Sequence record: NC_025447.1
DNA: 64,000 nucleotides
Source of the DNA: Escherichia phage 121Q
Strand: one strand, 5' to 3'
The first letter of the stretch is position 1, and the number at the start of each line of letters is the position of its first letter. The notes under the pieces are model-generated. The model worked only from the letters and a program-made list of their open reading frames with translations. It had not been told where the DNA came from and did no database searches. The position numbers were made by a program, and so were the translations under genes. Positions 1 through 64,000 of this stretch are shown here, in pieces.

Positions 1-45
1 TTTTGATACAATAACCACATCAAAAAATTGCATCTGAGGATACTT

Positions 46-708
46 ATGTTAGTTAATCTTAATTTCATCACTTCACCTGACTGGGCATTACGTGGGGTTT
101 CTTTAAACTTCAAGGAAACTATGTTTGATTACATTGGTGAGTGTACATTGGTAAATGCAACTTTTGACCCAAATCATCCGTTCTGGGCTGAAATTCATGA
201 TCCAACTGTAAACAACAATACATCTGTTATGACTATTGTCCAGACTAAACATGCAGGTATCCTTGCAGGTTATCGACCTGGACATGCAATTGAACACTTC
301 ACTGATTACGATGTAGTGGATGAATACCCAATGATCCATGAAGATGGAAGTCTATACACATCTGAAGACTTCCGTGCTATCTTTAATAGTACTGATGATA
401 TTCTACCAAGTGGACGTCCACGTCCTGAGTCTTATCTTATGCATCCATCTTATGGTGTAGCAGATACGCTTGAACAGATTATGAATAAGTACAAGAACCT
501 AATTGAAGGTCCAGAAGAAATTGTCCTGTGCTATCACCCAGTACTTAAGTCTGAACAACCAAAGGATGGTGGATGGCGTTGGCATAAGAATGGTGAGTAT
601 ATCGGTACTAAACGAAGTAAAGAACGTTTTGAGTACTTGTATGATGAACCAGATGTTGATGTGGTTTTGTGTTATAATTTTATTAAGGTGAAAAAGAAAT
701 GTATCTAG
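46..708 (+). CDS. hypothetical protein
   Basis: ORF open from 28 (TTG); first ATG at 46 has SD GAGGA about 6 nt upstream; no family recognised. Confidence 0.6.
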   Translation: MLVNLNFITSPDWALRGVSLNFKETMFDYIGECTLVNATFDPNHPFWAEIHDPTVNNNTSVMTIVQTKHAGILAGYRPGHAIEHFTDYDVVDEYPMIHEDGSLYTSEDFRAIFNSTDDILPSGRPRPESYLMHPSYGVADTLEQIMNKYKNLIEGPEEIVLCYHPVLKSEQPKDGGWRWHKNGEYIGTKRSKERFEYLYDEPDVDVVLCYNFIKVKKKCI

Positions 709-941
709 TACTAAGTTTTGTTGTTGCACTATTGTTTATGTTCTATCCTACACTAGTGGCATTAGCCACTAGACGAACGATGGTAGATCTCACTACTGTA
801 TTCTTGCTAAACGTGGCATTAGTACTGGTGTCTATTATCATTCCAGTGAGCTTTACAGTTATTGATATTATTTCGGTATTACTCTTCGTGTTAAGTTATC
901 TTATGCTTATTGAAGAAACAAATGTTGACAAACGTTCGTAG
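699..941 (+). CDS. small hydrophobic membrane protein
   Basis: 80-aa ORF, strongly hydrophobic with TM-like segments; start overlaps end of upstream gene. Confidence 0.5.
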   Translation: MYLVLSFVVALLFMFYPTLVALATRRTMVDLTTVFLLNVALVLVSIIIPVSFTVIDIISVLLFVLSYLMLIEETNVDKRS

Positions 942-998
942 TACTGTATAATGGTTCCTGTAGTCTGAAACTTAACACTTAAACTTGAGGTAAAAAAT

Positions 999-1325
999 AT
1001 GCTATCAGTACTAATTTCAATTCCGTCTTTAATTCTGATTTGGCTTCTGGTTTACGAATGCTTTATTACTGATGATAATGATAAAAAAGAGTTCTCTGAG
1101 TTGTTTATGCTTGATTCACCGATTGTGCGTATTTTCTATACAGTCGTTGTGGTTTCAGTAATTGTATGGGTTTTGAGTTTTATCTTCCCACTCGGTGCAG
1201 TAGTTAAAACTTTGGATTTAGTTGAGAACTTTGTTGCAATTATGTGGCTAATCAAAGCACTATTTGCAGGAAATGTTAAAATTTGGATTGATATTATCAA
1301 ATTCAAGTTCACGAATAAGATGTAA
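999..1325 (+). CDS. membrane protein
   Basis: SD GAGGT before ATG; hydrophobic TM-like segments. Confidence 0.6.
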   Translation: MLSVLISIPSLILIWLLVYECFITDDNDKKEFSELFMLDSPIVRIFYTVVVVSVIVWVLSFIFPLGAVVKTLDLVENFVAIMWLIKALFAGNVKIWIDIIKFKFTNKM

Positions 1326-1403
1326 CAGTGAAAATATCTCTATAGTATTAAATACTTCTGTACATATATATAGTACAGAAGTATTTCTCGTTAGAGGTTT
1401 GTT

Positions 1404-1763
1404 ATGAAGAGTTATATAAAATTAATAGCACTTGTGTGTGCATTATTTTCATGTTTTAGTTATGGTGCAGCAGCAGAAACATATTGTCGTAGTACTAAGG
1501 GAACGTGGCATGTATTGACTAACGACCCTAGAAATGGTAAAAATATAGTTGTTGATGGTGTGATTTATCGTTTTAAAGTAGAAAGTATTATCGGTAATAA
1601 AAAAATCTCGACTTATAGAGATGATTCTGGTACATTAGCAAACGTAATATTAATTGTAGACCCAAGAACTGGTAATGGTGATATCTATATAGTAATTTAC
1701 TTGGACTCATCGGTACGCCGTGACCTAGATATAGATAAATTGAACTTACACTGTGAAATATAG
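1404..1763 (+). CDS. secreted small protein, Cys-pair family
   Basis: SD AGAGG; N-terminal signal peptide; one Cys just after the signal and one Cys 3 aa from the C-terminus. Confidence 0.65.
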   Translation: MKSYIKLIALVCALFSCFSYGAAAETYCRSTKGTWHVLTNDPRNGKNIVVDGVIYRFKVESIIGNKKISTYRDDSGTLANVILIVDPRTGNGDIYIVIYLDSSVRRDLDIDKLNLHCEI

Positions 1764-1774
1764 GACTTAAAAAA

Positions 1775-2152
1775 ATGGTAAACACTATTTTACTTTTGTT
1801 GTTGAATATTCCAATTATTCTGTCTTTTTTAATTTCTATTTTTATGGCAGGATATTGTTTAGTTGCAGTAATTCATTTCATTTTAACAAACAAATATGTC
1901 CTAATTTCTAAGCTTGATTCTATTTTTGCTTGCGATTCGATTGCTTATAACTTGTGGTTAATTTGTTCTTGCATTATGGGAGTAACTTTCCTTCTGCATG
2001 TATTTGATGTCCTTGACCAAAAGTTCGTATACATCAGTACTGGATTGGCTCTTTATCCTGCTACGTGGTACTTGATTTACGTTGGTGATATATGGTATAG
2101 TACTTATAAAGAATATCAGTACAAGAAATCACTTAACGTTGGAGGAAAATAA
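1775..2152 (+). CDS. membrane protein
   Basis: 125-aa hydrophobic ORF in same-strand gene block; weak SD. Confidence 0.5.
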   Translation: MVNTILLLLLNIPIILSFLISIFMAGYCLVAVIHFILTNKYVLISKLDSIFACDSIAYNLWLICSCIMGVTFLLHVFDVLDQKFVYISTGLALYPATWYLIYVGDIWYSTYKEYQYKKSLNVGGK

Positions 2153-2154
2153 TC

Positions 2155-2505
2155 ATGAAAATTATTTTATTTTTTGTATGTATGTTAATGTGTGGATTGT
2201 CATATGCTGAACCATTGGAAGGTTTAGTTTGTACAGATGGTAATATTAAACATATCTATCAAGGTGATAGTGACGATAGAGATATTGTATATATTGATGG
2301 ACAATCATATACGTTTGTTAAAGAGCATACAGTAGGCGACATTAGCTTCACTGAGTTTTCTAACGACACAGACCCTAACTTCTTAGCGTTTATTGAAGTA
2401 GATGTATATGAAGATAGTAATGGTACACAATATGCTAAATTAGTTATGATGCGTCGTGGTGCTAAAGAAACTAGTTTTGGTGGCTTGTGTAAATATAAGG
2501 ATTGA
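2155..2505 (+). CDS. secreted small protein, Cys-pair family
   Basis: SD GGAGGA; signal peptide; Cys after signal and Cys 4 aa from end. Confidence 0.65.
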   Translation: MKIILFFVCMLMCGLSYAEPLEGLVCTDGNIKHIYQGDSDDRDIVYIDGQSYTFVKEHTVGDISFTEFSNDTDPNFLAFIEVDVYEDSNGTQYAKLVMMRRGAKETSFGGLCKYKD

Positions 2506-2509
2506 TATT

Positions 2510-2701
2510 ATGTTGATTTATCAAGGTGATAATATTCGTGTTATGCAGCATCCCTACTTACAAATCTTTGATGTGCAGCAGTATATGGAAGGTGATGACC
2601 CAAGAACCTATGGTCGTAAGTATGATTACTTCACTGTAAAGCAGTGTAAAAATATTAACGAAGTACGACAATTAGTTCAAGAACTTCAAAACAAAGGTTG
2701 A
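2510..2701 (+). CDS. hypothetical small protein
   Basis: ATG at 2510 with SD AAGGA 8 nt upstream (track ORF starts 2456 inside upstream gene); stop lies inside terminator stem. Confidence 0.5.
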   Translation: MLIYQGDNIRVMQHPYLQIFDVQQYMEGDDPRTYGRKYDYFTVKQCKNINEVRQLVQELQNKG

Positions 2702-2720
2702 CTTCGGTCAGCCTTTTTTG
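2696..2720 (+). terminator. intrinsic terminator, GGTTGAC-UUCG-GTCAGCC hairpin plus T-run
   Basis: 7-bp GC-rich stem with UUCG tetraloop followed by TTTTTT. Confidence 0.75.
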
Positions 2721-2755
2721 TTATAATTCTCTTAATAAATTAGAGGATTTTAATT

Positions 2756-3196
2756 ATGTATGTATATCGTTTTGAACTTAAATTTAGTTACATTGAACCT
2801 AACTTAGATCCTGCACGAACTGTAGGTCCGTTTGCACGGTATTCAACCAGATACAGTACTAAAAATGGATTTGACCGTTTGCTCATGACTACACCTTCTC
2901 AATTCCAACCTGAACCAACTGAGGATGGGATCTATTCAATCAAAAGTGGATGGGTATTTGGCTGTCAAAGTTTGAAAGATTTGTTCAGATTCTTCACTAT
3001 GGACTTAGGTAAATTGCATCGTGCTGGGTTTGCTATATCTGTATATGAAGTTCCAGACCACCATGTAGACATTGGTCGTAATCAGGTTCAGTACTATTGC
3101 GGTAGTGCTAAATTAGTTCGTATCATGTCAGTTAAGGAAGCAAAGGATGAGTTCCGACAAAGTAAAAGAGAAACACATGAGGTAATATATGGATAA
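2756..3196 (+). CDS. hypothetical protein
   Basis: 146-aa ORF, SD AGAGGA upstream. Confidence 0.6.
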   Translation: MYVYRFELKFSYIEPNLDPARTVGPFARYSTRYSTKNGFDRLLMTTPSQFQPEPTEDGIYSIKSGWVFGCQSLKDLFRFFTMDLGKLHRAGFAISVYEVPDHHVDIGRNQVQYYCGSAKLVRIMSVKEAKDEFRQSKRETHEVIYG

Positions 3197-3533
3197 AACT
3201 CAAATAGAATTAAAGAAATTTGTTTCATTCTATCTTCCTGATGACCCACGTAATTCACAAAAAGATATTGAATATTATAATATCCTATCTAAACAGTTAA
3301 TGAGAAAGTTTCAACAGTGTTTAACTATATTCAATACAGATGGAAGACGTAGATACCGAATCGTTTCAATGAATGATGAAAACGCAAATTTCTTTGATTA
3401 CGATGTGGTTTTTAGAGCATATAATGATGATCGTATAAAATTAAATTATGATCAAATTATACTTGACCTGAATGTTATATGTGTTATAATCACTCACGTA
3501 GCCGAACTTAATGGTTTTAAAGAATGGTATTGA
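3189..3533 (+). CDS. hypothetical protein
   Basis: 114-aa ORF, SD GAGGT, start overlaps upstream stop. Confidence 0.6.
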   Translation: MDKTQIELKKFVSFYLPDDPRNSQKDIEYYNILSKQLMRKFQQCLTIFNTDGRRRYRIVSMNDENANFFDYDVVFRAYNDDRIKLNYDQIILDLNVICVIITHVAELNGFKEWY

Positions 3534-3547
3534 ATAAAGGATAACAT

Positions 3548-3814
3548 ATGAAGCTTAAATTACAATATAATGGATTTACTTTACGTAATGATACTGAATT
3601 TATTAATCGTTCTCCTGGTGCTGAACTGTTTTTACGAGAGATGAACATTCCTTTCATCATTACTACAGTGGGCGACCGTGAAGTTCTACAATACGCAGAG
3701 CATCCGATCATTGATGTTCCTTGGTACTCTGAGCATATGTACATGGATATGGCACGTCGCTACAACTGTAAGTTCGTAGTTGAAGGTGATAAAATTACAG
3801 TCGAATTTAAATAA
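3548..3814 (+). CDS. hypothetical protein
   Basis: 88-aa ORF, SD AAGGA. Confidence 0.6.
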   Translation: MKLKLQYNGFTLRNDTEFINRSPGAELFLREMNIPFIITTVGDREVLQYAEHPIIDVPWYSEHMYMDMARRYNCKFVVEGDKITVEFK

Positions 3815-3825
3815 GGTAAATTAAA

Positions 3826-4119
3826 ATGATCAGTACTTCAGTTAATGAAAGCATCGTCGCTGACGTAGAAATGGTTAAAGAATGTGCAGATGAAACTCTT
3901 CGTGATATGTACATTAATGATTTAATTACTGAATACGGTAGTCGTGGTGTACACGAATTTATTCGTTTAAGTGGAGAGTTGATGAAAAATCGAATTCGTA
4001 TGAAGCTTAACGTACATCCAAAAGCATGGGCATTTACATTAAAATACGCAGAAGATATTGTGAATTTGCGTCGAACTGAAGTATATGAACGTTTACACAA
4101 TGGTATGTTAGATAAATGA
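3826..4119 (+). CDS. hypothetical protein
   Basis: 97-aa ORF, SD AAGGT. Confidence 0.6.
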   Translation: MISTSVNESIVADVEMVKECADETLRDMYINDLITEYGSRGVHEFIRLSGELMKNRIRMKLNVHPKAWAFTLKYAEDIVNLRRTEVYERLHNGMLDK

Positions 4120-4128
4120 TTGTAAAAT

Positions 4129-4156
4129 AGGAATTCTTAAATGAATTCCTTTTTGT
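4129..4156 (+). terminator. intrinsic terminator
   Basis: AGGAATTC-n6-GAATTCCT hairpin followed by TTTTT. Confidence 0.7.
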
Positions 4157-4171
4157 TTATAAGGTATAGTA

Positions 4172-4393
4172 ATGAAATATATAGTACTTGTACTGATATT
4201 ATTCAGTACTGTTGTAAGTGCTAAACAAAAAGAATATGTTAAATGTATAAATTACGAAGAGAAATATGTTGAAACATATAAAAAAAGTATAATTAAAAAC
4301 GTTTCTATTACTGACCGAGGAACAATCATTGTACTTAAAAATGGGTTAATTATGTTATATAAACCACACGTTAAATGTGAAATTATTAATTGA
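4172..4393 (+). CDS. secreted small protein, Cys-pair family
   Basis: signal peptide; Cys shortly after signal and Cys 5 aa from end. Confidence 0.6.
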   Translation: MKYIVLVLILFSTVVSAKQKEYVKCINYEEKYVETYKKSIIKNVSITDRGTIIVLKNGLIMLYKPHVKCEIIN

Positions 4394-4400
4394 GGAAATT

Positions 4401-4973
4401 ATGAATCGTAAAGGTCGTTTTAAAGTATCAAAAAAGAACAAAAGTTCTAGGTTTAAACCTATTGTTTTAACAGTTAAATCTAACAAAGATTTAACTGCAC
4501 TTAGTAAAAAGATAATTTCATCTAAGATTGAAGTATCATACGTAAATTCATTAAAATATATGAATGTCAAACCACTGGACCAACTCATTTCACTTATATT
4601 TGAACGTAATGATTTTGAGATATCAGTAGATGATTATAGAGCCTATAATGCTGGTTTCATTAATGTTACTTGTAATAAAAAACTAACTGAGTTGGAAAAT
4701 TTGTCATGTATAATAAATCTAGATAAAGGTGTTGTGAAGTACCATTTTGTACATTTCACTAATATCAATAATGGAATGGGTGTACAATCCAGACCTATAG
4801 TGCCTACGTGTGATGTTACTAAATTAGCAAAGCTCAATGATGAAGAATATTTTCAAGAAAGCATTGTAACTGAGCATTTAGATGATATAATAGCTACTTA
4901 CAAAGAATGCATATGGGTGTTGAATGCTATAAAACCTAAATTGTGTTTAATGAATATTGTTCGTGATTTATGA
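4401..4973 (+). CDS. hypothetical protein
   Basis: ATG at 4401 with SD GAGGA (track start 4377 is GTG inside upstream gene). Confidence 0.6.
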   Translation: MNRKGRFKVSKKNKSSRFKPIVLTVKSNKDLTALSKKIISSKIEVSYVNSLKYMNVKPLDQLISLIFERNDFEISVDDYRAYNAGFINVTCNKKLTELENLSCIINLDKGVVKYHFVHFTNINNGMGVQSRPIVPTCDVTKLAKLNDEEYFQESIVTEHLDDIIATYKECIWVLNAIKPKLCLMNIVRDL

Positions 4974-4986
4974 ATGGGGAATCGTA

Positions 4987-5430
4987 ATGAGTTGGGTAAA
5001 TGTTAATAGTATTGAACTTAACGAACAAGATATTTTTGCATTTGTAAATTTAACTAATAACACAGTACTAAAAGGGCGTTTGTTCAGTGCTAGTGATGGG
5101 TACAAATGGATCTCTTTGATGGATGATAGTGGTGTGATTTATAATGTAATGCAATTACCCCAATGGGTATATAGTAACACTGCTGACGATGTTCTTACCG
5201 CAGTTATGCGTGAGTTTGAAAAACTCCCAGGTGGTGATATCAAAAACAAAGTTTTTAATGCAGAACGTAAAAATTATACAGCACAGCAATTGGAATCCCT
5301 TGCCATTGCTGCTTATCAAGCTGCTATTAAGAAGCCAGAGTGCGTTATTCTTAAGTATGTACCAGACTTAAAACTTACGTTGGAAGACATGGATGCATTC
5401 ATTTTTACATCTGAACTTGAACAGTACTAA
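4987..5430 (+). CDS. hypothetical protein
   Basis: ATG at 4987 with SD GGGGA; track start 4957 is TTG. Confidence 0.55.
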   Translation: MSWVNVNSIELNEQDIFAFVNLTNNTVLKGRLFSASDGYKWISLMDDSGVIYNVMQLPQWVYSNTADDVLTAVMREFEKLPGGDIKNKVFNAERKNYTAQQLESLAIAAYQAAIKKPECVILKYVPDLKLTLEDMDAFIFTSELEQY

Positions 5431-5502
5431 TTTAACTTTGGGACAACCATTCTTATTATGATATAATGTTTTATGTCATTCGATATAAATGACAACGGAA
5501 CT

Positions 5503-5510
5503 ATAAATAT
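5503..5510 (+). promoter_or_regulatory. T4-type late promoter box TATAAATA
   Basis: exact TATAAATA about 35 nt upstream of the 5546 start codon. Confidence 0.55.
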
Positions 5511-5545
5511 TATAGTAAAATTTATCTCTTATAGGAGTTATAAAA

Positions 5546-5929
5546 ATGGTTGATAAATGGAATAAGAAAGATCCATCACATGATGTTGATATTTCTGGTC
5601 TAGACAATGCACATAAGCACAAGTATCTAGATTCACTAGGTCTTCTAAAACCAGACCAAAGTCTTGCACATGATCGTCCATCCCGTGAAAAAGCATTTAG
5701 CCTAGAATCACTAGGTCATGAGCTTAATCGTGTGTTTGAGGATCACCCAATCTATGTACGTGATATTATCGAGAAACTTAAAGTAACTCCTAAAGAGCAC
5801 TTTAAAGCAACTGTACACTCTGCATTCCGTGCATTACATGAATCTCTAAAGAAAACTCACAATCTTCGTAAAATTCATGATGAAATCGTGAATGCAATCG
5901 AAAGTGAAAAACATAAGTTCAAGAAGTAA
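5546..5929 (+). CDS. hypothetical late protein, charged (possible virion internal protein)
   Basis: SD AGGAG; late-promoter box upstream; Lys/His-rich; shares KYLDSLGLL motif with next large gene. Confidence 0.65.
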   Translation: MVDKWNKKDPSHDVDISGLDNAHKHKYLDSLGLLKPDQSLAHDRPSREKAFSLESLGHELNRVFEDHPIYVRDIIEKLKVTPKEHFKATVHSAFRALHESLKKTHNLRKIHDEIVNAIESEKHKFKK

Positions 5930-5935
5930 TAAAAA

Positions 5936-5962
5936 GGGTTGACTAAGGTCAGCCCTTTGTTG
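5936..5962 (+). terminator. intrinsic terminator (GGGTTGAC-n4-GTCAGCCC)
   Basis: hairpin followed by CTTTGTTG. Confidence 0.6.
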
Positions 5963-5997
5963 TATCATAACTTCTCAATATAACTGAGGTATCATAT

Positions 5998-6111
5998 ATG
6001 CAAGGTTTAAAATTTGTAGTTGCTGCACTCATCGCCGCAGTACTGGTTGGTGGTGTATTCTATGTAGTGGATCAAAAAGTAAATCCACCTGCACAAGAAC
6101 AATCTAAGTAA
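5998..6111 (+). CDS. small single-TM peptide (37 aa)
   Basis: not in ORF track (under 60 aa); SD TGAGGT 7 nt upstream of ATG; hydrophobic core; bracketed by two terminators. Confidence 0.45.
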   Translation: MQGLKFVVAALIAAVLVGGVFYVVDQKVNPPAQEQSK

Positions 6112-6119
6112 CAAAATAA

Positions 6120-6145
6120 GGTTGACTTCGGTCAGCCTTTTCTTT
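6120..6145 (+). terminator. intrinsic terminator, UUCG-loop hairpin
   Basis: GGTTGACTTCGGTCAGCC followed by TTTTCTTT. Confidence 0.7.
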
Positions 6146-6149
6146 ATAC

Positions 6150-6157
6150 TATAAATA
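6150..6157 (+). promoter_or_regulatory. T4-type late promoter box TATAAATA
   Basis: exact TATAAATA about 18 nt upstream of ATG 6175. Confidence 0.55.
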
Positions 6158-6174
6158 TAGACATAGAGAAAAAA

Positions 6175-7686
6175 ATGAAATCTATGGAGAGAAATCAAAT
6201 GCCAAGTAATTTTACTGATAAAAATGGTGGTAACATGGCTGGTCACTCTGATAAATGGAGTGAACGCAACCGCCGTCCAAATAGTTATCAAGCAGGTCAA
6301 GGTTCACGTGGGTCACGTAACCAAGGAACTGGTCTAGCTGGTAAAGCAAACGCAGAAGCAGGTGAAGTTAAGAGTACTGAGAACATGACTGAGCTAGAAA
6401 AGCTACGTTATGTTAACTCATTAGGTCTTCTTAACGCAACACAAAAACAACGCCTTGCTGATATGGAACGTGCTGAGAAAGAACAAGCAGTTCCTAAAGA
6501 AGAACCAAAAGCAGAAGTACCTAAAGCTGCTAACCCTGTTAAAGAGTTATCAGATAACTTAGGTAAGATCTTTGCTAACAAACCACAGTTGATTCAGGGT
6601 ATTGTCAAAGCACTACAGGCAGTTCCTAAAGAAGAACTCAAAGGTAAAGCACAAGCTGTACTTGATGTAATGAAAGGTAATAAGAGCACTGAACCAACTG
6701 AAGTATTCAGTACTATCATGCGTGCACTTGAAGGTACACACAAAGAAGATTCCAAAGAACCTGAACAGGGTGAAGCAAGTCTTGATGGTATTCTTAAAAC
6801 TTTTGATAATATTGGTAAAGCAGACCGTGCTAATGCCCAGCAAGTCAAGAATGTACTGGCTAAACTTGAAAACCGTTTAGAAGGTAAAGACGATAAGGTT
6901 AAGCTCGTATCAGATGCAGTTAACAGTGCACTTAAATCTTATGTACAAGGTGAGAAAAGTCGCTTCGTAACAGCTATGGATGCTGCATTCAACACTATGA
7001 AAAAGTATGAAGCAGAACATGGTGAGAAGGTAACACCAGATGGTTATCTAAAGCGTGCAGATGAAGAGGGTGCAGTTGAACAGAAAGATGTTGAGCCTGA
7101 GCAAGAAGAAATACCTGATACCGTTGATATGGATGGATACATTCATCGTCCTGAGATGGAAGAGTTTGGGTCAGATAAAGAAGGTTTTGAACATGCAATG
7201 GCAGTATATAAAGCATTAGTTAAAAATCCAGATTATGCTAACCGTTTTGTTGACGAGTTTGATAGTGCATGGAATAACTACAAAGAGAAAGGTTATGACT
7301 TCCCTGCTGAAGCTGCATTCTTTGAACTTGGTAAACTATTAGCTAAACATGGAATTGACGTTGGTTCATCTGATTCCGAAGGTATGGAAGAAGAACATCT
7401 TGAAATGACCGATAAATCAATTCATGAACTTCAAAAGCTAATGATGTGGATATCCGAGATTGGCAAAAAAGCAGGTGCTGATCGTAAAAGTATCAACAAA
7501 AACATTAGTTGGATTAAAGATAATGTTGGTAACAATGCTCGTAAACTTCAAAAGGCGTGGGCTGATTTAGTAAATGGTGCAGATGATGTTGACATTGAAT
7601 CACCAGAAGCATATGAGTATGCACTAACTACACTTGATAACTCATTCAAAGAGTACGACAGTGGTGTTGGAAAGGATAAAAAATAA
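6175..7686 (+). CDS. large charged hypothetical late protein (503 aa)
   Basis: long ORF behind late-promoter box; Glu/Lys-rich; N-terminal RYVNSLGLL motif shared with 5546 gene. Confidence 0.7.
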   Translation: MKSMERNQMPSNFTDKNGGNMAGHSDKWSERNRRPNSYQAGQGSRGSRNQGTGLAGKANAEAGEVKSTENMTELEKLRYVNSLGLLNATQKQRLADMERAEKEQAVPKEEPKAEVPKAANPVKELSDNLGKIFANKPQLIQGIVKALQAVPKEELKGKAQAVLDVMKGNKSTEPTEVFSTIMRALEGTHKEDSKEPEQGEASLDGILKTFDNIGKADRANAQQVKNVLAKLENRLEGKDDKVKLVSDAVNSALKSYVQGEKSRFVTAMDAAFNTMKKYEAEHGEKVTPDGYLKRADEEGAVEQKDVEPEQEEIPDTVDMDGYIHRPEMEEFGSDKEGFEHAMAVYKALVKNPDYANRFVDEFDSAWNNYKEKGYDFPAEAAFFELGKLLAKHGIDVGSSDSEGMEEEHLEMTDKSIHELQKLMMWISEIGKKAGADRKSINKNISWIKDNVGNNARKLQKAWADLVNGADDVDIESPEAYEYALTTLDNSFKEYDSGVGKDKK

Positions 7687-7697
7687 ACATTTAAAAG

Positions 7698-7722
7698 GTT
7701 GACTTCGGTCAACCTTTTTTTG
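7698..7722 (+). terminator. intrinsic terminator, UUCG-loop hairpin
   Basis: GGTTGAC-TTCG-GTCAACC perfect stem then TTTTTTT. Confidence 0.8.
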
Positions 7723-7757
7723 TAAATATAAAAGAGGAATTAAGAAGAGGGATTACA

Positions 7758-8009
7758 ATGAAAAAATATATTATATTTGGAATTGTATTATTTTCCAGTA
7801 CTAGTTATGGTGCAGATTATCATTGCTCCGTAGCAAGACAGGATTTCAGAAATGGGGATTTCTATACCACTTCATACACAAAAGGAATAATACACGACAT
7901 CGACACAACTATTGGATTTAATGCATTTGATAACAAAGATTCATATACTTCAGGTATACTATCTGAGCGTAAGACTGATGTAATGGGAATAGAAAAAGAG
8001 TTCCGGTGA
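7758..8009 (+). CDS. secreted small protein
   Basis: SD AGAGGG; signal peptide; Cys just after signal. Confidence 0.55.
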   Translation: MKKYIIFGIVLFSSTSYGADYHCSVARQDFRNGDFYTTSYTKGIIHDIDTTIGFNAFDNKDSYTSGILSERKTDVMGIEKEFR

Positions 8010-8019
8010 TTCAGTAGCA

Positions 8020-8343
8020 ATGTGCAATGACATTGAAAGTACTAAAACAATTTATTATAATAATGAACGTAATTATCGTTTTCATAATTTAACCACAAAT
8101 AAAAGTTTACTATTTTACAATTGTAAAGAAGTAAAACTCCCACCCGACAATAGCTGTAACCCGACGAACCCATCACCAGCACAATGTAATACTCAATCTG
8201 AACCTGATAACAATAAAAAAGACAAAGATAAAGATAAAAAAGAAGACAAAAAACCTTTAAAAGATAAAAAGAAAGATAAAAAACCTAATCCGTTTAAAAA
8301 TAATAAACCAGCACAACCCGATATGACGTGTAAAATAAAATAA
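8020..8343 (+). CDS. low-complexity Lys/Asp-rich protein (possibly continuation of 7758 gene)
   Basis: weak SD; KDKDKK repeats; C-terminal Cys 4 aa from end as in the Cys-pair family. Confidence 0.4.
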   Translation: MCNDIESTKTIYYNNERNYRFHNLTTNKSLLFYNCKEVKLPPDNSCNPTNPSPAQCNTQSEPDNNKKDKDKDKKEDKKPLKDKKKDKKPNPFKNNKPAQPDMTCKIK

Positions 8344-8352
8344 GGATATATA

Positions 8353-8772
8353 ATGAAAAAGATTTTTTTAAGTATTATTTTAGTACTTTTTAGTTTTAAT
8401 GTATATGCAGCAGATGCTAAACAGGTTGCAAATACAGTAAAAGATGTTATAGTAGATAATGCTCCTACATTAGAGGAAATTGGGGTAAAAACTTGTGATA
8501 TTGTAATATATAATTTAGTTAATGATGAACGAGTTATGTTGAATACGTATGAACAAGTAGTCCCATTGGTTGAATCTGGTGATGCTTTTAGCTTTACATA
8601 TAAAGTTAAATTAACAGGAGGGGTTGAAGTTAATCTTGACATTGATACCGCTTCAGTACTAAAAGATAAACTAGGATATGTGTTCAATCGTATTCGTGAA
8701 GAAGGTCATCTTAAGTATGTTTATGAAAGTAAAATACTAAAACGTGCAATAGTTATAGAAAACTGTAAATGA
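8353..8772 (+). CDS. secreted small protein, Cys-pair family
   Basis: SD AAGGA; signal peptide; Cys near C-terminus. Confidence 0.65.
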   Translation: MKKIFLSIILVLFSFNVYAADAKQVANTVKDVIVDNAPTLEEIGVKTCDIVIYNLVNDERVMLNTYEQVVPLVESGDAFSFTYKVKLTGGVEVNLDIDTASVLKDKLGYVFNRIREEGHLKYVYESKILKRAIVIENCK

Positions 8773-8780
8773 TAATAAAA

Positions 8781-8806
8781 GGGTTGACTTCGGTCAGCCT
8801 TTTTTG
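8781..8806 (+). terminator. intrinsic terminator, UUCG-loop hairpin
   Basis: GGGTTGACTTCGGTCAGCC then TTTTTTG. Confidence 0.8.
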
Positions 8807-8841
8807 TTATGATGTTGATATTAACTACAGAGGATAAAGTA

Positions 8842-9483
8842 ATGACTAAGCAAGAAATATTCAAAACTTTAATTGACATTTTGCGTCCATCAAAAACTCG
8901 TTGTGCGATGGAGTTTGATATTCCTTATGCTGAACGCGTAATCTTTCCACAAGTTAAAGCTGCTGGACTTACTTTGCTTGGAATGGGGATGTACTCTGTA
9001 GTAGTTGAACATAAAAACTATCCTGGGCGTGCATTTAAAGTAACCACTTCACGCTGGGATGGTTTTCGTGCTTATGCAAAGTACTGCATTGAAAACGCAG
9101 GAACCAAGTTTCTTCCAGTGATCTACAGTGCCAACGAACAAGGAAACTTTGGATGGTATGAGATGGACAAGTACTATCCTATAATTAAACAAAAAAATAA
9201 TTATGATGACTTTGTTAGTACTAAAATTGGAGATTTATATTCTTATGCACATGCTGGTCAGTACGCTACTTCAGTGAATGATATGCGTGGTAATTCTGAA
9301 GAGATTGCTATTGCAACGGTCGCTGCTAACATCATGAAAGAGTTTCACGGGCGTTTTGTACCAGACATTCATTCAAGTAATGTAATGATGGATAAAGATG
9401 GGAATGTATTCATTACTGATCCTCTTTCGTGTGATGTGCGTAGAGAAATACCAATTACTGAAGAAGATCCAGTTTTTTATTGA
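8842..9483 (+). CDS. protein kinase-like protein
   Basis: ATG 8842 with SD AGAGGA (track start 8809 lies in terminator); Gly-rich loop GMGMYSVV, AFKV lysine, D-x4-N and ITDP motifs near C-terminus. Confidence 0.55.
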   Translation: MTKQEIFKTLIDILRPSKTRCAMEFDIPYAERVIFPQVKAAGLTLLGMGMYSVVVEHKNYPGRAFKVTTSRWDGFRAYAKYCIENAGTKFLPVIYSANEQGNFGWYEMDKYYPIIKQKNNYDDFVSTKIGDLYSYAHAGQYATSVNDMRGNSEEIAIATVAANIMKEFHGRFVPDIHSSNVMMDKDGNVFITDPLSCDVRREIPITEEDPVFY

Positions 9484-9544
9484 CAGAACTGATGTTCTGG
9501 TGTATTCTTAATAAACCATAAAAATTGCGGTAAAGGATAAAATC

Positions 9545-9826
9545 ATGCGTTCATTTGAAAACTTAATAGGTAAGCATCTTTTATCTGAAATTGATGCAGA
9601 CGTTAAAGAATTATCCAAATCAAAAAGTTACATTCATTTGGATGAACTGTTTATTAAGTACGGTGAGATTGGTTTTAAGTCATTATTTGTTTTTACTATG
9701 AAAGTACATAGTTTAAAGTACTTCGATTTGAGTACTAAAGATGGTGAACCGAATCTATATTACATGTATTACCTTAAGAACAAAGATGAAGCTAATACAT
9801 TACTCTCTGAATATATATTGGGGTAA
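9545..9826 (+). CDS. hypothetical protein
   Basis: 93-aa ORF with SD AAGGA. Confidence 0.6.
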   Translation: MRSFENLIGKHLLSEIDADVKELSKSKSYIHLDELFIKYGEIGFKSLFVFTMKVHSLKYFDLSTKDGEPNLYYMYYLKNKDEANTLLSEYILG

Positions 9827-9828
9827 AA

Positions 9829-10167
9829 ATGGAACAATATTTTGAATTAATAAACAAAGTATCATTTTATGTAGTATCTTTGGTTTGGGTGTATTATATG
9901 TTTTGCTATATTATTGCATTCTTCCGATATACTACTTTATATGAACGTATCTACTATGATGCCCCAATTTCATTCTTGATGTTTTGTGCCTGTACGTGGG
10001 GAATATTAGAAGTACTGATATGTGGGTATAGTACTGATGAATTAAATCTGGTATCGGTGTTGACTGGGTTTTCATTTGTTGTTATGATAGCTGCCGTTCC
10101 AGTATGGTTGTTCTTTGGACTAGTTCATCGCATTGATATATGGCGTTCTAATATCCCTGAAAAGTAA
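9829..10167 (+). CDS. membrane protein, cluster-1 paralog
   Basis: hydrophobic; ends with basic tail and NIPEK, similar to next two genes. Confidence 0.6.
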   Translation: MEQYFELINKVSFYVVSLVWVYYMFCYIIAFFRYTTLYERIYYDAPISFLMFCACTWGILEVLICGYSTDELNLVSVLTGFSFVVMIAAVPVWLFFGLVHRIDIWRSNIPEK

Positions 10168-10170
10168 GGA

Positions 10171-10518
10171 TTGGTAATGATTTATTACACTAACATGTTT
10201 GCCTATGCTGTTGCTTGCATTTACATTGTTTACTTCTTATTCGGTGGAGTACTGTGCTTCTTTAAGTACAAAACGTTGTTCAACCGAATGTACCCAAATC
10301 ATCCAATTGTAGTTGTACTTTTGATTCTTTCAGTTTCTCAAATAATCGTTGAAACTACAATGGGTATCAGTAGTGTACATTATAGTTTTGGTACTATAGT
10401 AATTATTACTATGCTTATTGCATACATTTTAGTACTTGGATATGGTATCTTTGGTAATATTGGTATGAAAATGTATCATCGAATTAAAACATTACGTGAT
10501 AATCTACCGGAGCGTTGA
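10171..10518 (+). CDS. membrane protein, cluster-1 paralog
   Basis: SD AAGGA; paralogous to 9829 gene; ends NLPER. Confidence 0.6.
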   Translation: MVMIYYTNMFAYAVACIYIVYFLFGGVLCFFKYKTLFNRMYPNHPIVVVLLILSVSQIIVETTMGISSVHYSFGTIVIITMLIAYILVLGYGIFGNIGMKMYHRIKTLRDNLPER

Positions 10519-10519
10519 T

Positions 10520-10864
10520 ATGTATAATTTGAACCTAATCTCATATATTATAACAACACTGTTTACATTCTATGCCTTTGTTGGTATAATCCTACTGTAC
10601 TTTAAATTTTATAAAGTGTTTAACCGTTTCTATCCTTCAATGGAGAATGAGTTTTTCTTTGTGTTGTACGTAGGTTACACATTAATGGCTACATGTTTCA
10701 CTGTAGCCGATGGTGTCATCGGCATTAAAACTGATTCCCCAAATGGTAGTACGCTGGTTGCATTTATTCTTACTGGATTCCTTGCAACTTATATTGCCTT
10801 CATTACAACATGGTCAGTGGTTGAATTTCTCTTGCGACTACGAAAGAATATGCCGAATCGATAG
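10520..10864 (+). CDS. membrane protein, cluster-1 paralog
   Basis: ATG 10520 right after upstream stop (track start 10496 is internal to upstream gene); ends NMPNR. Confidence 0.6.
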   Translation: MYNLNLISYIITTLFTFYAFVGIILLYFKFYKVFNRFYPSMENEFFFVLYVGYTLMATCFTVADGVIGIKTDSPNGSTLVAFILTGFLATYIAFITTWSVVEFLLRLRKNMPNR

Positions 10865-10873
10865 GAGACATAT

Positions 10874-11128
10874 ATGTTTGCGTTGCGTAATAAAAACACT
10901 AAAGAATTATTATGTATTGATACCGTATGGGATTGTGCGGGTTCAACTACAGTTCTTGAAGAAGGAACTGGATATTGCGTGTTTGTTGTACATGATAGGA
11001 ATGAACTCGAATTATTACTTGCTGAGTTCAATGCTGGTGGTAATCCTAACAGTACTGAATACCCTGAGATTATCAATCCAGCACCTCCAGGTTCATATGA
11101 AATCCTACCACTATGGGTGTTGAAATAA
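10874..11128 (+). CDS. hypothetical protein
   Basis: 84-aa ORF with SD AGGAG. Confidence 0.55.
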   Translation: MFALRNKNTKELLCIDTVWDCAGSTTVLEEGTGYCVFVVHDRNELELLLAEFNAGGNPNSTEYPEIINPAPPGSYEILPLWVLK

Positions 11129-11508
11129 TGCGACAAATGTACAAAGTAACCGAGCTAAACAAGCGTCTGGTTAAACAATCTATGTTTGAGGATAAAGAGT
11201 CTTACTATAACTTTAAACGTGCTGTAGAGGCTGCTATCCACATTCAGAAGCTTAAAGAACGTGGTTGTATTATTCTGGAAAATGGTTCGGAAGTTGTAAC
11301 GGATGACTTTAGTGTAGCGTTTGATGTTTCACCTGATGGGACGCTATCAATGCCCCGCTTAGGAACTGGAAACATGACTGTTTGGGTTGGCTTCACTATG
11401 GGGAATGTACCTGGTACTGTGTACGTAGATGATGCGGAATTGAAAGACAGTTTCAAAAACTTATCTTATCTTGAACCACAATACGCACATGAAATGAATT
11501 TATTTTGA
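11128..11508 (+). CDS. hypothetical protein
   Basis: ATG overlapping upstream TAA (TAATG); track start 11113. Confidence 0.5.
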   Translation: MRQMYKVTELNKRLVKQSMFEDKESYYNFKRAVEAAIHIQKLKERGCIILENGSEVVTDDFSVAFDVSPDGTLSMPRLGTGNMTVWVGFTMGNVPGTVYVDDAELKDSFKNLSYLEPQYAHEMNLF

Positions 11509-11509
11509 G

Positions 11510-11537
11510 TTGACAAACACATTCAGTACTGTATAAT
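11510..11537 (+). promoter_or_regulatory. sigma70-like early promoter TTGACA-N16-TATAAT followed by stem-loop
   Basis: TTGACA at 11510, TATAAT at 11532, then GGGGATGA/TCATCCCC hairpin and SD GAGGA. Confidence 0.65.
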
Positions 11538-11584
11538 GCTTATCAAGGGGATGAACTTCTCATCCCTACAATCGAGGAACTACC

Positions 11585-12139
11585 ATGATTACTTTTAAGA
11601 AAACTGCTAACCACATCCATGAAATCTACATTAACGGTCATAAAGCTGGCCTTCTTCGTTTACTCGCCCATCACCCTGATGCTACCGTATCTGATAATGA
11701 ACCTAAAGATTGGCGTGTCTTTTTCTTTGGAAAGTACAGTGATTTTCAAGTATCAAACCTGAAGAACATTCGTTCAGTATGCACGTTAACTGAAATTAAA
11801 GAAAAGTTAGCACAAGCATTGAAAACTAATCCAGATGGTGTTCTTCCACCTGATAACTTTGTAGAGAAAGGTTATGCCTTAGCTCATTTCAAAGATGGTA
11901 CTATTCAATCTATCAGTACTGAATATGAATATCATTGGACTGAGTACTTCACTTATGGTTCGAGTAATACATTGATGGATTCACGTAGTAAATTGGAAGA
12001 AGTACTGACTCGTATGAATGAACGCGAGCGTCAGTTATATGACAAACCAGAAATGTGGAGTTCAACTTACATTGACCGTATTGACTATGTTATTATGACT
12101 CCAATCTTTGACACTGCTTACTATGATTCTTTGAAATAA
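11585..12139 (+). CDS. hypothetical protein
   Basis: 184-aa ORF downstream of promoter/stem-loop cassette. Confidence 0.65.
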   Translation: MITFKKTANHIHEIYINGHKAGLLRLLAHHPDATVSDNEPKDWRVFFFGKYSDFQVSNLKNIRSVCTLTEIKEKLAQALKTNPDGVLPPDNFVEKGYALAHFKDGTIQSISTEYEYHWTEYFTYGSSNTLMDSRSKLEEVLTRMNERERQLYDKPEMWSSTYIDRIDYVIMTPIFDTAYYDSLK

Positions 12140-12150
12140 GGATAACTTAT

Positions 12151-12327
12151 ATGAAACTACGTACTCGTAATCGACTGATGGATGCACTGTACCATGAACA
12201 GCTTTCACTGAATGAAGTGAAGCGTCAGTTAATGTACACATATCAGTTTCCCGCTCGCATTGCAAAACAACGTGCTAAAGAATTGCTGAAAGAAGCAATC
12301 GAGTACTGGGAATCTGATTCGTACTAA
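12151..12327 (+). CDS. hypothetical small protein (58 aa)
   Basis: not in ORF track; SD AAGGA 7 nt upstream of ATG; fills otherwise empty gap. Confidence 0.5.
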   Translation: MKLRTRNRLMDALYHEQLSLNEVKRQLMYTYQFPARIAKQRAKELLKEAIEYWESDSY

Positions 12328-12366
12328 TATTACGTGATATGTCACGTTAATTAAGTGAGGCGATAA

Positions 12367-12618
12367 ATGAAAATATTATTAGTTCTAATACTACTAATAG
12401 TTTTACCATTTACTTTAGTATCCCCTGGACTTGCATGGAATGTATTTGTGTACTTAGTATGTACTATTGTAGTAAATGGTATCTTGTTCTTAGTTCTATT
12501 CATAAATGGAATAGGACACGGTGGAGGATGGACCAGTACTGCTGATATTGTACATAAAACCACTATGTCTTTATTTGTAATGTGGAATTTGTTCTGGACT
12601 TGGTTTGTGTTCTTCTAA
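12367..12618 (+). CDS. membrane protein
   Basis: SD GTGAGG; hydrophobic TM-like segments. Confidence 0.6.
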   Translation: MKILLVLILLIVLPFTLVSPGLAWNVFVYLVCTIVVNGILFLVLFINGIGHGGGWTSTADIVHKTTMSLFVMWNLFWTWFVFF

Positions 12619-12626
12619 TTAAAAAT

Positions 12627-12998
12627 ATGAATATAGATTTGAAAGGTGCAACACGAACTGTTATCCTCATTGGGGAATATGCTATCAAGATTCCAACCTT
12701 TAAAAGTTGGAAGCTATTCTTAACAGGGATGATAGCTAACCTCAATGAACGTTCGTGGATGCAGTACTCCAATCGTAGTGATAGTAGTATCTGTCCTACG
12801 TTGTGGTCATCATGTACTGGACTAGTAACTGTACAGAAACGTTGTAAGCCAGTGCAACATAGGGGTTTATTTTGGGTGGAGTTGTGTGCATTAGCATCTA
12901 AATCAGAGTTGAGTACTGACTTCTTCTATTCAGATGCGAAGCCAGAAAACTTTGGGTATCTGGGTGGTAAGTTAGTTAAACTTGATTATGGAGATTAA
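12627..12998 (+). CDS. protein kinase-like protein (short)
   Basis: contains YAIK lysine motif, SDAKPEN catalytic-loop-like motif and KLDYG; start uncertain (GTG 12582 or ATG 12627). Confidence 0.5.
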   Translation: MNIDLKGATRTVILIGEYAIKIPTFKSWKLFLTGMIANLNERSWMQYSNRSDSSICPTLWSSCTGLVTVQKRCKPVQHRGLFWVELCALASKSELSTDFFYSDAKPENFGYLGGKLVKLDYGD

Positions 12999-12999
12999 T

Positions 13000-13269
13000 A
13001 TGTACGCACTGTATAATAAAGAAAAGAAACGATTTGCTAAGGTTGAAATTTCGATTGATACATTTGATATGTTGGAGTACTGTATTGTAACTGACCTATA
13101 TGCTAACTTGTATTACGTTCTTGATGACGTATCAGTACTGCAACGATTGCTTGAGAATTCCAAAAGTCAATGCCAGGGCATCCATGATGGTTCATCTTAT
13201 GAAACACCTGAGTGTTCCTACGGCTATCTGGACGGGTATGAGATTGTGAAGTTGGGGATCATTGAATAA
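13000..13269 (+). CDS. hypothetical protein, shares C-terminal motif with kinase-like family
   Basis: SD GGAG; C-terminal YGYLDGYEIVKLG resembles C-termini of 12627 and 55314 proteins. Confidence 0.5.
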   Translation: MYALYNKEKKRFAKVEISIDTFDMLEYCIVTDLYANLYYVLDDVSVLQRLLENSKSQCQGIHDGSSYETPECSYGYLDGYEIVKLGIIE

Positions 13270-13275
13270 AGAAAA

Positions 13276-13301
13276 GGGTTGACTTCGGTCAGCCCTTTTT
13301 G
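13276..13301 (+). terminator. intrinsic terminator, UUCG-loop hairpin
   Basis: GGGTTGACTTCGGTCAGCCC then TTTTT. Confidence 0.8.
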
Positions 13302-13308
13302 CTATAAT
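13279..13308 (+). promoter_or_regulatory. promoter embedded in terminator (TTGACT-N18-TATAAT)
   Basis: TTGACT is part of the terminator stem; TATAAT at 13303; SD GAGAGGA before denV. Confidence 0.5.
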
Positions 13309-13336
13309 TATTTCATCAAGACGAGAGGATGAATAC

Positions 13337-13852
13337 ATGACACGCATTAACTTAGTACACGTTAAAGAACTTGCTGACCAACATCTGATGGCTGAATATC
13401 GTGAACTCCCACGTGTATTTGGTGCTGTACAAAAACACGTTCAAGCACGTAAGCGTGTACGTGATTTCAAAATTAATAGTACTTATCTGTTAGGTTCAGG
13501 TCATGTGACATTCTTTTACGACAAGTTATTGTACTTACAGAAGCGTCATATTGATATTGTCAACGAATGTCTGCGTCGTGGTATGAAGATTCAAAACACT
13601 GAAGTAAACGACATTAGCGGCTTCCCTGCTGAGTTTTGTAATGACTACGTACCAACGGAGTCAGAGATTAAAATGTCTCGTGATCGTTTGATTGAGAAGC
13701 TCCAGATGAAGCCTACGTGGTATAAGTTTACTGATGTTGAATGTCCACAGTACGTTAAAGATATGCAGAACGTAAGTAGTAAGAACGAATCTAGTACTGA
13801 TATGTTCGACGAAATTGAAGAACAAATCAAAGATGAAATGAATAATTATTAA
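13337..13852 (+). CDS. denV: endonuclease V, pyrimidine-dimer DNA glycosylase/AP lyase
   Basis: N-terminal [30 protein letters not shown] and later [15 protein letters not shown] blocks match T4 endonuclease V; about 30-aa acidic C-terminal extension. Confidence 0.9.
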
Positions 13853-13890
13853 AGGAAAGGGTTGACTTCGGTTACACAAAGGAACATAAC

Positions 13891-14085
13891 ATGTTATTAG
13901 TATATTCAACGCGTTTCTGGATTTCTTTTATTGTACTATCGCTAATCGGCTTCGGTTTGAGTATACTCTTTTCGTGGGATGAATTGGGTACATGGTATTA
14001 TGAAGTCCCGTGGTACATGAAGATAGCTCCTTGTTATGCGGCATTGTTCGTGTCATTCCTTATTGTTGTCTTCAGCGAGGATTAG
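13891..14085 (+). CDS. small membrane protein
   Basis: SD AAAGGAA; two hydrophobic segments. Confidence 0.5.
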   Translation: MLLVYSTRFWISFIVLSLIGFGLSILFSWDELGTWYYEVPWYMKIAPCYAALFVSFLIVVFSED

Positions 14086-14136
14086 TTGATGTAGTATGTG
14101 CTACACCAAAGTATTTGGATATTTTAGATATAAACA

Positions 14137-14165
14137 TTGACACCTGTTATATCTTTCTGTATTAT
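14137..14165 (+). promoter_or_regulatory. sigma70-like promoter TTGACA-N17-TATTAT
   Basis: TTGACA at 14137, TATTAT at 14160, SD TGAGGA before ATG 14192. Confidence 0.5.
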
Positions 14166-14191
14166 GTACATCACCAAATGAGGAATACAAC

Positions 14192-14551
14192 ATGGCATCT
14201 TTAAGTGAAATCGCAGAATACAACCCACTAACAATCTCAACAATTCAACGTACAAAAACTTTTTATTTCCGTCCTGCTGATGGATGGAAACGTGGAATGA
14301 ATGGTGACTATCGAGTACTGGAAGATTCACTAATCGAGCGTATCAACTCTGAACTACAGAAGTATGAAGGTGTTAAAGTTGTGCGTTCAACTTCTCGTTA
14401 TTTTGAGTACTACATTGAGTCTTCAACTGTAAATGAAAACTCATCATTCTCGGTGGACAACACTGATATTCTTCGTAATGCAGTTGGTCTGTTATGCAAC
14501 ATTGCAGAAGAAATGGGCTTAACTATTACTACTATGAGTGAATTAGAATAA
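14192..14551 (+). CDS. hypothetical protein
   Basis: 119-aa ORF with SD and upstream promoter. Confidence 0.6.
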   Translation: MASLSEIAEYNPLTISTIQRTKTFYFRPADGWKRGMNGDYRVLEDSLIERINSELQKYEGVKVVRSTSRYFEYYIESSTVNENSSFSVDNTDILRNAVGLLCNIAEEMGLTITTMSELE

Positions 14552-14557
14552 CATAAA

Positions 14558-14583
14558 GGGTTGACTTCGGTCAGCCCTTTTTG
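14558..14583 (+). terminator. intrinsic terminator, UUCG-loop hairpin (doubles as -35 of next promoter)
   Basis: GGGTTGACTTCGGTCAGCCC-TTTTT followed by GCTATAAT. Confidence 0.8.
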
Positions 14584-14616
14584 CTATAATTATTTCATCA
14601 ACACAAGAGGTAACAA

Positions 14617-14856
14617 ATGAAACTATCTTTTATACGATTAGCTGAATTCTTCGGTACTGATATCATTACTTTACAACAAATTGCAGACAATACTTCATTA
14701 AGTATACAAGAAGTACTTGACTTAGATGTAATTCAGTGCGATAATACTTCAATCGATTTCAAAGAAGGTCTTGTCGAAAAAGATAAGATTCAGGCTAAGA
14801 TTAATGGTGCTGGACGGGTTCAGTACTGGAAAGGTATATTATCAAATTCAATTTGA
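14617..14856 (+). CDS. hypothetical protein
   Basis: 79-aa ORF, SD AGAGGT. Confidence 0.55.
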   Translation: MKLSFIRLAEFFGTDIITLQQIADNTSLSIQEVLDLDVIQCDNTSIDFKEGLVEKDKIQAKINGAGRVQYWKGILSNSI

Positions 14857-14899
14857 AATTTTTTGTTATTCATCATATGATAATGAATGGGAACCATAA

Positions 14900-16363
14900 A
14901 TGTATAAAGTATATCGTTCAATTGAAGTTGAAAATGCATTAAGCTTGGCAAAAAGTGAAGAAGCATTTAGAATTTCGTTATTCATTCTTCGTGAAAAGCA
15001 TCCACAATTGCCAATTCCTGATTCATTTGATCAATTGGAGCAGGATACTAATACAGAATGTGATGAAAGTCTGTTGGGATTAATTCGAAATCCAAAGACC
15101 AAAGCTAAGTTCTATCTTAAAATTTGTAAAATTTGTGCAAATGATGTTCAATTGCATGGTTTGGGTGTGTATATTATTGCACAATCGTCATATTTGAATT
15201 CAATAATTCCATGTGGTTGTAGTGAGATACCAAAATGGACTCGTTATCAATATATTATTCGAATAGAAAGAAAAATTTCAAAAACTGGAAAGAAATTATT
15301 ATCAATACCAACTGGTATAATTAAAAGTAATACATATAAACCAACTCTTGTATGTGAACATCACCCAGATGAACTCATGAACAGTGCAACTATAAATGGT
15401 ATTTTATTTGGTTCGAATGGTACAAATGATGGATGTGTTAAATGTGGGAATGAAAGAAAGAAACAGTATCATCGTGAAAGTAATAACGGATTGGAAAATC
15501 ACATTAACGAAATAATGAATACTGGTAAGTTTCATCCAAAGACCACGTTCAAGCGTAGTGATACAGTTAATGATTATGGGAGATTTAGTAAACTTGTATA
15601 CTCATGTCCAATTTGTGCAAACGATGAATATACAAAAAATGGTTTATGTACTGGTGAATTTGAGCAAGAAATGCACACACTCAAACAGGGGCATTTAAGT
15701 TGTCGCTGTACTGGCGGGTTTCGTTGGACAAAAGAACAGCGTGAATATCAAATTAAAAAAGAATTATGTAATCGCTCAACTGATGAAGTGATGTTTACAT
15801 TTATTGGCTGGGACGGTGAATACACTAATTCCCGTAGTGTGTTTTTATATTCACGTAGTGATAGTTCAATTCAACAAAAAATTAATATTGCAGATTTTTT
15901 CAGTTTTGAATATGGTTTTTCAATGTATAATGAGTACGGGTTTAAGAAAAACAAACCTACACGTTCATATATGAACGTTGATCAAACAAACGAATCGGAT
16001 AAATTCGGAATAACCCAACAGGGTAACAGTATCAAACCCCGACTTAAAAAAATTAACAAATCTTTTTTAGAAGAGTATGGTGTTGATAATTTTTGGACTA
16101 ATGTATTAGTTATTTTTTTTCACACCGAAGAAGGGGGATTTTTGGCATCGGAGTTGGAAACACAAGTCCATACTGTTGCATTGTGTGGAAAACCACATAA
16201 AAATATTGGCTATTATAAAAGAGGTGATGGTTATACTGAAACATACAACAACATACATCGTCAAAATGTAATTGAAGTAATAAAACAATTCTTAGCCAAA
16301 CATGAAGGTGAGTACATTATTGAACGTGATATTAATGGTATTTTTGGTGAAGTAATTTTATAA
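14900..16363 (+). CDS. Cys-rich hypothetical protein (487 aa) with duplicated C-x2-C-A-N-D module
   Basis: long ORF; two copies of CxICAND...C(x)C zinc-binding-like module; no GIY-YIG or HNH motif seen. Confidence 0.7.
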   Translation: MYKVYRSIEVENALSLAKSEEAFRISLFILREKHPQLPIPDSFDQLEQDTNTECDESLLGLIRNPKTKAKFYLKICKICANDVQLHGLGVYIIAQSSYLNSIIPCGCSEIPKWTRYQYIIRIERKISKTGKKLLSIPTGIIKSNTYKPTLVCEHHPDELMNSATINGILFGSNGTNDGCVKCGNERKKQYHRESNNGLENHINEIMNTGKFHPKTTFKRSDTVNDYGRFSKLVYSCPICANDEYTKNGLCTGEFEQEMHTLKQGHLSCRCTGGFRWTKEQREYQIKKELCNRSTDEVMFTFIGWDGEYTNSRSVFLYSRSDSSIQQKINIADFFSFEYGFSMYNEYGFKKNKPTRSYMNVDQTNESDKFGITQQGNSIKPRLKKINKSFLEEYGVDNFWTNVLVIFFHTEEGGFLASELETQVHTVALCGKPHKNIGYYKRGDGYTETYNNIHRQNVIEVIKQFLAKHEGEYIIERDINGIFGEVIL

Positions 16364-16383
16364 AATAAAAGAGGTTAATTAAA

Positions 16384-16710
16384 ATGAAAAAGTTAATGTT
16401 AGTTATGTTAATGTGTTTATCAACAACAGTGAATGCAAAAAATGAATCATCAACTACTTGTAAATCTTCAAAAACTGATACGATTTATCAACTGTATTTG
16501 GATGTTTCAACAAAAACTGCTAAAATTGATGGAAAGAAATTTATGTTCGAAAGTCAAGAAGTTTTTAAAGACGGGAGTGGTTCATATACTATTTTTTCAA
16601 ATGATAAATTAAATCAAAAATTAAAAGTTTTTGTTATAAAACCAAATAAGATAAAATATATAATTACCTATAATGGTAAAAATATTGATATGGGTAATTG
16701 TGTGTATTAA
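16384..16710 (+). CDS. secreted small protein, Cys-pair family
   Basis: signal peptide, Cys after signal, Cys 3 aa from end. Confidence 0.65.
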   Translation: MKKLMLVMLMCLSTTVNAKNESSTTCKSSKTDTIYQLYLDVSTKTAKIDGKKFMFESQEVFKDGSGSYTIFSNDKLNQKLKVFVIKPNKIKYIITYNGKNIDMGNCVY

Positions 16711-16725
16711 ATATGTTTATAAAAA

Positions 16726-16751
16726 GGGTTGACTTCGGTCAGCCCTTTTTG
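16726..16751 (+). terminator. intrinsic terminator, UUCG-loop hairpin
   Basis: GGGTTGACTTCGGTCAGCCC-TTTTT, followed by GCTATAAT. Confidence 0.8.
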
Positions 16752-16786
16752 CTATAATTATTTCATCAACTGATGAGGATAACGAA

Positions 16787-17557
16787 ATGACCAGAGAAGC
16801 ACGCAGCATTCAAATTCAGAAAAACTTCAACTCCATGATGGTTGCTCTTGAGTGTTTGCTCGATGATAGCAGTACTGTAAAAAGTATGGTTGTCAGTGGT
16901 GCTCCTGGTGTTGGCAAGACTTACACCCTGTCTAAACGCCTCCAGAAAGCTCATGACGCAGCAGAATGGAACGTAGCTACCATCAGTGGTAAAATGACTA
17001 CTCTGGCTCTGTACGAAGTTCTGTACAAGAATCGTCATAGCACCAACGTATTAGTACTGGACGATATGGACAGTATTTTTGATTCTGAAGACGGTATGAA
17101 CCTGCTCAAAGCAGTACTGGATAGTGGTAAGCGTACCGTGTCTTATATGACTAGCTCTAAGTACTTGAGCACTAACGGAATTCCTAATAGCTTTGATTTT
17201 AATGGTCGCATCGTATTCATTACTAACAAAGATTTAGCGTTAGATGCTAAAGCTAAAACTAAAATGTCTGCTCATTATGCTGCTCTTATGTCTCGTTCTG
17301 TGTACGTGGATTTACAGATTCAGACTAAAAGTGATATCATGATTCATATTGAGAACGTGATGAATCAGACTAACATTTTAGAATCTAAGGGTATTAACCG
17401 TAATGGTAGTAAAGCAATTCTGAACTGGATGTTGAAGCACGAAGATTCTCTTCGTTCACCTTCACTGCGTATGCCACTGTTGATTTCGGCAGTATATAAC
17501 AACAACCCATACGATTGGGAAGAACAGTGCGAAAACTTGTTCCTTGAGAAAATTTAA
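16787..17557 (+). CDS. P-loop NTPase (AAA-like ATPase)
   Basis: Walker A GAPGVGKT and Walker B-like VLVLDD in a 256-aa ORF. Confidence 0.8.
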   Translation: MTREARSIQIQKNFNSMMVALECLLDDSSTVKSMVVSGAPGVGKTYTLSKRLQKAHDAAEWNVATISGKMTTLALYEVLYKNRHSTNVLVLDDMDSIFDSEDGMNLLKAVLDSGKRTVSYMTSSKYLSTNGIPNSFDFNGRIVFITNKDLALDAKAKTKMSAHYAALMSRSVYVDLQIQTKSDIMIHIENVMNQTNILESKGINRNGSKAILNWMLKHEDSLRSPSLRMPLLISAVYNNNPYDWEEQCENLFLEKI

Positions 17558-17622
17558 TTCAATATTGACAGTACTAACAACGTGTAGTACTATAACAAAA
17601 GTTTAATCACTGGAGACACTCA

Positions 17623-17964
17623 ATGCGTGAGTTTTTTGAATCTAATATAATGCTTGGTATCACACTGATATACATGTTTGTATTCTTGTTTTATCATTCA
17701 ATTGTAATTAGTCTTTGGTATTTTAAAAGGAAAGTTGTTTTTAAATTGTATTCATATAATAATGTATTCTTGGTTGTATATAGCATTATACAAGGTGGAT
17801 TTATTTTATTTGGTGTGATGACATATGTGATTTACATGTTACAAATTGATAACACACCACACATTACACAATATGTTGTGTTTTCAGGACTAATCGTCTG
17901 GTTATTGGTGTGTACTATGTACTTTATTATTAAAGCTCGTGATAACTTTAAATGGGGATTCTAA
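17623..17964 (+). CDS. membrane protein, cluster-2 paralog
   Basis: hydrophobic; TLIYMFVFLFYH..WYFKRK motif shared with next gene. Confidence 0.6.
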   Translation: MREFFESNIMLGITLIYMFVFLFYHSIVISLWYFKRKVVFKLYSYNNVFLVVYSIIQGGFILFGVMTYVIYMLQIDNTPHITQYVVFSGLIVWLLVCTMYFIIKARDNFKWGF

Positions 17965-18302
17965 TGTTAGAATTTTTTAAATCAGATACAATGATTAGTA
18001 TTACTTTGATTTATCTTTTTGGTTTTTTCTTTTATCATGCACTAGTTGTAGTACTATGGTATTTTAAAAAGAAAATTGTTTTTAAACTGTATCCAGTGAG
18101 GAATTCATCACTAGTTCTTTACACACTTGTTCAAGGTTTGTTTGCAATTGTTGGTCTTATGGCACACTTAATTTATTGTGCTAATCCTCACTTGAACTCA
18201 ATCTCACAATATATTGTATTCTTTGGATTGTTCATTTGGTTAGTTGCATACTTAATCCATCTCATTATTCATGGTAGAGATAAAATTCGCGGAGACTTCT
18301 AA
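17952..18302 (+). CDS. membrane protein, cluster-2 paralog
   Basis: close paralog of 17623 gene. Confidence 0.6.
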   Translation: MGILMLEFFKSDTMISITLIYLFGFFFYHALVVVLWYFKKKIVFKLYPVRNSSLVLYTLVQGLFAIVGLMAHLIYCANPHLNSISQYIVFFGLFIWLVAYLIHLIIHGRDKIRGDF

Positions 18303-18649
18303 TGTTTGAAGCTTATCTTGAGTTTTTAAGGAGTAGTCCAGTTGCACATTCACTTGCAGGGATTATTCTAACAACTTATGTATCATTTTGGGTAGTTATG
18401 TTTCTAGGATGGTATTTTAAACGACAATTCTATAAACGTAATGGTGAAGATTTTATGAATTCTGTCATTAATCAATCGTTGTTTGCATCAACATTGATTG
18501 CATGTATTGTAGCAACACTCACAGGAAAGGTACTACCAGCTTTTTCCGCAGTTTACGGCACACTTGGGATGATATGTTTAACTTTTATATTGACCATTAA
18601 AATTTGTTGTGTTATGATTGAACTTCGAAATAAGATACCGGAGGAATGA
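18302..18649 (+). CDS. membrane protein, cluster-2 paralog
   Basis: hydrophobic; WYFKRQ motif; ends NKIPEE like cluster-1 tails. Confidence 0.6.
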   Translation: MFEAYLEFLRSSPVAHSLAGIILTTYVSFWVVMFLGWYFKRQFYKRNGEDFMNSVINQSLFASTLIACIVATLTGKVLPAFSAVYGTLGMICLTFILTIKICCVMIELRNKIPEE

Positions 18650-29233: not shown

Positions 29234-30424
29234 TTACAATTGTCTAGGTGTATCCAGTACATATCTATTTGTAGTAGGACCACCATCATCATATGTTCCG
29301 GTTGAATATATATTTTTCATATCAGCAGTTAGGAAAGTACGATACGAACCGCGATATATTTTTATTTTATCATACATAGAATATGTTATTCCTGACGGCA
29401 ATGGACATGCAGTAAATTTACCAATAGTAACATTAGAACCAACACCCAATGAACCAGCATAGGCACTCGCATTTAAACCAGTTGCATATACACCTGTACT
29501 CGTAATTAGTATACTAGATTGTGTTGGGTATCCAGTATGAATTGAATACAAAGTACCAGGTGGTAGAGTAGTACTGTTATTTCCTAAAACTCCATTAACA
29601 GTGCTAGATGTAGTGTTATTTCCCCATGCTCCATTATTAGCTAACCCACCCACTAGGAACTGACGTGCTCCTGTATTTGGATTTTCAACTAAAGCACTTA
29701 CTGCACCAGTTGAGCATCCTGTGTATTGTAACGTTTTTGTGTATGTTGTATTTGGTTGATATAAAGTATATTCATTATATGAAGTCCATGTAGTCGCGGA
29801 ACTTATACCGGATGTAACACCACCAATATATAAATTATTTTGTTTATCAAACAACAATACACAGTTATTTGTTGACTGTATTTGTGCAATATCAACATTA
29901 GGTGTGACCGCTTTTACAAATGAACCATCGGTTATTTCATAAGTAGTTCCCGTTCCATCGGCGAATTGTCTAGCACTGTTCCACCCTGTACTCCATATTG
30001 TATTATTGTCCATTAAGAAAGTAAACCACGTAGTACCTGCATACATCTGTTTAATTGAAGTACTTGAACTTTGTGTGTACAAATTTTGAATATATTGGTT
30101 ATAACTTAAAAACGTAGTAGTACTAGTTGATAAACCAATATGACTACCATATCCACAGTAATAATAATTTGAGTCATTGTCTTTTACTAATAAAGTTCCT
30201 TGTGTAAGCCAGCAATCGTTAACGTTTTCTCTAATTAATGTCCATGATTTTAATGCAGTGTTGTTTCCTCTACCGAATTTCCCAAAACTATTAGTCCCAC
30301 GTGCATATAGTTGACCATCCGTATACAGAACCACAACATCTAAATCAGTTGGGATTATTTTCTTAATTTTAAGTGGTACTGGGGCAATATTCCCATAATT
30401 CATCATTCTTGCAAAAGGTAACAT
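29234..30424 (-). CDS. RCC1-like repeat (beta-propeller) protein, paralog H
   Basis: leader MLPFARMMNYGNIAP; Gly/Thr/Ser/Asn-rich repeats. Confidence 0.75.
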   Translation of the reverse strand: MLPFARMMNYGNIAPVPLKIKKIIPTDLDVVVLYTDGQLYARGTNSFGKFGRGNNTALKSWTLIRENVNDCWLTQGTLLVKDNDSNYYYCGYGSHIGLSTSTTTFLSYNQYIQNLYTQSSSTSIKQMYAGTTWFTFLMDNNTIWSTGWNSARQFADGTGTTYEITDGSFVKAVTPNVDIAQIQSTNNCVLLFDKQNNLYIGGVTSGISSATTWTSYNEYTLYQPNTTYTKTLQYTGCSTGAVSALVENPNTGARQFLVGGLANNGAWGNNTTSSTVNGVLGNNSTTLPPGTLYSIHTGYPTQSSILITSTGVYATGLNASAYAGSLGVGSNVTIGKFTACPLPSGITYSMYDKIKIYRGSYRTFLTADMKNIYSTGTYDDGGPTTNRYVLDTPRQL

Positions 30425-30495
30425 ATTTCCCTCCTTTATTCATTATACTATATTTAATACAAATAAGAAAGCCAGTACAGTGTACTGGCATTATA
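30425..30495 (-). promoter_or_regulatory. intergenic cassette: terminator hairpin plus promoter-like and SD block
   Basis: GCCAGTACACTGTACTGGC hairpin, conserved block. Confidence 0.55.
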
Positions 30496-31635
30496 TTATT
30501 TCCACGGTAGAAGTGAATCAGGAACCCTTGTTGGTACAGTAGTTGAAGACATTCCAGTAAGATTGGGTACACCACATGTGTATAAATTATTATATTCGTC
30601 AACTAACATCGTATAAGAATAGCTCTTACAAAAACTACTAAGATTACTACCTTCTAATGCAGTAAGATCCATTTCAGCGAATGATGTTATATACATATCA
30701 GTTGTACCAATACCACATTGACCATTTGAATTAAGGCCACATGAAAATAACTTATTATTATTATTAATTATACAGGATGGTCCGGTAAGGTTTGTCCCAA
30801 GCTCACCCACCAACTCCACTTCTCCTTGGAATGATAAATTTGGAATTAATGTACTCATTGGGGCTACTGACCTATTTCCTGTACCTGCTTGTCCATAGTC
30901 GTTAATAGATGCAACTTTAACATTACCATCATTAAGAAATATATAAGAAGTTTCATTTGTATTGACTGCTTTAATTGCATTACTAATCGAAGTATCTTGT
31001 GTAAATGTGAGCAAGTTTTGTGTCGTCGTTCCTGATACAAACGTTCTACCTGCATACCAATATGAACCATCATTTAGTACTAATCCAGTACTATATATTG
31101 CACAACCAGCACTGATAACATTTTCTATTGTACTATAGGTGAATCGTGAAACGCTTGAAGTTGATCCATTCCCAAAAACACCACCAGTACCAGCACCACA
31201 GTAGAACCACTTTCCATTTTTTAAAAATACACGCATACACGAAGATATCACAACACTATCAATATCATCTGCACTGACACCGAAATCAGTAAAGTTCTGT
31301 GTTATATCAACCCAAACGCCGTTAGTGTTTGAAGATAGTATTGGAATAACAGTACGTCTACCAGTGTACCAAATAGTACCATCTTTCTTTATAGCAATTG
31401 TTCCTTGTACCCCACCCCAATATCGTGTAACATTTGAGTTGACAAGAGTCCATTCAGTTGAAGAGTCCAATGAACTATTACCACTTTGTCCATATGCTGA
31501 AGAACCAAACCAATATAGATTGCCATTTGTGTGTAAATAAAATTTGGCATCAGCAGAACATTGTAACCTGTTTTTAGGTAGAATCAGTTCAGGTGCGATA
31601 TTCCCGTACTTAACCATTCTTGCAAAAGGTAACAT
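30496..31635 (-). CDS. RCC1-like repeat (beta-propeller) protein, paralog I
   Basis: start at conserved MLPFARMVKYGNIAP (track ORF reads through the intergenic region); close paralog of K, same C-terminus VPTRVPDSLLPWK. Confidence 0.75.
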   Translation of the reverse strand: MLPFARMVKYGNIAPELILPKNRLQCSADAKFYLHTNGNLYWFGSSAYGQSGNSSLDSSTEWTLVNSNVTRYWGGVQGTIAIKKDGTIWYTGRRTVIPILSSNTNGVWVDITQNFTDFGVSADDIDSVVISSCMRVFLKNGKWFYCGAGTGGVFGNGSTSSVSRFTYSTIENVISAGCAIYSTGLVLNDGSYWYAGRTFVSGTTTQNLLTFTQDTSISNAIKAVNTNETSYIFLNDGNVKVASINDYGQAGTGNRSVAPMSTLIPNLSFQGEVELVGELGTNLTGPSCIINNNNKLFSCGLNSNGQCGIGTTDMYITSFAEMDLTALEGSNLSSFCKSYSYTMLVDEYNNLYTCGVPNLTGMSSTTVPTRVPDSLLPWK

Positions 31636-31705
31636 ATTCCCTCCTTTATTTGTTATACTATATTTAATACAAATAAGAAAGCCAGTACAGTGTACTGGCA
31701 TTATG
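31636..31705 (-). promoter_or_regulatory. intergenic cassette: terminator hairpin plus promoter-like and SD block
   Basis: GCCAGTACACTGTACTGGC hairpin, conserved block. Confidence 0.55.
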
Positions 31706-32815
31706 TTATTTTGGTAAATCAATTTTAGTAAAGACTGCAACATCCTCGATTGCACCTGGAATGGCGTAATACGATCCAGTACTATACACATCTCCATTTT
31801 TGGTTAATATCGATGTCAAACCATCACTAAAAAGAACATCCCTAATCTCACTAACTTCAACGGGTAATTGTAAATTGGTAGCACTATATATAGCACCAGT
31901 TTGAGAATTGTTTAATCCCAAACCACGGTTCGCCCCAACACCCTTCTGATATGTACTAGTAATTACCATTTGTGTAGCAGTATTTAAGGCAGGTGAATTC
32001 GTCATAAACAATGGAGAACTATTAGGCAAAGTACTTACAGGAACTGCACGGAATGTAGTCGTACCTGAACTAAGAAAGTTTGGAGTTTGACCACATACGA
32101 AATATGATGTACCATTATAGTAATTGAATGCATTACCACCAATGGCTGCATCGATTACACCAGAACTACGCAATCCCCAAGTGTTAATTTGTGTTTGGTT
32201 CCCCGTACCATGCTGTCCACTACTATTCCATCCAGAACTATATAGCTTATTATCTAATGTAAGATACATACTATCATTCGCATTGGTCATTACTTTACGA
32301 ACGTTCGTAGCACATTGAGTTAATGTGTAAATTGATGAGGAACCAATACCCAAAGAACCACGATATCCATTATCTCCTGCACCATAGAGTACTGAATTAG
32401 TGCTAAGTACAAATATTAAACCATTTGTACATACAATATTAGCAATTTCACTTACTGGTATAGCATTGGTAAACCAATTAGTCCTTTCAACTAATACAGT
32501 ACTGTAAGAAGTAGTTGTAGAAGATGAGAACCAGTACGTTTGACCTGATGTCCATATCGTATTATCATTTTTAATAATAACAAGTGTACGATCACCCACG
32601 AAAAAATTAGAAACATCTGCACTTACTAATATCCATGAAGATACCGTGTTGGTATTACCATTTCCAGATTCACCACCTTGATTTCTACCTATGTAATATA
32701 AATCATGTGAATCAGTCAATAAGAATTGACCTTGTGTAGAAGCACCAACTTTAATTATATTTTTAGGACCAGGTACAATATTTCCGTACTTAACCATTCT
32801 TGCAAAAGGTAACAT
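31706..32815 (-). CDS. RCC1-like repeat (beta-propeller) protein, paralog J
   Basis: leader MLPFARMVKYGNIVP; GSLGIG and GQHGTG repeats. Confidence 0.75.
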   Translation of the reverse strand: MLPFARMVKYGNIVPGPKNIIKVGASTQGQFLLTDSHDLYYIGRNQGGESGNGNTNTVSSWILVSADVSNFFVGDRTLVIIKNDNTIWTSGQTYWFSSSTTTSYSTVLVERTNWFTNAIPVSEIANIVCTNGLIFVLSTNSVLYGAGDNGYRGSLGIGSSSIYTLTQCATNVRKVMTNANDSMYLTLDNKLYSSGWNSSGQHGTGNQTQINTWGLRSSGVIDAAIGGNAFNYYNGTSYFVCGQTPNFLSSGTTTFRAVPVSTLPNSSPLFMTNSPALNTATQMVITSTYQKGVGANRGLGLNNSQTGAIYSATNLQLPVEVSEIRDVLFSDGLTSILTKNGDVYSTGSYYAIPGAIEDVAVFTKIDLPK

Positions 32816-32889
32816 AATTCCCTCCTTTATTCATTATACTATATTTAATACAAAAAAGAAAAGCCAGTATCAAGTACTGGCATATTACA
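32816..32889 (-). promoter_or_regulatory. intergenic cassette: terminator hairpin plus promoter-like and SD block
   Basis: GCCAGTACTTGATACTGGC hairpin, conserved block. Confidence 0.55.
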
Positions 32890-34032
32890 TTATTTCCACG
32901 GTAGAAGGGAATCGGGGACTCTGGTTGGAACTCTCACGGCTGGAACATTTCCAAGTTCAGCCAAACCACTCATATACAAATTGTTATTTTCATCAATTAT
33001 CATTGAATAGAAATTATCAATTACGAAGCCTGAAATTCGTCTTCCTTCTAATGCATCAAGAACCATTTCGGTGAAAGTTAATATATTTTCGGATGTTTGA
33101 TTAACACCACATGCACCATAGGTATTTCGACCACAAGTATATAACTTATTATTATTTTTAACAACACATCCATTCCCTTCGTTGTTGGATAAACCACCCA
33201 CCAACTCTATTTCACCTTGGAATGATAAATTGGGAATTAATGTACTCATTGGTACTGCTGATACTCTACCTACACCAGCTTGACCATATGCATTTGGTGA
33301 AGCAACCTTCACTGAACCATCATTAAGAAATATATATGAAGTACGGTATGTATTTACAGCTTGTATAGCATTGGTGATCGTATTGTCTTTTGTAAAACTT
33401 AATATATTTGATGTTGTTGTACTACCAGGAGCAACAGTATTTCCTGCATACCAATAGGAACCATCATCAAGAACTAACCCAGTACTGAGCAAAGAACAGC
33501 CATAACTTTTAACATTTTCTATAGTGCTGTATCTGAACGATGTGACATTAGCTGTTGACGCGTTACCAAATACACCACCCTCGCCAGCACCACAGTAGAA
33601 CCATTTTCCATTTTTCAAAAATACACGCAAATTCTGTCCAACAGCAATACCATCAATATCATCAGCACTGACACCAAAATCAGTGAAGTACTGGGTTACA
33701 TCAATCCAAACCCCATTTGTATTTGTTCCGATTTGTGGCATTACTATACTAGCACCTGTGAACCAAATAGTTCCATCATTCTTAATGGCAATGGAACCAA
33801 GAACACCACCCCAGTAACGTTCAATATTATTATTCACACGGGTCCATACGGTGGATGATTGTAATGAACCATTACCACCTTGTCCAAATGAAGATGAACC
33901 ATACCAGTACAAGTCACCATTAACATGCAAATAAAAACGAGTATTATAATTTGCTTGTAATCTATTTTTAAATAGAGGTTTTGGTTCTGGTGCTTCATTT
34001 CCGTACTTAACCATTCTTGCAAAAGGTAACAT
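32890..34032 (-). CDS. RCC1-like repeat (beta-propeller) protein, paralog K
   Basis: leader MLPFARMVKYGNEAP; close paralog of I. Confidence 0.75.
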   Translation of the reverse strand: MLPFARMVKYGNEAPEPKPLFKNRLQANYNTRFYLHVNGDLYWYGSSSFGQGGNGSLQSSTVWTRVNNNIERYWGGVLGSIAIKNDGTIWFTGASIVMPQIGTNTNGVWIDVTQYFTDFGVSADDIDGIAVGQNLRVFLKNGKWFYCGAGEGGVFGNASTANVTSFRYSTIENVKSYGCSLLSTGLVLDDGSYWYAGNTVAPGSTTTSNILSFTKDNTITNAIQAVNTYRTSYIFLNDGSVKVASPNAYGQAGVGRVSAVPMSTLIPNLSFQGEIELVGGLSNNEGNGCVVKNNNKLYTCGRNTYGACGVNQTSENILTFTEMVLDALEGRRISGFVIDNFYSMIIDENNNLYMSGLAELGNVPAVRVPTRVPDSLLPWK

Positions 34033-34106
34033 AATTCCCTCCTTTATTCATTATACTATATTTAATACAAAAAAGAAAAGCCAGTATCAAGTACTGGCAT
34101 ATCAAA
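34033..34106 (-). promoter_or_regulatory. intergenic cassette: terminator hairpin plus promoter-like and SD block
   Basis: GCCAGTACTTGATACTGGC hairpin, GTATTAAATATAGTATAATGAATAAAGGAGG. Confidence 0.55.
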
Positions 34107-35255
34107 TCACTGCAAAAATGACATATCGACTTCGGTATAATTAAGAACGTTCTGTCCAGCAATACCTCCCATTACTACAATTGAAGCCCCACAATAATAT
34201 AACTTCGAAGTGTCAGTAAGTATAAGTGAACCAGATGGGGTGCGTACCAAATTACACGAAGTATTAAACGAAGTATATGAAGGGGTATAAGAGTACTGAT
34301 TAATATTATTACCAACACCTAATTGACCAGACGAGTTGCTTCCAGATGCATAAAGTACTTCATCACCTTTAACTATATGTGACGCCATGTTACCAACACA
34401 AGTATATAAACTATAAACTCCTGAACTCAATAATGTTGGAGTTTTGTATTGTATATCTGTAGATGAAGAAGTACCACCTGTGCCAAATTCGTTCCCGTAT
34501 TGTGCACCGAACTGTTTACCACAAGCGTACAAATTATTATCCGATTTAATAAAAAATGTACTCTGATAACTGACATTACAATCTATAACATCCGAAGAAA
34601 TCATCGTCACCCCAGTAATAGAAGTTTGATTGCCTGTACCTAACTGATAGTAATAGTTAAAACCACAACCCCATAAAGTATTATCTTCTTTTAGGTATAT
34701 GTTACCAACTGCCTTTTTAACCGAAGTTATAGTATCTACCCTTTTGAATGTGTTAAAAGAATTAATGTTTGTACCATCACCAAATGATGATAGGTTAGAG
34801 TTATTGTTAGCTCCACAACAATACAATGTACCATCGTTTGTTATCAAATTTACCTTCATATCATTAAAACTACTCATGTATTTTATATCAGAAACATTAA
34901 TACCACCTGATGTTATCCATGTAGTACAGTCCGTCCACAAAGTTTTTCTATCAGTTACACCAGTGAATGCCTTCGTGTTGCCAGTGATAAAAACTTTTCC
35001 CGTACCTTTCTCTTCGTACAATTGACAATCACTACTGTTATCTTCCAATAGAACTCGTTTAACATTCTCCGCACAAAGAATAAATTTACTCGATGCTACA
35101 CCTGTTCCAGTACCCCAATTCGTCGCAGAAGATGCATACAACTTATCAGTATAAGTATCATGAAGATACATGGAATCACTGGAATATATTTTAAAACGTC
35201 CATCATCACCAGGGGCAATATTCCCGTACTTAACCATTCTTGCAAAAGGTAACAT
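34107..35255 (-). CDS. RCC1-like repeat (beta-propeller) protein, paralog L
   Basis: start at conserved MLPFARMVKYGNIAP; close paralog of F. Confidence 0.75.
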   Translation of the reverse strand: MLPFARMVKYGNIAPGDDGRFKIYSSDSMYLHDTYTDKLYASSATNWGTGTGVASSKFILCAENVKRVLLEDNSSDCQLYEEKGTGKVFITGNTKAFTGVTDRKTLWTDCTTWITSGGINVSDIKYMSSFNDMKVNLITNDGTLYCCGANNNSNLSSFGDGTNINSFNTFKRVDTITSVKKAVGNIYLKEDNTLWGCGFNYYYQLGTGNQTSITGVTMISSDVIDCNVSYQSTFFIKSDNNLYACGKQFGAQYGNEFGTGGTSSSTDIQYKTPTLLSSGVYSLYTCVGNMASHIVKGDEVLYASGSNSSGQLGVGNNINQYSYTPSYTSFNTSCNLVRTPSGSLILTDTSKLYYCGASIVVMGGIAGQNVLNYTEVDMSFLQ

Positions 35256-35303
35256 AATTCCCTCCTTATTCATTATATCATATTTACCCAATAAAGAAAA
35301 CCC

Positions 35304-35332
35304 TTGACATCCTTTCAGTACTGTTGTACTAT
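35304..35332 (+). promoter_or_regulatory. sigma70-like promoter TTGACA-N17-TACTAT for small-gene array
   Basis: TTGACA at 35304, TACTAT at 35327, SD AAGGAG before ATG 35358; sits at divergent junction with minus-strand array. Confidence 0.5.
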
Positions 35333-35357
35333 AGAAGGAATATAAGGAGAACTACAC

Positions 35358-35585
35358 ATGACAAATACTCTTAAGTACTACCTCAATACTCTAAATGAAC
35401 TAGAGTACGGGGAGTTTCTCTCGGATAGTTCGTGGCTAATTGAGCTAAAAAATTATAATAGTCCAGGATGCACCCTTATGATGAACAATGCAATTGATAC
35501 CCTCATTGTGAGTATTTTACACAGCAACATCTGCGGGGATAGCAATAAACAATTATCAAAAATCTTAGTACTGCTATCTATATGA
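35358..35585 (+). CDS. S-array small protein
   Basis: first gene of tandem small-ORF array, SD AAGGAG. Confidence 0.55.
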   Translation: MTNTLKYYLNTLNELEYGEFLSDSSWLIELKNYNSPGCTLMMNNAIDTLIVSILHSNICGDSNKQLSKILVLLSI

Positions 35586-35785
35586 ATATCGAACAGTACT
35601 ACATCGATGCACTACCAACAAAAGGTCTACGAGAAAGCCTACTGTATACACAAAATACTATTATACACTACAAACGTTGTCCTAAACTCCTGAACTCGTA
35701 CAGGAATAATATCATAAGAAATGCTTTACAAGGGGCAGAAAGTATGCAATACTATTATATCCTTGCCCTTTTAATCGAGTACTAA
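35582..35785 (+). CDS. S-array small protein
   Basis: tandem small paralog; C-terminal YYILALLIEY-type tail. Confidence 0.55.
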   Translation: MNIEQYYIDALPTKGLRESLLYTQNTIIHYKRCPKLLNSYRNNIIRNALQGAESMQYYYILALLIEY

Positions 35786-35786
35786 T

Positions 35787-35996
35787 ATGAATACTGAACA
35801 TAAAGAATTCTACACCAAATACCTTAGCAACGAAGAACAATTGTTTCTAAGGAGTGTATCACCTTTAAGTATAGATACACCACACGCCAGAGATTGCTTT
35901 AATAATTGTATACGTAGTACTCTAGAAGCAATCGAATGTAATAACAAAAATATTATGTACTCTGGTTTAATAGGACTAATATATTTCTATGAATAA
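35787..35996 (+). CDS. S-array small protein
   Basis: N-term MNTEHKEFY, C-term LIYFYE; abuts neighbours. Confidence 0.6.
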   Translation: MNTEHKEFYTKYLSNEEQLFLRSVSPLSIDTPHARDCFNNCIRSTLEAIECNNKNIMYSGLIGLIYFYE

Positions 35997-36183
35997 TCAT
36001 AAAGATTTCTATTGTAGTAAACTACCCAAACAAGAACAGCTATCATTCTCTTTAGCACCACCTATGAGAAAGGATAATCTGTATTATAATTACGATTTCA
36101 GGATGGTGACACGTTATGCAATAGAACATACGTTCCCTGCAACTAAGTACCGCTCTATCCTGAACCTCATCTTTAAGTTCTAA
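35989..36183 (+). CDS. S-array small protein
   Basis: N-term MNNHKDFY; start overlaps upstream stop. Confidence 0.6.
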   Translation: MNNHKDFYCSKLPKQEQLSFSLAPPMRKDNLYYNYDFRMVTRYAIEHTFPATKYRSILNLIFKF

Positions 36184-36235
36184 AAGGTACACCAGGGACC
36201 GAGTACTTTAATATAGTAAGGCTAATTACATTATA

Positions 36236-36421
36236 ATGAATCATATAAGCTACTACTACCAACAACTATCCGACAGAGACAAGTACAGTCACAACTCCCA
36301 TGTGTGGTACTACAAACGCGGCAGTATAAGAGACAAACAACATTACTTCTGTATTTCTATTAAAGAAGCACTAACAACTAAGTACACGTACCGAGCAGTA
36401 CTTAAACTTATTGAAATGTAA
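36236..36421 (+). CDS. S-array small protein
   Basis: 61-aa tandem paralog, C-term VLKLIEM. Confidence 0.55.
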   Translation: MNHISYYYQQLSDRDKYSHNSHVWYYKRGSIRDKQHYFCISIKEALTTKYTYRAVLKLIEM

Positions 36422-36429
36422 GGAAGAAA

Positions 36430-36612
36430 ATGAATATAGAATTCTATTTAACTAAACTACAACACGCCGAAAGATTCAACTTCAATAAGTTCAATATTTT
36501 CTACAATTGCGGGAACAAAAAAGATAAACACACCTTCCTATATGTCGTCACAAGAGATGCACAAAACGAAAAGTACACATACAGAGAAGTAATGAAACTA
36601 ATCGCTATTTAA
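36430..36612 (+). CDS. S-array small protein
   Basis: SD AAGGAAG; C-term VMKLIAI. Confidence 0.55.
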   Translation: MNIEFYLTKLQHAERFNFNKFNIFYNCGNKKDKHTFLYVVTRDAQNEKYTYREVMKLIAI

Positions 36613-36620
36613 GGAATACT

Positions 36621-36800
36621 ATGCAACAATTCTATATAGAACGTATAACCATAAAAGACCGTTTCATGTACGACACCTTCGTTGATTACTACAACCTAGG
36701 AACAAAAAGTACTAAAAATATTAATCTCAATAGCTGCATTTATGCTGTACTAACACAAGATAATCCCTACAGGGAAATCCTCGCACTGGCATCTATATAA
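36621..36800 (+). CDS. S-array small protein (59 aa)
   Basis: not in ORF track; ATG 36621 with SD AAGGAA; fills array gap. Confidence 0.5.
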   Translation: MQQFYIERITIKDRFMYDTFVDYYNLGTKSTKNINLNSCIYAVLTQDNPYREILALASI

Positions 36801-36810
36801 AGGAAACCAA

Positions 36811-37482
36811 ATGAAACTTAATGCACACAGCAAACAATACCTTAAGCACTTTAAGTACCTCAATAGTATTCAGGCAGAATCCGTTACATCTGCATATACG
36901 TATCACCCGAATGTACTAAAGAAACGAAATAAAAAGGAAAAATCCAGTACAAATGGAGTTAACGTATCAAAGAACCTTGAATTGTACATGAAGAAAAATA
37001 ATATAGCTGTTCATTATATGAATATCTATAATACTGATTTAAAAGTATTGAGTACTAATACGAGCACGAAGGTACTAAAGAACGCATCCTTCATCATCAA
37101 TATGCAGTTGGATAATACCCCGTGCACTTTAATGCTATACTTCGGGAATACATACTTCTTCGGGAATTGTAACACCTCCCACGATGTCAATACAGCACAA
37201 TTCCAAATGGGTGGCATATACTCTACTGATGCAGAAAAAGTACACGAGAATATGCACTTCTGGCAAGCACAACGTACAGAAGAAACTAAATCAATTGTAG
37301 ATTTCCTCAAAGAACTAGAACACAAAGAACTACAGGAAGAAGAACTATTCATGTACAGTACTGTAATCGATAATCCAGTACTCTATAAAAACGCGTACAA
37401 TCTGACAAAACATGTACAGGAAATTATCAGTACTAATAAGAAAATGCATCACCTCATTACGTATATTACAAACTATGTATAA
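36811..37482 (+). CDS. hypothetical protein embedded in S array (223 aa)
   Basis: SD AAGGAAA; larger ORF unlike neighbours. Confidence 0.6.
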   Translation: MKLNAHSKQYLKHFKYLNSIQAESVTSAYTYHPNVLKKRNKKEKSSTNGVNVSKNLELYMKKNNIAVHYMNIYNTDLKVLSTNTSTKVLKNASFIINMQLDNTPCTLMLYFGNTYFFGNCNTSHDVNTAQFQMGGIYSTDAEKVHENMHFWQAQRTEETKSIVDFLKELEHKELQEEELFMYSTVIDNPVLYKNAYNLTKHVQEIISTNKKMHHLITYITNYV

Positions 37483-37657
37483 AGAATACTATATCTCTAA
37501 ACTACCCGTGCAGCAAAAATACTTTGCTGCATACAAAGTTCTTCTCATAACTCGTGCCGCTCGATCTAACTACATGAATAGCGTAAAACGTGCTATAGAA
37601 AATGATGACGCAATGAACCAGTACTATAACATTTTACTACTAATATATAAGTACTAA
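37475..37657 (+). CDS. S-array small protein
   Basis: start MYKEYY at 37475 overlapping upstream stop; C-term LLLIYKY. Confidence 0.6.
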   Translation: MYKEYYISKLPVQQKYFAAYKVLLITRAARSNYMNSVKRAIENDDAMNQYYNILLLIYKY

Positions 37658-37667
37658 AGAGAACAAC

Positions 37668-37850
37668 ATGCACAAAGAATACTACAGGGATAAAATACCT
37701 ATGCATCTCCAGCACCATATACCAACAGAACCAATAGGAATAAAAGATCACGCAAAGATAATGTTCCAACAATGTACTAAGTACACGCTCATATACGATG
37801 ATAATCCATATATGCTGTACTACGTAGTAATGCTAACATTCAGGTACTAA
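37668..37850 (+). CDS. S-array small protein
   Basis: MHKEYY...MLTFRY. Confidence 0.6.
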   Translation: MHKEYYRDKIPMHLQHHIPTEPIGIKDHAKIMFQQCTKYTLIYDDNPYMLYYVVMLTFRY

Positions 37851-37851
37851 T

Positions 37852-38043
37852 ATGAATAACCACAAAGAATACTACATAGAGAAACTCCCAATGTATCTCC
37901 AACACCTTGTACCAACAGAACCATTGGGTATAGAAAAAAACTACGAAAAAGACTACTTCATTCAGTGCACTAAATCCTCGATATATATTGAAGACTATAA
38001 TCGAGTACTGTATCACATCCTTTTACTAATATATAAGTACTAA
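37852..38043 (+). CDS. S-array small protein
   Basis: MNNHKEYY...LLLIYKY; 1 nt from upstream stop. Confidence 0.6.
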   Translation: MNNHKEYYIEKLPMYLQHLVPTEPLGIEKNYEKDYFIQCTKSSIYIEDYNRVLYHILLLIYKY

Positions 38044-38044
38044 T

Positions 38045-38227
38045 ATGCACAAAGAATACTACACACAATTTCTCCCCAGCATTTTTGAACACTACGCCAG
38101 ATATAAAGTCCCTCTGGATAACGATTTGGCAGTACTGGGATTCAATAACTGCATAGAACGAAGTATAGAAAATAGTAGTAGTTATGACCAGCTATATAAC
38201 ACTATCCTACTTATATTCAGGTACTAA
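38045..38227 (+). CDS. S-array small protein
   Basis: MHKEYY...ILLIFRY. Confidence 0.6.
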   Translation: MHKEYYTQFLPSIFEHYARYKVPLDNDLAVLGFNNCIERSIENSSSYDQLYNTILLIFRY

Positions 38228-38228
38228 C

Positions 38229-38417
38229 ATGCATAAAGAATACTACACAAAATATTTCCCAATGTACCTCAGAACTAATCTATTAGATAAACCTCGCGGT
38301 ATCAATGCACAAAATGATAAAGTGTATTTTACTATGTGCACTAAAGCATGTATACTAGATTTTGACAGCTACCATCGAGTACTGTATCATACCCTGTACC
38401 TAGCTTTCGTATTCTAA
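38229..38417 (+). CDS. S-array small protein
   Basis: start MHKEYY at 38229 (track start 38184 is internal to upstream gene). Confidence 0.6.
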   Translation: MHKEYYTKYFPMYLRTNLLDKPRGINAQNDKVYFTMCTKACILDFDSYHRVLYHTLYLAFVF

Positions 38418-38426
38418 GAGAACAAT

Positions 38427-38612
38427 ATGCATAAAGAATTCTACTTAAGCCATCTGGATCTAAACTCCCAAATGCTTATACCACTAATCCCAATAGATAT
38501 CAAGGATAAGAAAAATACCGAACAATTCATTTACCATACACAGTGTGCGATCACCCCAAATTACATTCCATATGAATTGTACTACATTCTCGCCCTAATA
38601 TATAGGTACTAA
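38427..38612 (+). CDS. S-array small protein
   Basis: MHKEFY...LALIYRY. Confidence 0.6.
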   Translation: MHKEFYLSHLDLNSQMLIPLIPIDIKDKKNTEQFIYHTQCAITPNYIPYELYYILALIYRY

Positions 38613-38613
38613 T

Positions 38614-38799
38614 ATGCATAGAGAATACTACACACAATTTGTTAAAGGGAACTACAAACATGCCGTACCCAGAACCCCTTTAAATTCTCATGACCCAAGT
38701 ACTATATTCTTGTTTAATGACGCAATACGTACAGTACTCAATACTAAAGATGAAGATGTGCAGTACGTATTCTTACTATTACTTATATACAGACACTAA
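38614..38799 (+). CDS. S-array small protein
   Basis: MHREYY...LLLIYRH. Confidence 0.6.
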   Translation: MHREYYTQFVKGNYKHAVPRTPLNSHDPSTIFLFNDAIRTVLNTKDEDVQYVFLLLLIYRH

Positions 38800-38804
38800 C
38801 TAAT

Positions 38805-38987
38805 ATGAATAAAGAACATAAAGAATTCTATATAAGAAAACTAACATTCGTCCCCGTAAGAATATATAAAGAATGCGACCCAAGATTATACCTATGGCAC
38901 TTCAATGAGTGCATAAAAGATTCTATATACCCTAAGAACTATAAAGAACAATTGTGCTCAGTACTAACACTAGTACTATCATATTAA
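38805..38987 (+). CDS. S-array small protein
   Basis: MNKEHKEFY...LVLSY. Confidence 0.6.
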   Translation: MNKEHKEFYIRKLTFVPVRIYKECDPRLYLWHFNECIKDSIYPKNYKEQLCSVLTLVLSY

Positions 38988-39002
38988 TTAATAGAGAATA
39001 CT

Positions 39003-39194
39003 ATGTATAAAAACTTCTATATAAGTAAACTAAAAGAAAATGAACAAGTATGGATTAGATCTATAATTCCACTGGCATTTAATAGATATGCATTTAACAG
39101 ATGTACCGAGATTGCTATAGACCCTTATAATATTAAAGAGAATGTACAGTATAATCAGTACTACTATATCTTAATGCTTATATATAGGAAGTAA
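39003..39194 (+). CDS. S-array small protein
   Basis: MYKNFY...LMLIYRK; last array member. Confidence 0.6.
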   Translation: MYKNFYISKLKENEQVWIRSIIPLAFNRYAFNRCTEIAIDPYNIKENVQYNQYYYILMLIYRK

Positions 39195-39307
39195 TTAAAC
39201 ACAAGTAGACAGGGGAAGCTCCTAGTGAACAACCTTTATGTACAGGCGAATTGTTAAAATTCAGCCTGGACAAATGCGATCACTAGGATTCTCCCCAGGC
39301 TAAACCC

Positions 39308-39400
39308 CGTAATCATAGGTAGTCATAAGTAATCATATATAAACATTTAAGTAATCATTTATAATCACTGTAGTGATCAGTAGTGATCAGTAGTGAGTAC
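39308..39400. repeat. GTAATCA repeat cluster plus three tandem TAGTGATCAG units
   Basis: GTAATCA-like heptamer about five times in 60 bp, then TAGTGATCAG x3 (GATC-containing); more GTAATCA copies at 39520-39560. Confidence 0.6.
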
Positions 39401-40229
39401 TAGAGTACAGGAATGTTCACGTTTAATCAAGAACGTAGCAGTACTGATATGCCACTAAGTAGGCAGAGGAAGTCTGCCGTACTTTGTAGTTTCCAAGCTC
39501 CTTTTCCATTTTGCAAATTACATCAAATGTAATCAAAAGTAATCACGCAATGATTAGTACTGAATTATTACTTTCACCTTAATTTCAATTACCCCTTTAC
39601 CCTTCGGGGTAAAATTCAATTACCCCTTGAGGCTCCAGCAAAAAGTTGGTTAGTACTCCATCCTAAATCTCGATCCTAAAAATTTTGGAGTACCTATGAA
39701 ATAAAAGTTGGATCTTCGAAAGTTGAAATTTACGTTGGGACATATAGGATTTGTGGGATATAATGAGTTTTGTAGCGATACAGATTATACGATTTCAGTA
39801 CTGAATAATGAAAGAAAGCTATTGACATTATGATTCAGTACTGTATAATGTTCTACATAGAGAGATGAGTTGCTGCGAACAATTCATTTACTCTACCTCC
39901 TGTCGTGAGACAGTACAGAAAAGATAGTTCCTCCTGTGGTGGTACATCTTTTTGAACCTCATATGAAAATCGTAATAACAGTACTGATATTAACAGAATG
40001 GTGTCAGTACTGATTTTAATCTAAAGCATTATGCCACCAGCTTGTGCTGGTGGATTCCCTCTAACAGTATTCAGTACTACATGATAGTCTTCATCCTCCT
40101 ACAGTAACAGTGAGGGCTATTGTGGCAGTACTGAATACTCCCTTTCAAAAGATAGATCTATGGTATAGTACTGACGGATTTTGGGCGTAGTAACCCTAGG
40201 TTGAATTTAGACGTAGAGATGTCTAGACC

Positions 40230-40362
40230 TCCAGATGGCTGGAAGTAAAGATGGCTATCCCTCTAGGCGGCTGGATGGCTAGATTTCTAGATGGCTGTAC
40301 TGCTAGACGTTTGGACGGCTAAACGGCTAGATGGTTACACGTCTGGATGTATAGACGGCTAA
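40230..40362. repeat. iteron-like array of about 9 short direct repeats (CTAGATGGCT / GGACGGCT units)
   Basis: (A/G)GA(T/C)GGCT recurs about 9 times in 130 bp, immediately followed by an AT-rich tract (40363-40392). Confidence 0.6.
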
Positions 40363-40545
40363 ATCAAAATTTTTATTTTATTTTTTCCAATAGTTCCCCT
40401 ACCGCGTGGGGATGGTTTCCCCGCAGTATCTGGAGTTAGATTTTTCTGAATCTGGAATCATTATCCCCGTTTTCGCCTGGTATGTCAACCGTCTGGATGA
40501 ATAATTTTAAAAAATAATCTAGTACTGAATTTTGGGCGTAACTAT

Positions 40546-40558
40546 GCACCCGGTGGGC
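40546..40558 (-). repeat. dispersed CTAGCCCACNGGGTGC element copy (reverse orientation)
   Basis: GCACCCGGTGGGC followed by TAG. Confidence 0.5.
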
Positions 40559-41076
40559 TAGAGTCTTTCTCGACTTGATAAAAATATTATAGCAGTACTG
40601 AATTATAAAAGCAATAGCCTGGATGTAAAAAGTTTTAATTAATTTGCTTGTCATCCTGGGGCGTACTATGGTACTATGATTCAGTACTGAGAAAGTGCTA
40701 TGACCTGCTAAGGTGCGGGAGTGTATCCTTTTTAAATTTACTGAATTTTGGGCGTAATTCCGCACCCCCTGGGGTATCCGCTTTCTCGCGTCTATGTAGT
40801 AATTATACGCTTTTTTAGTACTGAGTCAATAGCTAAAAACAAAATAATTGAAAATAATTTAACGCGTTTAAACGGCCCGTAAAGCCCTGGTTAGCTGGTG
40901 GCGGTGCAAATGTATAGCTTAGGTGTATTAATGCGTTAGAATGCGATTGAGGACGTTTTACGGGGTATAGTACTGATTCAGTACTGAATAGTAGTACTGA
41001 AAGATTGTTCTCCCTGGATTGTTCCAGTACTCCTATATAGAAAGAAAACTATTTTAAAAGTATTTGTAGAAAGTAC

Positions 41077-41104
41077 TTGCAAAGTATTGGGAAAGGTGTA
41101 GAAT
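41077..41104 (+). promoter_or_regulatory. sigma70-like early promoter TTGCAA-N16-TAGAAT plus stem-loop
   Basis: AAGTACTTGCAAA -35 block, TAGAAT -10, GTTTTACATC, then ACGGGGGAAACGCTCCCGT hairpin. Confidence 0.55.
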
Positions 41105-41160
41105 GTTTTACATCGAGACGGGGGAAACGCTCCCGTTGCACTTTAAAAGAGATTAAAACG

Positions 41161-41523
41161 ATGGCGACTCAAATCAATACTATCATGCTTAACCTGGTTT
41201 CTTTCCGTGAAGAGATGAAAGATCTTCCCGCTGAGACTGTACGGATTCACATTGCAGCTTATCGGGAATTGATTGCAATGCTGCCGCTTAAGCGTGAACA
41301 GTATGCCGCTACTGCTATGCTCGATGCAATGATCCATAAGATGATCCAGACTGATTTAACGATGGCTTATCAGTACATGGGCGAAATGTTTGCAGTGTAT
41401 AGCAAGCCAGTACCAGGAATGGAAAGTACAGAAGTATTGCACGGCTTAAACTTAAAACAAGATGCATGGGATAATATGCCTCGTTTCCTGGTATGGGCTG
41501 ACAGTGGCAAGATTTACGAATAA
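41161..41523 (+). CDS. hypothetical protein
   Basis: start MATQINTIM after promoter/stem-loop (track ORF starts 41077 inside the promoter). Confidence 0.55.
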   Translation: MATQINTIMLNLVSFREEMKDLPAETVRIHIAAYRELIAMLPLKREQYAATAMLDAMIHKMIQTDLTMAYQYMGEMFAVYSKPVPGMESTEVLHGLNLKQDAWDNMPRFLVWADSGKIYE

Positions 41524-41537
41524 GTTTAATAAAGTAC

Positions 41538-41565
41538 TTGCAAACTAAGTTTAAAAGCGTATAAT
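41538..41565 (+). promoter_or_regulatory. sigma70-like early promoter TTGCAA-N16-TATAAT plus stem-loop
   Basis: TTGCAA 41538, TATAAT 41560, GGGGAATAGTTCCCC hairpin, SD AAGAGGA. Confidence 0.6.
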
Positions 41566-41617
41566 GTTTTATATCAGGTGGGGAATAGTTCCCCACTATA
41601 ATAAAGAGGATTTAAAA

Positions 41618-41857
41618 ATGGCTAAATCAAAAATGTTCTTAGGACACAAAAACAAAACTCATTGGAATGTTTCCTTATGGATTAATAATGACGAATCATT
41701 ATACCGGTTGGCCCAGGACTTTATTGCCGCTAACACTAATCGTAATGATGCGGCCCGTCATATGATGCTATTTTTAGAACAGACTGGACAAGATAAAACT
41801 CCAGACGGCTTTAAGTATAGCACTACTGCGATCCGTGCGGCGATGGTTGGAATGTAA
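41618..41857 (+). CDS. hypothetical protein
   Basis: ATG 41618 after SD AGAGGA. Confidence 0.6.
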   Translation: MAKSKMFLGHKNKTHWNVSLWINNDESLYRLAQDFIAANTNRNDAARHMMLFLEQTGQDKTPDGFKYSTTAIRAAMVGM

Positions 41858-41940
41858 GAGAATAGATTAAAAGTACTATTGCACGGTGATAGTACTTTAT
41901 AATAAAGTTCTTTTTGTACAACAACGATAGGGGTAACAGC

Positions 41941-42207
41941 ATGACTATTACATATTTTGCAACGCGTGAACTTGCTCGGATTGCCGCACGCCAGGACGGG
42001 GCGACGTTTAAAGATATGGGCGTACAATCTGAACGTGGTAAACGTTGGGCCGTAGTAAAGCAAAGTACAGCCCGATCAATTCAGTACTGGCGAGCGGCTT
42101 TAAAGCGTCCTGATAGTGTATCGCGTCGCGTGGTAGAAATAAAGCACGACCGCAAGGGCAATCGCGTTACCGTGTACCGTACTAAAAAGATTGCAGTACT
42201 TGAATAA
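41941..42207 (+). CDS. hypothetical protein, paralog of 53998 gene
   Basis: FATRELARIAARQDGATFKDMG..RWAV and HDRKGNRVTVY blocks shared with 53998-54393 protein. Confidence 0.6.
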   Translation: MTITYFATRELARIAARQDGATFKDMGVQSERGKRWAVVKQSTARSIQYWRAALKRPDSVSRRVVEIKHDRKGNRVTVYRTKKIAVLE

Positions 42208-42214
42208 AAAGTAC

Positions 42215-42242
42215 TTGCAAACTATGTTTAATGGCGTATAAT
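42215..42242 (+). promoter_or_regulatory. sigma70-like early promoter TTGCAA-N16-TATAAT plus stem-loop
   Basis: TTGCAA 42215, TATAAT 42237, GCGGGAACACTTCCCGC hairpin, SD GGAG. Confidence 0.6.
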
Positions 42243-42294
42243 GTTTTACATCGAGAGCGGGAACACTTCCCGCCTATAACCTGGAGTAATAAAA

Positions 42295-42525
42295 ATGACT
42301 AATATGTATATGACTGAAGTTAAAACCGTAAAAGATACTACCACGAATAAAACTACTTACTTACAGCGGATCTGCGGTGTATGGCAACGTATCAGCAAAT
42401 CAAAGTACTTTAAATTAACATCATATGCCAATCGTTCGGATTCATTCAGTACTGAAATAAAAGGTAATAAAGTACACCAATACGGCACTTATTATTATTA
42501 TAGCCTGGACGCGATTGCAGTATAA
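42295..42525 (+). CDS. hypothetical protein
   Basis: 76-aa ORF after promoter/stem-loop/SD. Confidence 0.55.
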   Translation: MTNMYMTEVKTVKDTTTNKTTYLQRICGVWQRISKSKYFKLTSYANRSDSFSTEIKGNKVHQYGTYYYYSLDAIAV

Positions 42526-42608
42526 GTAGTTTACAAATCTTTACAATTGCCAGTATTGACTTATTTTGTCAGTACTGGCATAATGTATCTATTGAAACGA
42601 ACAATTTG

Positions 42609-42621
42609 GCCCACGGGGTGC
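42609..42621 (+). repeat. dispersed CTAGCCCACNGGGTGC element copy
   Basis: GCCCACGGGGTGC followed by GGGAGTGTATCTAT. Confidence 0.5.
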
Positions 42622-42666
42622 GGGAGTGTATCTATAGAAAAAGTAGTTTATTACAGTTACAATTGT

Positions 42667-42678
42667 GCACCCGGTGGG
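42667..42678 (-). repeat. dispersed element copy (reverse orientation)
   Basis: GCACCCGGTGGGTTAG; paired with the 42609 copy as an inverted repeat. Confidence 0.5.
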
Positions 42679-42775
42679 TTAGCTGTTGTCATGGGGTATA
42701 TTATGCCAGTACTTGATAATGCTGTCAATACTTTTTTTTTACTATTCAGTACTGAAAACTATTTTTAAAAAGTAC

Positions 42776-42803
42776 TTGCAAACTATGTTTAAAGGCGTAT
42801 AAT
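42776..42803 (+). promoter_or_regulatory. sigma70-like promoter TTGCAA-N16-TATAAT driving a non-coding element
   Basis: TTGCAA 42776, TATAAT 42798; no ORF before the next promoter. Confidence 0.5.
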
Positions 42804-42809
42804 GTTTTA

Positions 42810-42890
42810 CATCAGGACGGGGAATGAAATAAGTAACTCCCTGTTAAGTAGTCCAGGAGTAAGACATACGAAAACCTCCCCTGATAAAAT
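42810..42890 (+). ncRNA. candidate small RNA or leader element (copy 1)
   Basis: about 80 nt behind a promoter, GGACGGGGA...TCCCCTG closing stem, no ATG-initiated ORF; near-identical copy at 52784-52858. Confidence 0.3.
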
Positions 42891-42893
42891 AGT

Positions 42894-42921
42894 TTGACAA
42901 AGATTTATAAAAGCGTATAAT
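42894..42921 (+). promoter_or_regulatory. sigma70-like promoter TTGACA-N16-TATAAT
   Basis: TTGACA 42894, TATAAT 42916, SD GAGGG before ATG 42954. Confidence 0.6.
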
Positions 42922-42953
42922 ACTTACATCAACTACTGAATGAGGGTTACAAA

Positions 42954-43565
42954 ATGAAAACTATCACTACTACTACTTTCGTTATGGCTTTTTCTGAACT
43001 GAACGCAGAACAACAAACGGCGGCTATCGAACTGGTTCGGGATCGGGAACGTGCAAGTGAGGATAATTTCTTTGCTGAGTCAGTACTGGAATACTATAAA
43101 GAAACAGTACTACCAGAATACGGCATAGATGAAGCTGAATTGCAATACAGTGGTTTTTGGTCGCAAGGTGACGGTGCATCAATCAGTACTGACCACGTTG
43201 ACGCTGAGAAGTTTTTACGCAAGGTTAAGGCGTTAACGAAATATCGTTCCATCCGTCACCTGTTGAACGAAGATGATTTGGAAATGAGTGTAGAACGTTC
43301 CCAATCGCGTTATGCACACGAAAACACGGTAGGCGGTTGCGTTGATACTCGCTACACTGATTTAACTGTAAAACAGGCGGCGTTAGCTGAGGAACTGGAA
43401 AATTTACTGACTGACACGATCCGAGAATTATCTTGTAAGCTGTACCGTGATTTAGAAAATGCTTATGAAGACCAGTTTACTACTGAAAACATTGTAGGAC
43501 TGATTGAGGGTAACGAATATCAATTTAATGTTATCGATGGTGTAGTAGAATCTATCGCATATTAA
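42954..43565 (+). CDS. hypothetical acidic protein (203 aa)
   Basis: long ORF behind consensus promoter. Confidence 0.65.
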   Translation: MKTITTTTFVMAFSELNAEQQTAAIELVRDRERASEDNFFAESVLEYYKETVLPEYGIDEAELQYSGFWSQGDGASISTDHVDAEKFLRKVKALTKYRSIRHLLNEDDLEMSVERSQSRYAHENTVGGCVDTRYTDLTVKQAALAEELENLLTDTIRELSCKLYRDLENAYEDQFTTENIVGLIEGNEYQFNVIDGVVESIAY

Positions 43566-43623
43566 TTCAGTACTGAATCACTGGCGGGGAATGGTTCCCG
43601 CCTATATCCCAGGAGTAAGAGAA

Positions 43624-43860
43624 ATGATCGAACAAATCAAAACTACAACGCCAAACGTAACGGGTACAGTATCACACTTCATTGGTGACGATTCGCGGGG
43701 CGTTCCTTATTGTGCAGTACATGTAAACAAAAATGGCGACTACTGGCTAACGGTTTACGGTTCTTATTCTTTCGGGCGTAGTGCACACCAAAAGATCCTG
43801 GATAAAGTACAACCAACGGGTAAAAATATCACCGCTGAGATGTTTTATAAAAAGCACTAA
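43624..43860 (+). CDS. hypothetical protein
   Basis: ATG 43624 after GGCGGGGAATGGTTCCCGCC stem-loop and SD AGGAG. Confidence 0.6.
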   Translation: MIEQIKTTTPNVTGTVSHFIGDDSRGVPYCAVHVNKNGDYWLTVYGSYSFGRSAHQKILDKVQPTGKNITAEMFYKKH

Positions 43861-43867
43861 AAAGTAC

Positions 43868-43895
43868 TTGCAAAGTAATTAGATTAACGTATAAT
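43868..43895 (+). promoter_or_regulatory. sigma70-like early promoter TTGCAA-N16-TATAAT plus stem-loop
   Basis: TTGCAA 43868, TATAAT 43890, GCGGGAATAGTTCCCGC hairpin. Confidence 0.6.
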
Positions 43896-43945
43896 ACTTT
43901 ATATCGAGAGCGGGAATAGTTCCCGCCTTTACTGAGGATTATCTA

Positions 43946-44230
43946 ATGGGTAAAGTAATTAACTATACAGTACTAAGCAAGTCATTATCTATTAGCCAGT
44001 GCACCGATGGTTTTTGGCTGTACGATGAAACGCGTGGCATGAATTTAGCTATGCAGGAGAAAACTACTGATGCGGCATATCTTAAAGCACTGGAATACTA
44101 CCAGAAGCGTTTAAAGGAAGTAGAAAACGATTATAATAACCTGAAAGCGAAAGTAGATCATTTCGTCGGTCAATTCATTGACGATGACGAGGACGGGCAC
44201 TACTGCGACCGTTGCGGATCTTACAATTGA
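43946..44230 (+). CDS. hypothetical protein with C-terminal CxxC
   Basis: SD TGAGGA; ends HYCDRCGSYN. Confidence 0.6.
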   Translation: MGKVINYTVLSKSLSISQCTDGFWLYDETRGMNLAMQEKTTDAAYLKALEYYQKRLKEVENDYNNLKAKVDHFVGQFIDDDEDGHYCDRCGSYN

Positions 44231-44247
44231 GTACTGAGGATTATCTA

Positions 44248-44451
44248 ATGAGTGATTTAATTAAACGTATCAAAGAGCTTGAAGAAAAAGAATTGCAGTT
44301 GATCGGGTTACGGAATAAAGTATTCCATGATTTAGGTGGCTTCATTAATGCCTGGGATAGTGGCGATCCTGATGCGTTACCTGCTAACCGCCAGGCGATG
44401 ATCAATGATGTGCGTGGTGTCTTTGATTATGTTTTAAAGCAATTAAATTAA
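44248..44451 (+). CDS. hypothetical protein
   Basis: ATG 44248 with the same CTGAGGATTATCTAATG initiation region as the 43946 gene. Confidence 0.6.
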   Translation: MSDLIKRIKELEEKELQLIGLRNKVFHDLGGFINAWDSGDPDALPANRQAMINDVRGVFDYVLKQLN

Positions 44452-44459
44452 AAAAGTAC

Positions 44460-44487
44460 TTGCAATTAGTTTTCAGTACTGTATAAT
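44460..44487 (+). promoter_or_regulatory. sigma70-like early promoter TTGCAA-N16-TATAAT plus stem-loop
   Basis: TTGCAA 44460, TATAAT 44482, GGGGGAAATGGTTCTCCCC hairpin, SD AAGGAG. Confidence 0.6.
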
Positions 44488-44537
44488 AGTTTACATCAAG
44501 GGGGAAATGGTTCTCCCCACTAATAAGGAGTTTTACA

Positions 44538-44759
44538 ATGGCTAATATCACTACTCTTTCCCAGCTTGAAGCACTGGTTAAATCTATGCGGGAACATGCC
44601 GACAATATCGGCGTAGAAGATCCGGCTGTATGTTTTTGCGACGAAATAAATGATGATACGCTCGTCATTGCAGAAGTACAAGACGTTTCTAACTATTCAT
44701 CGCGTTACACTGGCGGCGTAGCAAAGAAAGGTGATTTTTGTTTATATCTTACTAAGTAA
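44538..44759 (+). CDS. hypothetical protein
   Basis: 73-aa ORF after promoter/stem-loop/SD. Confidence 0.6.
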   Translation: MANITTLSQLEALVKSMREHADNIGVEDPAVCFCDEINDDTLVIAEVQDVSNYSSRYTGGVAKKGDFCLYLTK

Positions 44760-44765
44760 TAACCA

Positions 44766-44792
44766 GGGGGATCAAACGATCCCCTTTATTTT
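44766..44792 (+). terminator. intrinsic terminator
   Basis: GGGGGATC-AAAC-GATCCCC hairpin then TTTATTTT. Confidence 0.7.
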
Positions 44793-44824
44793 GCAGTACT
44801 GAATCATTTAATAGACGGATCTAT

Positions 44825-44836
44825 GCACCCTGTGGG
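44825..44836 (-). repeat. dispersed element copy (reverse orientation)
   Basis: GCACCCTGTGGGTTAG inside an about 80-bp block also seen at 42667-42740. Confidence 0.5.
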
Positions 44837-45005
44837 TTAGTGACTATCTCGTCTTTATGTAGGTATTATGCCAGTACTGGATGCAGTTGTCAAGACTTTT
44901 TTTTCAAATACTTTTATATTAAAGTACTTGATAATAGTTTTTAAACGCGTATAATGTTTTACATCTAATCGGGAATACTCCCTAGTACTAACAAAGGATA
45001 TACAA

Positions 45006-45305
45006 ATGAAAACTGCAATCATCGCCCTGGCTTTATCTGTTTCCTCTTTCGCTGTTAACGCTTCCGTTGATGTACAGAAAGAAAAATTCATTCAGTGCAC
45101 TGTTGCAATGACTAACGAGGAAACGGCTGAGATCGTTACCAAATCCCTGGAACTGGCCCCTGCAATGTTTGCTAATGGCCCGTACCATGAAGAAGATGAT
45201 CAGGGTAGCACGACCATCTATTACGATGCAAAAAGTAAACGCGGTTCTGTCACTGTAATGGATACAGAGAAAGTTACATTCACTGGCGTAATTAATTGTT
45301 TATAA
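45006..45305 (+). CDS. secreted small protein, Cys-pair family
   Basis: signal peptide MKTAIIALALSVSSFAVNA; Cys in mature N-terminal region and Cys 2 aa from end. Confidence 0.65.
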   Translation: MKTAIIALALSVSSFAVNASVDVQKEKFIQCTVAMTNEETAEIVTKSLELAPAMFANGPYHEEDDQGSTTIYYDAKSKRGSVTVMDTEKVTFTGVINCL

Positions 45306-45322
45306 TATAGTACTGAATCACT

Positions 45323-45352
45323 AGCCCACTATAAGGAGTGGGCTTTTTTTAT
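45323..45352 (+). terminator. intrinsic terminator
   Basis: AGCCCACT-n6-AGTGGGCT hairpin then TTTTTTT. Confidence 0.75.
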
Positions 45353-45543
45353 TGTAGGATTGTAGTACTGGTATACTTTGAAAATAGTTTTAAAAAAGTA
45401 GTTGACATTACCAGGGAAAAGCGTAGAATGTATTACATCAAGACGGGGAACATTAAGTAGACCGCCAGTAAGTCGAATGAAAAACTGGACACGTCAAACA
45501 AACTTTGATAAACTAACTTAAACTTTAATTGAGGATTTATAAA

Positions 45544-46026
45544 ATGGCTAATGTAAAATCATTTCTGAAAGCACTGATTTCTAACGATACTGTCATTGCT
45601 GCTGAATTGCTGGCTGACCTGGATAATGATACCATGAAAGCAGTACGCAACAATTTTAACATTGCTTACAGTGAAGCGAAAGAACTACAAGCCAAAAAGG
45701 TAGCAGAACTGGAAGAACAGAAAAAAGCCCGTGAAGCAGAACTGCAAGCAACAATAGAAAGTATTCAGGCGGCGGTGTCTGGTTTAGATCTGGAAGTGGT
45801 TATTGAAATGGCACATAAAGCCCTGGCGGTTAAGTACGGTGAAGATAAGCCGGAATCTAAGCCTAAAAAATGGATTCAAGAACGTGTTACGGTTGTCCTT
45901 GATAACGGGGAAGAACATTTGATTCCTGTACGCGGTAACTGCATTGCGGTAGTACTGGATGCTATCAAAGAAAGCGGTATGACTCGCGAGGAATGGATCG
46001 AATCTCACCGCAAAATTGAAGCATAA
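45544..46026 (+). CDS. hypothetical protein, Lys/Glu-rich helical
   Basis: ATG 45544 with SD GAGGA; upstream TTGACA-N17-TAGAAT promoter at about 45407. Confidence 0.6.
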   Translation: MANVKSFLKALISNDTVIAAELLADLDNDTMKAVRNNFNIAYSEAKELQAKKVAELEEQKKAREAELQATIESIQAAVSGLDLEVVIEMAHKALAVKYGEDKPESKPKKWIQERVTVVLDNGEEHLIPVRGNCIAVVLDAIKESGMTREEWIESHRKIEA

Positions 46027-46047
46027 CATTTAAAGTACTGAATCACT

Positions 46048-46074
46048 AGCCCACTTATACAGTGGGCTTTTTTG
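46048..46074 (+). terminator. intrinsic terminator
   Basis: AGCCCACT-n5-AGTGGGCT hairpin then TTTTT; same element as 45323. Confidence 0.75.
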
Positions 46075-46300
46075 TGTCTATAGTATTCCATGCCGTCAGC
46101 ACCTCATAGAATCGATTCTAACGCATTAAACTGATTATCTGATGCATCGCCCTAGCTGGTGGAGTTAAGGCCGTTAGAATGCGATTGAGAGCGTTTAAAG
46201 TATTTTGCAAAAAGTAATAAAAAGTACTTGCACGATTCAGAGATTAGCGTATAATGTTTTACATCAAGGCGAAACACCTTAACTAACTGAGGATATAAAG

Positions 46301-46453
46301 ATGAATACTTATGAACTGGATTGTTTCACGTTACAAGTAATGTCAGTATGCAGCAAGAAAGATTGGTCATCAAAGGAATTTAAAGCAGTTATTGCGTGTG
46401 CAAAACACGGCAAGACTATCAATGAAACGGCATCAATCATTGATAAACTTTAA
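46301..46453 (+). CDS. hypothetical small protein (50 aa)
   Basis: not in ORF track; SD TGAGGA 8 nt before ATG; downstream of TTGCAC...TATAAT promoter. Confidence 0.45.
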   Translation: MNTYELDCFTLQVMSVCSKKDWSSKEFKAVIACAKHGKTINETASIIDKL

Positions 46454-46461
46454 AAAATAGT

Positions 46462-46489
46462 TTGACAATAGTTTTAAGTACTGTATAAT
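46462..46489 (+). promoter_or_regulatory. sigma70-like promoter TTGACA-N16-TATAAT
   Basis: TTGACA 46462, TATAAT 46484. Confidence 0.6.
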
Positions 46490-46522
46490 ATTTTACATCA
46501 ACTACTGAGAAGGATTTAAAAA

Positions 46523-46750
46523 ATGGCTATCATCATCACTTACGTATCTGGCACTACTGGCACTTCTAGCACTGTTGCAGTACTGACCAACAAGAAAGGT
46601 GCGGAACTTCATTCTGCAATGAATACCTGGGCGGTGAATGAGTTCGGTCAGTGGGCTAGTGTAGAATACATTGAAACCTATCAAGTGCCGTCTATTAGCT
46701 TAACTGATTTAGGTGTAGATCGTATCCTTTGCCTGGATGAATTAAACTAA
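46523..46750 (+). CDS. hypothetical protein
   Basis: 75-aa ORF, SD AAGGA. Confidence 0.6.
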   Translation: MAIIITYVSGTTGTSSTVAVLTNKKGAELHSAMNTWAVNEFGQWASVEYIETYQVPSISLTDLGVDRILCLDELN

Positions 46751-46835
46751 AAAGTACTTGCAAAGTAAATCGGATAAAGTATAATACATTACATCAAGGG
46801 GAGAAATGATTCTCCCCACTAAGAGGAAACTAAAA

Positions 46836-46979
46836 ATGAAAACTTGTCAATGTGGTAAAAAATCTATCACTGGTTTGAAACGGGGCGTTGCTCTTTGTCA
46901 GTATCACTATAACGCTCAAGTATGGGGTAAAGAGTGGGCAGACCAGGTGGAAGCTGTAAAGAAAGCAAAAAGTAAGTAA
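46836..46979 (+). CDS. small Cys-containing protein (47 aa), possible zinc ribbon
   Basis: not in ORF track; promoter, GGGGAGAAATGATTCTCCCC stem-loop, SD AGAGGAA; CQCG...LCQYH. Confidence 0.45.
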   Translation: MKTCQCGKKSITGLKRGVALCQYHYNAQVWGKEWADQVEAVKKAKSK

Positions 46980-47060
46980 AATTATTATCACAGTACTATT
47001 GACATAGTTTGATAGTACTGGCATAATAGATTTTATCAAGACAACTAAGAGGAAACAATA

Positions 47061-47273
47061 ATGGCTATCATTACTAAAATCAAAGTTAACAAATCACTGG
47101 TTAAACTTGAACAAGTGAAAGCAGGTTATAAAGTATCGTGGTGCGGTATGTATCGGATGTTCACCGATATAGACAATGCAATCAAGTACTACACTGACAC
47201 CGTTGCCTCATTCGTTCGTTCTGATGTAGTACTGGCAGTACATGCACATAAAGCAGCGAAAGAAAGTAAGTAA
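47061..47273 (+). CDS. hypothetical protein
   Basis: 70-aa ORF behind TATTGACA...GGCATAAT promoter, SD AGAGGAA. Confidence 0.6.
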   Translation: MAIITKIKVNKSLVKLEQVKAGYKVSWCGMYRMFTDIDNAIKYYTDTVASFVRSDVVLAVHAHKAAKESK

Positions 47274-47364
47274 AAATATTATCACAGTACTATTGATATA
47301 GTTTGATAGTACTGGCATAATAGATTTTATCAAGACAACACATATTAATTTAAGGAATACTAAA

Positions 47365-47688
47365 ATGGCTAAAACTATCATCAACACCGTTTCCCTGGCT
47401 GCAATCCGTGCAATCAATGTTGACGGTAAACGTTGGACTGATTCATATGGCAATACTTATCATTCTTGTCATGTAAGCGTCGAACTGGATAACGGTTTGA
47501 ATGATCTGGCGGTTGAATCATTTACTTATGGCTATGAAGATGCATATCAACAAACGGCGTTATCTCTCTTAAAGGAATCAGTAGACGGGCTTAATACTGA
47601 TGAAACCTCCCTTACTCGTTTGTGCAATGATCTTAATATCCCGTTGCATTGTACTGTACAGAATGTTAAACGCAAAAAAGATCTTTAA
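47365..47688 (+). CDS. hypothetical protein, paralog of 53575 gene
   Basis: RWTDSYGNTYHSCHVS and FTYGY blocks shared with 53575-53898 protein. Confidence 0.65.
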   Translation: MAKTIINTVSLAAIRAINVDGKRWTDSYGNTYHSCHVSVELDNGLNDLAVESFTYGYEDAYQQTALSLLKESVDGLNTDETSLTRLCNDLNIPLHCTVQNVKRKKDL

Positions 47689-47768
47689 TTAGCTTTACTT
47701 TATGCAGATACTTTTATATAGTGTCTGCATAGGGGAAAGAAATTAAATTAACTTAAGAGGATCGTATA

Positions 47769-48038
47769 ATGAAAAATATCAGTACTTTAATCGATGCAGG
47801 TACACATGTTCGTCGGTCAATGGTTGCAACCAGTACTACAAAACAAGTAGCAAGCGGTTATCTTGTATTTGTACACGAAGGAAAGCTATTGGAACGTTCA
47901 ATCAATTTTGATGTTAAAAACAATTGCCGTTTTATTATTTTTAAGCGTGAACAATATAAAATTGATTTGCCAGCAAAGCCCATAAGCGGGGCGTACAACG
48001 TGCAATCATTGTTTGAGCGTCAACCATACACCTATTAA
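47769..48038 (+). CDS. hypothetical protein
   Basis: SD AAGAGGA; preceded by ATGCAGATAC/GTGTCTGCAT hairpin. Confidence 0.6.
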   Translation: MKNISTLIDAGTHVRRSMVATSTTKQVASGYLVFVHEGKLLERSINFDVKNNCRFIIFKREQYKIDLPAKPISGAYNVQSLFERQPYTY

Positions 48039-48089
48039 TCAAAACATCGTTAGCGGTCGATTTAGGCCGCTTATATTGGGGATTATACC

Positions 48090-48260
48090 ATGAACGTTAA
48101 TCAAGTACTGAATGAAGTTGAAAGCATCATTAAACCAATGAAACGTATTGATGCTGTTCCTACACCGGAAGAATGCCGCCTTTATGAGCGTTACAGTGTG
48201 GAACAAGCCCAGGAAATGGCCCGTATCCGTCCGGTTGCCAGTACTGATAAGGCGGCGTAA
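48090..48260 (+). CDS. hypothetical small protein (56 aa)
   Basis: not in ORF track; ATG with SD GGGGA. Confidence 0.45.
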   Translation: MNVNQVLNEVESIIKPMKRIDAVPTPEECRLYERYSVEQAQEMARIRPVASTDKAA

Positions 48261-48261
48261 T

Positions 48262-48471
48262 ATGCTTACTGTACAGGATAAGATCGACATCTTAAAGGTT
48301 AATATGTATGTGATTGATGCAGATCCTGAAAAAGTATTTGCATACGATGATTCTAATCGTAGTCCTTTTTATTGTAGTCATGTAGTTGGATACGTGCCGT
48401 TAGGGTATGTTATCGAAAGAGTGGTTGATGAAGCATACAAACATTTTTTAGAAAATAATACTTGCAATTAG
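48262..48471 (+). CDS. hypothetical protein
   Basis: ATG 48262 immediately after upstream stop (track start 48148 lies inside the previous gene). Confidence 0.5.
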   Translation: MLTVQDKIDILKVNMYVIDADPEKVFAYDDSNRSPFYCSHVVGYVPLGYVIERVVDEAYKHFLENNTCN

Positions 48472-48538
48472 TTTTCAGTACTGTATAATTGTTTACATAG
48501 AGGGGGGAATGGTTCTCCCCGATACTAGGAGAATCAAA

Positions 48539-48691
48539 ATGAAACAATACAACGCTCGGTTTGATGTTACTATCGGCAACGGCAAAGGTCAATTTTCTTT
48601 CAGTACTCGTAGGAGTTATACAGAAAACTTCCTGCGTAATTGTGCACTGACCGCCGCACAAATTAAACATTACTTTCAGGCTAAAAAATGA
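48539..48691 (+). CDS. hypothetical small protein (50 aa)
   Basis: promoter, GGGGGGAATGGTTCTCCCC stem-loop, SD AGGAG, ATG 48539. Confidence 0.55.
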   Translation: MKQYNARFDVTIGNGKGQFSFSTRRSYTENFLRNCALTAAQIKHYFQAKK

Positions 48692-48777
48692 AATCATTGG
48701 CTTATTACAGTTCGGCCCTGGTCGGTGCATTGATCGCGGCATTGTTAGTAACTTATCTATTCTTTATGGTGATTTAA

Positions 48778-48915
48778 ATGAATCCTAACGGTTTAATTTA
48801 CAGTACTCCTAAAACGAAAGCAGATAAAGCGAAAGCACGTAAAGCGAAAGTAAAGCAGTACATCAAGCAAGGCATGACACGCAAAGCGGCATTGCTTAAA
48901 GCTAAAAATAAATGA
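48778..48915 (+). CDS. small basic protein (45 aa), Lys/Ala-rich
   Basis: follows a 29-aa hydrophobic mini-ORF (48688-48777); terminator immediately downstream. Confidence 0.35.
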   Translation: MNPNGLIYSTPKTKADKAKARKAKVKQYIKQGMTRKAALLKAKNK

Positions 48916-48922
48916 AAAAAGT

Positions 48923-48946
48923 GGTTGACTTCGGTCAGCCATTTTG
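48923..48946 (+). terminator. intrinsic terminator, UUCG-loop hairpin
   Basis: GGTTGACTTCGGTCAGCC then ATTTT. Confidence 0.7.
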
Positions 48947-48978
48947 CTATTATATATTCATTGAGAGATAGCTCACTA

Positions 48979-48991
48979 GCCCACAGGGTGC
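48979..48991 (+). repeat. dispersed CTAGCCCACAGGGTGC element copy
   Basis: ACTAGCCCACAGGGTGCAGGAGTGTATCTAT. Confidence 0.55.
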
Positions 48992-49138
48992 AGGAGTGTA
49001 TCTATTGTATAATGATTGAGTACTGAAAACTATTTTAAAGTATTTGATAAAAAGTACTTGCAAACTATCTCAATGAGCGTATAATGTTTTATATCGCAAG
49101 GGGAAACGGTTTCCTCTCCAAATAAAAGGAATACCAAA

Positions 49139-49477
49139 ATGATCTCTATCGCTCAATCTAACTTTGAAAACGAAATCATCGCTCAGGCACTGCGTTTAAA
49201 TGATGGTCGGGCCGAAATCAATTACGGTTTCAATAGTGGTGGATGTGAAAAATATCAGTACTTTGTAACGGCTGATGGCTGTGTCCTGGGTATCAATACA
49301 GTTATTGTAAACATTCAGAAAATTAATTTCAATGATCCAGACGATAGCCAGTTTTACATCACGGGCGTAGACGTGAACTATGAGGATGACTCACTAACTG
49401 ATGATCACACTGGCGAGAAGTTAGAAAGTGCATACGGTGAAGATGATTATCAGTCAGTACCAGAAGATTTTGAATAA
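49139..49477 (+). CDS. hypothetical acidic protein
   Basis: promoter, GGGGAAACGGTTTCCTC stem-loop, SD AAGGA. Confidence 0.6.
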   Translation: MISIAQSNFENEIIAQALRLNDGRAEINYGFNSGGCEKYQYFVTADGCVLGINTVIVNIQKINFNDPDDSQFYITGVDVNYEDDSLTDDHTGEKLESAYGEDDYQSVPEDFE

Positions 49478-49491
49478 TATTAAAAAATAGT

Positions 49492-49519
49492 TTGACAATA
49501 GTTTTTAGTACTGTATAAT
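49492..49519 (+). promoter_or_regulatory. sigma70-like early promoter TTGACA-N16-TATAAT plus stem-loop
   Basis: TTGACA 49492, TATAAT 49514, GGGGAGAATAGTTCTCCCC hairpin. Confidence 0.65.
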
Positions 49520-49572
49520 TAATTACATCAAGGGGAGAATAGTTCTCCCCACTAACAGAGAGAGAAAACAAA

Positions 49573-49785
49573 ATGGCTAATATCCGCACTGTACTGAAAA
49601 ATGCAAAACAAGTTTTATTTTCTGATCATGAAAATTTCAACAAGGATATCACTGGCGTTCGGAATATCAAAGATGTAAAAAATGTTATGGGTATCTATTG
49701 CAATATGAAACGTGTTGGCACGTTCGGCGATAAAGTACTATACCAGGCAGGGGATTACAATTTTACACTGACTATCATTAACTAA
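49573..49785 (+). CDS. hypothetical protein
   Basis: 70-aa ORF after promoter/stem-loop/SD. Confidence 0.6.
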   Translation: MANIRTVLKNAKQVLFSDHENFNKDITGVRNIKDVKNVMGIYCNMKRVGTFGDKVLYQAGDYNFTLTIIN

Positions 49786-49876
49786 AAATATTATCACAGT
49801 ACTATTGACAACGTTTGATAGTACTGGCATAATAACTTTTATCAAGACAACGCATATTAATTTAAGGAATACTAAA

Positions 49877-50056
49877 ATGGCTATTATCGCAAAAACTGAA
49901 ATCATCGGCCTGGATTCTATCATCATGACGTTTGAAGATCAAAAAGGGATGTATGTAGTTTCCTATGGTGATTATGTTCGGGAGTATGAAACAGTAGACG
50001 AAGCCTTTGAAAGTTACATTCGCCAGGTTAATAAAGCATACGACGATTACCGCTAA
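49877..50056 (+). CDS. hypothetical small protein (59 aa)
   Basis: ATG 49877 with the same AAGGAATACTAAAATGGCT initiation region as the 47365 gene; track start 49805 lies in the promoter. Confidence 0.55.
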   Translation: MAIIAKTEIIGLDSIIMTFEDQKGMYVVSYGDYVREYETVDEAFESYIRQVNKAYDDYR

Positions 50057-50155
50057 AATATATTACCAGTACTATTAAATCTATTGACAATGTTTGATAG
50101 TACTGTATAATAAGTTTTATAAACAGTAGTTAACTTAACCTAAGAGAGAAAAATC

Positions 50156-50299
50156 ATGACAGCATTAGATTCATTCATCGACGCAGTACTGGCAAAAACT
50201 GGCGAGGATCTGACCGCAGAACAATACGCGATGATCGAACAATGTCAGCAAGACGGTAAATCGGTGAAAGATACTGTTAAGATTATCCGCAAGATGTAA
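50156..50299 (+). CDS. hypothetical small protein (47 aa)
   Basis: not in ORF track; SD AAGAGAG; terminator-like hairpin follows. Confidence 0.45.
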   Translation: MTALDSFIDAVLAKTGEDLTAEQYAMIEQCQQDGKSVKDTVKIIRKM

Positions 50300-50305
50300 G
50301 ATTAT

Positions 50306-50334
50306 AGCCCACTGGTTAACGCTGGTGGGCTTTA
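50306..50334 (+). terminator. terminator-like hairpin
   Basis: GCCCACTGG-n5-CTGGTGGGC imperfect hairpin followed by TTTAATCATTT. Confidence 0.45.
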
Positions 50335-50404
50335 ATCATTTACCCTATACAATGCCAGTACTAAACCGTTTAACTCGTTAGAATGCGTTACAGGACGTTT
50401 AACA

Positions 50405-50602
50405 ATGATTAGCATGAAATCAGTACAAAAACAAATAGAAACATTATCAAAAATTAAACGTAAACAGTACTCATTAGAATATACAATCAATGGTAACTAT
50501 CATCTAATGAAAGAAAATAATTTTATAGTCATTGATGAATCATTGCAGATCATTAGTATAGTACTGAAAGCATTAATCAATGACAGAAAAAAGTTAAAAT
50601 AA
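50405..50602 (+). CDS. hypothetical protein
   Basis: 65-aa ORF, weak SD. Confidence 0.4.
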   Translation: MISMKSVQKQIETLSKIKRKQYSLEYTINGNYHLMKENNFIVIDESLQIISIVLKALINDRKKLK

Positions 50603-50662
50603 TCTATTGACAATATTATCCAGTACTGGCATAATACTTACATCAAGACGAGAACGTCACTA

Positions 50663-50675
50663 ACCCATAGGGTGC
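50663..50675 (+). repeat. dispersed element copy (variant)
   Basis: ACCCATAGGGTGCACAAATGTAACTAT. Confidence 0.45.
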
Positions 50676-50689
50676 ACAAATGTAACTAT

Positions 50690-50780
50690 ATAATATCGAT
50701 CAATAAATGATCAAAAAAGTACTGGATCAATTTAGCATAAGGCGTATAATTCTGATCAAATCTTGATCAAAGGCAATAAA
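50690..50780. repeat. cluster of five TGATCAA (GATC) sites
   Basis: CGATCAA, TGATCAA, GGATCAA, TGATCAA, TGATCAA within about 90 bp of non-coding DNA. Confidence 0.5.
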
Positions 50781-50931
50781 CGTAGTTGAAATTATATAGA
50801 AAGTACAAAGGCGTTACCATTCGTGGTAATGCTGGGGAATATGTAGTATCATACGGTTTGAATAAAATCAGTACTAGTAGTATTATTGTAGCATTACAGT
50901 ACTATAGTATTTTTATAATGAGGTTAAAATA

Positions 50932-51189
50932 ATGGCTGTTGGATTCGCGAAGGACGGGGCCGAGCAAGACGAGATTAACGCAGTGATTCAGGCCGCTGTA
51001 AACCACGCTAGAACGCAAATTAACGCACAAATAGAATCACTGATACATTGCCTCGACTGCGGCGATAAAATCCCTGAGAATCGCCGCCTGGCCGTTAAGG
51101 GGTGTAAGTACTGCATCACTTGCCAGGCTGATCATGATAGCATATTCAAACGCAATCCCCGTAATTGTTGGCATAGATCTATGAGATAA
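50932..51189 (+). CDS. TraR/DksA-family C4 zinc-finger protein
   Basis: CLDCGDKIPENRRLAVKGCKYCITCQ matches the TraR/DksA C4 zinc-finger pattern (compare F-plasmid TraR CEACGNPIPEARRK...CVECQ); SD GAGG. Confidence 0.75.
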   Translation: MAVGFAKDGAEQDEINAVIQAAVNHARTQINAQIESLIHCLDCGDKIPENRRLAVKGCKYCITCQADHDSIFKRNPRNCWHRSMR

Positions 51190-51195
51190 AAAGTA

Positions 51196-51223
51196 TTGAC
51201 AGTACTGTTAGTTAGTGTATAAT
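51196..51223 (+). promoter_or_regulatory. sigma70-like promoter TTGACA-N16-TATAAT
   Basis: TTGACA 51196, TATAAT 51218, SD TGAGGA. Confidence 0.6.
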
Positions 51224-51252
51224 ATTTTATATCTTAACTGAGGATTGAAATC

Positions 51253-51609
51253 ATGGGTATACAACATATCACGCGTACTACAGACAATGGTGAGATCACT
51301 GGCTATCAAGTACAAGGCAAAGTAGCACAATTGCAGTACTGGTTTGTTAAACGTGGCATTGTTGCACCGGATCTTGATTATGATCGTGTAGCGTTTATTG
51401 ATTCTCTTTATGTTGATCCCGATAATCGCGGTAACGGTGAAGGTACTGAGTTAATGAATGCCTTTATTGATGCCGCCGATGATTCAGATTGTATCATCTT
51501 AGAATGCGATACTGGAGAAGATAACGAGTTTAATCTTAAAGAATGGTATGAAGGTTTTGGATTTGAAGTACTGATTAACTGCGAATATCCTATAATGATT
51601 TTATCCTAG
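51253..51609 (+). CDS. GNAT-family N-acetyltransferase-like protein
   Basis: VDPDNRGNGEGTELMNAFIDAA resembles GNAT motif A; WYEGFGFE motif. Confidence 0.55.
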   Translation: MGIQHITRTTDNGEITGYQVQGKVAQLQYWFVKRGIVAPDLDYDRVAFIDSLYVDPDNRGNGEGTELMNAFIDAADDSDCIILECDTGEDNEFNLKEWYEGFGFEVLINCEYPIMILS

Positions 51610-51688
51610 TACTTGCAATTAGTTTTAAGTACTGTATAATAGTTTACATGAAGGGGAGAATAGTTCTCCCCACTACAAGGAAAGACAA

Positions 51689-51877
51689 ATGCAAAACTTA
51701 TCAAGTATTTTAGTACAAGATGATTTCGGTAATCCTGGAAGTGCTATCATCGTTCGGGGCAATAAGGCAACGTTTGTTATTGCTGGTGGACCTGTACAGC
51801 GTAGCATTAAAAACAATGCAGTTACAATCAATAATGTTCGCTATCGCTTAGATAAAGAATTGATTCATAAACTTTAA
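51689..51877 (+). CDS. hypothetical protein
   Basis: promoter, GGGGAGAATAGTTCTCCCC stem-loop, SD AAGGAAA. Confidence 0.6.
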   Translation: MQNLSSILVQDDFGNPGSAIIVRGNKATFVIAGGPVQRSIKNNAVTINNVRYRLDKELIHKL

Positions 51878-51962
51878 AAAAGTATTTGACAAAGCATTGT
51901 AGTACTGTATAATAGTTTACATGAAGGGGAGAAATGATTCTCCCCACTAAGAGGAAAGAAAC

Positions 51963-52175
51963 ATGCAAGGTCAACTAATCGTTCGTAAATGGTCTGATAC
52001 TAACGAAAAACCGTGGGATGTTCAATATATCGGACCGGACGGTGTTTCACGTTATCAACCTGGCGTAACGCATAGTACTGAGCAATATGCCGCCGCTCAC
52101 CGCGAACGCCTGTTAGAATCTATGAAACAGGGATTCTGTGAAAAATTCATTCAAGATCATTGGCTGAAAGATTAA
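51963..52175 (+). CDS. hypothetical protein
   Basis: promoter, GGGGAGAAATGATTCTCCCC stem-loop, SD AGAGGAA. Confidence 0.6.
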   Translation: MQGQLIVRKWSDTNEKPWDVQYIGPDGVSRYQPGVTHSTEQYAAAHRERLLESMKQGFCEKFIQDHWLKD

Positions 52176-52194
52176 TATATAAGGAGTACAGCTT

Positions 52195-52287
52195 ATGCAA
52201 ATGAATCCGATGATTGTTGTGTTAGCTGTACTTATGATCATTCATGCCATCGTAGAAGTACTAACACAATCAGGAGTAATACAATGA
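52195..52287 (+). CDS. small hydrophobic peptide (30 aa)
   Basis: not in ORF track; SD AAGGAG 8 nt before ATG. Confidence 0.35.
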   Translation: MQMNPMIVVLAVLMIIHAIVEVLTQSGVIQ

Positions 52288-52454
52288 TCCAAGTAGAATT
52301 ATCAGTACTGAAAGATCTGTTTTATCGGTTAGGCACTACTGGCGAATACCCTAAAGGGGATACTGCTAAACTATACATTGCATTGGATGTATGGCAACGT
52401 AATGAACTGGCTAACGCCTGGCGTAAAGGTAAATCAGAGGGGATTGCAGCATGA
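52284..52454 (+). CDS. hypothetical small protein (56 aa)
   Basis: not in ORF track; ATGA overlap with upstream stop. Confidence 0.4.
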   Translation: MIQVELSVLKDLFYRLGTTGEYPKGDTAKLYIALDVWQRNELANAWRKGKSEGIAA

Positions 52455-52600
52455 AAGAATTTTTATTCGAAGTAGTGTTCCAGGGCGTAGGAAGTAACCA
52501 ACTGATTCGATCAAGTGGTTACAATGTTAACCAGGCATGGAATAACATTAAACAAATGTACCCGAACGCTATCACATATCGCAACCCAAAACAAGTTTAA
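52451..52600 (+). CDS. hypothetical small protein (49 aa)
   Basis: not in ORF track; ATGA overlap; followed by terminator. Confidence 0.4.
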   Translation: MKEFLFEVVFQGVGSNQLIRSSGYNVNQAWNNIKQMYPNAITYRNPKQV

Positions 52601-52614
52601 AAAGAATAAAAAAA

Positions 52615-52640
52615 GGGATTGACTCCGGTCAGTCCCTTTG
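52615..52640 (+). terminator. intrinsic terminator, UCCG-loop variant
   Basis: GGGATTGAC-TCCG-GTCAGTCCC then TTTG; followed by GCTATTATATA. Confidence 0.7.
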
Positions 52641-52666
52641 CTATTATATACGCATAGACAAAAACT

Positions 52667-52679
52667 AGCCCACAGGGTG
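52667..52679 (+). repeat. dispersed CTAGCCCACAGGGTGC element copy
   Basis: ACTAGCCCACAGGGTGCATAAATGTATCTAT. Confidence 0.55.
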
Positions 52680-52783
52680 CATAAATGTATCTATTATATG
52701 CTGGTGGCTAGTACTATCAAGTACTGAAAACTATTTTTAAAAAGTACTTGCATTGTACTTAGAATCAAGTATAATGTTTTACA

Positions 52784-52858
52784 TCAGGACGGGGAACGAA
52801 ACAAGTAACCCCGTTAAGTAGTCCAGGAGTAAGACATACGAAAACCTCCCCTGATAAA
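52784..52858 (+). ncRNA. candidate small RNA or leader element (copy 2)
   Basis: near-identical to 42810-42890; promoter (TTGCAT 52748, TATAAT 52770) upstream; no ORF. Confidence 0.3.
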
Positions 52859-52863
52859 ATAGT

Positions 52864-52891
52864 TTGACAATAGAAATTAAACAAGTATAAT
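52864..52891 (+). promoter_or_regulatory. sigma70-like promoter TTGACA-N16-TATAAT
   Basis: TTGACA 52864, TATAAT 52886, SD AGAGGAA before ATG 52922. Confidence 0.6.
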
Positions 52892-52921
52892 ACTTACATC
52901 AACCACAAAGAGGAATACAAA

Positions 52922-53122
52922 ATGAAACATTTTACTTTCGGTGTAGTAGGCTTTACAGTATCCAGCGGCGTTTATAAATCAGAACGCGGTGCTAAAAATG
53001 CAGCAAGTCGGGCGTATGGTTCACAGCGTGACTTACAGGTCGGTTATATTAGTAACATTAATAACATGTTTATTCCTGTTTCACAGCGTAAAGCGGGTAA
53101 CATGAAATGGGAAACAATTTGA
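52922..53122 (+). CDS. hypothetical protein
   Basis: 66-aa ORF behind consensus promoter. Confidence 0.6.
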   Translation: MKHFTFGVVGFTVSSGVYKSERGAKNAASRAYGSQRDLQVGYISNINNMFIPVSQRKAGNMKWETI

Positions 53123-53131
53123 TAAAATAGT

Positions 53132-53159
53132 TTGACAATAGTTTTTAGTACTGTATAAT
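53132..53159 (+). promoter_or_regulatory. sigma70-like early promoter TTGACA-N16-TATAAT plus stem-loop
   Basis: TTGACA 53132, TATAAT 53154, GTGGGGAATAGTTCCCCAC hairpin. Confidence 0.65.
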
Positions 53160-53211
53160 ATTTTACATCAAGTGGGGAATAGTTCCCCACCTAACAAAGA
53201 GAGAAATTAAA

Positions 53212-53487
53212 ATGCGGATTCTACTGACAGCTAACGAAATCGAGCAAGTACTGACTACTAACCTGGAAGACTGGAAACGTGATGCAGATATCCAGGCGGT
53301 GCAATGGCTCAATGATAAGTTAACGCCGGATGATTTAAGTAAGATTGTAGATCCACAATTCTATGAAGATATTCACGACACGGCTTTAAGCGTCGAGGAT
53401 GTACTTGATAAGCACTACATTGATATTGATTTGCAGGTTTACGGTCGTAAAAACTTTATCACTATTCACGACATTTATAATAATTAA
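53212..53487 (+). CDS. hypothetical acidic protein
   Basis: 91-aa ORF after promoter/stem-loop/SD. Confidence 0.6.
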   Translation: MRILLTANEIEQVLTTNLEDWKRDADIQAVQWLNDKLTPDDLSKIVDPQFYEDIHDTALSVEDVLDKHYIDIDLQVYGRKNFITIHDIYNN

Positions 53488-53574
53488 GTATTGACAAAGT
53501 ATCTTAGTACTGTATAATAGTTTACATCAAGGCAGGGGAATGGTTCCCCTCCTAACTAAAAGAGAGAAATTAAA

Positions 53575-53898
53575 ATGACTATGATCCTTACCCAGAAAGT
53601 AGAAATGAAAATTGTAACTTCCTTTGACATTAAAGTCAATCGGTGGACTGATAGCCACGGCAATACTTACCACTCATGCTACGTGTCTGCATTGATTGGT
53701 GACCGCTGGGAAGACCTGGGACATGAAACCTTTACTTACGGTTACGGTACACAAGGCGAATACACGGGCTTGGAGATCATTAAAGAAACTGTAATAGGTT
53801 TCAACCCGAAAGAGAAAGTACTACACAGAATTGAGGATGAGATCAACAAAGAAATTACAGTTCGTTACTACGATGTAAAACGTAAGAAAGATATGTAA
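53575..53898 (+). CDS. hypothetical protein, paralog of 47365 gene
   Basis: shared NRWTDSHGNTYHSCYVS and FTYGYG blocks; promoter and stem-loop upstream. Confidence 0.65.
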   Translation: MTMILTQKVEMKIVTSFDIKVNRWTDSHGNTYHSCYVSALIGDRWEDLGHETFTYGYGTQGEYTGLEIIKETVIGFNPKEKVLHRIEDEINKEITVRYYDVKRKKDM

Positions 53899-53997
53899 TA
53901 GAATCCATTTAAAGTACTATTTGACATTGCCCAGATAGTACTTTATAATAGACTCTAACTTGTAGTACTAATTAACTTAACTAATAGGATGTACACC

Positions 53998-54393
53998 ATG
54001 ATTACTAAATTCTTCGCTACCCGTGAACAAGCTCGCATCGTTGCCCGTGAAGAAGGTGAAACATTTAAAGACATGGGCAAAGATGCACCGAAAGGACAAC
54101 GCTGGGCGGTACAGTTCAAAGAGATCTCTGATATTGTGAATTCACCTGAGCCTGTACTTACAGCAGCAGAACTAAAGCAAGCTCAAGAACTGGCTGAAGT
54201 ACTGAACGCTCAAGATGACTTTTTGAAAGGTTCTGATATTGAAGTTACAGTTAACGCAAATGCATGGACTCACGCGGATCACCTGGCAAACCTTAAGCGT
54301 CCAAGTGAACTGATTCGTAACCAGAAAGAGATCCGTCATGACCGTAAAGGAAACCGTGTAACAGTATACAGTAAACGCCGCCAGGTTATCTAA
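53998..54393 (+). CDS. hypothetical protein, paralog of 41941 gene
   Basis: ATG 53998 (SD TAGGA); shared FATREQARIVAREEGETFKDMG and HDRKGNRVTVY blocks. Confidence 0.6.
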   Translation: MITKFFATREQARIVAREEGETFKDMGKDAPKGQRWAVQFKEISDIVNSPEPVLTAAELKQAQELAEVLNAQDDFLKGSDIEVTVNANAWTHADHLANLKRPSELIRNQKEIRHDRKGNRVTVYSKRRQVI

Positions 54394-54416
54394 TAACTTT
54401 GCAGTACTAACAACAC

Positions 54417-54442
54417 GGCGGGAATATTTCCCGCCTTTTTTA
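54417..54442 (+). terminator. intrinsic terminator
   Basis: GGCGGGAA-TAT-TTCCCGCC hairpin then TTTTTT. Confidence 0.75.
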
Positions 54443-54455
54443 TAGGATAAACAAA

Positions 54456-54710
54456 ATGATTAAGGTTCAACTATCAAACGATAATGTATTACGGGTACAC
54501 TATAAAGCTCCACAGAGAATCATCACAAAGGCCGTACAGCTTGCTAATGAGTTTATTAATGGTAGTCTATTGCCTAGGAAGTTAAGCAACGGGAAACTAC
54601 GTGTAATCGACGTAGACACTAACAATAGAATAGTGATCGAGAGTACTGGAAAAATTAATCTATATGAACACCAACAATACAATAAAAAAATAAAACTAAT
54701 ATCACGTTGA
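54456..54710 (+). CDS. hypothetical protein
   Basis: 84-aa ORF, SD TAGGA. Confidence 0.55.
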   Translation: MIKVQLSNDNVLRVHYKAPQRIITKAVQLANEFINGSLLPRKLSNGKLRVIDVDTNNRIVIESTGKINLYEHQQYNKKIKLISR

Positions 54711-54763
54711 CAGTACTCAAATGTTTTAGTATTATGTATCTATACCAACACAGGAGAAACAAA

Positions 54764-54982
54764 ATGAAATTATCTAAAATCGAAAAGAAAACTATTGATG
54801 AAGCAGTGAAGCACGGTTATACCTTTCGTAATGATTCACACTTCACCAGTTTTCAACAGGGAAACCGTACCATCAAAAAACTCATTGATAAAGGTTTACT
54901 CACTAAGGTTGATAACGGGAACGGTGTAGAATATCAACCGACAGAAGACGCATTATCACTAAAGAAATATTCTATTATCTAA
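54764..54982 (+). CDS. hypothetical protein, possible winged-helix DNA-binding
   Basis: ATG 54764 after TTGACA...TATTAT promoter and SD AGGAG; winged-helix call is a weak guess from RTIKKLIDKGLLTK. Confidence 0.55.
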   Translation: MKLSKIEKKTIDEAVKHGYTFRNDSHFTSFQQGNRTIKKLIDKGLLTKVDNGNGVEYQPTEDALSLKKYSII

Positions 54983-55039
54983 TTGACAGTACTCAAATGT
55001 TTTAGTACTATGTACGCATACCAACACGGGGAAAACAAA

Positions 55040-55282
55040 ATGATTACTTTAGAAAAACGTATCAAAGAGACTACAACGCTGGTGGAACTGTTAACCGTTC
55101 TTAAATGCCGGGTAACTCCATTCAGTACACCGGACTTTATCAACATGGTGGACGTTAACGGTCGCTATCGTATTGCGGTCGAACAAGGTACGGCAAAAGT
55201 ATTCAGTACTAAAAATACGCGTGAAGTATTCCACGCAGTTCAAGTAAAAAAAGTAGTTGCCATTGATAGTAAAGTACTGTAA
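55040..55282 (+). CDS. hypothetical protein
   Basis: ATG 55040 behind a duplicated copy of the 54711-54763 promoter/leader. Confidence 0.55.
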   Translation: MITLEKRIKETTTLVELLTVLKCRVTPFSTPDFINMVDVNGRYRIAVEQGTAKVFSTKNTREVFHAVQVKKVVAIDSKVL

Positions 55283-55313
55283 TATAGTTTCATTAACTCA
55301 AGGAGTCAACACA

Positions 55314-55898
55314 ATGCGTAACTATACTAAATTCATCCGTTCACTTCATGCAATGGAAACCAACAAAGAGATCCTTTCAGCTTGTCGGTTAGCTGGACTG
55401 GAGATCGTCGGTGCGGGTTCTTCCCGTATTGTATTCGCTTTAAATGATCGGTTAGTGATTAAGGTCGCGAATTGTGATGCGGGTGTAGAACAAAATGAAA
55501 CTGAATGTAAGGTATGGAATTTTTTAGATTATGACCGTCCGCACCTTAAACAGTTCTTTGCCAAGGTGCATATGCATTTATGCGATCCTGATAATCTGCT
55601 TATTGTTATGGATCGTTTGAGTACTGCAAGCAAAGGCAGTGTAAAGCACGTAACCGCATGTAATGAGTTAAAGTACAATATTAAACGTAACACTATTGAA
55701 CGCCATCACCATTTCGCTGATGCTCTCAATCACGTTGATGATACATTATCCACACTAACGATAAGAGATATCAGAAAACAGAATATCGGCCAGGATCGCA
55801 ACGGCTTGATTAAAGTACTTGATTACGGTTTAACCCGCAATATCTGGAATCAGTACTATAAAAAACGTGATGTTAACGCGATAACTATAACACGATAA
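55314..55898 (+). CDS. protein kinase-like protein
   Basis: GAGSSRIVF Gly-rich loop, VIKV lysine, RDIRKQN catalytic-loop-like and VLDYG motifs; SD AAGGAG. Confidence 0.6.
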   Translation: MRNYTKFIRSLHAMETNKEILSACRLAGLEIVGAGSSRIVFALNDRLVIKVANCDAGVEQNETECKVWNFLDYDRPHLKQFFAKVHMHLCDPDNLLIVMDRLSTASKGSVKHVTACNELKYNIKRNTIERHHHFADALNHVDDTLSTLTIRDIRKQNIGQDRNGLIKVLDYGLTRNIWNQYYKKRDVNAITITR

Positions 55899-55912
55899 AA
55901 AAGATTAAAAAA

Positions 55913-55938
55913 GGGATTGACTCCAGTCAGTCCCTTTG
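55913..55938 (+). terminator. intrinsic terminator, variant hairpin
   Basis: GGGATTGACTCCAGTCAGTCCC then TTTG. Confidence 0.65.
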
Positions 55939-55969
55939 CTATTATATATTCATTGAGAGATAACTCACT

Positions 55970-55983
55970 GACCCATAGGGTGC
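55970..55983 (+). repeat. dispersed element copy
   Basis: ACTGACCCATAGGGTGCGGAAGTGTATCTAT. Confidence 0.5.
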
Positions 55984-56122
55984 GGAAGTGTATCTATTAT
56001 ATAAGTATTCAGTACTGAAAACTATTTTATAAAAAGTACTTGCAAACTATCTCAATGAGCGTATAATGTTTTATATCGAGAGGGGGAAATGGTTCTCCCT
56101 GGTACTAAAAGGAATCAAGACG

Positions 56123-56344
56123 ATGGCTACTATGACCTGCGTTCACGCTTCAAATCTTCTGAATGATGCAGCATTTAAAGCAGGTGAAGAATATCAATGC
56201 TATCGGGATGAAAATAAAAAAGTTTTCGTCGTTGATGCTAACGGTTTCCATATTGAATTGCAATCCGGTTTCACTGGCATTGATGGTAAATCTGTATGGG
56301 GCGTCCAGGACGATAACGGCACATATCATTTTAAACGTAATTAA
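56123..56344 (+). CDS. hypothetical protein
   Basis: ATG 56123 after promoter, GGGGGAAATGGTTCTCCC stem-loop and SD AAGGAA. Confidence 0.6.
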   Translation: MATMTCVHASNLLNDAAFKAGEEYQCYRDENKKVFVVDANGFHIELQSGFTGIDGKSVWGVQDDNGTYHFKRN

Positions 56345-56347
56345 GTA

Positions 56348-56375
56348 TTGACAAAGTATATCAGTACTGTATAAT
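56348..56375 (+). promoter_or_regulatory. sigma70-like early promoter TTGACA-N16-TATAAT plus stem-loop
   Basis: TTGACA 56348, TATAAT 56370, GGGGAGAATAGTTCTCCCC hairpin. Confidence 0.65.
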
Positions 56376-56428
56376 AGTTTACATCAAGGGGAGAATAGTT
56401 CTCCCCACCAATAAAAGGAAACAAAATT

Positions 56429-56701
56429 ATGTCCAGCTACTCCGCTACTATGATTATTAAAGATATGAACGGTAATCCTACTTCTGCTGGTGGATCATTT
56501 GGTAACATTAATTTAGATGGGCGGTTATCAATTGAATCAGCCATCAATGCAGCGAAAGAAGTTTTTAAGAATGAATGTACTGTAAGCAAGCTGGATTATA
56601 TGGGCTTCGCTATCGAGAAAACTAATCGTTTTGTGGACTACAAAAAACCACTGATGATTGATACTAACCTGAAAGCAAACGAAGTGGAATACTTATTATG
56701 A
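56429..56701 (+). CDS. hypothetical protein
   Basis: 90-aa ORF, SD AAGGAAA. Confidence 0.6.
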   Translation: MSSYSATMIIKDMNGNPTSAGGSFGNINLDGRLSIESAINAAKEVFKNECTVSKLDYMGFAIEKTNRFVDYKKPLMIDTNLKANEVEYLL

Positions 56702-56889
56702 CAGTAGAAGAAGTTAAAAAAGTACTGGCAGTACTACGCTATCATAATCATTGTAAGGTGAAGAATGATCCTGATTATCTTGATTCATCGCTGGAAGAGG
56801 ATACACTACAAGCAATAAGCCATATGCAAAAAATGCTTAAGCGTATGACCGAAAAGAACAGGCCGGACTATATCGGAAATAAAATTTAA
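56698..56889 (+). CDS. hypothetical protein
   Basis: 63-aa ORF overlapping upstream stop. Confidence 0.55.
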   Translation: MTVEEVKKVLAVLRYHNHCKVKNDPDYLDSSLEEDTLQAISHMQKMLKRMTEKNRPDYIGNKI

Positions 56890-56972
56890 AAAGTACTTGC
56901 ATTGTAAGTAAAACAAAGTATAATGTTTTACATAGGGGGAGATATCCTCCCCCACTAATAAGGAGTACTAAA

Positions 56973-57197
56973 ATGGCTAACTTTGATGAACTGATGCGGG
57001 AAGTAGCTACCCTGGCAGAAGAGAAGAAATCATTTGATTCTATCTATAACACCGCTTACAGTGATTCAGTACTGGCATGTACTCAGGATCAAAAAGATGA
57101 ACTGATCGCCACCTATCATGAAGCATGGAAGTATTACCGCCAATGGGAGAAAGAAGAAAGCGAGTCTACCATCAACGGCATCAATAATCTAATCTAA
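56973..57197 (+). CDS. hypothetical protein
   Basis: promoter, GGGGGAGATATCCTCCCCC stem-loop, SD AAGGAG. Confidence 0.6.
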   Translation: MANFDELMREVATLAEEKKSFDSIYNTAYSDSVLACTQDQKDELIATYHEAWKYYRQWEKEESESTINGINNLI

Positions 57198-57271
57198 AGT
57201 TTTATTTCAGTACTATTGACAATGCGTGATAGTACTGATGTGATAACTTTACTAACTAAAGGGGAAACATA

Positions 57272-57529
57272 ATGGAACAGTTCACACAATATCGGGTAAA
57301 TCCTCAAGCTATGGCCTACGTAGAAGACCATAAAACGTTACCAGTACTAACACCAATTAAAGGCCATATCTATCGTGCTATGCAGTGGAATAACGCCTAT
57401 AATGGCTATAAAGCGGTATCCGCTGCAATGTACTTAGGGGATGGCGAATGGTTTGATCCAAATAATCCTGGTGCACTCGATAGTACTGAAAAAATGACAT
57501 GGGCCGACTATATCGAAGATATCTCATAA
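57272..57529 (+). CDS. hypothetical protein
   Basis: 85-aa ORF behind TATTGACA...GATGTGATAACT promoter-like block. Confidence 0.55.
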   Translation: MEQFTQYRVNPQAMAYVEDHKTLPVLTPIKGHIYRAMQWNNAYNGYKAVSAAMYLGDGEWFDPNNPGALDSTEKMTWADYIEDIS

Positions 57530-57617
57530 AAACTATTTGACAGTACTACAAGATAATGTATAATGTTTTACATAGAGCGGGGGAATAGTTCTCCCGCACC
57601 TTTAGGAGTAAAACATT

Positions 57618-57818
57618 ATGTCAATCGCTAACGAATTGGTTGCAGTACTGAATGAAGCAAAAGCCAACTGCATCGATGTACAGATCAAAGAGCTTGGCAA
57701 TGGCTTGATCGGCTGTACTTGTACAGTGCAAACGGCTACCGATTATCGGGAAGTGGAATCACTCGAATCACTGGTACGGTATATTAAAATCCTGGTAGAA
57801 GATTGGAGAATCATCTAA
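57618..57818 (+). CDS. hypothetical protein
   Basis: promoter, GCGGGGGAATAGTTCTCCCGC stem-loop, SD TAGGAG. Confidence 0.6.
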   Translation: MSIANELVAVLNEAKANCIDVQIKELGNGLIGCTCTVQTATDYREVESLESLVRYIKILVEDWRII

Positions 57819-57837
57819 CAAAAAAGAATAAAAAAAG

Positions 57838-57863
57838 GGATTGACTCCGGTCAGTCCCTTTGC
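57838..57863 (+). terminator. intrinsic terminator, UCCG-loop variant
   Basis: GGGATTGACTCCGGTCAGTCCC then TTTG. Confidence 0.7.
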
Positions 57864-57889
57864 TATTATATACGCATAGACAAAAACTA

Positions 57890-57903
57890 GCCCACTGGGT
57901 GCA
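57890..57903 (+). repeat. dispersed element copy
   Basis: ACTAGCCCACTGGGTGCAGAGAAGTATCTGT. Confidence 0.5.
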
Positions 57904-58074
57904 GAGAAGTATCTGTAAGATAGTTAATAACGGTGAGTAACTATCTGCTGGTGGATGTAATTCCAGTACTCAAAACTATTTCAAAAAAGTATTGACAAAG
58001 TATAGCAGTACTGAGATAATGTATCTCGTAGGGCGGCAATAGTGCAGCCCACCTCCAAAAGAGCGAGATATAAA

Positions 58075-58290
58075 ATGGCGTTAACCAAACAAGAAATTAT
58101 CGACCGTATCAAAGAGTCAACTGGCTGGTATGTTGGGGACCGTTTAATTGTTAAAGTTCTCGATTATTCAAATAATCCTCTTGCACCGGAACCAGTGGCA
58201 TACAAATTATCCTGGATATCTGCGTTTAGCGGTAAGCGTGAAAGATGTGTGTACTATCCGAACACCGTCGGGCTACAGTTCTGTAAATAA
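58075..58290 (+). CDS. hypothetical protein
   Basis: ATG 58075 after TTGACA promoter and SD AGAGCGAGA; track start 58042 lies in the leader. Confidence 0.55.
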   Translation: MALTKQEIIDRIKESTGWYVGDRLIVKVLDYSNNPLAPEPVAYKLSWISAFSGKRERCVYYPNTVGLQFCK

Positions 58291-58390
58291 ATTTTAATAG
58301 AAAAAGTATTGACAAAGTATATCAGTACTGCAATAATGTATCTCGTAGGGCGGCAATGGTGCGACGGCCCACAAAGTTAGGAGATTCAAA

Positions 58391-58717
58391 ATGAGTACTT
58401 CAATCGCTATCGTTAAAGCTTTCATCCGTACCAATTTCGACCGCATTACTGTTGATGGTAATGATCGGGAAGTAGAATACTCTTTCATTGTTGCACAAAC
58501 CGCAAACGGTGCACGCTATATCTTAAATGACAGTGAAGCTAACCACTACTTCTATAATAAAGGATTACACTACATCCCTAGCGAAGTAGTCTACACTAAG
58601 ATGAATAAGCTGGTAGACAAGATTAACGCTAAAGGTACTATCGATTTACAGTACTGGAGCGAAACCGAACCAGAATACGGATCACATCGTTACCTGAATC
58701 CAGGAATTAAAATGTAA
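58391..58717 (+). CDS. hypothetical protein
   Basis: 108-aa ORF, SD TAGGAG, behind duplicated promoter. Confidence 0.6.
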   Translation: MSTSIAIVKAFIRTNFDRITVDGNDREVEYSFIVAQTANGARYILNDSEANHYFYNKGLHYIPSEVVYTKMNKLVDKINAKGTIDLQYWSETEPEYGSHRYLNPGIKM

Positions 58718-58806
58718 AAAGTACTTGCATTGTACTTAGAATCAAGTATAATGTTTTACATAGAGAGGGGGAAATGGTTCTCCCTCCTAAATTAAGGAGT
58801 TTTATC

Positions 58807-59208
58807 ATGACCTTCTCAATCACTTCCTTCGCTGACGTTTTAGTACTGGCTCGGACTTTTGGTAAAGATGCACTGGAGTACGCTGTAAGTAATGGCACTC
58901 TCCAACCGGAACAATGCCGCATCATTGGAAACTGTAAACGTTGGGCGGTATCCAATACTATTGCACTAGAAAACTTCAACGATGGTAACAATGAGTATTC
59001 AGTTGATGCAGTATTCGAAGCCGTTGATCTTGGCGGTATCTATAACACTAACCTAAATGATGTGCGTATCGTTCGCACGGGGTTCGGTGCTTATGATGTA
59101 TCTATCCGTGAAGCTATGAACACCGGATACATTAGTAAGGACTTACTTGCTCACATCATGCAGCTATGGACGGAACGTAACGAAGCACGCACTATCTTAG
59201 GACTATAA
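58807..59208 (+). CDS. hypothetical protein
   Basis: ATG 58807 after promoter, GAGGGGGAAATGGTTCTCCCTC stem-loop and SD AAGGAG. Confidence 0.6.
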   Translation: MTFSITSFADVLVLARTFGKDALEYAVSNGTLQPEQCRIIGNCKRWAVSNTIALENFNDGNNEYSVDAVFEAVDLGGIYNTNLNDVRIVRTGFGAYDVSIREAMNTGYISKDLLAHIMQLWTERNEARTILGL

Positions 59209-59276
59209 GCATTACACATCACCAAACATCATAGGCCGCTCTCTAGCGGCCTTAACTATATCAGGAGTACATACAT

Positions 59277-59486
59277 ATGTTCTATACAGTATACAGCGTT
59301 CTAGGTACTATTGCTGGCGTACATGATAACGTCGCTGATGCTATGCGTACAGTACTAACACAAGTCCCCCTCAAGCCTAAGACTGTTAAGCAGATGACAG
59401 CTAGACTTACCAGGGCTGGCGATGGCGTGGAAGTATGGCAGGACTACGGGGATACACAGATAATCGTTAGCGTAACGAAGGATTAA
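59277..59486 (+). CDS. hypothetical protein
   Basis: 69-aa ORF, SD CAGGAG. Confidence 0.55.
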   Translation: MFYTVYSVLGTIAGVHDNVADAMRTVLTQVPLKPKTVKQMTARLTRAGDGVEVWQDYGDTQIIVSVTKD

Positions 59487-59514
59487 TGCGTAAAGGGATC
59501 TAGTACTGATTCAG

Positions 59515-59580
59515 AAAAAAGTCAAGGCGTTTTTAAAATTATGCGTTAAAAAAATGCATAGGTAATCCCTTGACTTTTTT
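59515..59580. repeat. inverted repeat AAAAAAGTCAAGG ... CCTTGACTTTTTT
   Basis: 13-nt arms separated by about 40 nt, upstream of second tandem array. Confidence 0.5.
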
Positions 59581-59677
59581 GAAATAAAAGGGATTGGACT
59601 ATGGCAAAATGCGTGGGGGGCTAAAGTGCGGGTAACCTTAGCGACTTCGATAAAGGGGTATTACGAATAAAATGTTA

Positions 59678-59705
59678 TTGACTTTTTATACAATTCATAT
59701 ATTAT
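59678..59705 (+). promoter_or_regulatory. sigma70-like promoter TTGACT-N16-TATTAT for T array
   Basis: TTGACT 59678, TATTAT 59700, SD AGGGAG before ATG 59736. Confidence 0.5.
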
Positions 59706-59735
59706 ATGATTGATATTATTTTCAAGGGAGTCCCT

Positions 59736-59933
59736 ATGCGTATTTTAACTCAAGCAGAACACCACGAAAGACTTATCAATAACATGGCTATGATAATGTA
59801 TAAGTCACATGAACGTGGTATTGCCTATAAGCGTGAATTAATTATGGCACTATTCATTGGAACTAACTTTCAGGAAAGGTATGTCAAGGATTGGATTTGG
59901 TATTTAATTGAAGATGTAACGAGTAAACTATGA
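59736..59933 (+). CDS. T-array small protein
   Basis: start MRILTQAEHH with SD AGGGAG (track start 59706 lies in the promoter); FIGTNFQERYV motif. Confidence 0.6.
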   Translation: MRILTQAEHHERLINNMAMIMYKSHERGIAYKRELIMALFIGTNFQERYVKDWIWYLIEDVTSKL

Positions 59934-60130
59934 AAATGCGTAAATTAACCGAAAAAGAATATCAAGCACTGTTACGTAAAAACTTCACAAAGATTTATAA
60001 TACAGACTCACACGTAGAACGAATGGAGTTATACCTTTTGATTACATTGGGAACTAACTATCAGGATGCATGGGTAACGAAATATGTGGATACATTGAAA
60101 AATGAAATTTTGTCCACGAGGAAACAATGA
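59930..60130 (+). CDS. T-array small protein
   Basis: LGTNYQDAWV motif; ATGA overlap with neighbour. Confidence 0.6.
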   Translation: MKMRKLTEKEYQALLRKNFTKIYNTDSHVERMELYLLITLGTNYQDAWVTKYVDTLKNEILSTRKQ

Positions 60131-60183
60131 AAACTATAACACGAACCCAATCATTCGGACTTATCTTGTAATACATGGACTTA

Positions 60184-60336
60184 ATGGTGGATATCAGCAA
60201 AGACCTGCCTAAAACTGCAATTGAAGTTGCAAGAGCAGAGATCCGCATGTTGGCTGTACTGAACACAAACCATCAGGAAGAGTATGTTGACGATTGGATT
60301 CGATTTTTAATAGAAGATATTAAGAGTAAACTATGA
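60184..60336 (+). CDS. T-array member, truncated or disrupted
   Basis: 50-aa ORF with LNTNHQEEYV motif; a 14-aa stub ORF (60127-60171) precedes it. Confidence 0.4.
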   Translation: MVDISKDLPKTAIEVARAEIRMLAVLNTNHQEEYVDDWIRFLIEDIKSKL

Positions 60337-60545
60337 TTATATTAACACCTGAAGAATATAAGAAACGTTTTAAATCTGTCCAGGCTGAAATATTACTTAT
60401 ATACCTTTCAAATGCAGATCTTAACTTATCAAGGGTAATGGAGAAGGATTTACTTATGGGTGCATTTTTGGATACAGACTTTCAGGAGTATTATGTAGGG
60501 GAATACTTTATTGCACTTCAGAACCACATTAAGAGTAAACTATGA
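60333..60545 (+). CDS. T-array small protein
   Basis: LDTDFQEYYV motif; C-term IKSKL. Confidence 0.6.
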   Translation: MIILTPEEYKKRFKSVQAEILLIYLSNADLNLSRVMEKDLLMGAFLDTDFQEYYVGEYFIALQNHIKSKL

Positions 60546-60757
60546 TTATTCTAGAAAAATCATATCAATATACTGAACGCATCGCTGCCAGACAACTTGA
60601 AATCCTCATAATATACGAAGATACTTCTGATTTAAACTTAGCTGAGGTATTGGAAAATGAAATACTTTTGGGTGCATTCTTGGGAACAGACTATCAGGAG
60701 TATTATGAGGAAAAGTATTTGTCATCTCTTGAGAAATACATCAGGAGCAAATTATGA
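60542..60757 (+). CDS. T-array small protein
   Basis: LGTDYQEYY motif; C-term IRSKL. Confidence 0.6.
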   Translation: MIILEKSYQYTERIAARQLEILIIYEDTSDLNLAEVLENEILLGAFLGTDYQEYYEEKYLSSLEKYIRSKL

Positions 60758-60990
60758 AAGTCATTACTGACTTTGAATATAAGGCTCGCTCAGTGAGTGC
60801 AGCGAAGAAAGAGAACACCATCTACCTCACGATGCAAGACATAGAATGGGATAAAATTGAAGAGATGGTTGCTGAAGTATGGCTTGACGCGTTCATGGAT
60901 ACACAGTATCAAAATACGTTCATAGGTAAGTATCTAAATGTTATTATGAAGCACATAGAAAGGAAATCAGCAAATGCGTCACTTAAATGA
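60754..60990 (+). CDS. T-array small protein
   Basis: MDTQYQNTF motif. Confidence 0.6.
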   Translation: MKVITDFEYKARSVSAAKKENTIYLTMQDIEWDKIEEMVAEVWLDAFMDTQYQNTFIGKYLNVIMKHIERKSANASLK

Positions 60991-61231
60991 TGATGAATAT
61001 TCAAAAAGAGTCAAAAAACTTACTCCGAATGCAAGACTAATCTACGATGACGGTGAACTTTCATGGAACGAGATGAAAGTGAAAGTTCATGAGCTATGGT
61101 TGCTGTACTTTATTGGGACTCAATATCAAGAGAAATATTGCACAGACTTCATAGAACAACTAATGGAACTTATACAGGAAAAAGTAAATGAAAGCATCAT
61201 CGCAAAATATAAAAACTTTATCAAGCACTGA
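60974..61231 (+). CDS. T-array small protein
   Basis: IGTQYQEKY motif. Confidence 0.6.
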   Translation: MRHLNDDEYSKRVKKLTPNARLIYDDGELSWNEMKVKVHELWLLYFIGTQYQEKYCTDFIEQLMELIQEKVNESIIAKYKNFIKH

Positions 61232-61460
61232 GTATCAAACTGCCCTCTTCTCCCTTCTAAACACTCTCCGCACGAACAATAAACTTTATAATTCCCGTGA
61301 AGCTGATATCGTCAACGGTGATGTGTTTCTTATGAAATTTATAGGAACGAACTATCAAGAAATGTTTGTTCTACGATACATCTCTGCACTGAGAAATCAA
61401 GTTCAAGAAAAAACCCGCCAAGCCCAAAGAGAATGGAAGAGACAATGCAACAAAGACTAA
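61188..61460 (+). CDS. T-array small protein
   Basis: IGTNYQEMF motif; overlaps upstream gene by 44 nt. Confidence 0.55.
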   Translation: MKASSQNIKTLSSTEYQTALFSLLNTLRTNNKLYNSREADIVNGDVFLMKFIGTNYQEMFVLRYISALRNQVQEKTRQAQREWKRQCNKD

Positions 61461-61696
61461 ATCACAAAATGTATTTTAAACTATTACAGAATCTGGGACA
61501 AAAACACTATGATACAGTATCTGAAATATTACCCTATGATATCATGCGTTTAATTCATAGTGAGGCAGAGATGCTTGTACTGATGACAGGCACTGATAAA
61601 ACAGCAATTACCAAATCTATAGATATGTTCATCGATGCACACTGCCAACACATTAGAACCGAGATATGGAGACGTGAGAATGAAAATCCTGACTGA
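61445..61696 (+). CDS. T-array small protein (divergent)
   Basis: MTGTDKTAI in place of the GTNYQ motif; start could be 61433 or 61445. Confidence 0.5.
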   Translation: MQQRLNHKMYFKLLQNLGQKHYDTVSEILPYDIMRLIHSEAEMLVLMTGTDKTAITKSIDMFIDAHCQHIRTEIWRRENENPD

Positions 61697-61895
61697 GCAT
61701 GAGTATTACAATAGGTTAAGAACTATACAAGGAAAAGTCTCGTGGACTTTTTTAGATAATTCTATTGCAGAAGCGGACCGATGTGTTATAATAGCTGAAA
61801 TGAAGCTATTACTCTTCATTGGGACAAACTATCAAAGTATCTACATAGACGCATGGTTAAGCAGCTTACGTCTGAAGTCGGTGAGTTTAAAATGA
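61680..61895 (+). CDS. T-array small protein
   Basis: start MKILTEHEY; IGTNYQSIY motif. Confidence 0.6.
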   Translation: MKILTEHEYYNRLRTIQGKVSWTFLDNSIAEADRCVIIAEMKLLLFIGTNYQSIYIDAWLSSLRLKSVSLK

Positions 61896-62110
61896 GAAAA
61901 TTAATAGGTTTCGAATATGTTAAGCTTCTACAAACCTGTGGAATCAGAAGGAGAATGATTCAAAAGGATAAAAGAATTGCCGAAGAACGAAAGTATATAA
62001 TGATAACTGAACTTTATGTCTTAACACTCTTAGGCACAAACTATCAACACACTTATGTAGACCTATGGATCGATGCACTACAGAAAGAGGTTAAAAGTAA
62101 ATGCAAATGA
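61892..62110 (+). CDS. T-array small protein
   Basis: start MRKLIGFEY; LGTNYQHTY motif. Confidence 0.6.
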   Translation: MRKLIGFEYVKLLQTCGIRRRMIQKDKRIAEERKYIMITELYVLTLLGTNYQHTYVDLWIDALQKEVKSKCK

Positions 62111-62331
62111 TTATTTTAACTTACATTGAATATCAAAAACGTTTAAATGCATCCAGAGACATAAGGATTCAAATATTCAATAACAAAAGATTGAAGCCTG
62201 ATATCAGGAAAATCAAAATCATAGAAGCAGAGTTGTGCAACTTTCTAGGGACGAACTATCAGGCAGGTAAGGTAGAAAACTATCTTATAGAACTCATGAA
62301 TAGTATTGAAAATAAATGTAAGGGTAATTAA
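62101..62331 (+). CDS. T-array small protein
   Basis: LGTNYQAGK motif. Confidence 0.6.
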   Translation: MQMIILTYIEYQKRLNASRDIRIQIFNNKRLKPDIRKIKIIEAELCNFLGTNYQAGKVENYLIELMNSIENKCKGN

Positions 62332-62332
62332 C

Positions 62333-62599
62333 ATGAAAATGATCAATTTAAGTAAAGATGAATATAACGAGCGACGTGCAAAAATCTCAACTAAACGCAC
62401 CGAAATCTATTACAGCGAAGAAATCAAACACGACAAGAAGATGATTATGATACGTGAGTTGATAATGGGTGCTATGCTAGGAACTAACTATCAAGAACAA
62501 GAGGTACAACTCGTATTAAATGAATTACTAATGGAAATCAGAGGTAAGCTGTACTTTCATCAAATGACCCGCCCACTAAGGTGTACTAGGAATGATTAA
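62333..62599 (+). CDS. T-array small protein
   Basis: start MKMINLSKDEY; LGTNYQEQE motif. Confidence 0.6.
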   Translation: MKMINLSKDEYNERRAKISTKRTEIYYSEEIKHDKKMIMIRELIMGAMLGTNYQEQEVQLVLNELLMEIRGKLYFHQMTRPLRCTRND

Positions 62600-62807
62600 C
62601 ATCACATTACAAGAAAGGTTCATACGCATCAACTATGCAATTTCCAAATTAGATGCTACAATAGGATTTCAAAGTCTACCATTCAAAACAAGAATGATAT
62701 TAGAGTGTGAAGCCAAGTTAGGTGTACTGTTAGGGACGCAACACCAACAACGATATGTGGAAATCTGGATTGACCTTTTAACCCAAAATATATATGAGAG
62801 AATGTAA
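62592..62807 (+). CDS. T-array small protein
   Basis: LGTQHQQRY motif. Confidence 0.6.
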   Translation: MINITLQERFIRINYAISKLDATIGFQSLPFKTRMILECEAKLGVLLGTQHQQRYVEIWIDLLTQNIYERM

Positions 62808-63044
62808 ATGCAAAATGAAATGATATACTTAACACCTGCTGAGTTAACAGAAAGACTAGTTAAATCCAGAAGATATACAAATCAACTTCCTCACAACCCA
62901 AACCAGACCCCAGCCGAAAGGAGTGCAGAAGTTTTATTCCAATCACTACCATACCTTCTTGGAACTAATAGACAAGAGTATCATATCGAACGTATAATTA
63001 AATATCTTAAAATTACTATTAAGGAAAAAGTAAATGCAAAATGA
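62808..63044 (+). CDS. T-array small protein
   Basis: LGTNRQEYH motif; near-duplicate of next gene. Confidence 0.65.
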   Translation: MQNEMIYLTPAELTERLVKSRRYTNQLPHNPNQTPAERSAEVLFQSLPYLLGTNRQEYHIERIIKYLKITIKEKVNAK

Positions 63045-63279
63045 AATGATATACTTAACATATAATGAATACGTCGAGAGATTAGTTAGTGCCAAGAGAT
63101 ATGCCAATCAACTTCCTAATGATCCAAACCAAACCCCAGAGGAAAAGAATGCGGAAGCTCTATTCCAAGCACTACCATACCTTCTTGGAACTGATAGGCA
63201 GGAGTATCACGTTGAACGTATAATTAAATCTCTTAAAATCACTATTAAGGAAAAGATACATGAAACACTTGACAGATGA
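63034..63279 (+). CDS. T-array small protein
   Basis: LGTDRQEYH motif; near-duplicate of previous gene. Confidence 0.65.
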   Translation: MQNEMIYLTYNEYVERLVSAKRYANQLPNDPNQTPEEKNAEALFQALPYLLGTDRQEYHVERIIKSLKITIKEKIHETLDR

Positions 63280-63490
63280 TGAACATGGGCTTATAGTAAT
63301 GGATGTAATCAACATCGAATACAAAAAGTTGATACGCTACCGTTGTTATGAAGATAAGCAACTAGTTCTAGCAGAACAGAAGTTGTTTCGACTCTTAAAC
63401 ACAAACTACCAAGCACAATACGAAGAATCGTATATGTACCTTTTGGCGAGGAAAGCAAAAAGAGATTATGAAAATTTTAAGCAAAGGTGA
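63260..63490 (+). CDS. T-array small protein
   Basis: LNTNYQAQY motif. Confidence 0.6.
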   Translation: MKHLTDDEHGLIVMDVINIEYKKLIRYRCYEDKQLVLAEQKLFRLLNTNYQAQYEESYMYLLARKAKRDYENFKQR

Positions 63491-63689
63491 TTCAGTAATA
63501 TTACTTATAGAGAGTTCAAGTAAATTCTTAAACATAACACTGTCTGATATAGATGAAGATGATAAAGAAGTACTGAGAGCAGATTTAAGAGTACTGTTAC
63601 ATCTCGGAACAAACCTACAAGAAGAATATGTAGAGTGCTACATCAATGAACTTAAAGAATCAGTACTGAGAAGATGCAAATGCAAATGA
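63468..63689 (+). CDS. T-array small protein
   Basis: LGTNLQEEY motif. Confidence 0.6.
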   Translation: MKILSKGDSVILLIESSSKFLNITLSDIDEDDKEVLRADLRVLLHLGTNLQEEYVECYINELKESVLRRCKCK

Positions 63690-63907
63690 AAATGATTACC
63701 GACGAAGAATACCTAACAATTATAAATGGATTGTTTTTGAAGTTGTTTGTTATTAACACATCAGATATACCAGATATGGATAAAATTATTAAGAGAAATG
63801 AAATCTATGTTCTAGCTACCCTGGGAACTAACTATCAAGAATACGATATTAATGATTATATTAATACACTTAAACGAGCGATTGAACTAAAATGCCAAAA
63901 CCACTAG
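63674..63907 (+). CDS. T-array small protein
   Basis: LGTNYQEYD motif. Confidence 0.6.
   Translation: MQMQMKMITDEEYLTIINGLFLKLFVINTSDIPDMDKIIKRNEIYVLATLGTNYQEYDINDYINTLKRAIELKCQNH

Positions 63908-64000: not shown

Follow-up and report, generated by a model that had tools for sequence, protein, structure and literature searches.

The zinc-finger gene and the acetyltransferase gene that lie next to each other at positions 50932-51609 of the window, that is, the whole stretch of 64,000 nucleotides analyzed here, are best described as two early accessory genes, independent of each other, in the terminal-repeat array of an Asteriusvirus, with proposed roles as an effector of the host RNA polymerase (RNAP) and as an acetyltransferase, respectively; we give this reading a probability of about 0.65. 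The two genes would be neighbors because the array is a mosaic in which each cassette brings its own promoter and not because their products act together. Both genes are ordinary and already annotated, their families are very large and well known, and near-identical copies carry the same names in GenBank; the finding as such matters little. The one mildly novel point is the uncharacterized YbiI-like tip of the zinc-finger protein, which is widespread in lytic myoviruses.

The window is part of an Asteriusvirus (PBECO4/121Q-type) jumbo coliphage, and its region 50500-52200 has 89-93% nucleotide identity with Asteriusvirus genomes. In these relatives, the pair is labeled "DksA-like zinc-finger protein" and "acetyltransferase" and lies within a 21.5-kb feature named 'Direct Terminal Repeats'. 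The direct terminal repeat of vB_Ec-M-J maps onto positions 39458 to ~59640 of the window (~20 kb), and the zinc-finger and GNAT genes are located about 12 kb inside this array of tiny early genes. A terminal repeat was confirmed by experiment for fEgEco12 (PMC13070987), and an early role in host takeover was proposed for such gene arrays in the related phage CBB (PMC5259590). The window contains 15 perfect matches to TTGACA-16-TATAAT, all on the + strand, against a chance expectation of 0.10, while the relaxed pattern TTG[AC][ACT]A-16/17-TATAAT identifies 24 promoters between ~39458 and 59640, with A/T-rich discriminators. From these sequences, the genes of the array would be expressed early and from the promoters that precede them, and an early, host-directed role fits the context of a consensus sigma-70 promoter array within a direct terminal repeat.

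The zinc-finger gene would belong to a small operon, in which it follows, as the second cistron, a 48-aa gene named orf48 (50786..50932, + strand, TTG start). The stop codon of orf48 overlaps the ATG of the zinc-finger gene (TAATG), an arrangement which suggests that the latter is translationally coupled to orf48 and not to the GNAT gene. The likely promoter of this operon is the site TTGACA-17-CATAAT at 50607..50635 (+ strand), which matches the consensus at 11 of 12 positions, has a TG extension before the -10 element, and is nearly invariant in an alignment of seven genomes. Downstream of it, sequence alignment revealed a conserved leader segment (50643..50700, + strand) that includes the box TCACTAACCCATAGGGTGCACAAATGTAACTAT (50657-50689), of which the window holds five copies (repeat family D13). 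This segment shows hardly any variation, even against PBECO4, whose identity is 85% overall; an Rfam scan of positions 44000-60000 (E ≤ 1) returned three sub-threshold chance matches only, and none for the leader. In the seven-genome alignment, the variable sites of orf48 are distributed over the three codon positions as 11/9/26 with zero indels, compared with 12/13/11 for the leader, and the gene is annotated in Turkey3, PBECO4, and WPEC3. Two other proposals for this region were discarded: a promoter within orf48, just before the zinc-finger ATG, since the TATAAT at 50914-50919 has no usable -35 element and, by inspection, leaves no space for a ribosome-binding site; and a relationship of orf48 with MobD.3 of phage JS98, which has the same TAATG coupling, as no homology was found.

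The original prediction had placed an 85-aa ORF with a C4 zinc-finger signature at 50932, and both the position and the signature proved exact. The ORF (50932..51189, + strand) has an ATG start with GAGG 8 nt upstream, and profiles, alignments, and a structural model assign its product to the YbiI-like clade of the DksA/TraR superfamily. The zinc ribbon C40-x2-C43-x17-C61-x2-C64 is encoded at 51049..51123 (+ strand) and was located by alignment and by the stretch 39-68 matched in Pfam; two additional cysteines are Cys58 and Cys79. The motif I47-P48-x2-R51-R52 within the ribbon is invariant, with R51/R52 aligned to R48/R49 of TraR, and an alignment of 40 homologues has C40, C43, C61, C64, R51, and R52 conserved in all of them. 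Pfam PF01258 (zf-dskA_traR) matches with E 2.2e-11 and 44 bits, above the gathering threshold of 24.9, and PHROG 54, 'DksA-like zinc-finger protein', with 7e-19. Conservation of coding type is seen in both the zinc-finger and the GNAT ORFs; for the former, the variable sites in the seven genomes are 6/13/30 by codon position.

This protein is not DksA proper, a class defined by a length of ~150 aa, a two-helix coiled coil, and ppGpp-contacting residues: it has 85 aa and a single N-terminal helix, and it scores 13.7 bits with NF033459, for which the cut-off is 105. Nor is it TraR proper. Its N-terminus is MAVGFAKDGAEQDE, with the nearly invariant MAVGFAKDGAEQ at the place where TraR has the DxxDxA tip; this tip, by which functional TraR and DksA are defined, is absent, and in the ungapped register D3, D6, and A8 of TraR stand opposite A6, G9, and E11, while the profile alignment with TraR starts only at position 21. 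The protein falls below the NCBIfam cut-offs for YbiI (NF008243, 79.2 against 96), for TraR (NF010268, 30.4 against 108), and for the TraR subfamily C4_traR_proteo (TIGR02419, 50.1 against 59.7). On sequence grounds it is placed in the YbiI-like clade, whose phage members at ≥60% identity comprise 144 records from T4-like phages, Asteriusvirus, and other jumbo phages. They have in common the tip M-A-x-G-[FWY]-x-[KR]-[DE]-G-x-x-Q and the clade-specific tail FKRxPRNCWHRSMR, two motifs conserved above the level of the ribbon.

The AF2 model of the zinc-finger protein consists of a helix (7-31), the ribbon, a second helix (62-71), and a low-confidence tail; its confidence is moderate (pLDDT 69.8), and residues 1-5 are under 50. 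The helix predicted at 62-71 is a candidate counterpart of the C-terminal helix that contacts β Si1 in TraR, and the sequence of the tail is dissimilar to that of TraR. The best Foldseek matches are YbiI, RNAP-bound TraR (6N57 and 5W1S, TM ~0.5), and DksA. By sequence, the closest solved protein is YbiI (2KGO): a search with the single sequence gave E 3e-11 and one with the profile 6e-25, compared with 1e-5 and 2e-12, respectively, for TraR.

The promoter that the original prediction had assigned to the next gene is present as a consensus sigma-70 promoter, TTGACA-16-TATAAT (12/12 match), at 51196..51223 (+ strand), with the A/T-rich discriminator ATTTTAT; it sits in the 63-bp gap between the two ORFs. 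The gene itself (51253..51609, + strand, ATG start with GAGG upstream) encodes a GNAT N-acetyltransferase of 118 aa, identified by profiles, alignment, and model. The predicted motif A-like segment is R59-G-N-G62-E-G64, the acetyl-CoA pyrophosphate-binding loop (51427..51444, + strand), and motif B follows as N91 ... W98-Y99-E100-x-F102-G103-F104 (51523-51564, + strand). In an alignment of 52 sequences, no variation occurs at R59, G62, G64, Y99, and F104, and hardly any at N91. Members of the superfamily are expected to pass the gathering threshold of the profile and to have motif A (R/Q-x-x-G-x-G/A), and Pfam PF00583 (Acetyltransf_1) matches with 1.6e-9 and 38.5 bits against 20.7, over profile positions 53-116 of 116 only, PF13508 (Acetyltransf_7) with 34.8 against 27, and PHROG 1249, 'acetyltransferase', with 2.4e-10. 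Thus, Pfam and PHROG support the family assignments of both genes, and the failure of profile searches, by which the prediction could have fallen, did not occur.

The AF2 model of the GNAT protein (pLDDT 88, pTM 0.81) has the β4-to-β7 core at high confidence, with the motif A loop between β4 and α3, and it lacks α1-α2 of the canonical order β1-α1-α2-β2-β3-β4-α3-β5-α4-β6-β7. Sequence and model together describe it as a compact variant of the superfamily fold. In Foldseek, many GNATs matched with a probability of 1.0, and Naa60, Naa50, Naa30, Ard1, and RimI headed the list. More specific identities were considered and rejected. No NCBIfam equivalog came near its cut-off. The label 'PaiA acetyltransferase' used in Turkey3 is not backed by any PaiA-type or polyamine-specific signal in the searches, where a diamine acetyltransferase appeared with E ~7e-4 only, amid many generic GNATs. 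The antibiotic and arsinothricin resistance acetyltransferases reach 14-20 bits in NCBIfam against cut-offs of 125-380, and toxins of the TacT/AtaT type match only at the generic GNAT level (ranks 35 and 47); the gene is flanked by unrelated small early genes, each self-promoted, and by no antitoxin gene. A match of the GNAT profile to the He_PIG Ig-repeat protein P0145 (1e-28) was treated as spurious, as Pfam finds Ig repeats and no GNAT in that protein, and the 17 partial matches involve profile positions 7-77 only.

The acetyl-CoA site of the GNAT protein looks intact, with motif A and with motif B carrying Tyr99, and the protein would therefore bind acetyl-CoA and transfer an acyl group. 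It has its own consensus promoter, and its most likely substrate is an amine on a macromolecule of the host, with proteins favored; without α1-α2, it could have an unusual substrate site or depend on a partner protein. As for the zinc-finger protein, which combines the architecture of TraR with a YbiI-like sequence, the RR pair and the zinc ribbon would dock it at the secondary-channel rim of the host RNAP, and the N-terminal helix would enter the channel. Short-lived open complexes, such as those at rRNA and ribosomal-protein promoters, would then be destabilized, and the phage early promoters, which carry consensus hexamers and A/T-rich discriminators, would be spared. Because the tip is noncanonical (GFAKDGAEQ and not DxxDxA), the potency or the exact effect may differ from those of TraR.

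The original prediction of a TraR/DksA-type binder of the secondary channel stands in part: the family, the RR pair, and the ribbon were found, and the DxxDxA tip was not. It is conceivable, if rather improbable, that the protein is of the YbiI type and exerts no TraR-like control of initiation, with the GFAKDG tip and the FKRxPRNCWHRSMR tail serving another function. Besides the absence of DxxDxA, this reading draws on the better conservation of the terminal clade motifs relative to the ribbon, on the scores below all curated NCBIfam cut-offs, and on a study in which functional TraR homologues are defined by the DxxDxA tip, some proteins annotated as C4 zinc-finger DksA/TraR are not DksA-like in function, and activity is absent from those that have neither DxxDxA nor the C-terminal helix (PMC9239242). 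However, neither the architecture nor the RR pair has been lost, RNAP-bound TraR is still among the structural matches, and in functional TraR R48 contacts the rim helices and R49 contacts β' Si3 (PMC9239242). Moreover, all five TraR homologues assayed in that study bound RNAP, including two with an incomplete DxxDxA, and overexpressed YbiI partially rescued the auxotrophy of a dksA mutant, reported as data not shown (PMC2613031), beyond which no functional studies of YbiI were found in the literature. More speculatively, and again with the odds against it, the YbiI-like clade might form a mechanistically distinct class of secondary-channel effectors, with a glycine-rich tip, bearing Lys and Asp, that extends nearer to the active site than DxxDxA and produces another outcome, e.g., a ppGpp-independent shut-off of altered promoter selectivity, or blocked access of Gre/DksA; if true, it would be a widespread and unstudied takeover factor of lytic phages.

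The joint host-takeover module suggested for the two genes found no support, and a cooperation in which the GNAT protein acetylates RNAP or the zinc-finger protein while the latter fills the secondary channel is very improbable. It would agree with two genes on the same strand, 63 bp apart, both in the early array, and with no terminator-like site found between them, so that co-transcription by read-through is possible; a precedent is also offered by Rac, a phage GNAT acting on RNAP. Nevertheless, the promoters are separate, it is orf48 to which the zinc-finger gene is coupled, and the distribution of the genes differs. The zinc-finger gene occurs at ≥85% identity in 32 Asteriusvirus records, 12 of which do not have the GNAT gene; in PBECO4 and SD-1_S14, it is directly followed by a homologue of the gene at 51689 of the window. 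The GNAT gene was found in 23 phage records only, and it is a dispensable cassette. Among 13 loci of other phages, five have a zinc-finger homologue, eight have a GNAT homologue, and none has both: the zinc-finger homologues of JS98 (T4-like) and of the jumbo phages 7t3 and fENko-Kae01 have no GNAT neighbor, and the GNAT homologues at the other loci have no zinc-finger neighbor. The same patchy presence among very close relatives is typical of accessory counter-defense genes, and a rather improbable alternative for the GNAT protein is an anti-defense or strain-specific factor, instead of a general takeover enzyme, that acetylates and thereby inactivates an immunity protein of the host or an immune signaling molecule. 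Such an inactivation is reported for the small anti-CRISPR acetyltransferase AcrVA5. This role would agree with a self-promoted cassette within the early array, with the position of homologues of 51-53% identity amid ArdA-type anti-restriction, CcdA, and SocA/Panacea-domain genes on contigs of 50-90 kb, and with the occurrence of the GNAT domain in large multidomain proteins with DUF5661 and amidoligase domains. On the other hand, the evidence from the neighborhood is circumstantial, no known anti-defense acetyltransferase appears among the PDB matches, by sequence or by structure, and a PADLOC scan of both proteins and two neighboring small proteins gave zero matches; a megablast search of a contig with a GNAT homologue against plasmids found no match.

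Two independent early accessory genes therefore remain the preferred description, and their modest value lies in what they offer for further work. The 'TraR-like' label masks a YbiI-like clade that is without the TraR-defining motif yet strongly conserved in many lytic enterobacterial phages, and a simple biochemical test of it would be reasonable. The Asteriusvirus isolates that naturally have the GNAT gene, such as vB_Ec-M-J and fEgEco12, and those that lack it, such as PBECO4 and slurp01, are a ready comparison for the role of a compact acetyltransferase, and the uniform consensus promoters of the terminal-repeat array make it a clean system to study the immunity of phage promoters to a secondary-channel regulator.

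Compared with known systems, the zinc-finger protein is closest to YbiI (88 aa), which ranks first in Foldseek and aligns over the full length from residue 1, and with which it has in common the N-terminal MA-x-G-[FW]-A-x-D-x-A...IN, the ribbon, and the RR pair. The two differ in the tail, FKRxPRNCWHRSMR in the phage clade and GYNRRGSKDSQLR in the YbiI clade, in the score below the YbiI equivalog cut-off, and in their origin, as YbiI is encoded by a chromosomal gene in E. coli and the gene discussed here is an early phage gene. TraR of the F plasmid and Orf73 of lambda, which regulate RNAP through its secondary channel (PMC9239242), are of a similar size class, have a single helix before the C4 ribbon and a C-terminal one after it, the latter with a putative counterpart in the phage protein, and likewise belong to mobile elements of a proteobacterial host; the match to TraR has a TM of ~0.5 and an rmsd of 4.5 Å over 66 columns, with the equivalents of R48/R49 invariant. 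However, they have the DxxDxA tip, the similarity begins at about residue 18-21, and the phage protein has three extra N-terminal residues and a conserved tail of 14 residues and scores under both the TIGR02419 and the TraR equivalog cut-offs. The small proteins of this kind in T4-like phages (e.g., orf95 of JS98, and the 'zinc finger protein' of Citrobacter phages Moon and Merlin) are 65-76% identical over all 85 residues and carry the same motifs at both termini as the Asteriusvirus protein. In JS98, the gene also overlaps a small upstream ORF by TAATG, but this ORF is MobD.3, unrelated to orf48, and the gene is located not in a terminal repeat but in the tk-mobD-nrdC region, within a genome of 170 kb.

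As for the GNAT protein, the motifs A and B and the β4-α3-β5-α4-β6-β7 core are common to the compact phage GNATs (~125-145 aa) and to the N-terminal acetyltransferases Naa30/50/60 and RimI, the nearest solved folds; proteins of 134 aa in contigs of T4-like phages have 35-42% identity, and with its 118 aa the protein falls 20-90 residues short of all solved matches. A functional precedent is Rac (gp28 of phiKMV-like phages), whose action as a GNAT leads to cleavage of the alpha subunit of RNAP (PMC7552054) and which was cited in predicting a similar role for jumbo-phage GNATs (PMC7824862); it resembles the protein discussed here as a phage GNAT expressed while the host RNAP is in use, and a relationship is supported, so far, at the superfamily level only.

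The two genes were found precisely where the original prediction had placed them, at 50932..51189 (+ strand) for an 85-aa protein and at 51253..51609 (+ strand) for a 118-aa protein; both begin with ATG and are preceded by a GAGG-type ribosome-binding site. The profile searches named as the check were run, and curated thresholds were exceeded for both genes. The 85-aa protein scored 44 bits with Pfam zf-dskA_traR (threshold 24.9) and matched PHROG 54, "DksA-like zinc-finger protein", at 7e-19; its C4 pattern is C40-x2-C43-x17-C61-x2-C64. The 118-aa protein scored 38.5 bits with Pfam Acetyltransf_1 (threshold 20.7) and 34.8 bits with Acetyltransf_7 (threshold 27), and it matched PHROG 1249, "acetyltransferase". 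Its GNAT motif A is R59-G-N-G62-E-G64, and the promoter of its own that had been attributed to this GNAT gene is a perfect TTGACA-16-TATAAT at 51196-51223, within the 63-bp intergenic gap. With both scores above threshold, the profile failure that could have overturned the assignments did not occur, and both are right at the superfamily level.

The stretch 50500-52200 shares 89-93% nucleotide identity with jumbo coliphages of the genus Asteriusvirus (PBECO4/121Q/phAPEC6 group; 350-385 kb). In vB_Ec-M-J the zinc-finger gene is annotated as EcMJ_029, "DksA-like zinc-finger protein", and the GNAT gene as EcMJ_030, "acetyltransferase"; because near-identical proteins have been deposited under the same names, the finding is already known. 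Both genes lie at 12.3-13.0 kb within the 21,525-bp "Direct Terminal Repeats" feature of vB_Ec-M-J, which local BLAST places at 39458-~59640 of the window, and the zinc-finger gene appears twice in records that hold both repeat copies. For fEgEco12, restriction maps confirm a repeat of ~21 kb (PMC13070987). The repeat-equivalent stretch is an array of ~50 tiny + strand genes. In CBB, a related Rak2-like phage, RpoD-like promoters precede short ORFs and reach into the terminal repeat, and they have been proposed as markers of early host-takeover genes (PMC5259590). No transcriptome for the genus Asteriusvirus was found. The array genes would probably be expressed early, and a host-takeover role is plausible from context, as is already standard published speculation for such genes. 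A neighbor in the array, EcMJ_024 (about 49.1-49.5 kb in the window; 2645-2986 in the vB_Ec-M-J excerpt L001), is called "DNA ligase" in vB_Ec-M-J and "hypothetical protein" in Turkey3; a ligase would need more than its 113 aa, so that the former label is probably an over-annotation.

Perfect TTGACA-N16/17-TATAAT sites number 15 in the window (chance expectation 0.10), and every one is on the + strand. In the repeat-equivalent region (~39458-59640, about 20 kb), 24 promoters fit the pattern TTG[AC][ACT]A-16/17-TATAAT. In nearly all of them the spacer measures 16 bp and the discriminator, (A/G)NTTTACAT, is A/T-rich, averaging 1.7 G/C over 7 nt; a conserved 5' UTR hairpin, GGGGAGAA...TTCTCCCC, lies downstream of many of the 24. 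A uniform early-promoter family, AAAAGTAyTTGACA/TTGCAA-N16-GTATAAT-(A/G)NTTTACATCAA, is followed by the 5' UTR hairpin GGGGAGAAnnGTTCTCCCC and then by the ribosome-binding site, as at 44453, 46455, 49485, 51606, 51879, 53125 and 56033. The GNAT promoter is without this hairpin. The region also contains an intergenic element of ~100 nt in five copies (48900-49040, 50600-50700, 52599-52699, 55897-55997 and 57821-57921), in which a promoter-like TTGACT-17-TATTAT sits inside a 12-bp hairpin (AAAGGGATTGACTCCGGTCAGTCCCTTT), with a conserved box, (T)CACTAGCCCACAGGGTGCAnnAnTGTATCTAT, ~25 nt after it. The 50600 copy carries a plain TTGACA-17-CATAAT instead, and its cross-genome conservation is greater than that of the flanking coding DNA. 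Because an ordinary early promoter lies immediately downstream in four of the five copies, the element would there give only a short non-coding transcript. It had no match in Rfam; a small RNA and a regulatory site are both possible readings.

The original prediction had further suggested that the two genes could form one host transcription or acetylation takeover module; such a module is not supported, given the patchy presence of the GNAT gene, the other loci and the separate promoters. The zinc-finger gene is present at ≥85% identity in 32 Asteriusvirus records, of which 12 do not appear in the full set of 23 records that carry the GNAT gene, namely PBECO4 (two records), slurp01, Sharanji, G17, BF17, ECO103 4-12-1, EC22.5-2 and four SD-series Salmonella phages. 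PBECO4 and SD-1_S14 have a homologue of the window gene at 51689 directly after the zinc-finger gene, and a different 107-aa gene inserted one slot further on; the array is thus mosaic at the level of cassettes. When 13 loci of other phages were scanned with HMMs, five had the zinc-finger gene, eight had the GNAT gene and none had both. The sole point for linkage is that no terminator-like site was found between the two genes, so that some read-through from the zinc-finger gene into the GNAT gene is possible.

Instead of the GNAT gene, the partner of the zinc-finger gene is orf48, a 48-aa ORF with a TTG start (50786..50932, + strand) whose stop overlaps the zinc-finger ATG as TAATG. In a seven-genome alignment, variable sites by codon position number 11/9/26 in orf48 and 6/13/30 in the zinc-finger gene, against 12/13/11 in the leader upstream, and neither ORF has indels, which together indicate that orf48 is coding. 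The likely promoter of the pair is a TG-extended TTGACA-17-CATAAT at 50607-50635, followed by an unusually conserved leader (50643-50700), and the two ORFs are probably translationally coupled. In JS98 the zinc-finger homologue also overlaps a small upstream ORF by TAATG (mobD.3; 2819-3001 in excerpt L018), and MobD.3 showed no relatedness to orf48; coupling may be a conserved feature of zinc-finger gene expression. The orf48 homologue of TH47 (L012; MT446416, UNVERIFIED) has an in-frame stop (…ALQ*YSIF…) upstream of an intact zinc-finger gene, which is either a sequencing error or a sign that orf48 is dispensable.

The AlphaFold model of the GNAT protein (52-sequence alignment; pLDDT 88, pTM 0.81) has the topology β-β-α-β-α-β-α-β-β. 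The β4-α3-β5-α4-β6-β7 core is present and the model lacks the α1-α2 helices usually found after β1, in agreement with a Pfam match over profile positions 53-116 of 116. Foldseek matched many GNATs at probability 1.0 and TM(query) 0.5-0.65, headed by the N-terminal acetyltransferases Naa60, Naa50, Naa30, Ard1 and RimI, every target being longer by 20-90 residues; Naa30 was also top in a PDB profile search (2.5e-7). R59, G62 and G64 of motif A and Y99 and F104 of motif B are invariant in the alignment, and N91 nearly so, which makes an intact acetyl-CoA site likely. None of the NCBIfam equivalogs approached its cut-off. The gene is rare among sequenced phages: its 23 records comprise 21 Asteriusvirus-type Escherichia phages (one frameshifted), one Shigella phage and Klebsiella phage 05F01 (48% identity). 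Homologues of 123 aa with 51-53% identity occur in Logan contigs of 50-93 kb from Enterobacteriaceae samples (L003-L005), around positions 6001-6372 and among many small genes, with ArdA anti-restriction, CcdA, SocA/Panacea, an AAA_23 ATPase and a TROVE-like 552-aa protein as neighbors; these contigs had no plasmid match in PLSDB. A profile search led to a broader family of compact GNATs, ~134 aa long and 35-42% identical, and an exhaustive search gave 433 cluster representatives at E ≤ 1e-3, mostly of 125-145 aa. One 134-aa member lies on a 173-kb T4-like phage contig, flanked by a GP88-family gene and a 959-aa gene. Some compact GNATs are domains of 600-1100 aa proteins with DUF5661, Amidoligase_2 or NT5C. 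Three such proteins (P0268, P0275 and P0269; 887-1047 aa), which combine the compact GNAT domain with DUF5661, Amidoligase_2, NT5C and cytidylyltransferase-like domains, are reminiscent of multidomain "polyvalent" phage proteins (PMC7824862).

The zinc-finger gene had tblastn matches in 972 phage records, 144 of them with ≥60% identity over the full length, and these 144 include the 32 Asteriusvirus records. Also among them are other jumbo phages (7t3, SE_PL and fENko-Kae01) with a homologue at about 75%, which in fENko-Kae01 also lies inside the annotated terminal repeat, and many 170-kb T4-like phages with one at 65-76% (Moon, Merlin, JS98, Entb_45 and PEi20); in JS98 it is orf95, in the tk-mobD-nrdC region. 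The alignment of lambda-type Orf73 homologues is limited to the ribbon. With a G+C of 0.49 (GC3 0.52), the gene is the highest of the 51 + strand ORFs of the repeat-equivalent region (mean 0.398, sd 0.041), which is consistent with horizontal acquisition. In the RefSeq record of the type phage PBECO4 (NC_027364; L008 1501-1758), no CDS is annotated for the intact 85-aa gene. In some T4-like genomes, TH58 (MT446423 55248-55325) and JS09 (NC_024124 113281-113358), the match is confined to the final 26 residues of the zinc-finger protein (YCITCQ...CWHRSMR; 69-77%), apparently as truncated remnants of the gene; this segment also aligns with PHROG 25948, a 54-position family, in its C-terminal half.

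The nearest solved relative of the zinc-finger protein is E. coli YbiI (2KGO), which matches over the full length from residue 1 (E 3e-11 with the single sequence, 6e-25 with the family profile), whereas TraR matches only from about residue 18-21 onward (1e-5 and 2e-12). The AlphaFold model (40-sequence alignment, pLDDT 69.8) consists of a helix (7-31), a zinc ribbon, a second helix (62-71) and a disordered tail; its top Foldseek matches are YbiI, RNAP-bound TraR (6N57/5W1S) and DksA, with a TM of about 0.5 and an rmsd of 4.5 Å over 66 columns for RNAP-bound TraR. In the 40-sequence alignment the helix tip is a nearly invariant M-A-V-G-F-A-K-D-G-A-E-Q, in which A2, G4, G9 and Q12 are invariant and F5, K7, D8 and A10 are conserved in ≥90%; in ungapped register, A6, G9 and E11 stand opposite TraR D3, D6 and A8. 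The tail, FKRxPRNCWHRSMR, is invariant in the phage clade, as against GYNRRGSKDSQLR in the bacterial YbiI clade. The NCBIfam cut-offs were not reached for the YbiI equivalog (79.2 < 96), the TraR subfamily (50.1 < 59.7) or TraR (30.4 < 108). The distinct tip and tail and these scores assign the protein to a YbiI-like clade of the DksA/TraR superfamily rather than to TraR itself. The tip is the one point that could repay work, as a strongly conserved non-DxxDxA N-terminus common to many lytic enterobacterial myoviruses.

Functional TraR proteins combine a DxxDxA N-terminal helix, a ribbon with R48/R49 equivalents and a C-terminal helix, and C4 proteins with neither DxxDxA nor the C-terminal helix can be inactive, which speaks against a TraR-like action here; two tested homologues whose DxxDxA is incomplete nevertheless bound RNAP and, on induction, complemented a dksA deletion (PMC9239242). 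Highly expressed YbiI is reported, as data not shown, to have rescued dksA auxotrophy (PMC2613031). Across the 40 aligned family sequences, neither the ribbon nor the RR pair (R51/R52) varies. Given the matching architecture, the RR pair, the imperfect-tip homologues and the YbiI rescue, our best guess is that the zinc-finger protein works like TraR. DksA and TraR select among promoters, those with stable open complexes escaping inhibition. If the phage protein is TraR-like, this established selectivity leads us to expect that the phage consensus promoters, with their A/T-rich discriminators, would form stable open complexes and escape inhibition.

Follow-up and report, generated by a model that had tools for sequence, protein, structure and literature searches.

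Escherichia phage 121Q carries, at the end of the 64,000-nucleotide stretch of its genome analysed here (the window; NC_025447.1), a tandem array of small paralogous genes, and our analysis revealed that this array is an old, lineage-specific multigene family of the Asteriusvirus jumbo coliphages. Structure modelling showed that all members share one predicted three-helix-bundle scaffold. Based on the observations below, we suggest, with a probability of roughly 45%, that the proteins are early cytoplasmic binders, each with its own target, that would act in host takeover or counter-defence.

The earlier note on this DNA had placed a tandem array of small paralogs at 59736-63907, and the ORF list bears this out with 19 consecutive plus-strand genes (T01 to T19) of 48-90 aa. 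The first ORF can start at 59706 or 59736, and the nineteenth ends at 63907. The array begins with T01 (59736-59933, 65 aa; leave-one-out HMM E = 7e-15), which has an ortholog in all seven other phages, and T02 (59930-60130, 66 aa), which overlaps T01 by ATGA and is recognized by the HMM and by the PHROG profile phrog_4148 (E = 1e-19). Both a PHROG match and the leave-one-out HMM also identify T05 (60542-60757, 71 aa), T08 (61188-61460, 90 aa), T11 (61892-62110, 72 aa; longest ORF start 61853), T12 (62107-62331, 74 aa), T15 (62808-63044, 78 aa; motif Met at 62820), T18 (63468-63689, 73 aa) and T19 (63674-63907, 77 aa; motif Met at 63686). The leave-one-out HMM identifies T04 (60333-60545, 70 aa; E = 1e-19), T06 (60754-60990, 78 aa), T10 (61680-61895, 71 aa; longest ORF start 61635), T13 (62339-62599, 86 aa), T14 (62592-62807, 71 aa) and T17 (63260-63490, 76 aa; E = 3e-7). 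T07 (60974-61231, 85 aa), whose structure was modelled, is 100% identical to PBI_121Q_325, and T16 (63034-63279, 81 aa; motif Met at 63046) has T15 as its nearest paralog. Overlaps by ATGA or short stretches, as the note had described them, occur at 12 of the 18 junctions (ATGA in seven cases), and the remaining junctions span at most 12 nt, except for the gap at the damaged member T03. The array continues past the window end, as had been claimed: a twentieth member, T20 (63891-64000, plus strand, 5' part only), read from its translation (MPKPLGTAEYIELMG...), is cut off there. After the T19 ortholog, relatives carry four further contiguous members (types V-Y), from which we infer that the window phage would have about 23 contiguous members in total.

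When we aligned the array members, the consensus was M-x-x-L-T-x-x-E-Y...E-x-x-L-x-x-x-L-G-T-N-Y-Q-E-x-Y-V-x-x-x-I-x-x-L-x-x-x-I-x-x-K, with Thr49 invariant and Gln52 present in more than 90% of the sequences. The G-T-N-Y-Q-E core motif proposed earlier is thus real in the members, T09 excepted. The check by alignment and HMM that the note had proposed confirmed the family: in leave-one-out searches, 18 of the 19 members were recognized at E = 3e-7 to 4e-20, far above chance expectation, and T09 alone failed (E = 0.13). In the PHROG profile search, nine of ten tested members matched phrog_4148 with E-values from 1e-19 to 1e-26, the alignments covering positions 1-73 of the 74 in the profile, T09 being the one for which no match was found, which indicates that the array proteins belong to the same protein family as phrog_4148. 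The phrog_4148 entry is silent on function, structure and context; what was found here in addition is the arrangement as an array, the fold, a wider distribution and the adjacency to the terminal repeat. The family HMM matched no other ORF of the window on either strand, and no relative was found in Pfam, NCBIfam, PADLOC (defence systems) or PDB. The same resources, by sequence or fold searches, gave no similarity to known anti-defence or takeover proteins. The note had also held the family to be unrelated to the other small-gene array of the window (the S array), which is the case at profile level (hhalign probability 2%).

Three parts of the array deserve separate description. First, T03 (60127-60336, plus strand) contains an in-frame TAA at 60169-60171 where the relative G17 reads AAA, indicating a point nonsense mutation, and no deletion, in a full-length gene, and its C-terminal part is still recognized at a leave-one-out E of 4e-14. 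Damage to the member at 60184-60336 had been noticed before; it was attributed to truncation, and the AAA in G17 shows that a nonsense mutation is the cause instead. A product lacking the N-terminal part could still start from in-frame ATGs at 60175 and 60184. Second, T15 and T16, taken earlier for near-identical recent duplicates, are the closest pair of the array, but they share only 81% of nucleotides over 226 nt and 73% of amino acids. Since this sub-type has two to three copies in every relative, the duplication is old rather than recent. Third, T09 (61433-61696, plus strand, 87 aa) is divergent and reads TGTDKTAITKS in place of LGTNYQE. It has orthologs at the equal array position in all relatives, and its AlphaFold2 model (pLDDT 82) shows the three-helix topology of T07; it is counted as a putative member only by position, size, residual motif and modelled topology.

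The array was seen in eight independent genomes or assemblies, the window included, with 20-29 copies each. Typing of the window and six relatives gave about 27 ordered types, and vB_Ec-M-J contributed a copy count only (26 + 3). Each type holds its own position in a shared order, although presence and absence differ between the phages, which come from different continents. Tandem arrays misassemble at times, and the note had named an assembly artefact as the main danger to its claim. This general caution carries little weight here: an artefact is effectively excluded, since there are no long nucleotide repeats (the longest internal one is the 226 nt at 81%) and the order recurs in independent genomes. 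Non-coding chance ORFs are rejected as well, with next to no probability left to either idea, given the coding-type substitution pattern and a structure model of very high confidence (pLDDT 97.3). A recent tandem amplification of the 'genomic accordion' kind was also rejected, because the median paralog identity is about 31% at the amino acid level, the best pair is T15/T16 and the types are orthologous across phages.

Selection on the array was then compared with that on its surroundings. Between otherwise close phages, the two alleles of a position can be anywhere from 100% to about 50-60% identical in amino acids, and the pooled dN/dS was 0.33-0.39 for the array versus 0.16-0.20 for 19 flanking small genes, a difference of about twofold. 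Every comparison showed a third-position excess, the substitution pattern being that of coding sequence, and no region of the members showed dN/dS above 1. These results show that the array is under purifying selection (dN/dS about 0.35); its quicker evolution could reflect relaxed constraint instead of an arms race. Multiple copies of the family also occur in the distant RaK2 group and among unclassified contigs, and it must therefore have been retained over long times. In some of these proteins (RaK2 ORF362 and ORF372, a 123-aa protein of phiKp_21, P0067 and P0072), the domain is fused N-terminally to unrelated C-terminal domains. Such natural fusions suit a role as a module, which the interpretation as a set of binders does not need.

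These data bear on the proposal that the array is largely dispensable duplicated DNA under weak selection, which would mainly provide genome length for a headful- or DTR-packaged genome (DTR, direct terminal repeat), the 'ratchet' of Hua et al. (2017, mBio, PMC5646251). That paper devotes one sentence to such an array in 121Q, read as tandem duplication driving genome expansion and given without coordinates, family or function, and the statement is repeated in a 2026 review (PMC13282480). It probably refers to the T locus in the same phage group, since the T locus is the sole array near such size (29+2 HMM matches in G17 and PBECO4). The variation in copy number from 20 to 29, the copy knocked out by a stop codon and a dN/dS twice that of the neighbouring genes would fit this proposal. 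However, Hua et al. called the genes 'very similar', whereas we find about 30% amino acid identity and an ancient, not a recent, duplication. The purifying selection with third-position excess in every comparison, the conservation of about 27 types in the same order between continents, the conservation of paralog-specific residues between orthologs and the multi-copy state in the RaK2 group and unclassified contigs all argue against dispensability, which we consider improbable.

The AlphaFold2 model of T07 (pLDDT 97.3) contains three helices (residues 6-24, 31-46 and 52-84), and the BFVD models of other members superpose at TM 0.62-0.77. Between helices 2 and 3 of the model lies the L-G-T-x-x-Q turn, with which an N-terminal strand (M-x-x-L-T) is paired. 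The T proteins resemble MIT and FAT domains and the protein A Z-domain and affibodies in size and antiparallel three-helix topology; MIT, FAT and similar bundles are weak structural matches, below significant superposition. Since the fold is a generic three-helix bundle, the structure says little on function, and affibodies illustrate that such a scaffold is able to carry many binding specificities. The conserved columns are core or turn positions, whereas columns 15-39 are strongly variable between paralogs. These 'variable' columns are kept among orthologs (omega 0.41).

The conserved polar and aromatic residues (Thr6, Glu9, Tyr10, Glu40, Thr49, Asn50, Gln52, Glu53, Tyr55 and Tyr59) are grouped at one end of the bundle and could form a shared functional site, not just a structural cap. 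One possibility, which we regard as unlikely, is that this conserved end is a common handle by which all paralogs dock on the same partner, be it a phage protein or a host machine (RNA polymerase or a protease, for example), and that the variable end or a fused domain brings a different cargo or target. The clustering of these ten positions, the near invariance of Gly48, Thr49 and Gln52 even in the most distant members (RaK2-like and metagenomic phages) and the N-terminal fusions to unrelated domains are consistent with such a handle. On the other side, the T-x-x-E and T-x-x-Q at the helix starts are classical helix-capping patterns, and because of these patterns and the modelled pairing of the strand with the GT turn, the conservation of the motif may be purely structural. 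In addition, no candidate partner gene is conserved beside the array, and T09 has lost the Gln and most of the motif and is still retained under purifying selection. A specific form of this idea, to which we give a slightly lower chance, is a modular adaptor whose LGTxxQ end would sit on one host or phage machine while the paralog-specific end or fused domain selects a different host protein. If true, the first operon past the terminal repeat would hand some two dozen different targets over to one effector, which might degrade or sequester them, for instance; this would represent a phage-encoded combinatorial targeting system on one 70-residue scaffold.

We then considered whether the members might be nucleic-acid-binding regulators or nucleoid proteins, together making up a panel of specific factors for transcription or translation. 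Such a role was proposed for the zinc-ribbon expansion of about 35 copies in Bacillus phage G (Iyer et al. 2021, PMC7824862), which resembles the T array in that a single small domain of unknown role occurs tens of times in tandem in a jumbo phage. Members range in pI from 4.3 to 10, and about half of them are basic (pI above 9), as might be expected of such factors; the others are acidic (pI 4.3-6). The antiparallel bundle with helices of 16-33 residues is not a helix-turn-helix, and no DNA-binding Pfam domain matched. Members have zero to three cysteines without a conserved Cys column, and neither paired CxxC zinc motifs nor a zinc-ribbon pattern was found. The phage G expansion thus differs from the T array in fold, host and phage lineage, with no sequence relationship between them, and a nucleic-acid-binding role seems distinctly unlikely to us.

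The array is preceded by a conserved intergenic leader of 250 nt (59487-59735, plus strand), which is 96-97% identical in six phages, versus a dS of 0.3-0.4 in the flanking genes. It contains the inner boundary of the DTR at 59637/59638: base 1 of the G17 record equals window position 59638, with G17 1-8935 100% identical to the array-adjacent copy, and the end of the annotated DTR of vB_Ec-M-J (1-21525) coincides with this boundary. The array starts 98 nt past the boundary and is the first operon after the repeat. A candidate sigma-70-like promoter (TTGACT-16-TATTAT, 59678-59705, plus strand) lies 31 nt upstream of T01 and scores 10/12 in a consensus scan that overall was not enriched relative to shuffles (32 sites found versus 26 ± 5). 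It is followed by a putative RBS (AAGGGAG, 59724-59730, plus strand), and the -35 box and the RBS are conserved in relatives. Our scan found no terminator-like site within the array, and the G17 annotation has none until about 5 kb beyond it.

No member has a hydrophobic segment (maximum 19-aa hydropathy 1.44), and the proteins are predicted to be soluble and cytoplasmic. Packaging in the head and injection to disarm the host, as for the T4 internal proteins, is nevertheless worth weighing, since the conserved N-terminus M-K/R-x-L-T-x-x-E superficially resembles the T4 capsid-targeting sequence and hypervariability is likewise seen at the T4 internal-protein loci. The capsids of 121Q and phAPEC6 have been reported to contain an inner body. 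However, the published virion proteome of the sister phage phAPEC6 lists 62 proteins without any from the array (gp467c-gp489c), though a 4.7 kDa protein was detected. In the model, the N-terminus forms a strand that pairs with the GT turn and lies within the folded core, and the promoter is sigma-70-like, not late-type; we therefore find packaging very improbable. Among related phages, regions of short ORFs with RpoD-like promoters are considered to serve early host takeover in CBB (PMC5259590), and RNA-seq of PA5oct showed that genes of the DTR region are highly transcribed early (PMC7318152). By analogy with these phages, and from the promoter and RBS, the gene overlaps, the lack of an internal terminator, the DTR position and the absence from the virion, we suggest that the array is probably switched on early in infection and is non-structural.

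Returning to early cytoplasmic binders as the preferred interpretation, host RNA polymerase would transcribe the array as a single early polycistronic message, whose translation may proceed by coupling. The conserved residues would maintain the fold, and a stretch from the distal half of helix 1 through the loop into the beginning of helix 2, together with the varied surface charge, would recognize a member-specific partner; with fold-holding residues and a paralog-specific stretch in each protein, the array would therefore be a battery of small protein binders. These may neutralise or redirect different host proteins in host takeover or counter-defence, and single members could be gained, lost, replaced by other alleles or now and then inactivated, which would adapt the array to different E. 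coli strains.

Comparable gene sets exist elsewhere. The MGF110/360 families of ASFV and the host-range families of poxviruses are tandem paralogs of terminal or near-terminal location, with copy-number differences between isolates and a presumed anti-host role, as in the T array, although they belong to eukaryotic viruses and their proteins are unrelated. Moreover, the copies in poxvirus accordions are short-lived and almost identical, in contrast to the T paralogs, which are old and each conserved in its own right. Anti-CRISPR loci and the early and internal-protein hyperplastic regions of T4 likewise encode small, fast-evolving, early non-structural proteins that are patchy between related phages. 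Known anti-defence clusters consist of unrelated small proteins, while the T array holds 20-30 paralogs of one fold; unlike them, it has no Aca-type regulator or known anti-defence domain, and no HTH gene adjoins it among the annotated neighbours.

Most jumbo-phage genes are small early ORFans without known role, and with 20-30 paralogs of one confidently modelled fold the T family is unusually tractable among them. Its defined position as the first operon past the terminal repeat adds to this, and since the family occurs in E. coli phages, genetics and defence-system libraries exist. Sequenced isolates already offer presence/absence variants, allele classes and a knock-out allele. Should the array prove dispensable, this would favour the idea that duplication in part pads jumbo genomes. 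Were its members instead to bind host proteins specifically, they would offer ready-made probes or inhibitors of E. coli functions, and they would account for some of the differences in host range between therapeutic Asteriusvirus phages.

The T array occupies 59736-63907 on the + strand, where 19 small ORFs (T01 to T19) lie in immediate succession and translation shows a 20th, starting at 63891, interrupted by the window end. When the ORFs were aligned on the conserved Met, they shared an N-terminal motif, M-x-x-L-T-x-x-E-Y-x-x-R, and a motif in the C-terminal half, E-x-x-L-x-x-x-L-G-T-N-Y-Q-E-x-Y-V-x-x-(Y/W)-I-x-x-L-x-x-x-I-x-x-K, with start codons ambiguous within about 15 codons for several members. 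Leave-one-out HMM searches recovered 18 of the 19 members (E = 3e-7 to 4e-20), missing the divergent T09 (61433-61696, E = 0.13), and the family HMM matched no further ORF on either strand within the 64 kb window. Twelve of the 18 junctions overlap, seven through ATGA, and the other gaps are at most 12 nt, save that after T02. These results bear out the earlier note, which had described about 19 small paralogs in tandem from 59.7 kb, overlapping by ATGA or short stretches and running off the window end; the shared G-T-N-Y-Q-E core that it proposed stands in the family alignment, with T09 left outside the HMM. The member that it took for truncated, T03 (60127-60336), is indeed damaged, by a nonsense mutation and not a deletion: it has TAA at 60169-60171 against AAA in phage G17. 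T15 and T16 (62808-63044 and 63034-63279), which it called near-identical, share only 81% DNA identity and 73% protein identity. T07 (60974-61231) matches PBI_121Q_325 from phage 121Q at 100% identity, and equating T01-T19 with 121Q_319-337 fits the gene numbering in G17's notes.

The family corresponds to phrog_4148, a PHROG annotated as unknown function. Searches of Pfam, NCBIfam, PADLOC and PDB-sequence profiles with the T family gave nothing above noise, and when 1.84 billion representative proteins were searched exhaustively with the profile, only 75 clusters were recovered, none of them linking the family to a characterised protein. The T array belongs to no characterised protein family. 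The AlphaFold2 model of T07, built from a 19-sequence alignment, has a pLDDT of 97.3 and consists of three helices (residues 6-24, 31-46 and 52-84) with a short β-bridge from residue 2 to residue 49 in the GT turn; T09 is modelled with the same topology at pLDDT 82. No transmembrane-like segment was found in the members. The conserved columns are heptad-like hydrophobics and a polar/aromatic cluster (T6, E9, Y10, E40, G48, T49, N50, Q52, E53, Y55 and Y59), surface and core being assigned from helical periodicity, and columns 15-39, from the end of helix 1 through the loop into the start of helix 2, vary greatly between paralogs. The pI of the members spans 4.3 to 10, and we consider it very unlikely that they are nucleic-acid-binding regulators.

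When we counted T copies in the related Asteriusvirus coliphages by HMM, G17 and PBECO4 each contained 29 contiguous copies, phAPEC6 28 and ECO103 4-12-1 27, each with two outliers, and a Logan contig and vB_Ec-M-J contained 26 and A4 20, each with three; the copy number of 121Q past the window end is inferred from these relatives, and four further contiguous members together with two outliers would be expected there. In PBECO4 (KC295538.1, 6004-12361), the deposited annotation covers about half of the array genes, 12 features lying under the match against 29 HMM hits. Clustering gave about 27 ortholog types, whose order is identical in the window and the six typed relatives (vB_Ec-M-J was counted only). 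Types F and Q are absent from the window and G/H from ECO103 and phAPEC6, and types M, P and U occur in two to four copies. Since paralogs inside one genome are only about 31% identical, the duplications are old and the types individually retained; recent amplification is rejected on this identity and on the fixed order of types across phages. The array also contains no long nucleotide repeat, and for this reason an assembly artefact, which the earlier note had raised, is implausible and can practically be dismissed.

Alleles at the same position range between phages from 100% identity down to 50-60%; T10, for example, is 100% identical to its counterparts in ECO103 and the Logan contig and 59-61% identical to those in G17, phAPEC6 and PBECO4. 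The pooled dN/dS of the T genes, calculated from pairs that are not mutually independent, was 0.33-0.39 with a third-position excess, compared with 0.16-0.20 for 19 neighbouring small genes. No sub-region of the T genes showed dN/dS > 1, and omega between orthologs was 0.41 in the paralog-variable columns. That the array is duplicated DNA under weak selection is, in our judgement, quite unlikely. At the nucleotide level, the array is 82-90% identical to ECO103 4-12-1, G17, Sharanji, phAPEC6 and PBECO4. Window 1-20 kb shows 97-99% identity to relatives, and 40-64 kb, comprising the terminal repeat and the T array, shows 82-90% only with patchy coverage; on this comparison, divergence in this phage group is concentrated in the presumed early region.

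The leader, the intergenic stretch of about 250 nt before T01 (59487-59735), is 96-97% identical in six phages, well above the flanking genes. The G17 record starts at window 59638, its first 8935 nt being 100% identical to the array-adjoining copy, and the end of the direct terminal repeat annotated in vB_Ec-M-J (1-21525) coincides with window 59637/59638. Because these two landmarks fall at one spot, the leader holds the inner end of the terminal repeat, the T array is the first operon past it, and window ~39.45-59.64 kb therefore represents the collapsed repeat, of about 20-21.5 kb. The T01 ATG lies 98 nt beyond the boundary, and the interval contains TTGACT-16-TATTAT at 59678-59705 followed by the RBS AAGGGAG. 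No terminator-like site was found within the T array, and the first annotated terminator of G17 lies about 5 kb past the array. Folding of the leader gave z = -2.4, suggestive at most, and an Rfam scan of 59300-64000 gave no match. An ATGCGT repeat spotted by eye in the leader was not clearly enriched (34 against 24.5 ± 4.8, with 3 of 100 shuffles reaching 34).

Inside the repeat, 12-nt arms AAAGGGATTGAC (+) and AAAGGGACTGAC (-) are paired at 52612-52639, 55910-55937 and 57834-57861, the full 28-nt palindrome AAAGGGATTGACTCCGGTCAGTCCCTTT being read at the last site only. Its hairpin resembles a terminator and has a TTGAC -35 box within it, followed by a -10 box, and such sites look like terminator-promoter cassettes between early transcription units. 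Judged by where they lie in the G17 locus, these sites seem to match three of the ARNOLD -13.0 terminators of the G17 annotation.

The S array (35787-39194, +), placed shortly before the repeat's outer end, comprises 12 small paralogs in two sub-families (an MHKEYY...LIYxY type and a trio at 36236-36800). The earlier note took the T family to be unrelated to it, and hhalign agrees (no relationship, probability 2%). At 21089-35273 (-) are 14 tandem paralogs of 70-430 aa, 12 of them 250-430 aa, which by position and size may be the ~41 kDa 'DNA condensation protein' paralogs of phAPEC6; gp003-010, 549 and 551 of that group were detected in the virion and are tied by the authors to hairy fibres.

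The virion proteome of phAPEC6, a sister phage, lists 62 proteins and no T-array protein, yet a 4.7 kDa protein was detected; the view that the T proteins are packaged is rejected on this ground and is highly improbable. In phage CBB, short-ORF regions with RpoD-like promoters are regarded as early host-takeover regions (PMC5259590), and in PA5oct terminal-repeat genes are strongly transcribed early (PMC7318152). The T array is presumably expressed early as well. Literature searches turned up no work on the function or transcription of the array, nor any Asteriusvirus transcriptome.

The named sources of the family are Asteriusvirus-type phages of Escherichia and Salmonella and E. coli assemblies with ~350 kb contigs. 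RaK2 carries 12 or more members, grouped in small clusters inside 47 kb, and the RaK2-like phages phiKp_21, Muenster and KP13-7 also carry members. A 101 kb metagenomic contig (ENA ERZ14189038 NODE_1), probably from an unclassified jumbo phage, contains a 13-gene array of distant members at 5448-8458 plus scattered copies, and another contig contains at least six. The 101 kb contig had no DNA match to the known phages in our collection; it carries a ParE_like gene in a context resembling the RaK2-like locus of phiKp_21. Judging from these homologs, the family is not confined to Asteriusvirus. Directly upstream of T genes, A4 (5120-5938) and Klebsiella phage phiKp_21 (7012-7833) have a 272/273-aa gene, 45% identical between them, which, by its motif YFYV..KF.Y..ETVYKYGI, may be a mobile endonuclease of the GIY-YIG type; Pfam gave no significant match for it. 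As a functional partner of the array it was rejected, since neither the window nor most relatives carry it and it looks like a mobile endonuclease.

Across distant members, the near-invariant parts reduce to L-G-T-x-x-Q and Y-I-x-x-L. Some are extended at the C-terminus by a further domain of ~50 aa with the motif EEA..YC..NN (RaK2 ORF362 and ORF372 at 20170-20535 and 23814-24161; phiKp_21 8523-8894). In P0072 (EC.P1, UB; 269 aa in all) the T domain is joined to a ~200-aa RaK2 ORF380-like domain, and in P0076 (ENA contig) two neighbouring T domains are joined in frame. These fusions and the invariant polar cluster would suit a family of adaptors with a shared handle, a reading that we regard as unlikely.

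Our results show a conserved, selected, non-virion and soluble three-helix family, encoded in one tightly coupled block adjoining the terminal repeat. We suggest, with a probability of roughly 0.45 for the whole reading, that the block would be transcribed early by host RNA polymerase, that the invariant residues would form a scaffold on which a paralog-specific surface directs each member to a separate protein target, and that the block would serve as a set of small binding proteins acting in host takeover or counter-defence, which gain, loss and allele exchange would tune.

The family itself is already known as phrog_4148, and the array mentioned by Hua et al. (PMC5646251), who gave no coordinates, family or function, is probably this locus, although they called the genes very similar, which the T genes are not. 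Large viruses have lineage-specific multigene families, the zinc-ribbon expansion of phage G (PMC7824862) among them, and the array fits this kind. What is new is the fold, the ortholog-by-ortholog conservation together with faster protein evolution, the reach into RaK2-like and unclassified phages, the T-domain fusions, and the position of the array at the terminal-repeat boundary.
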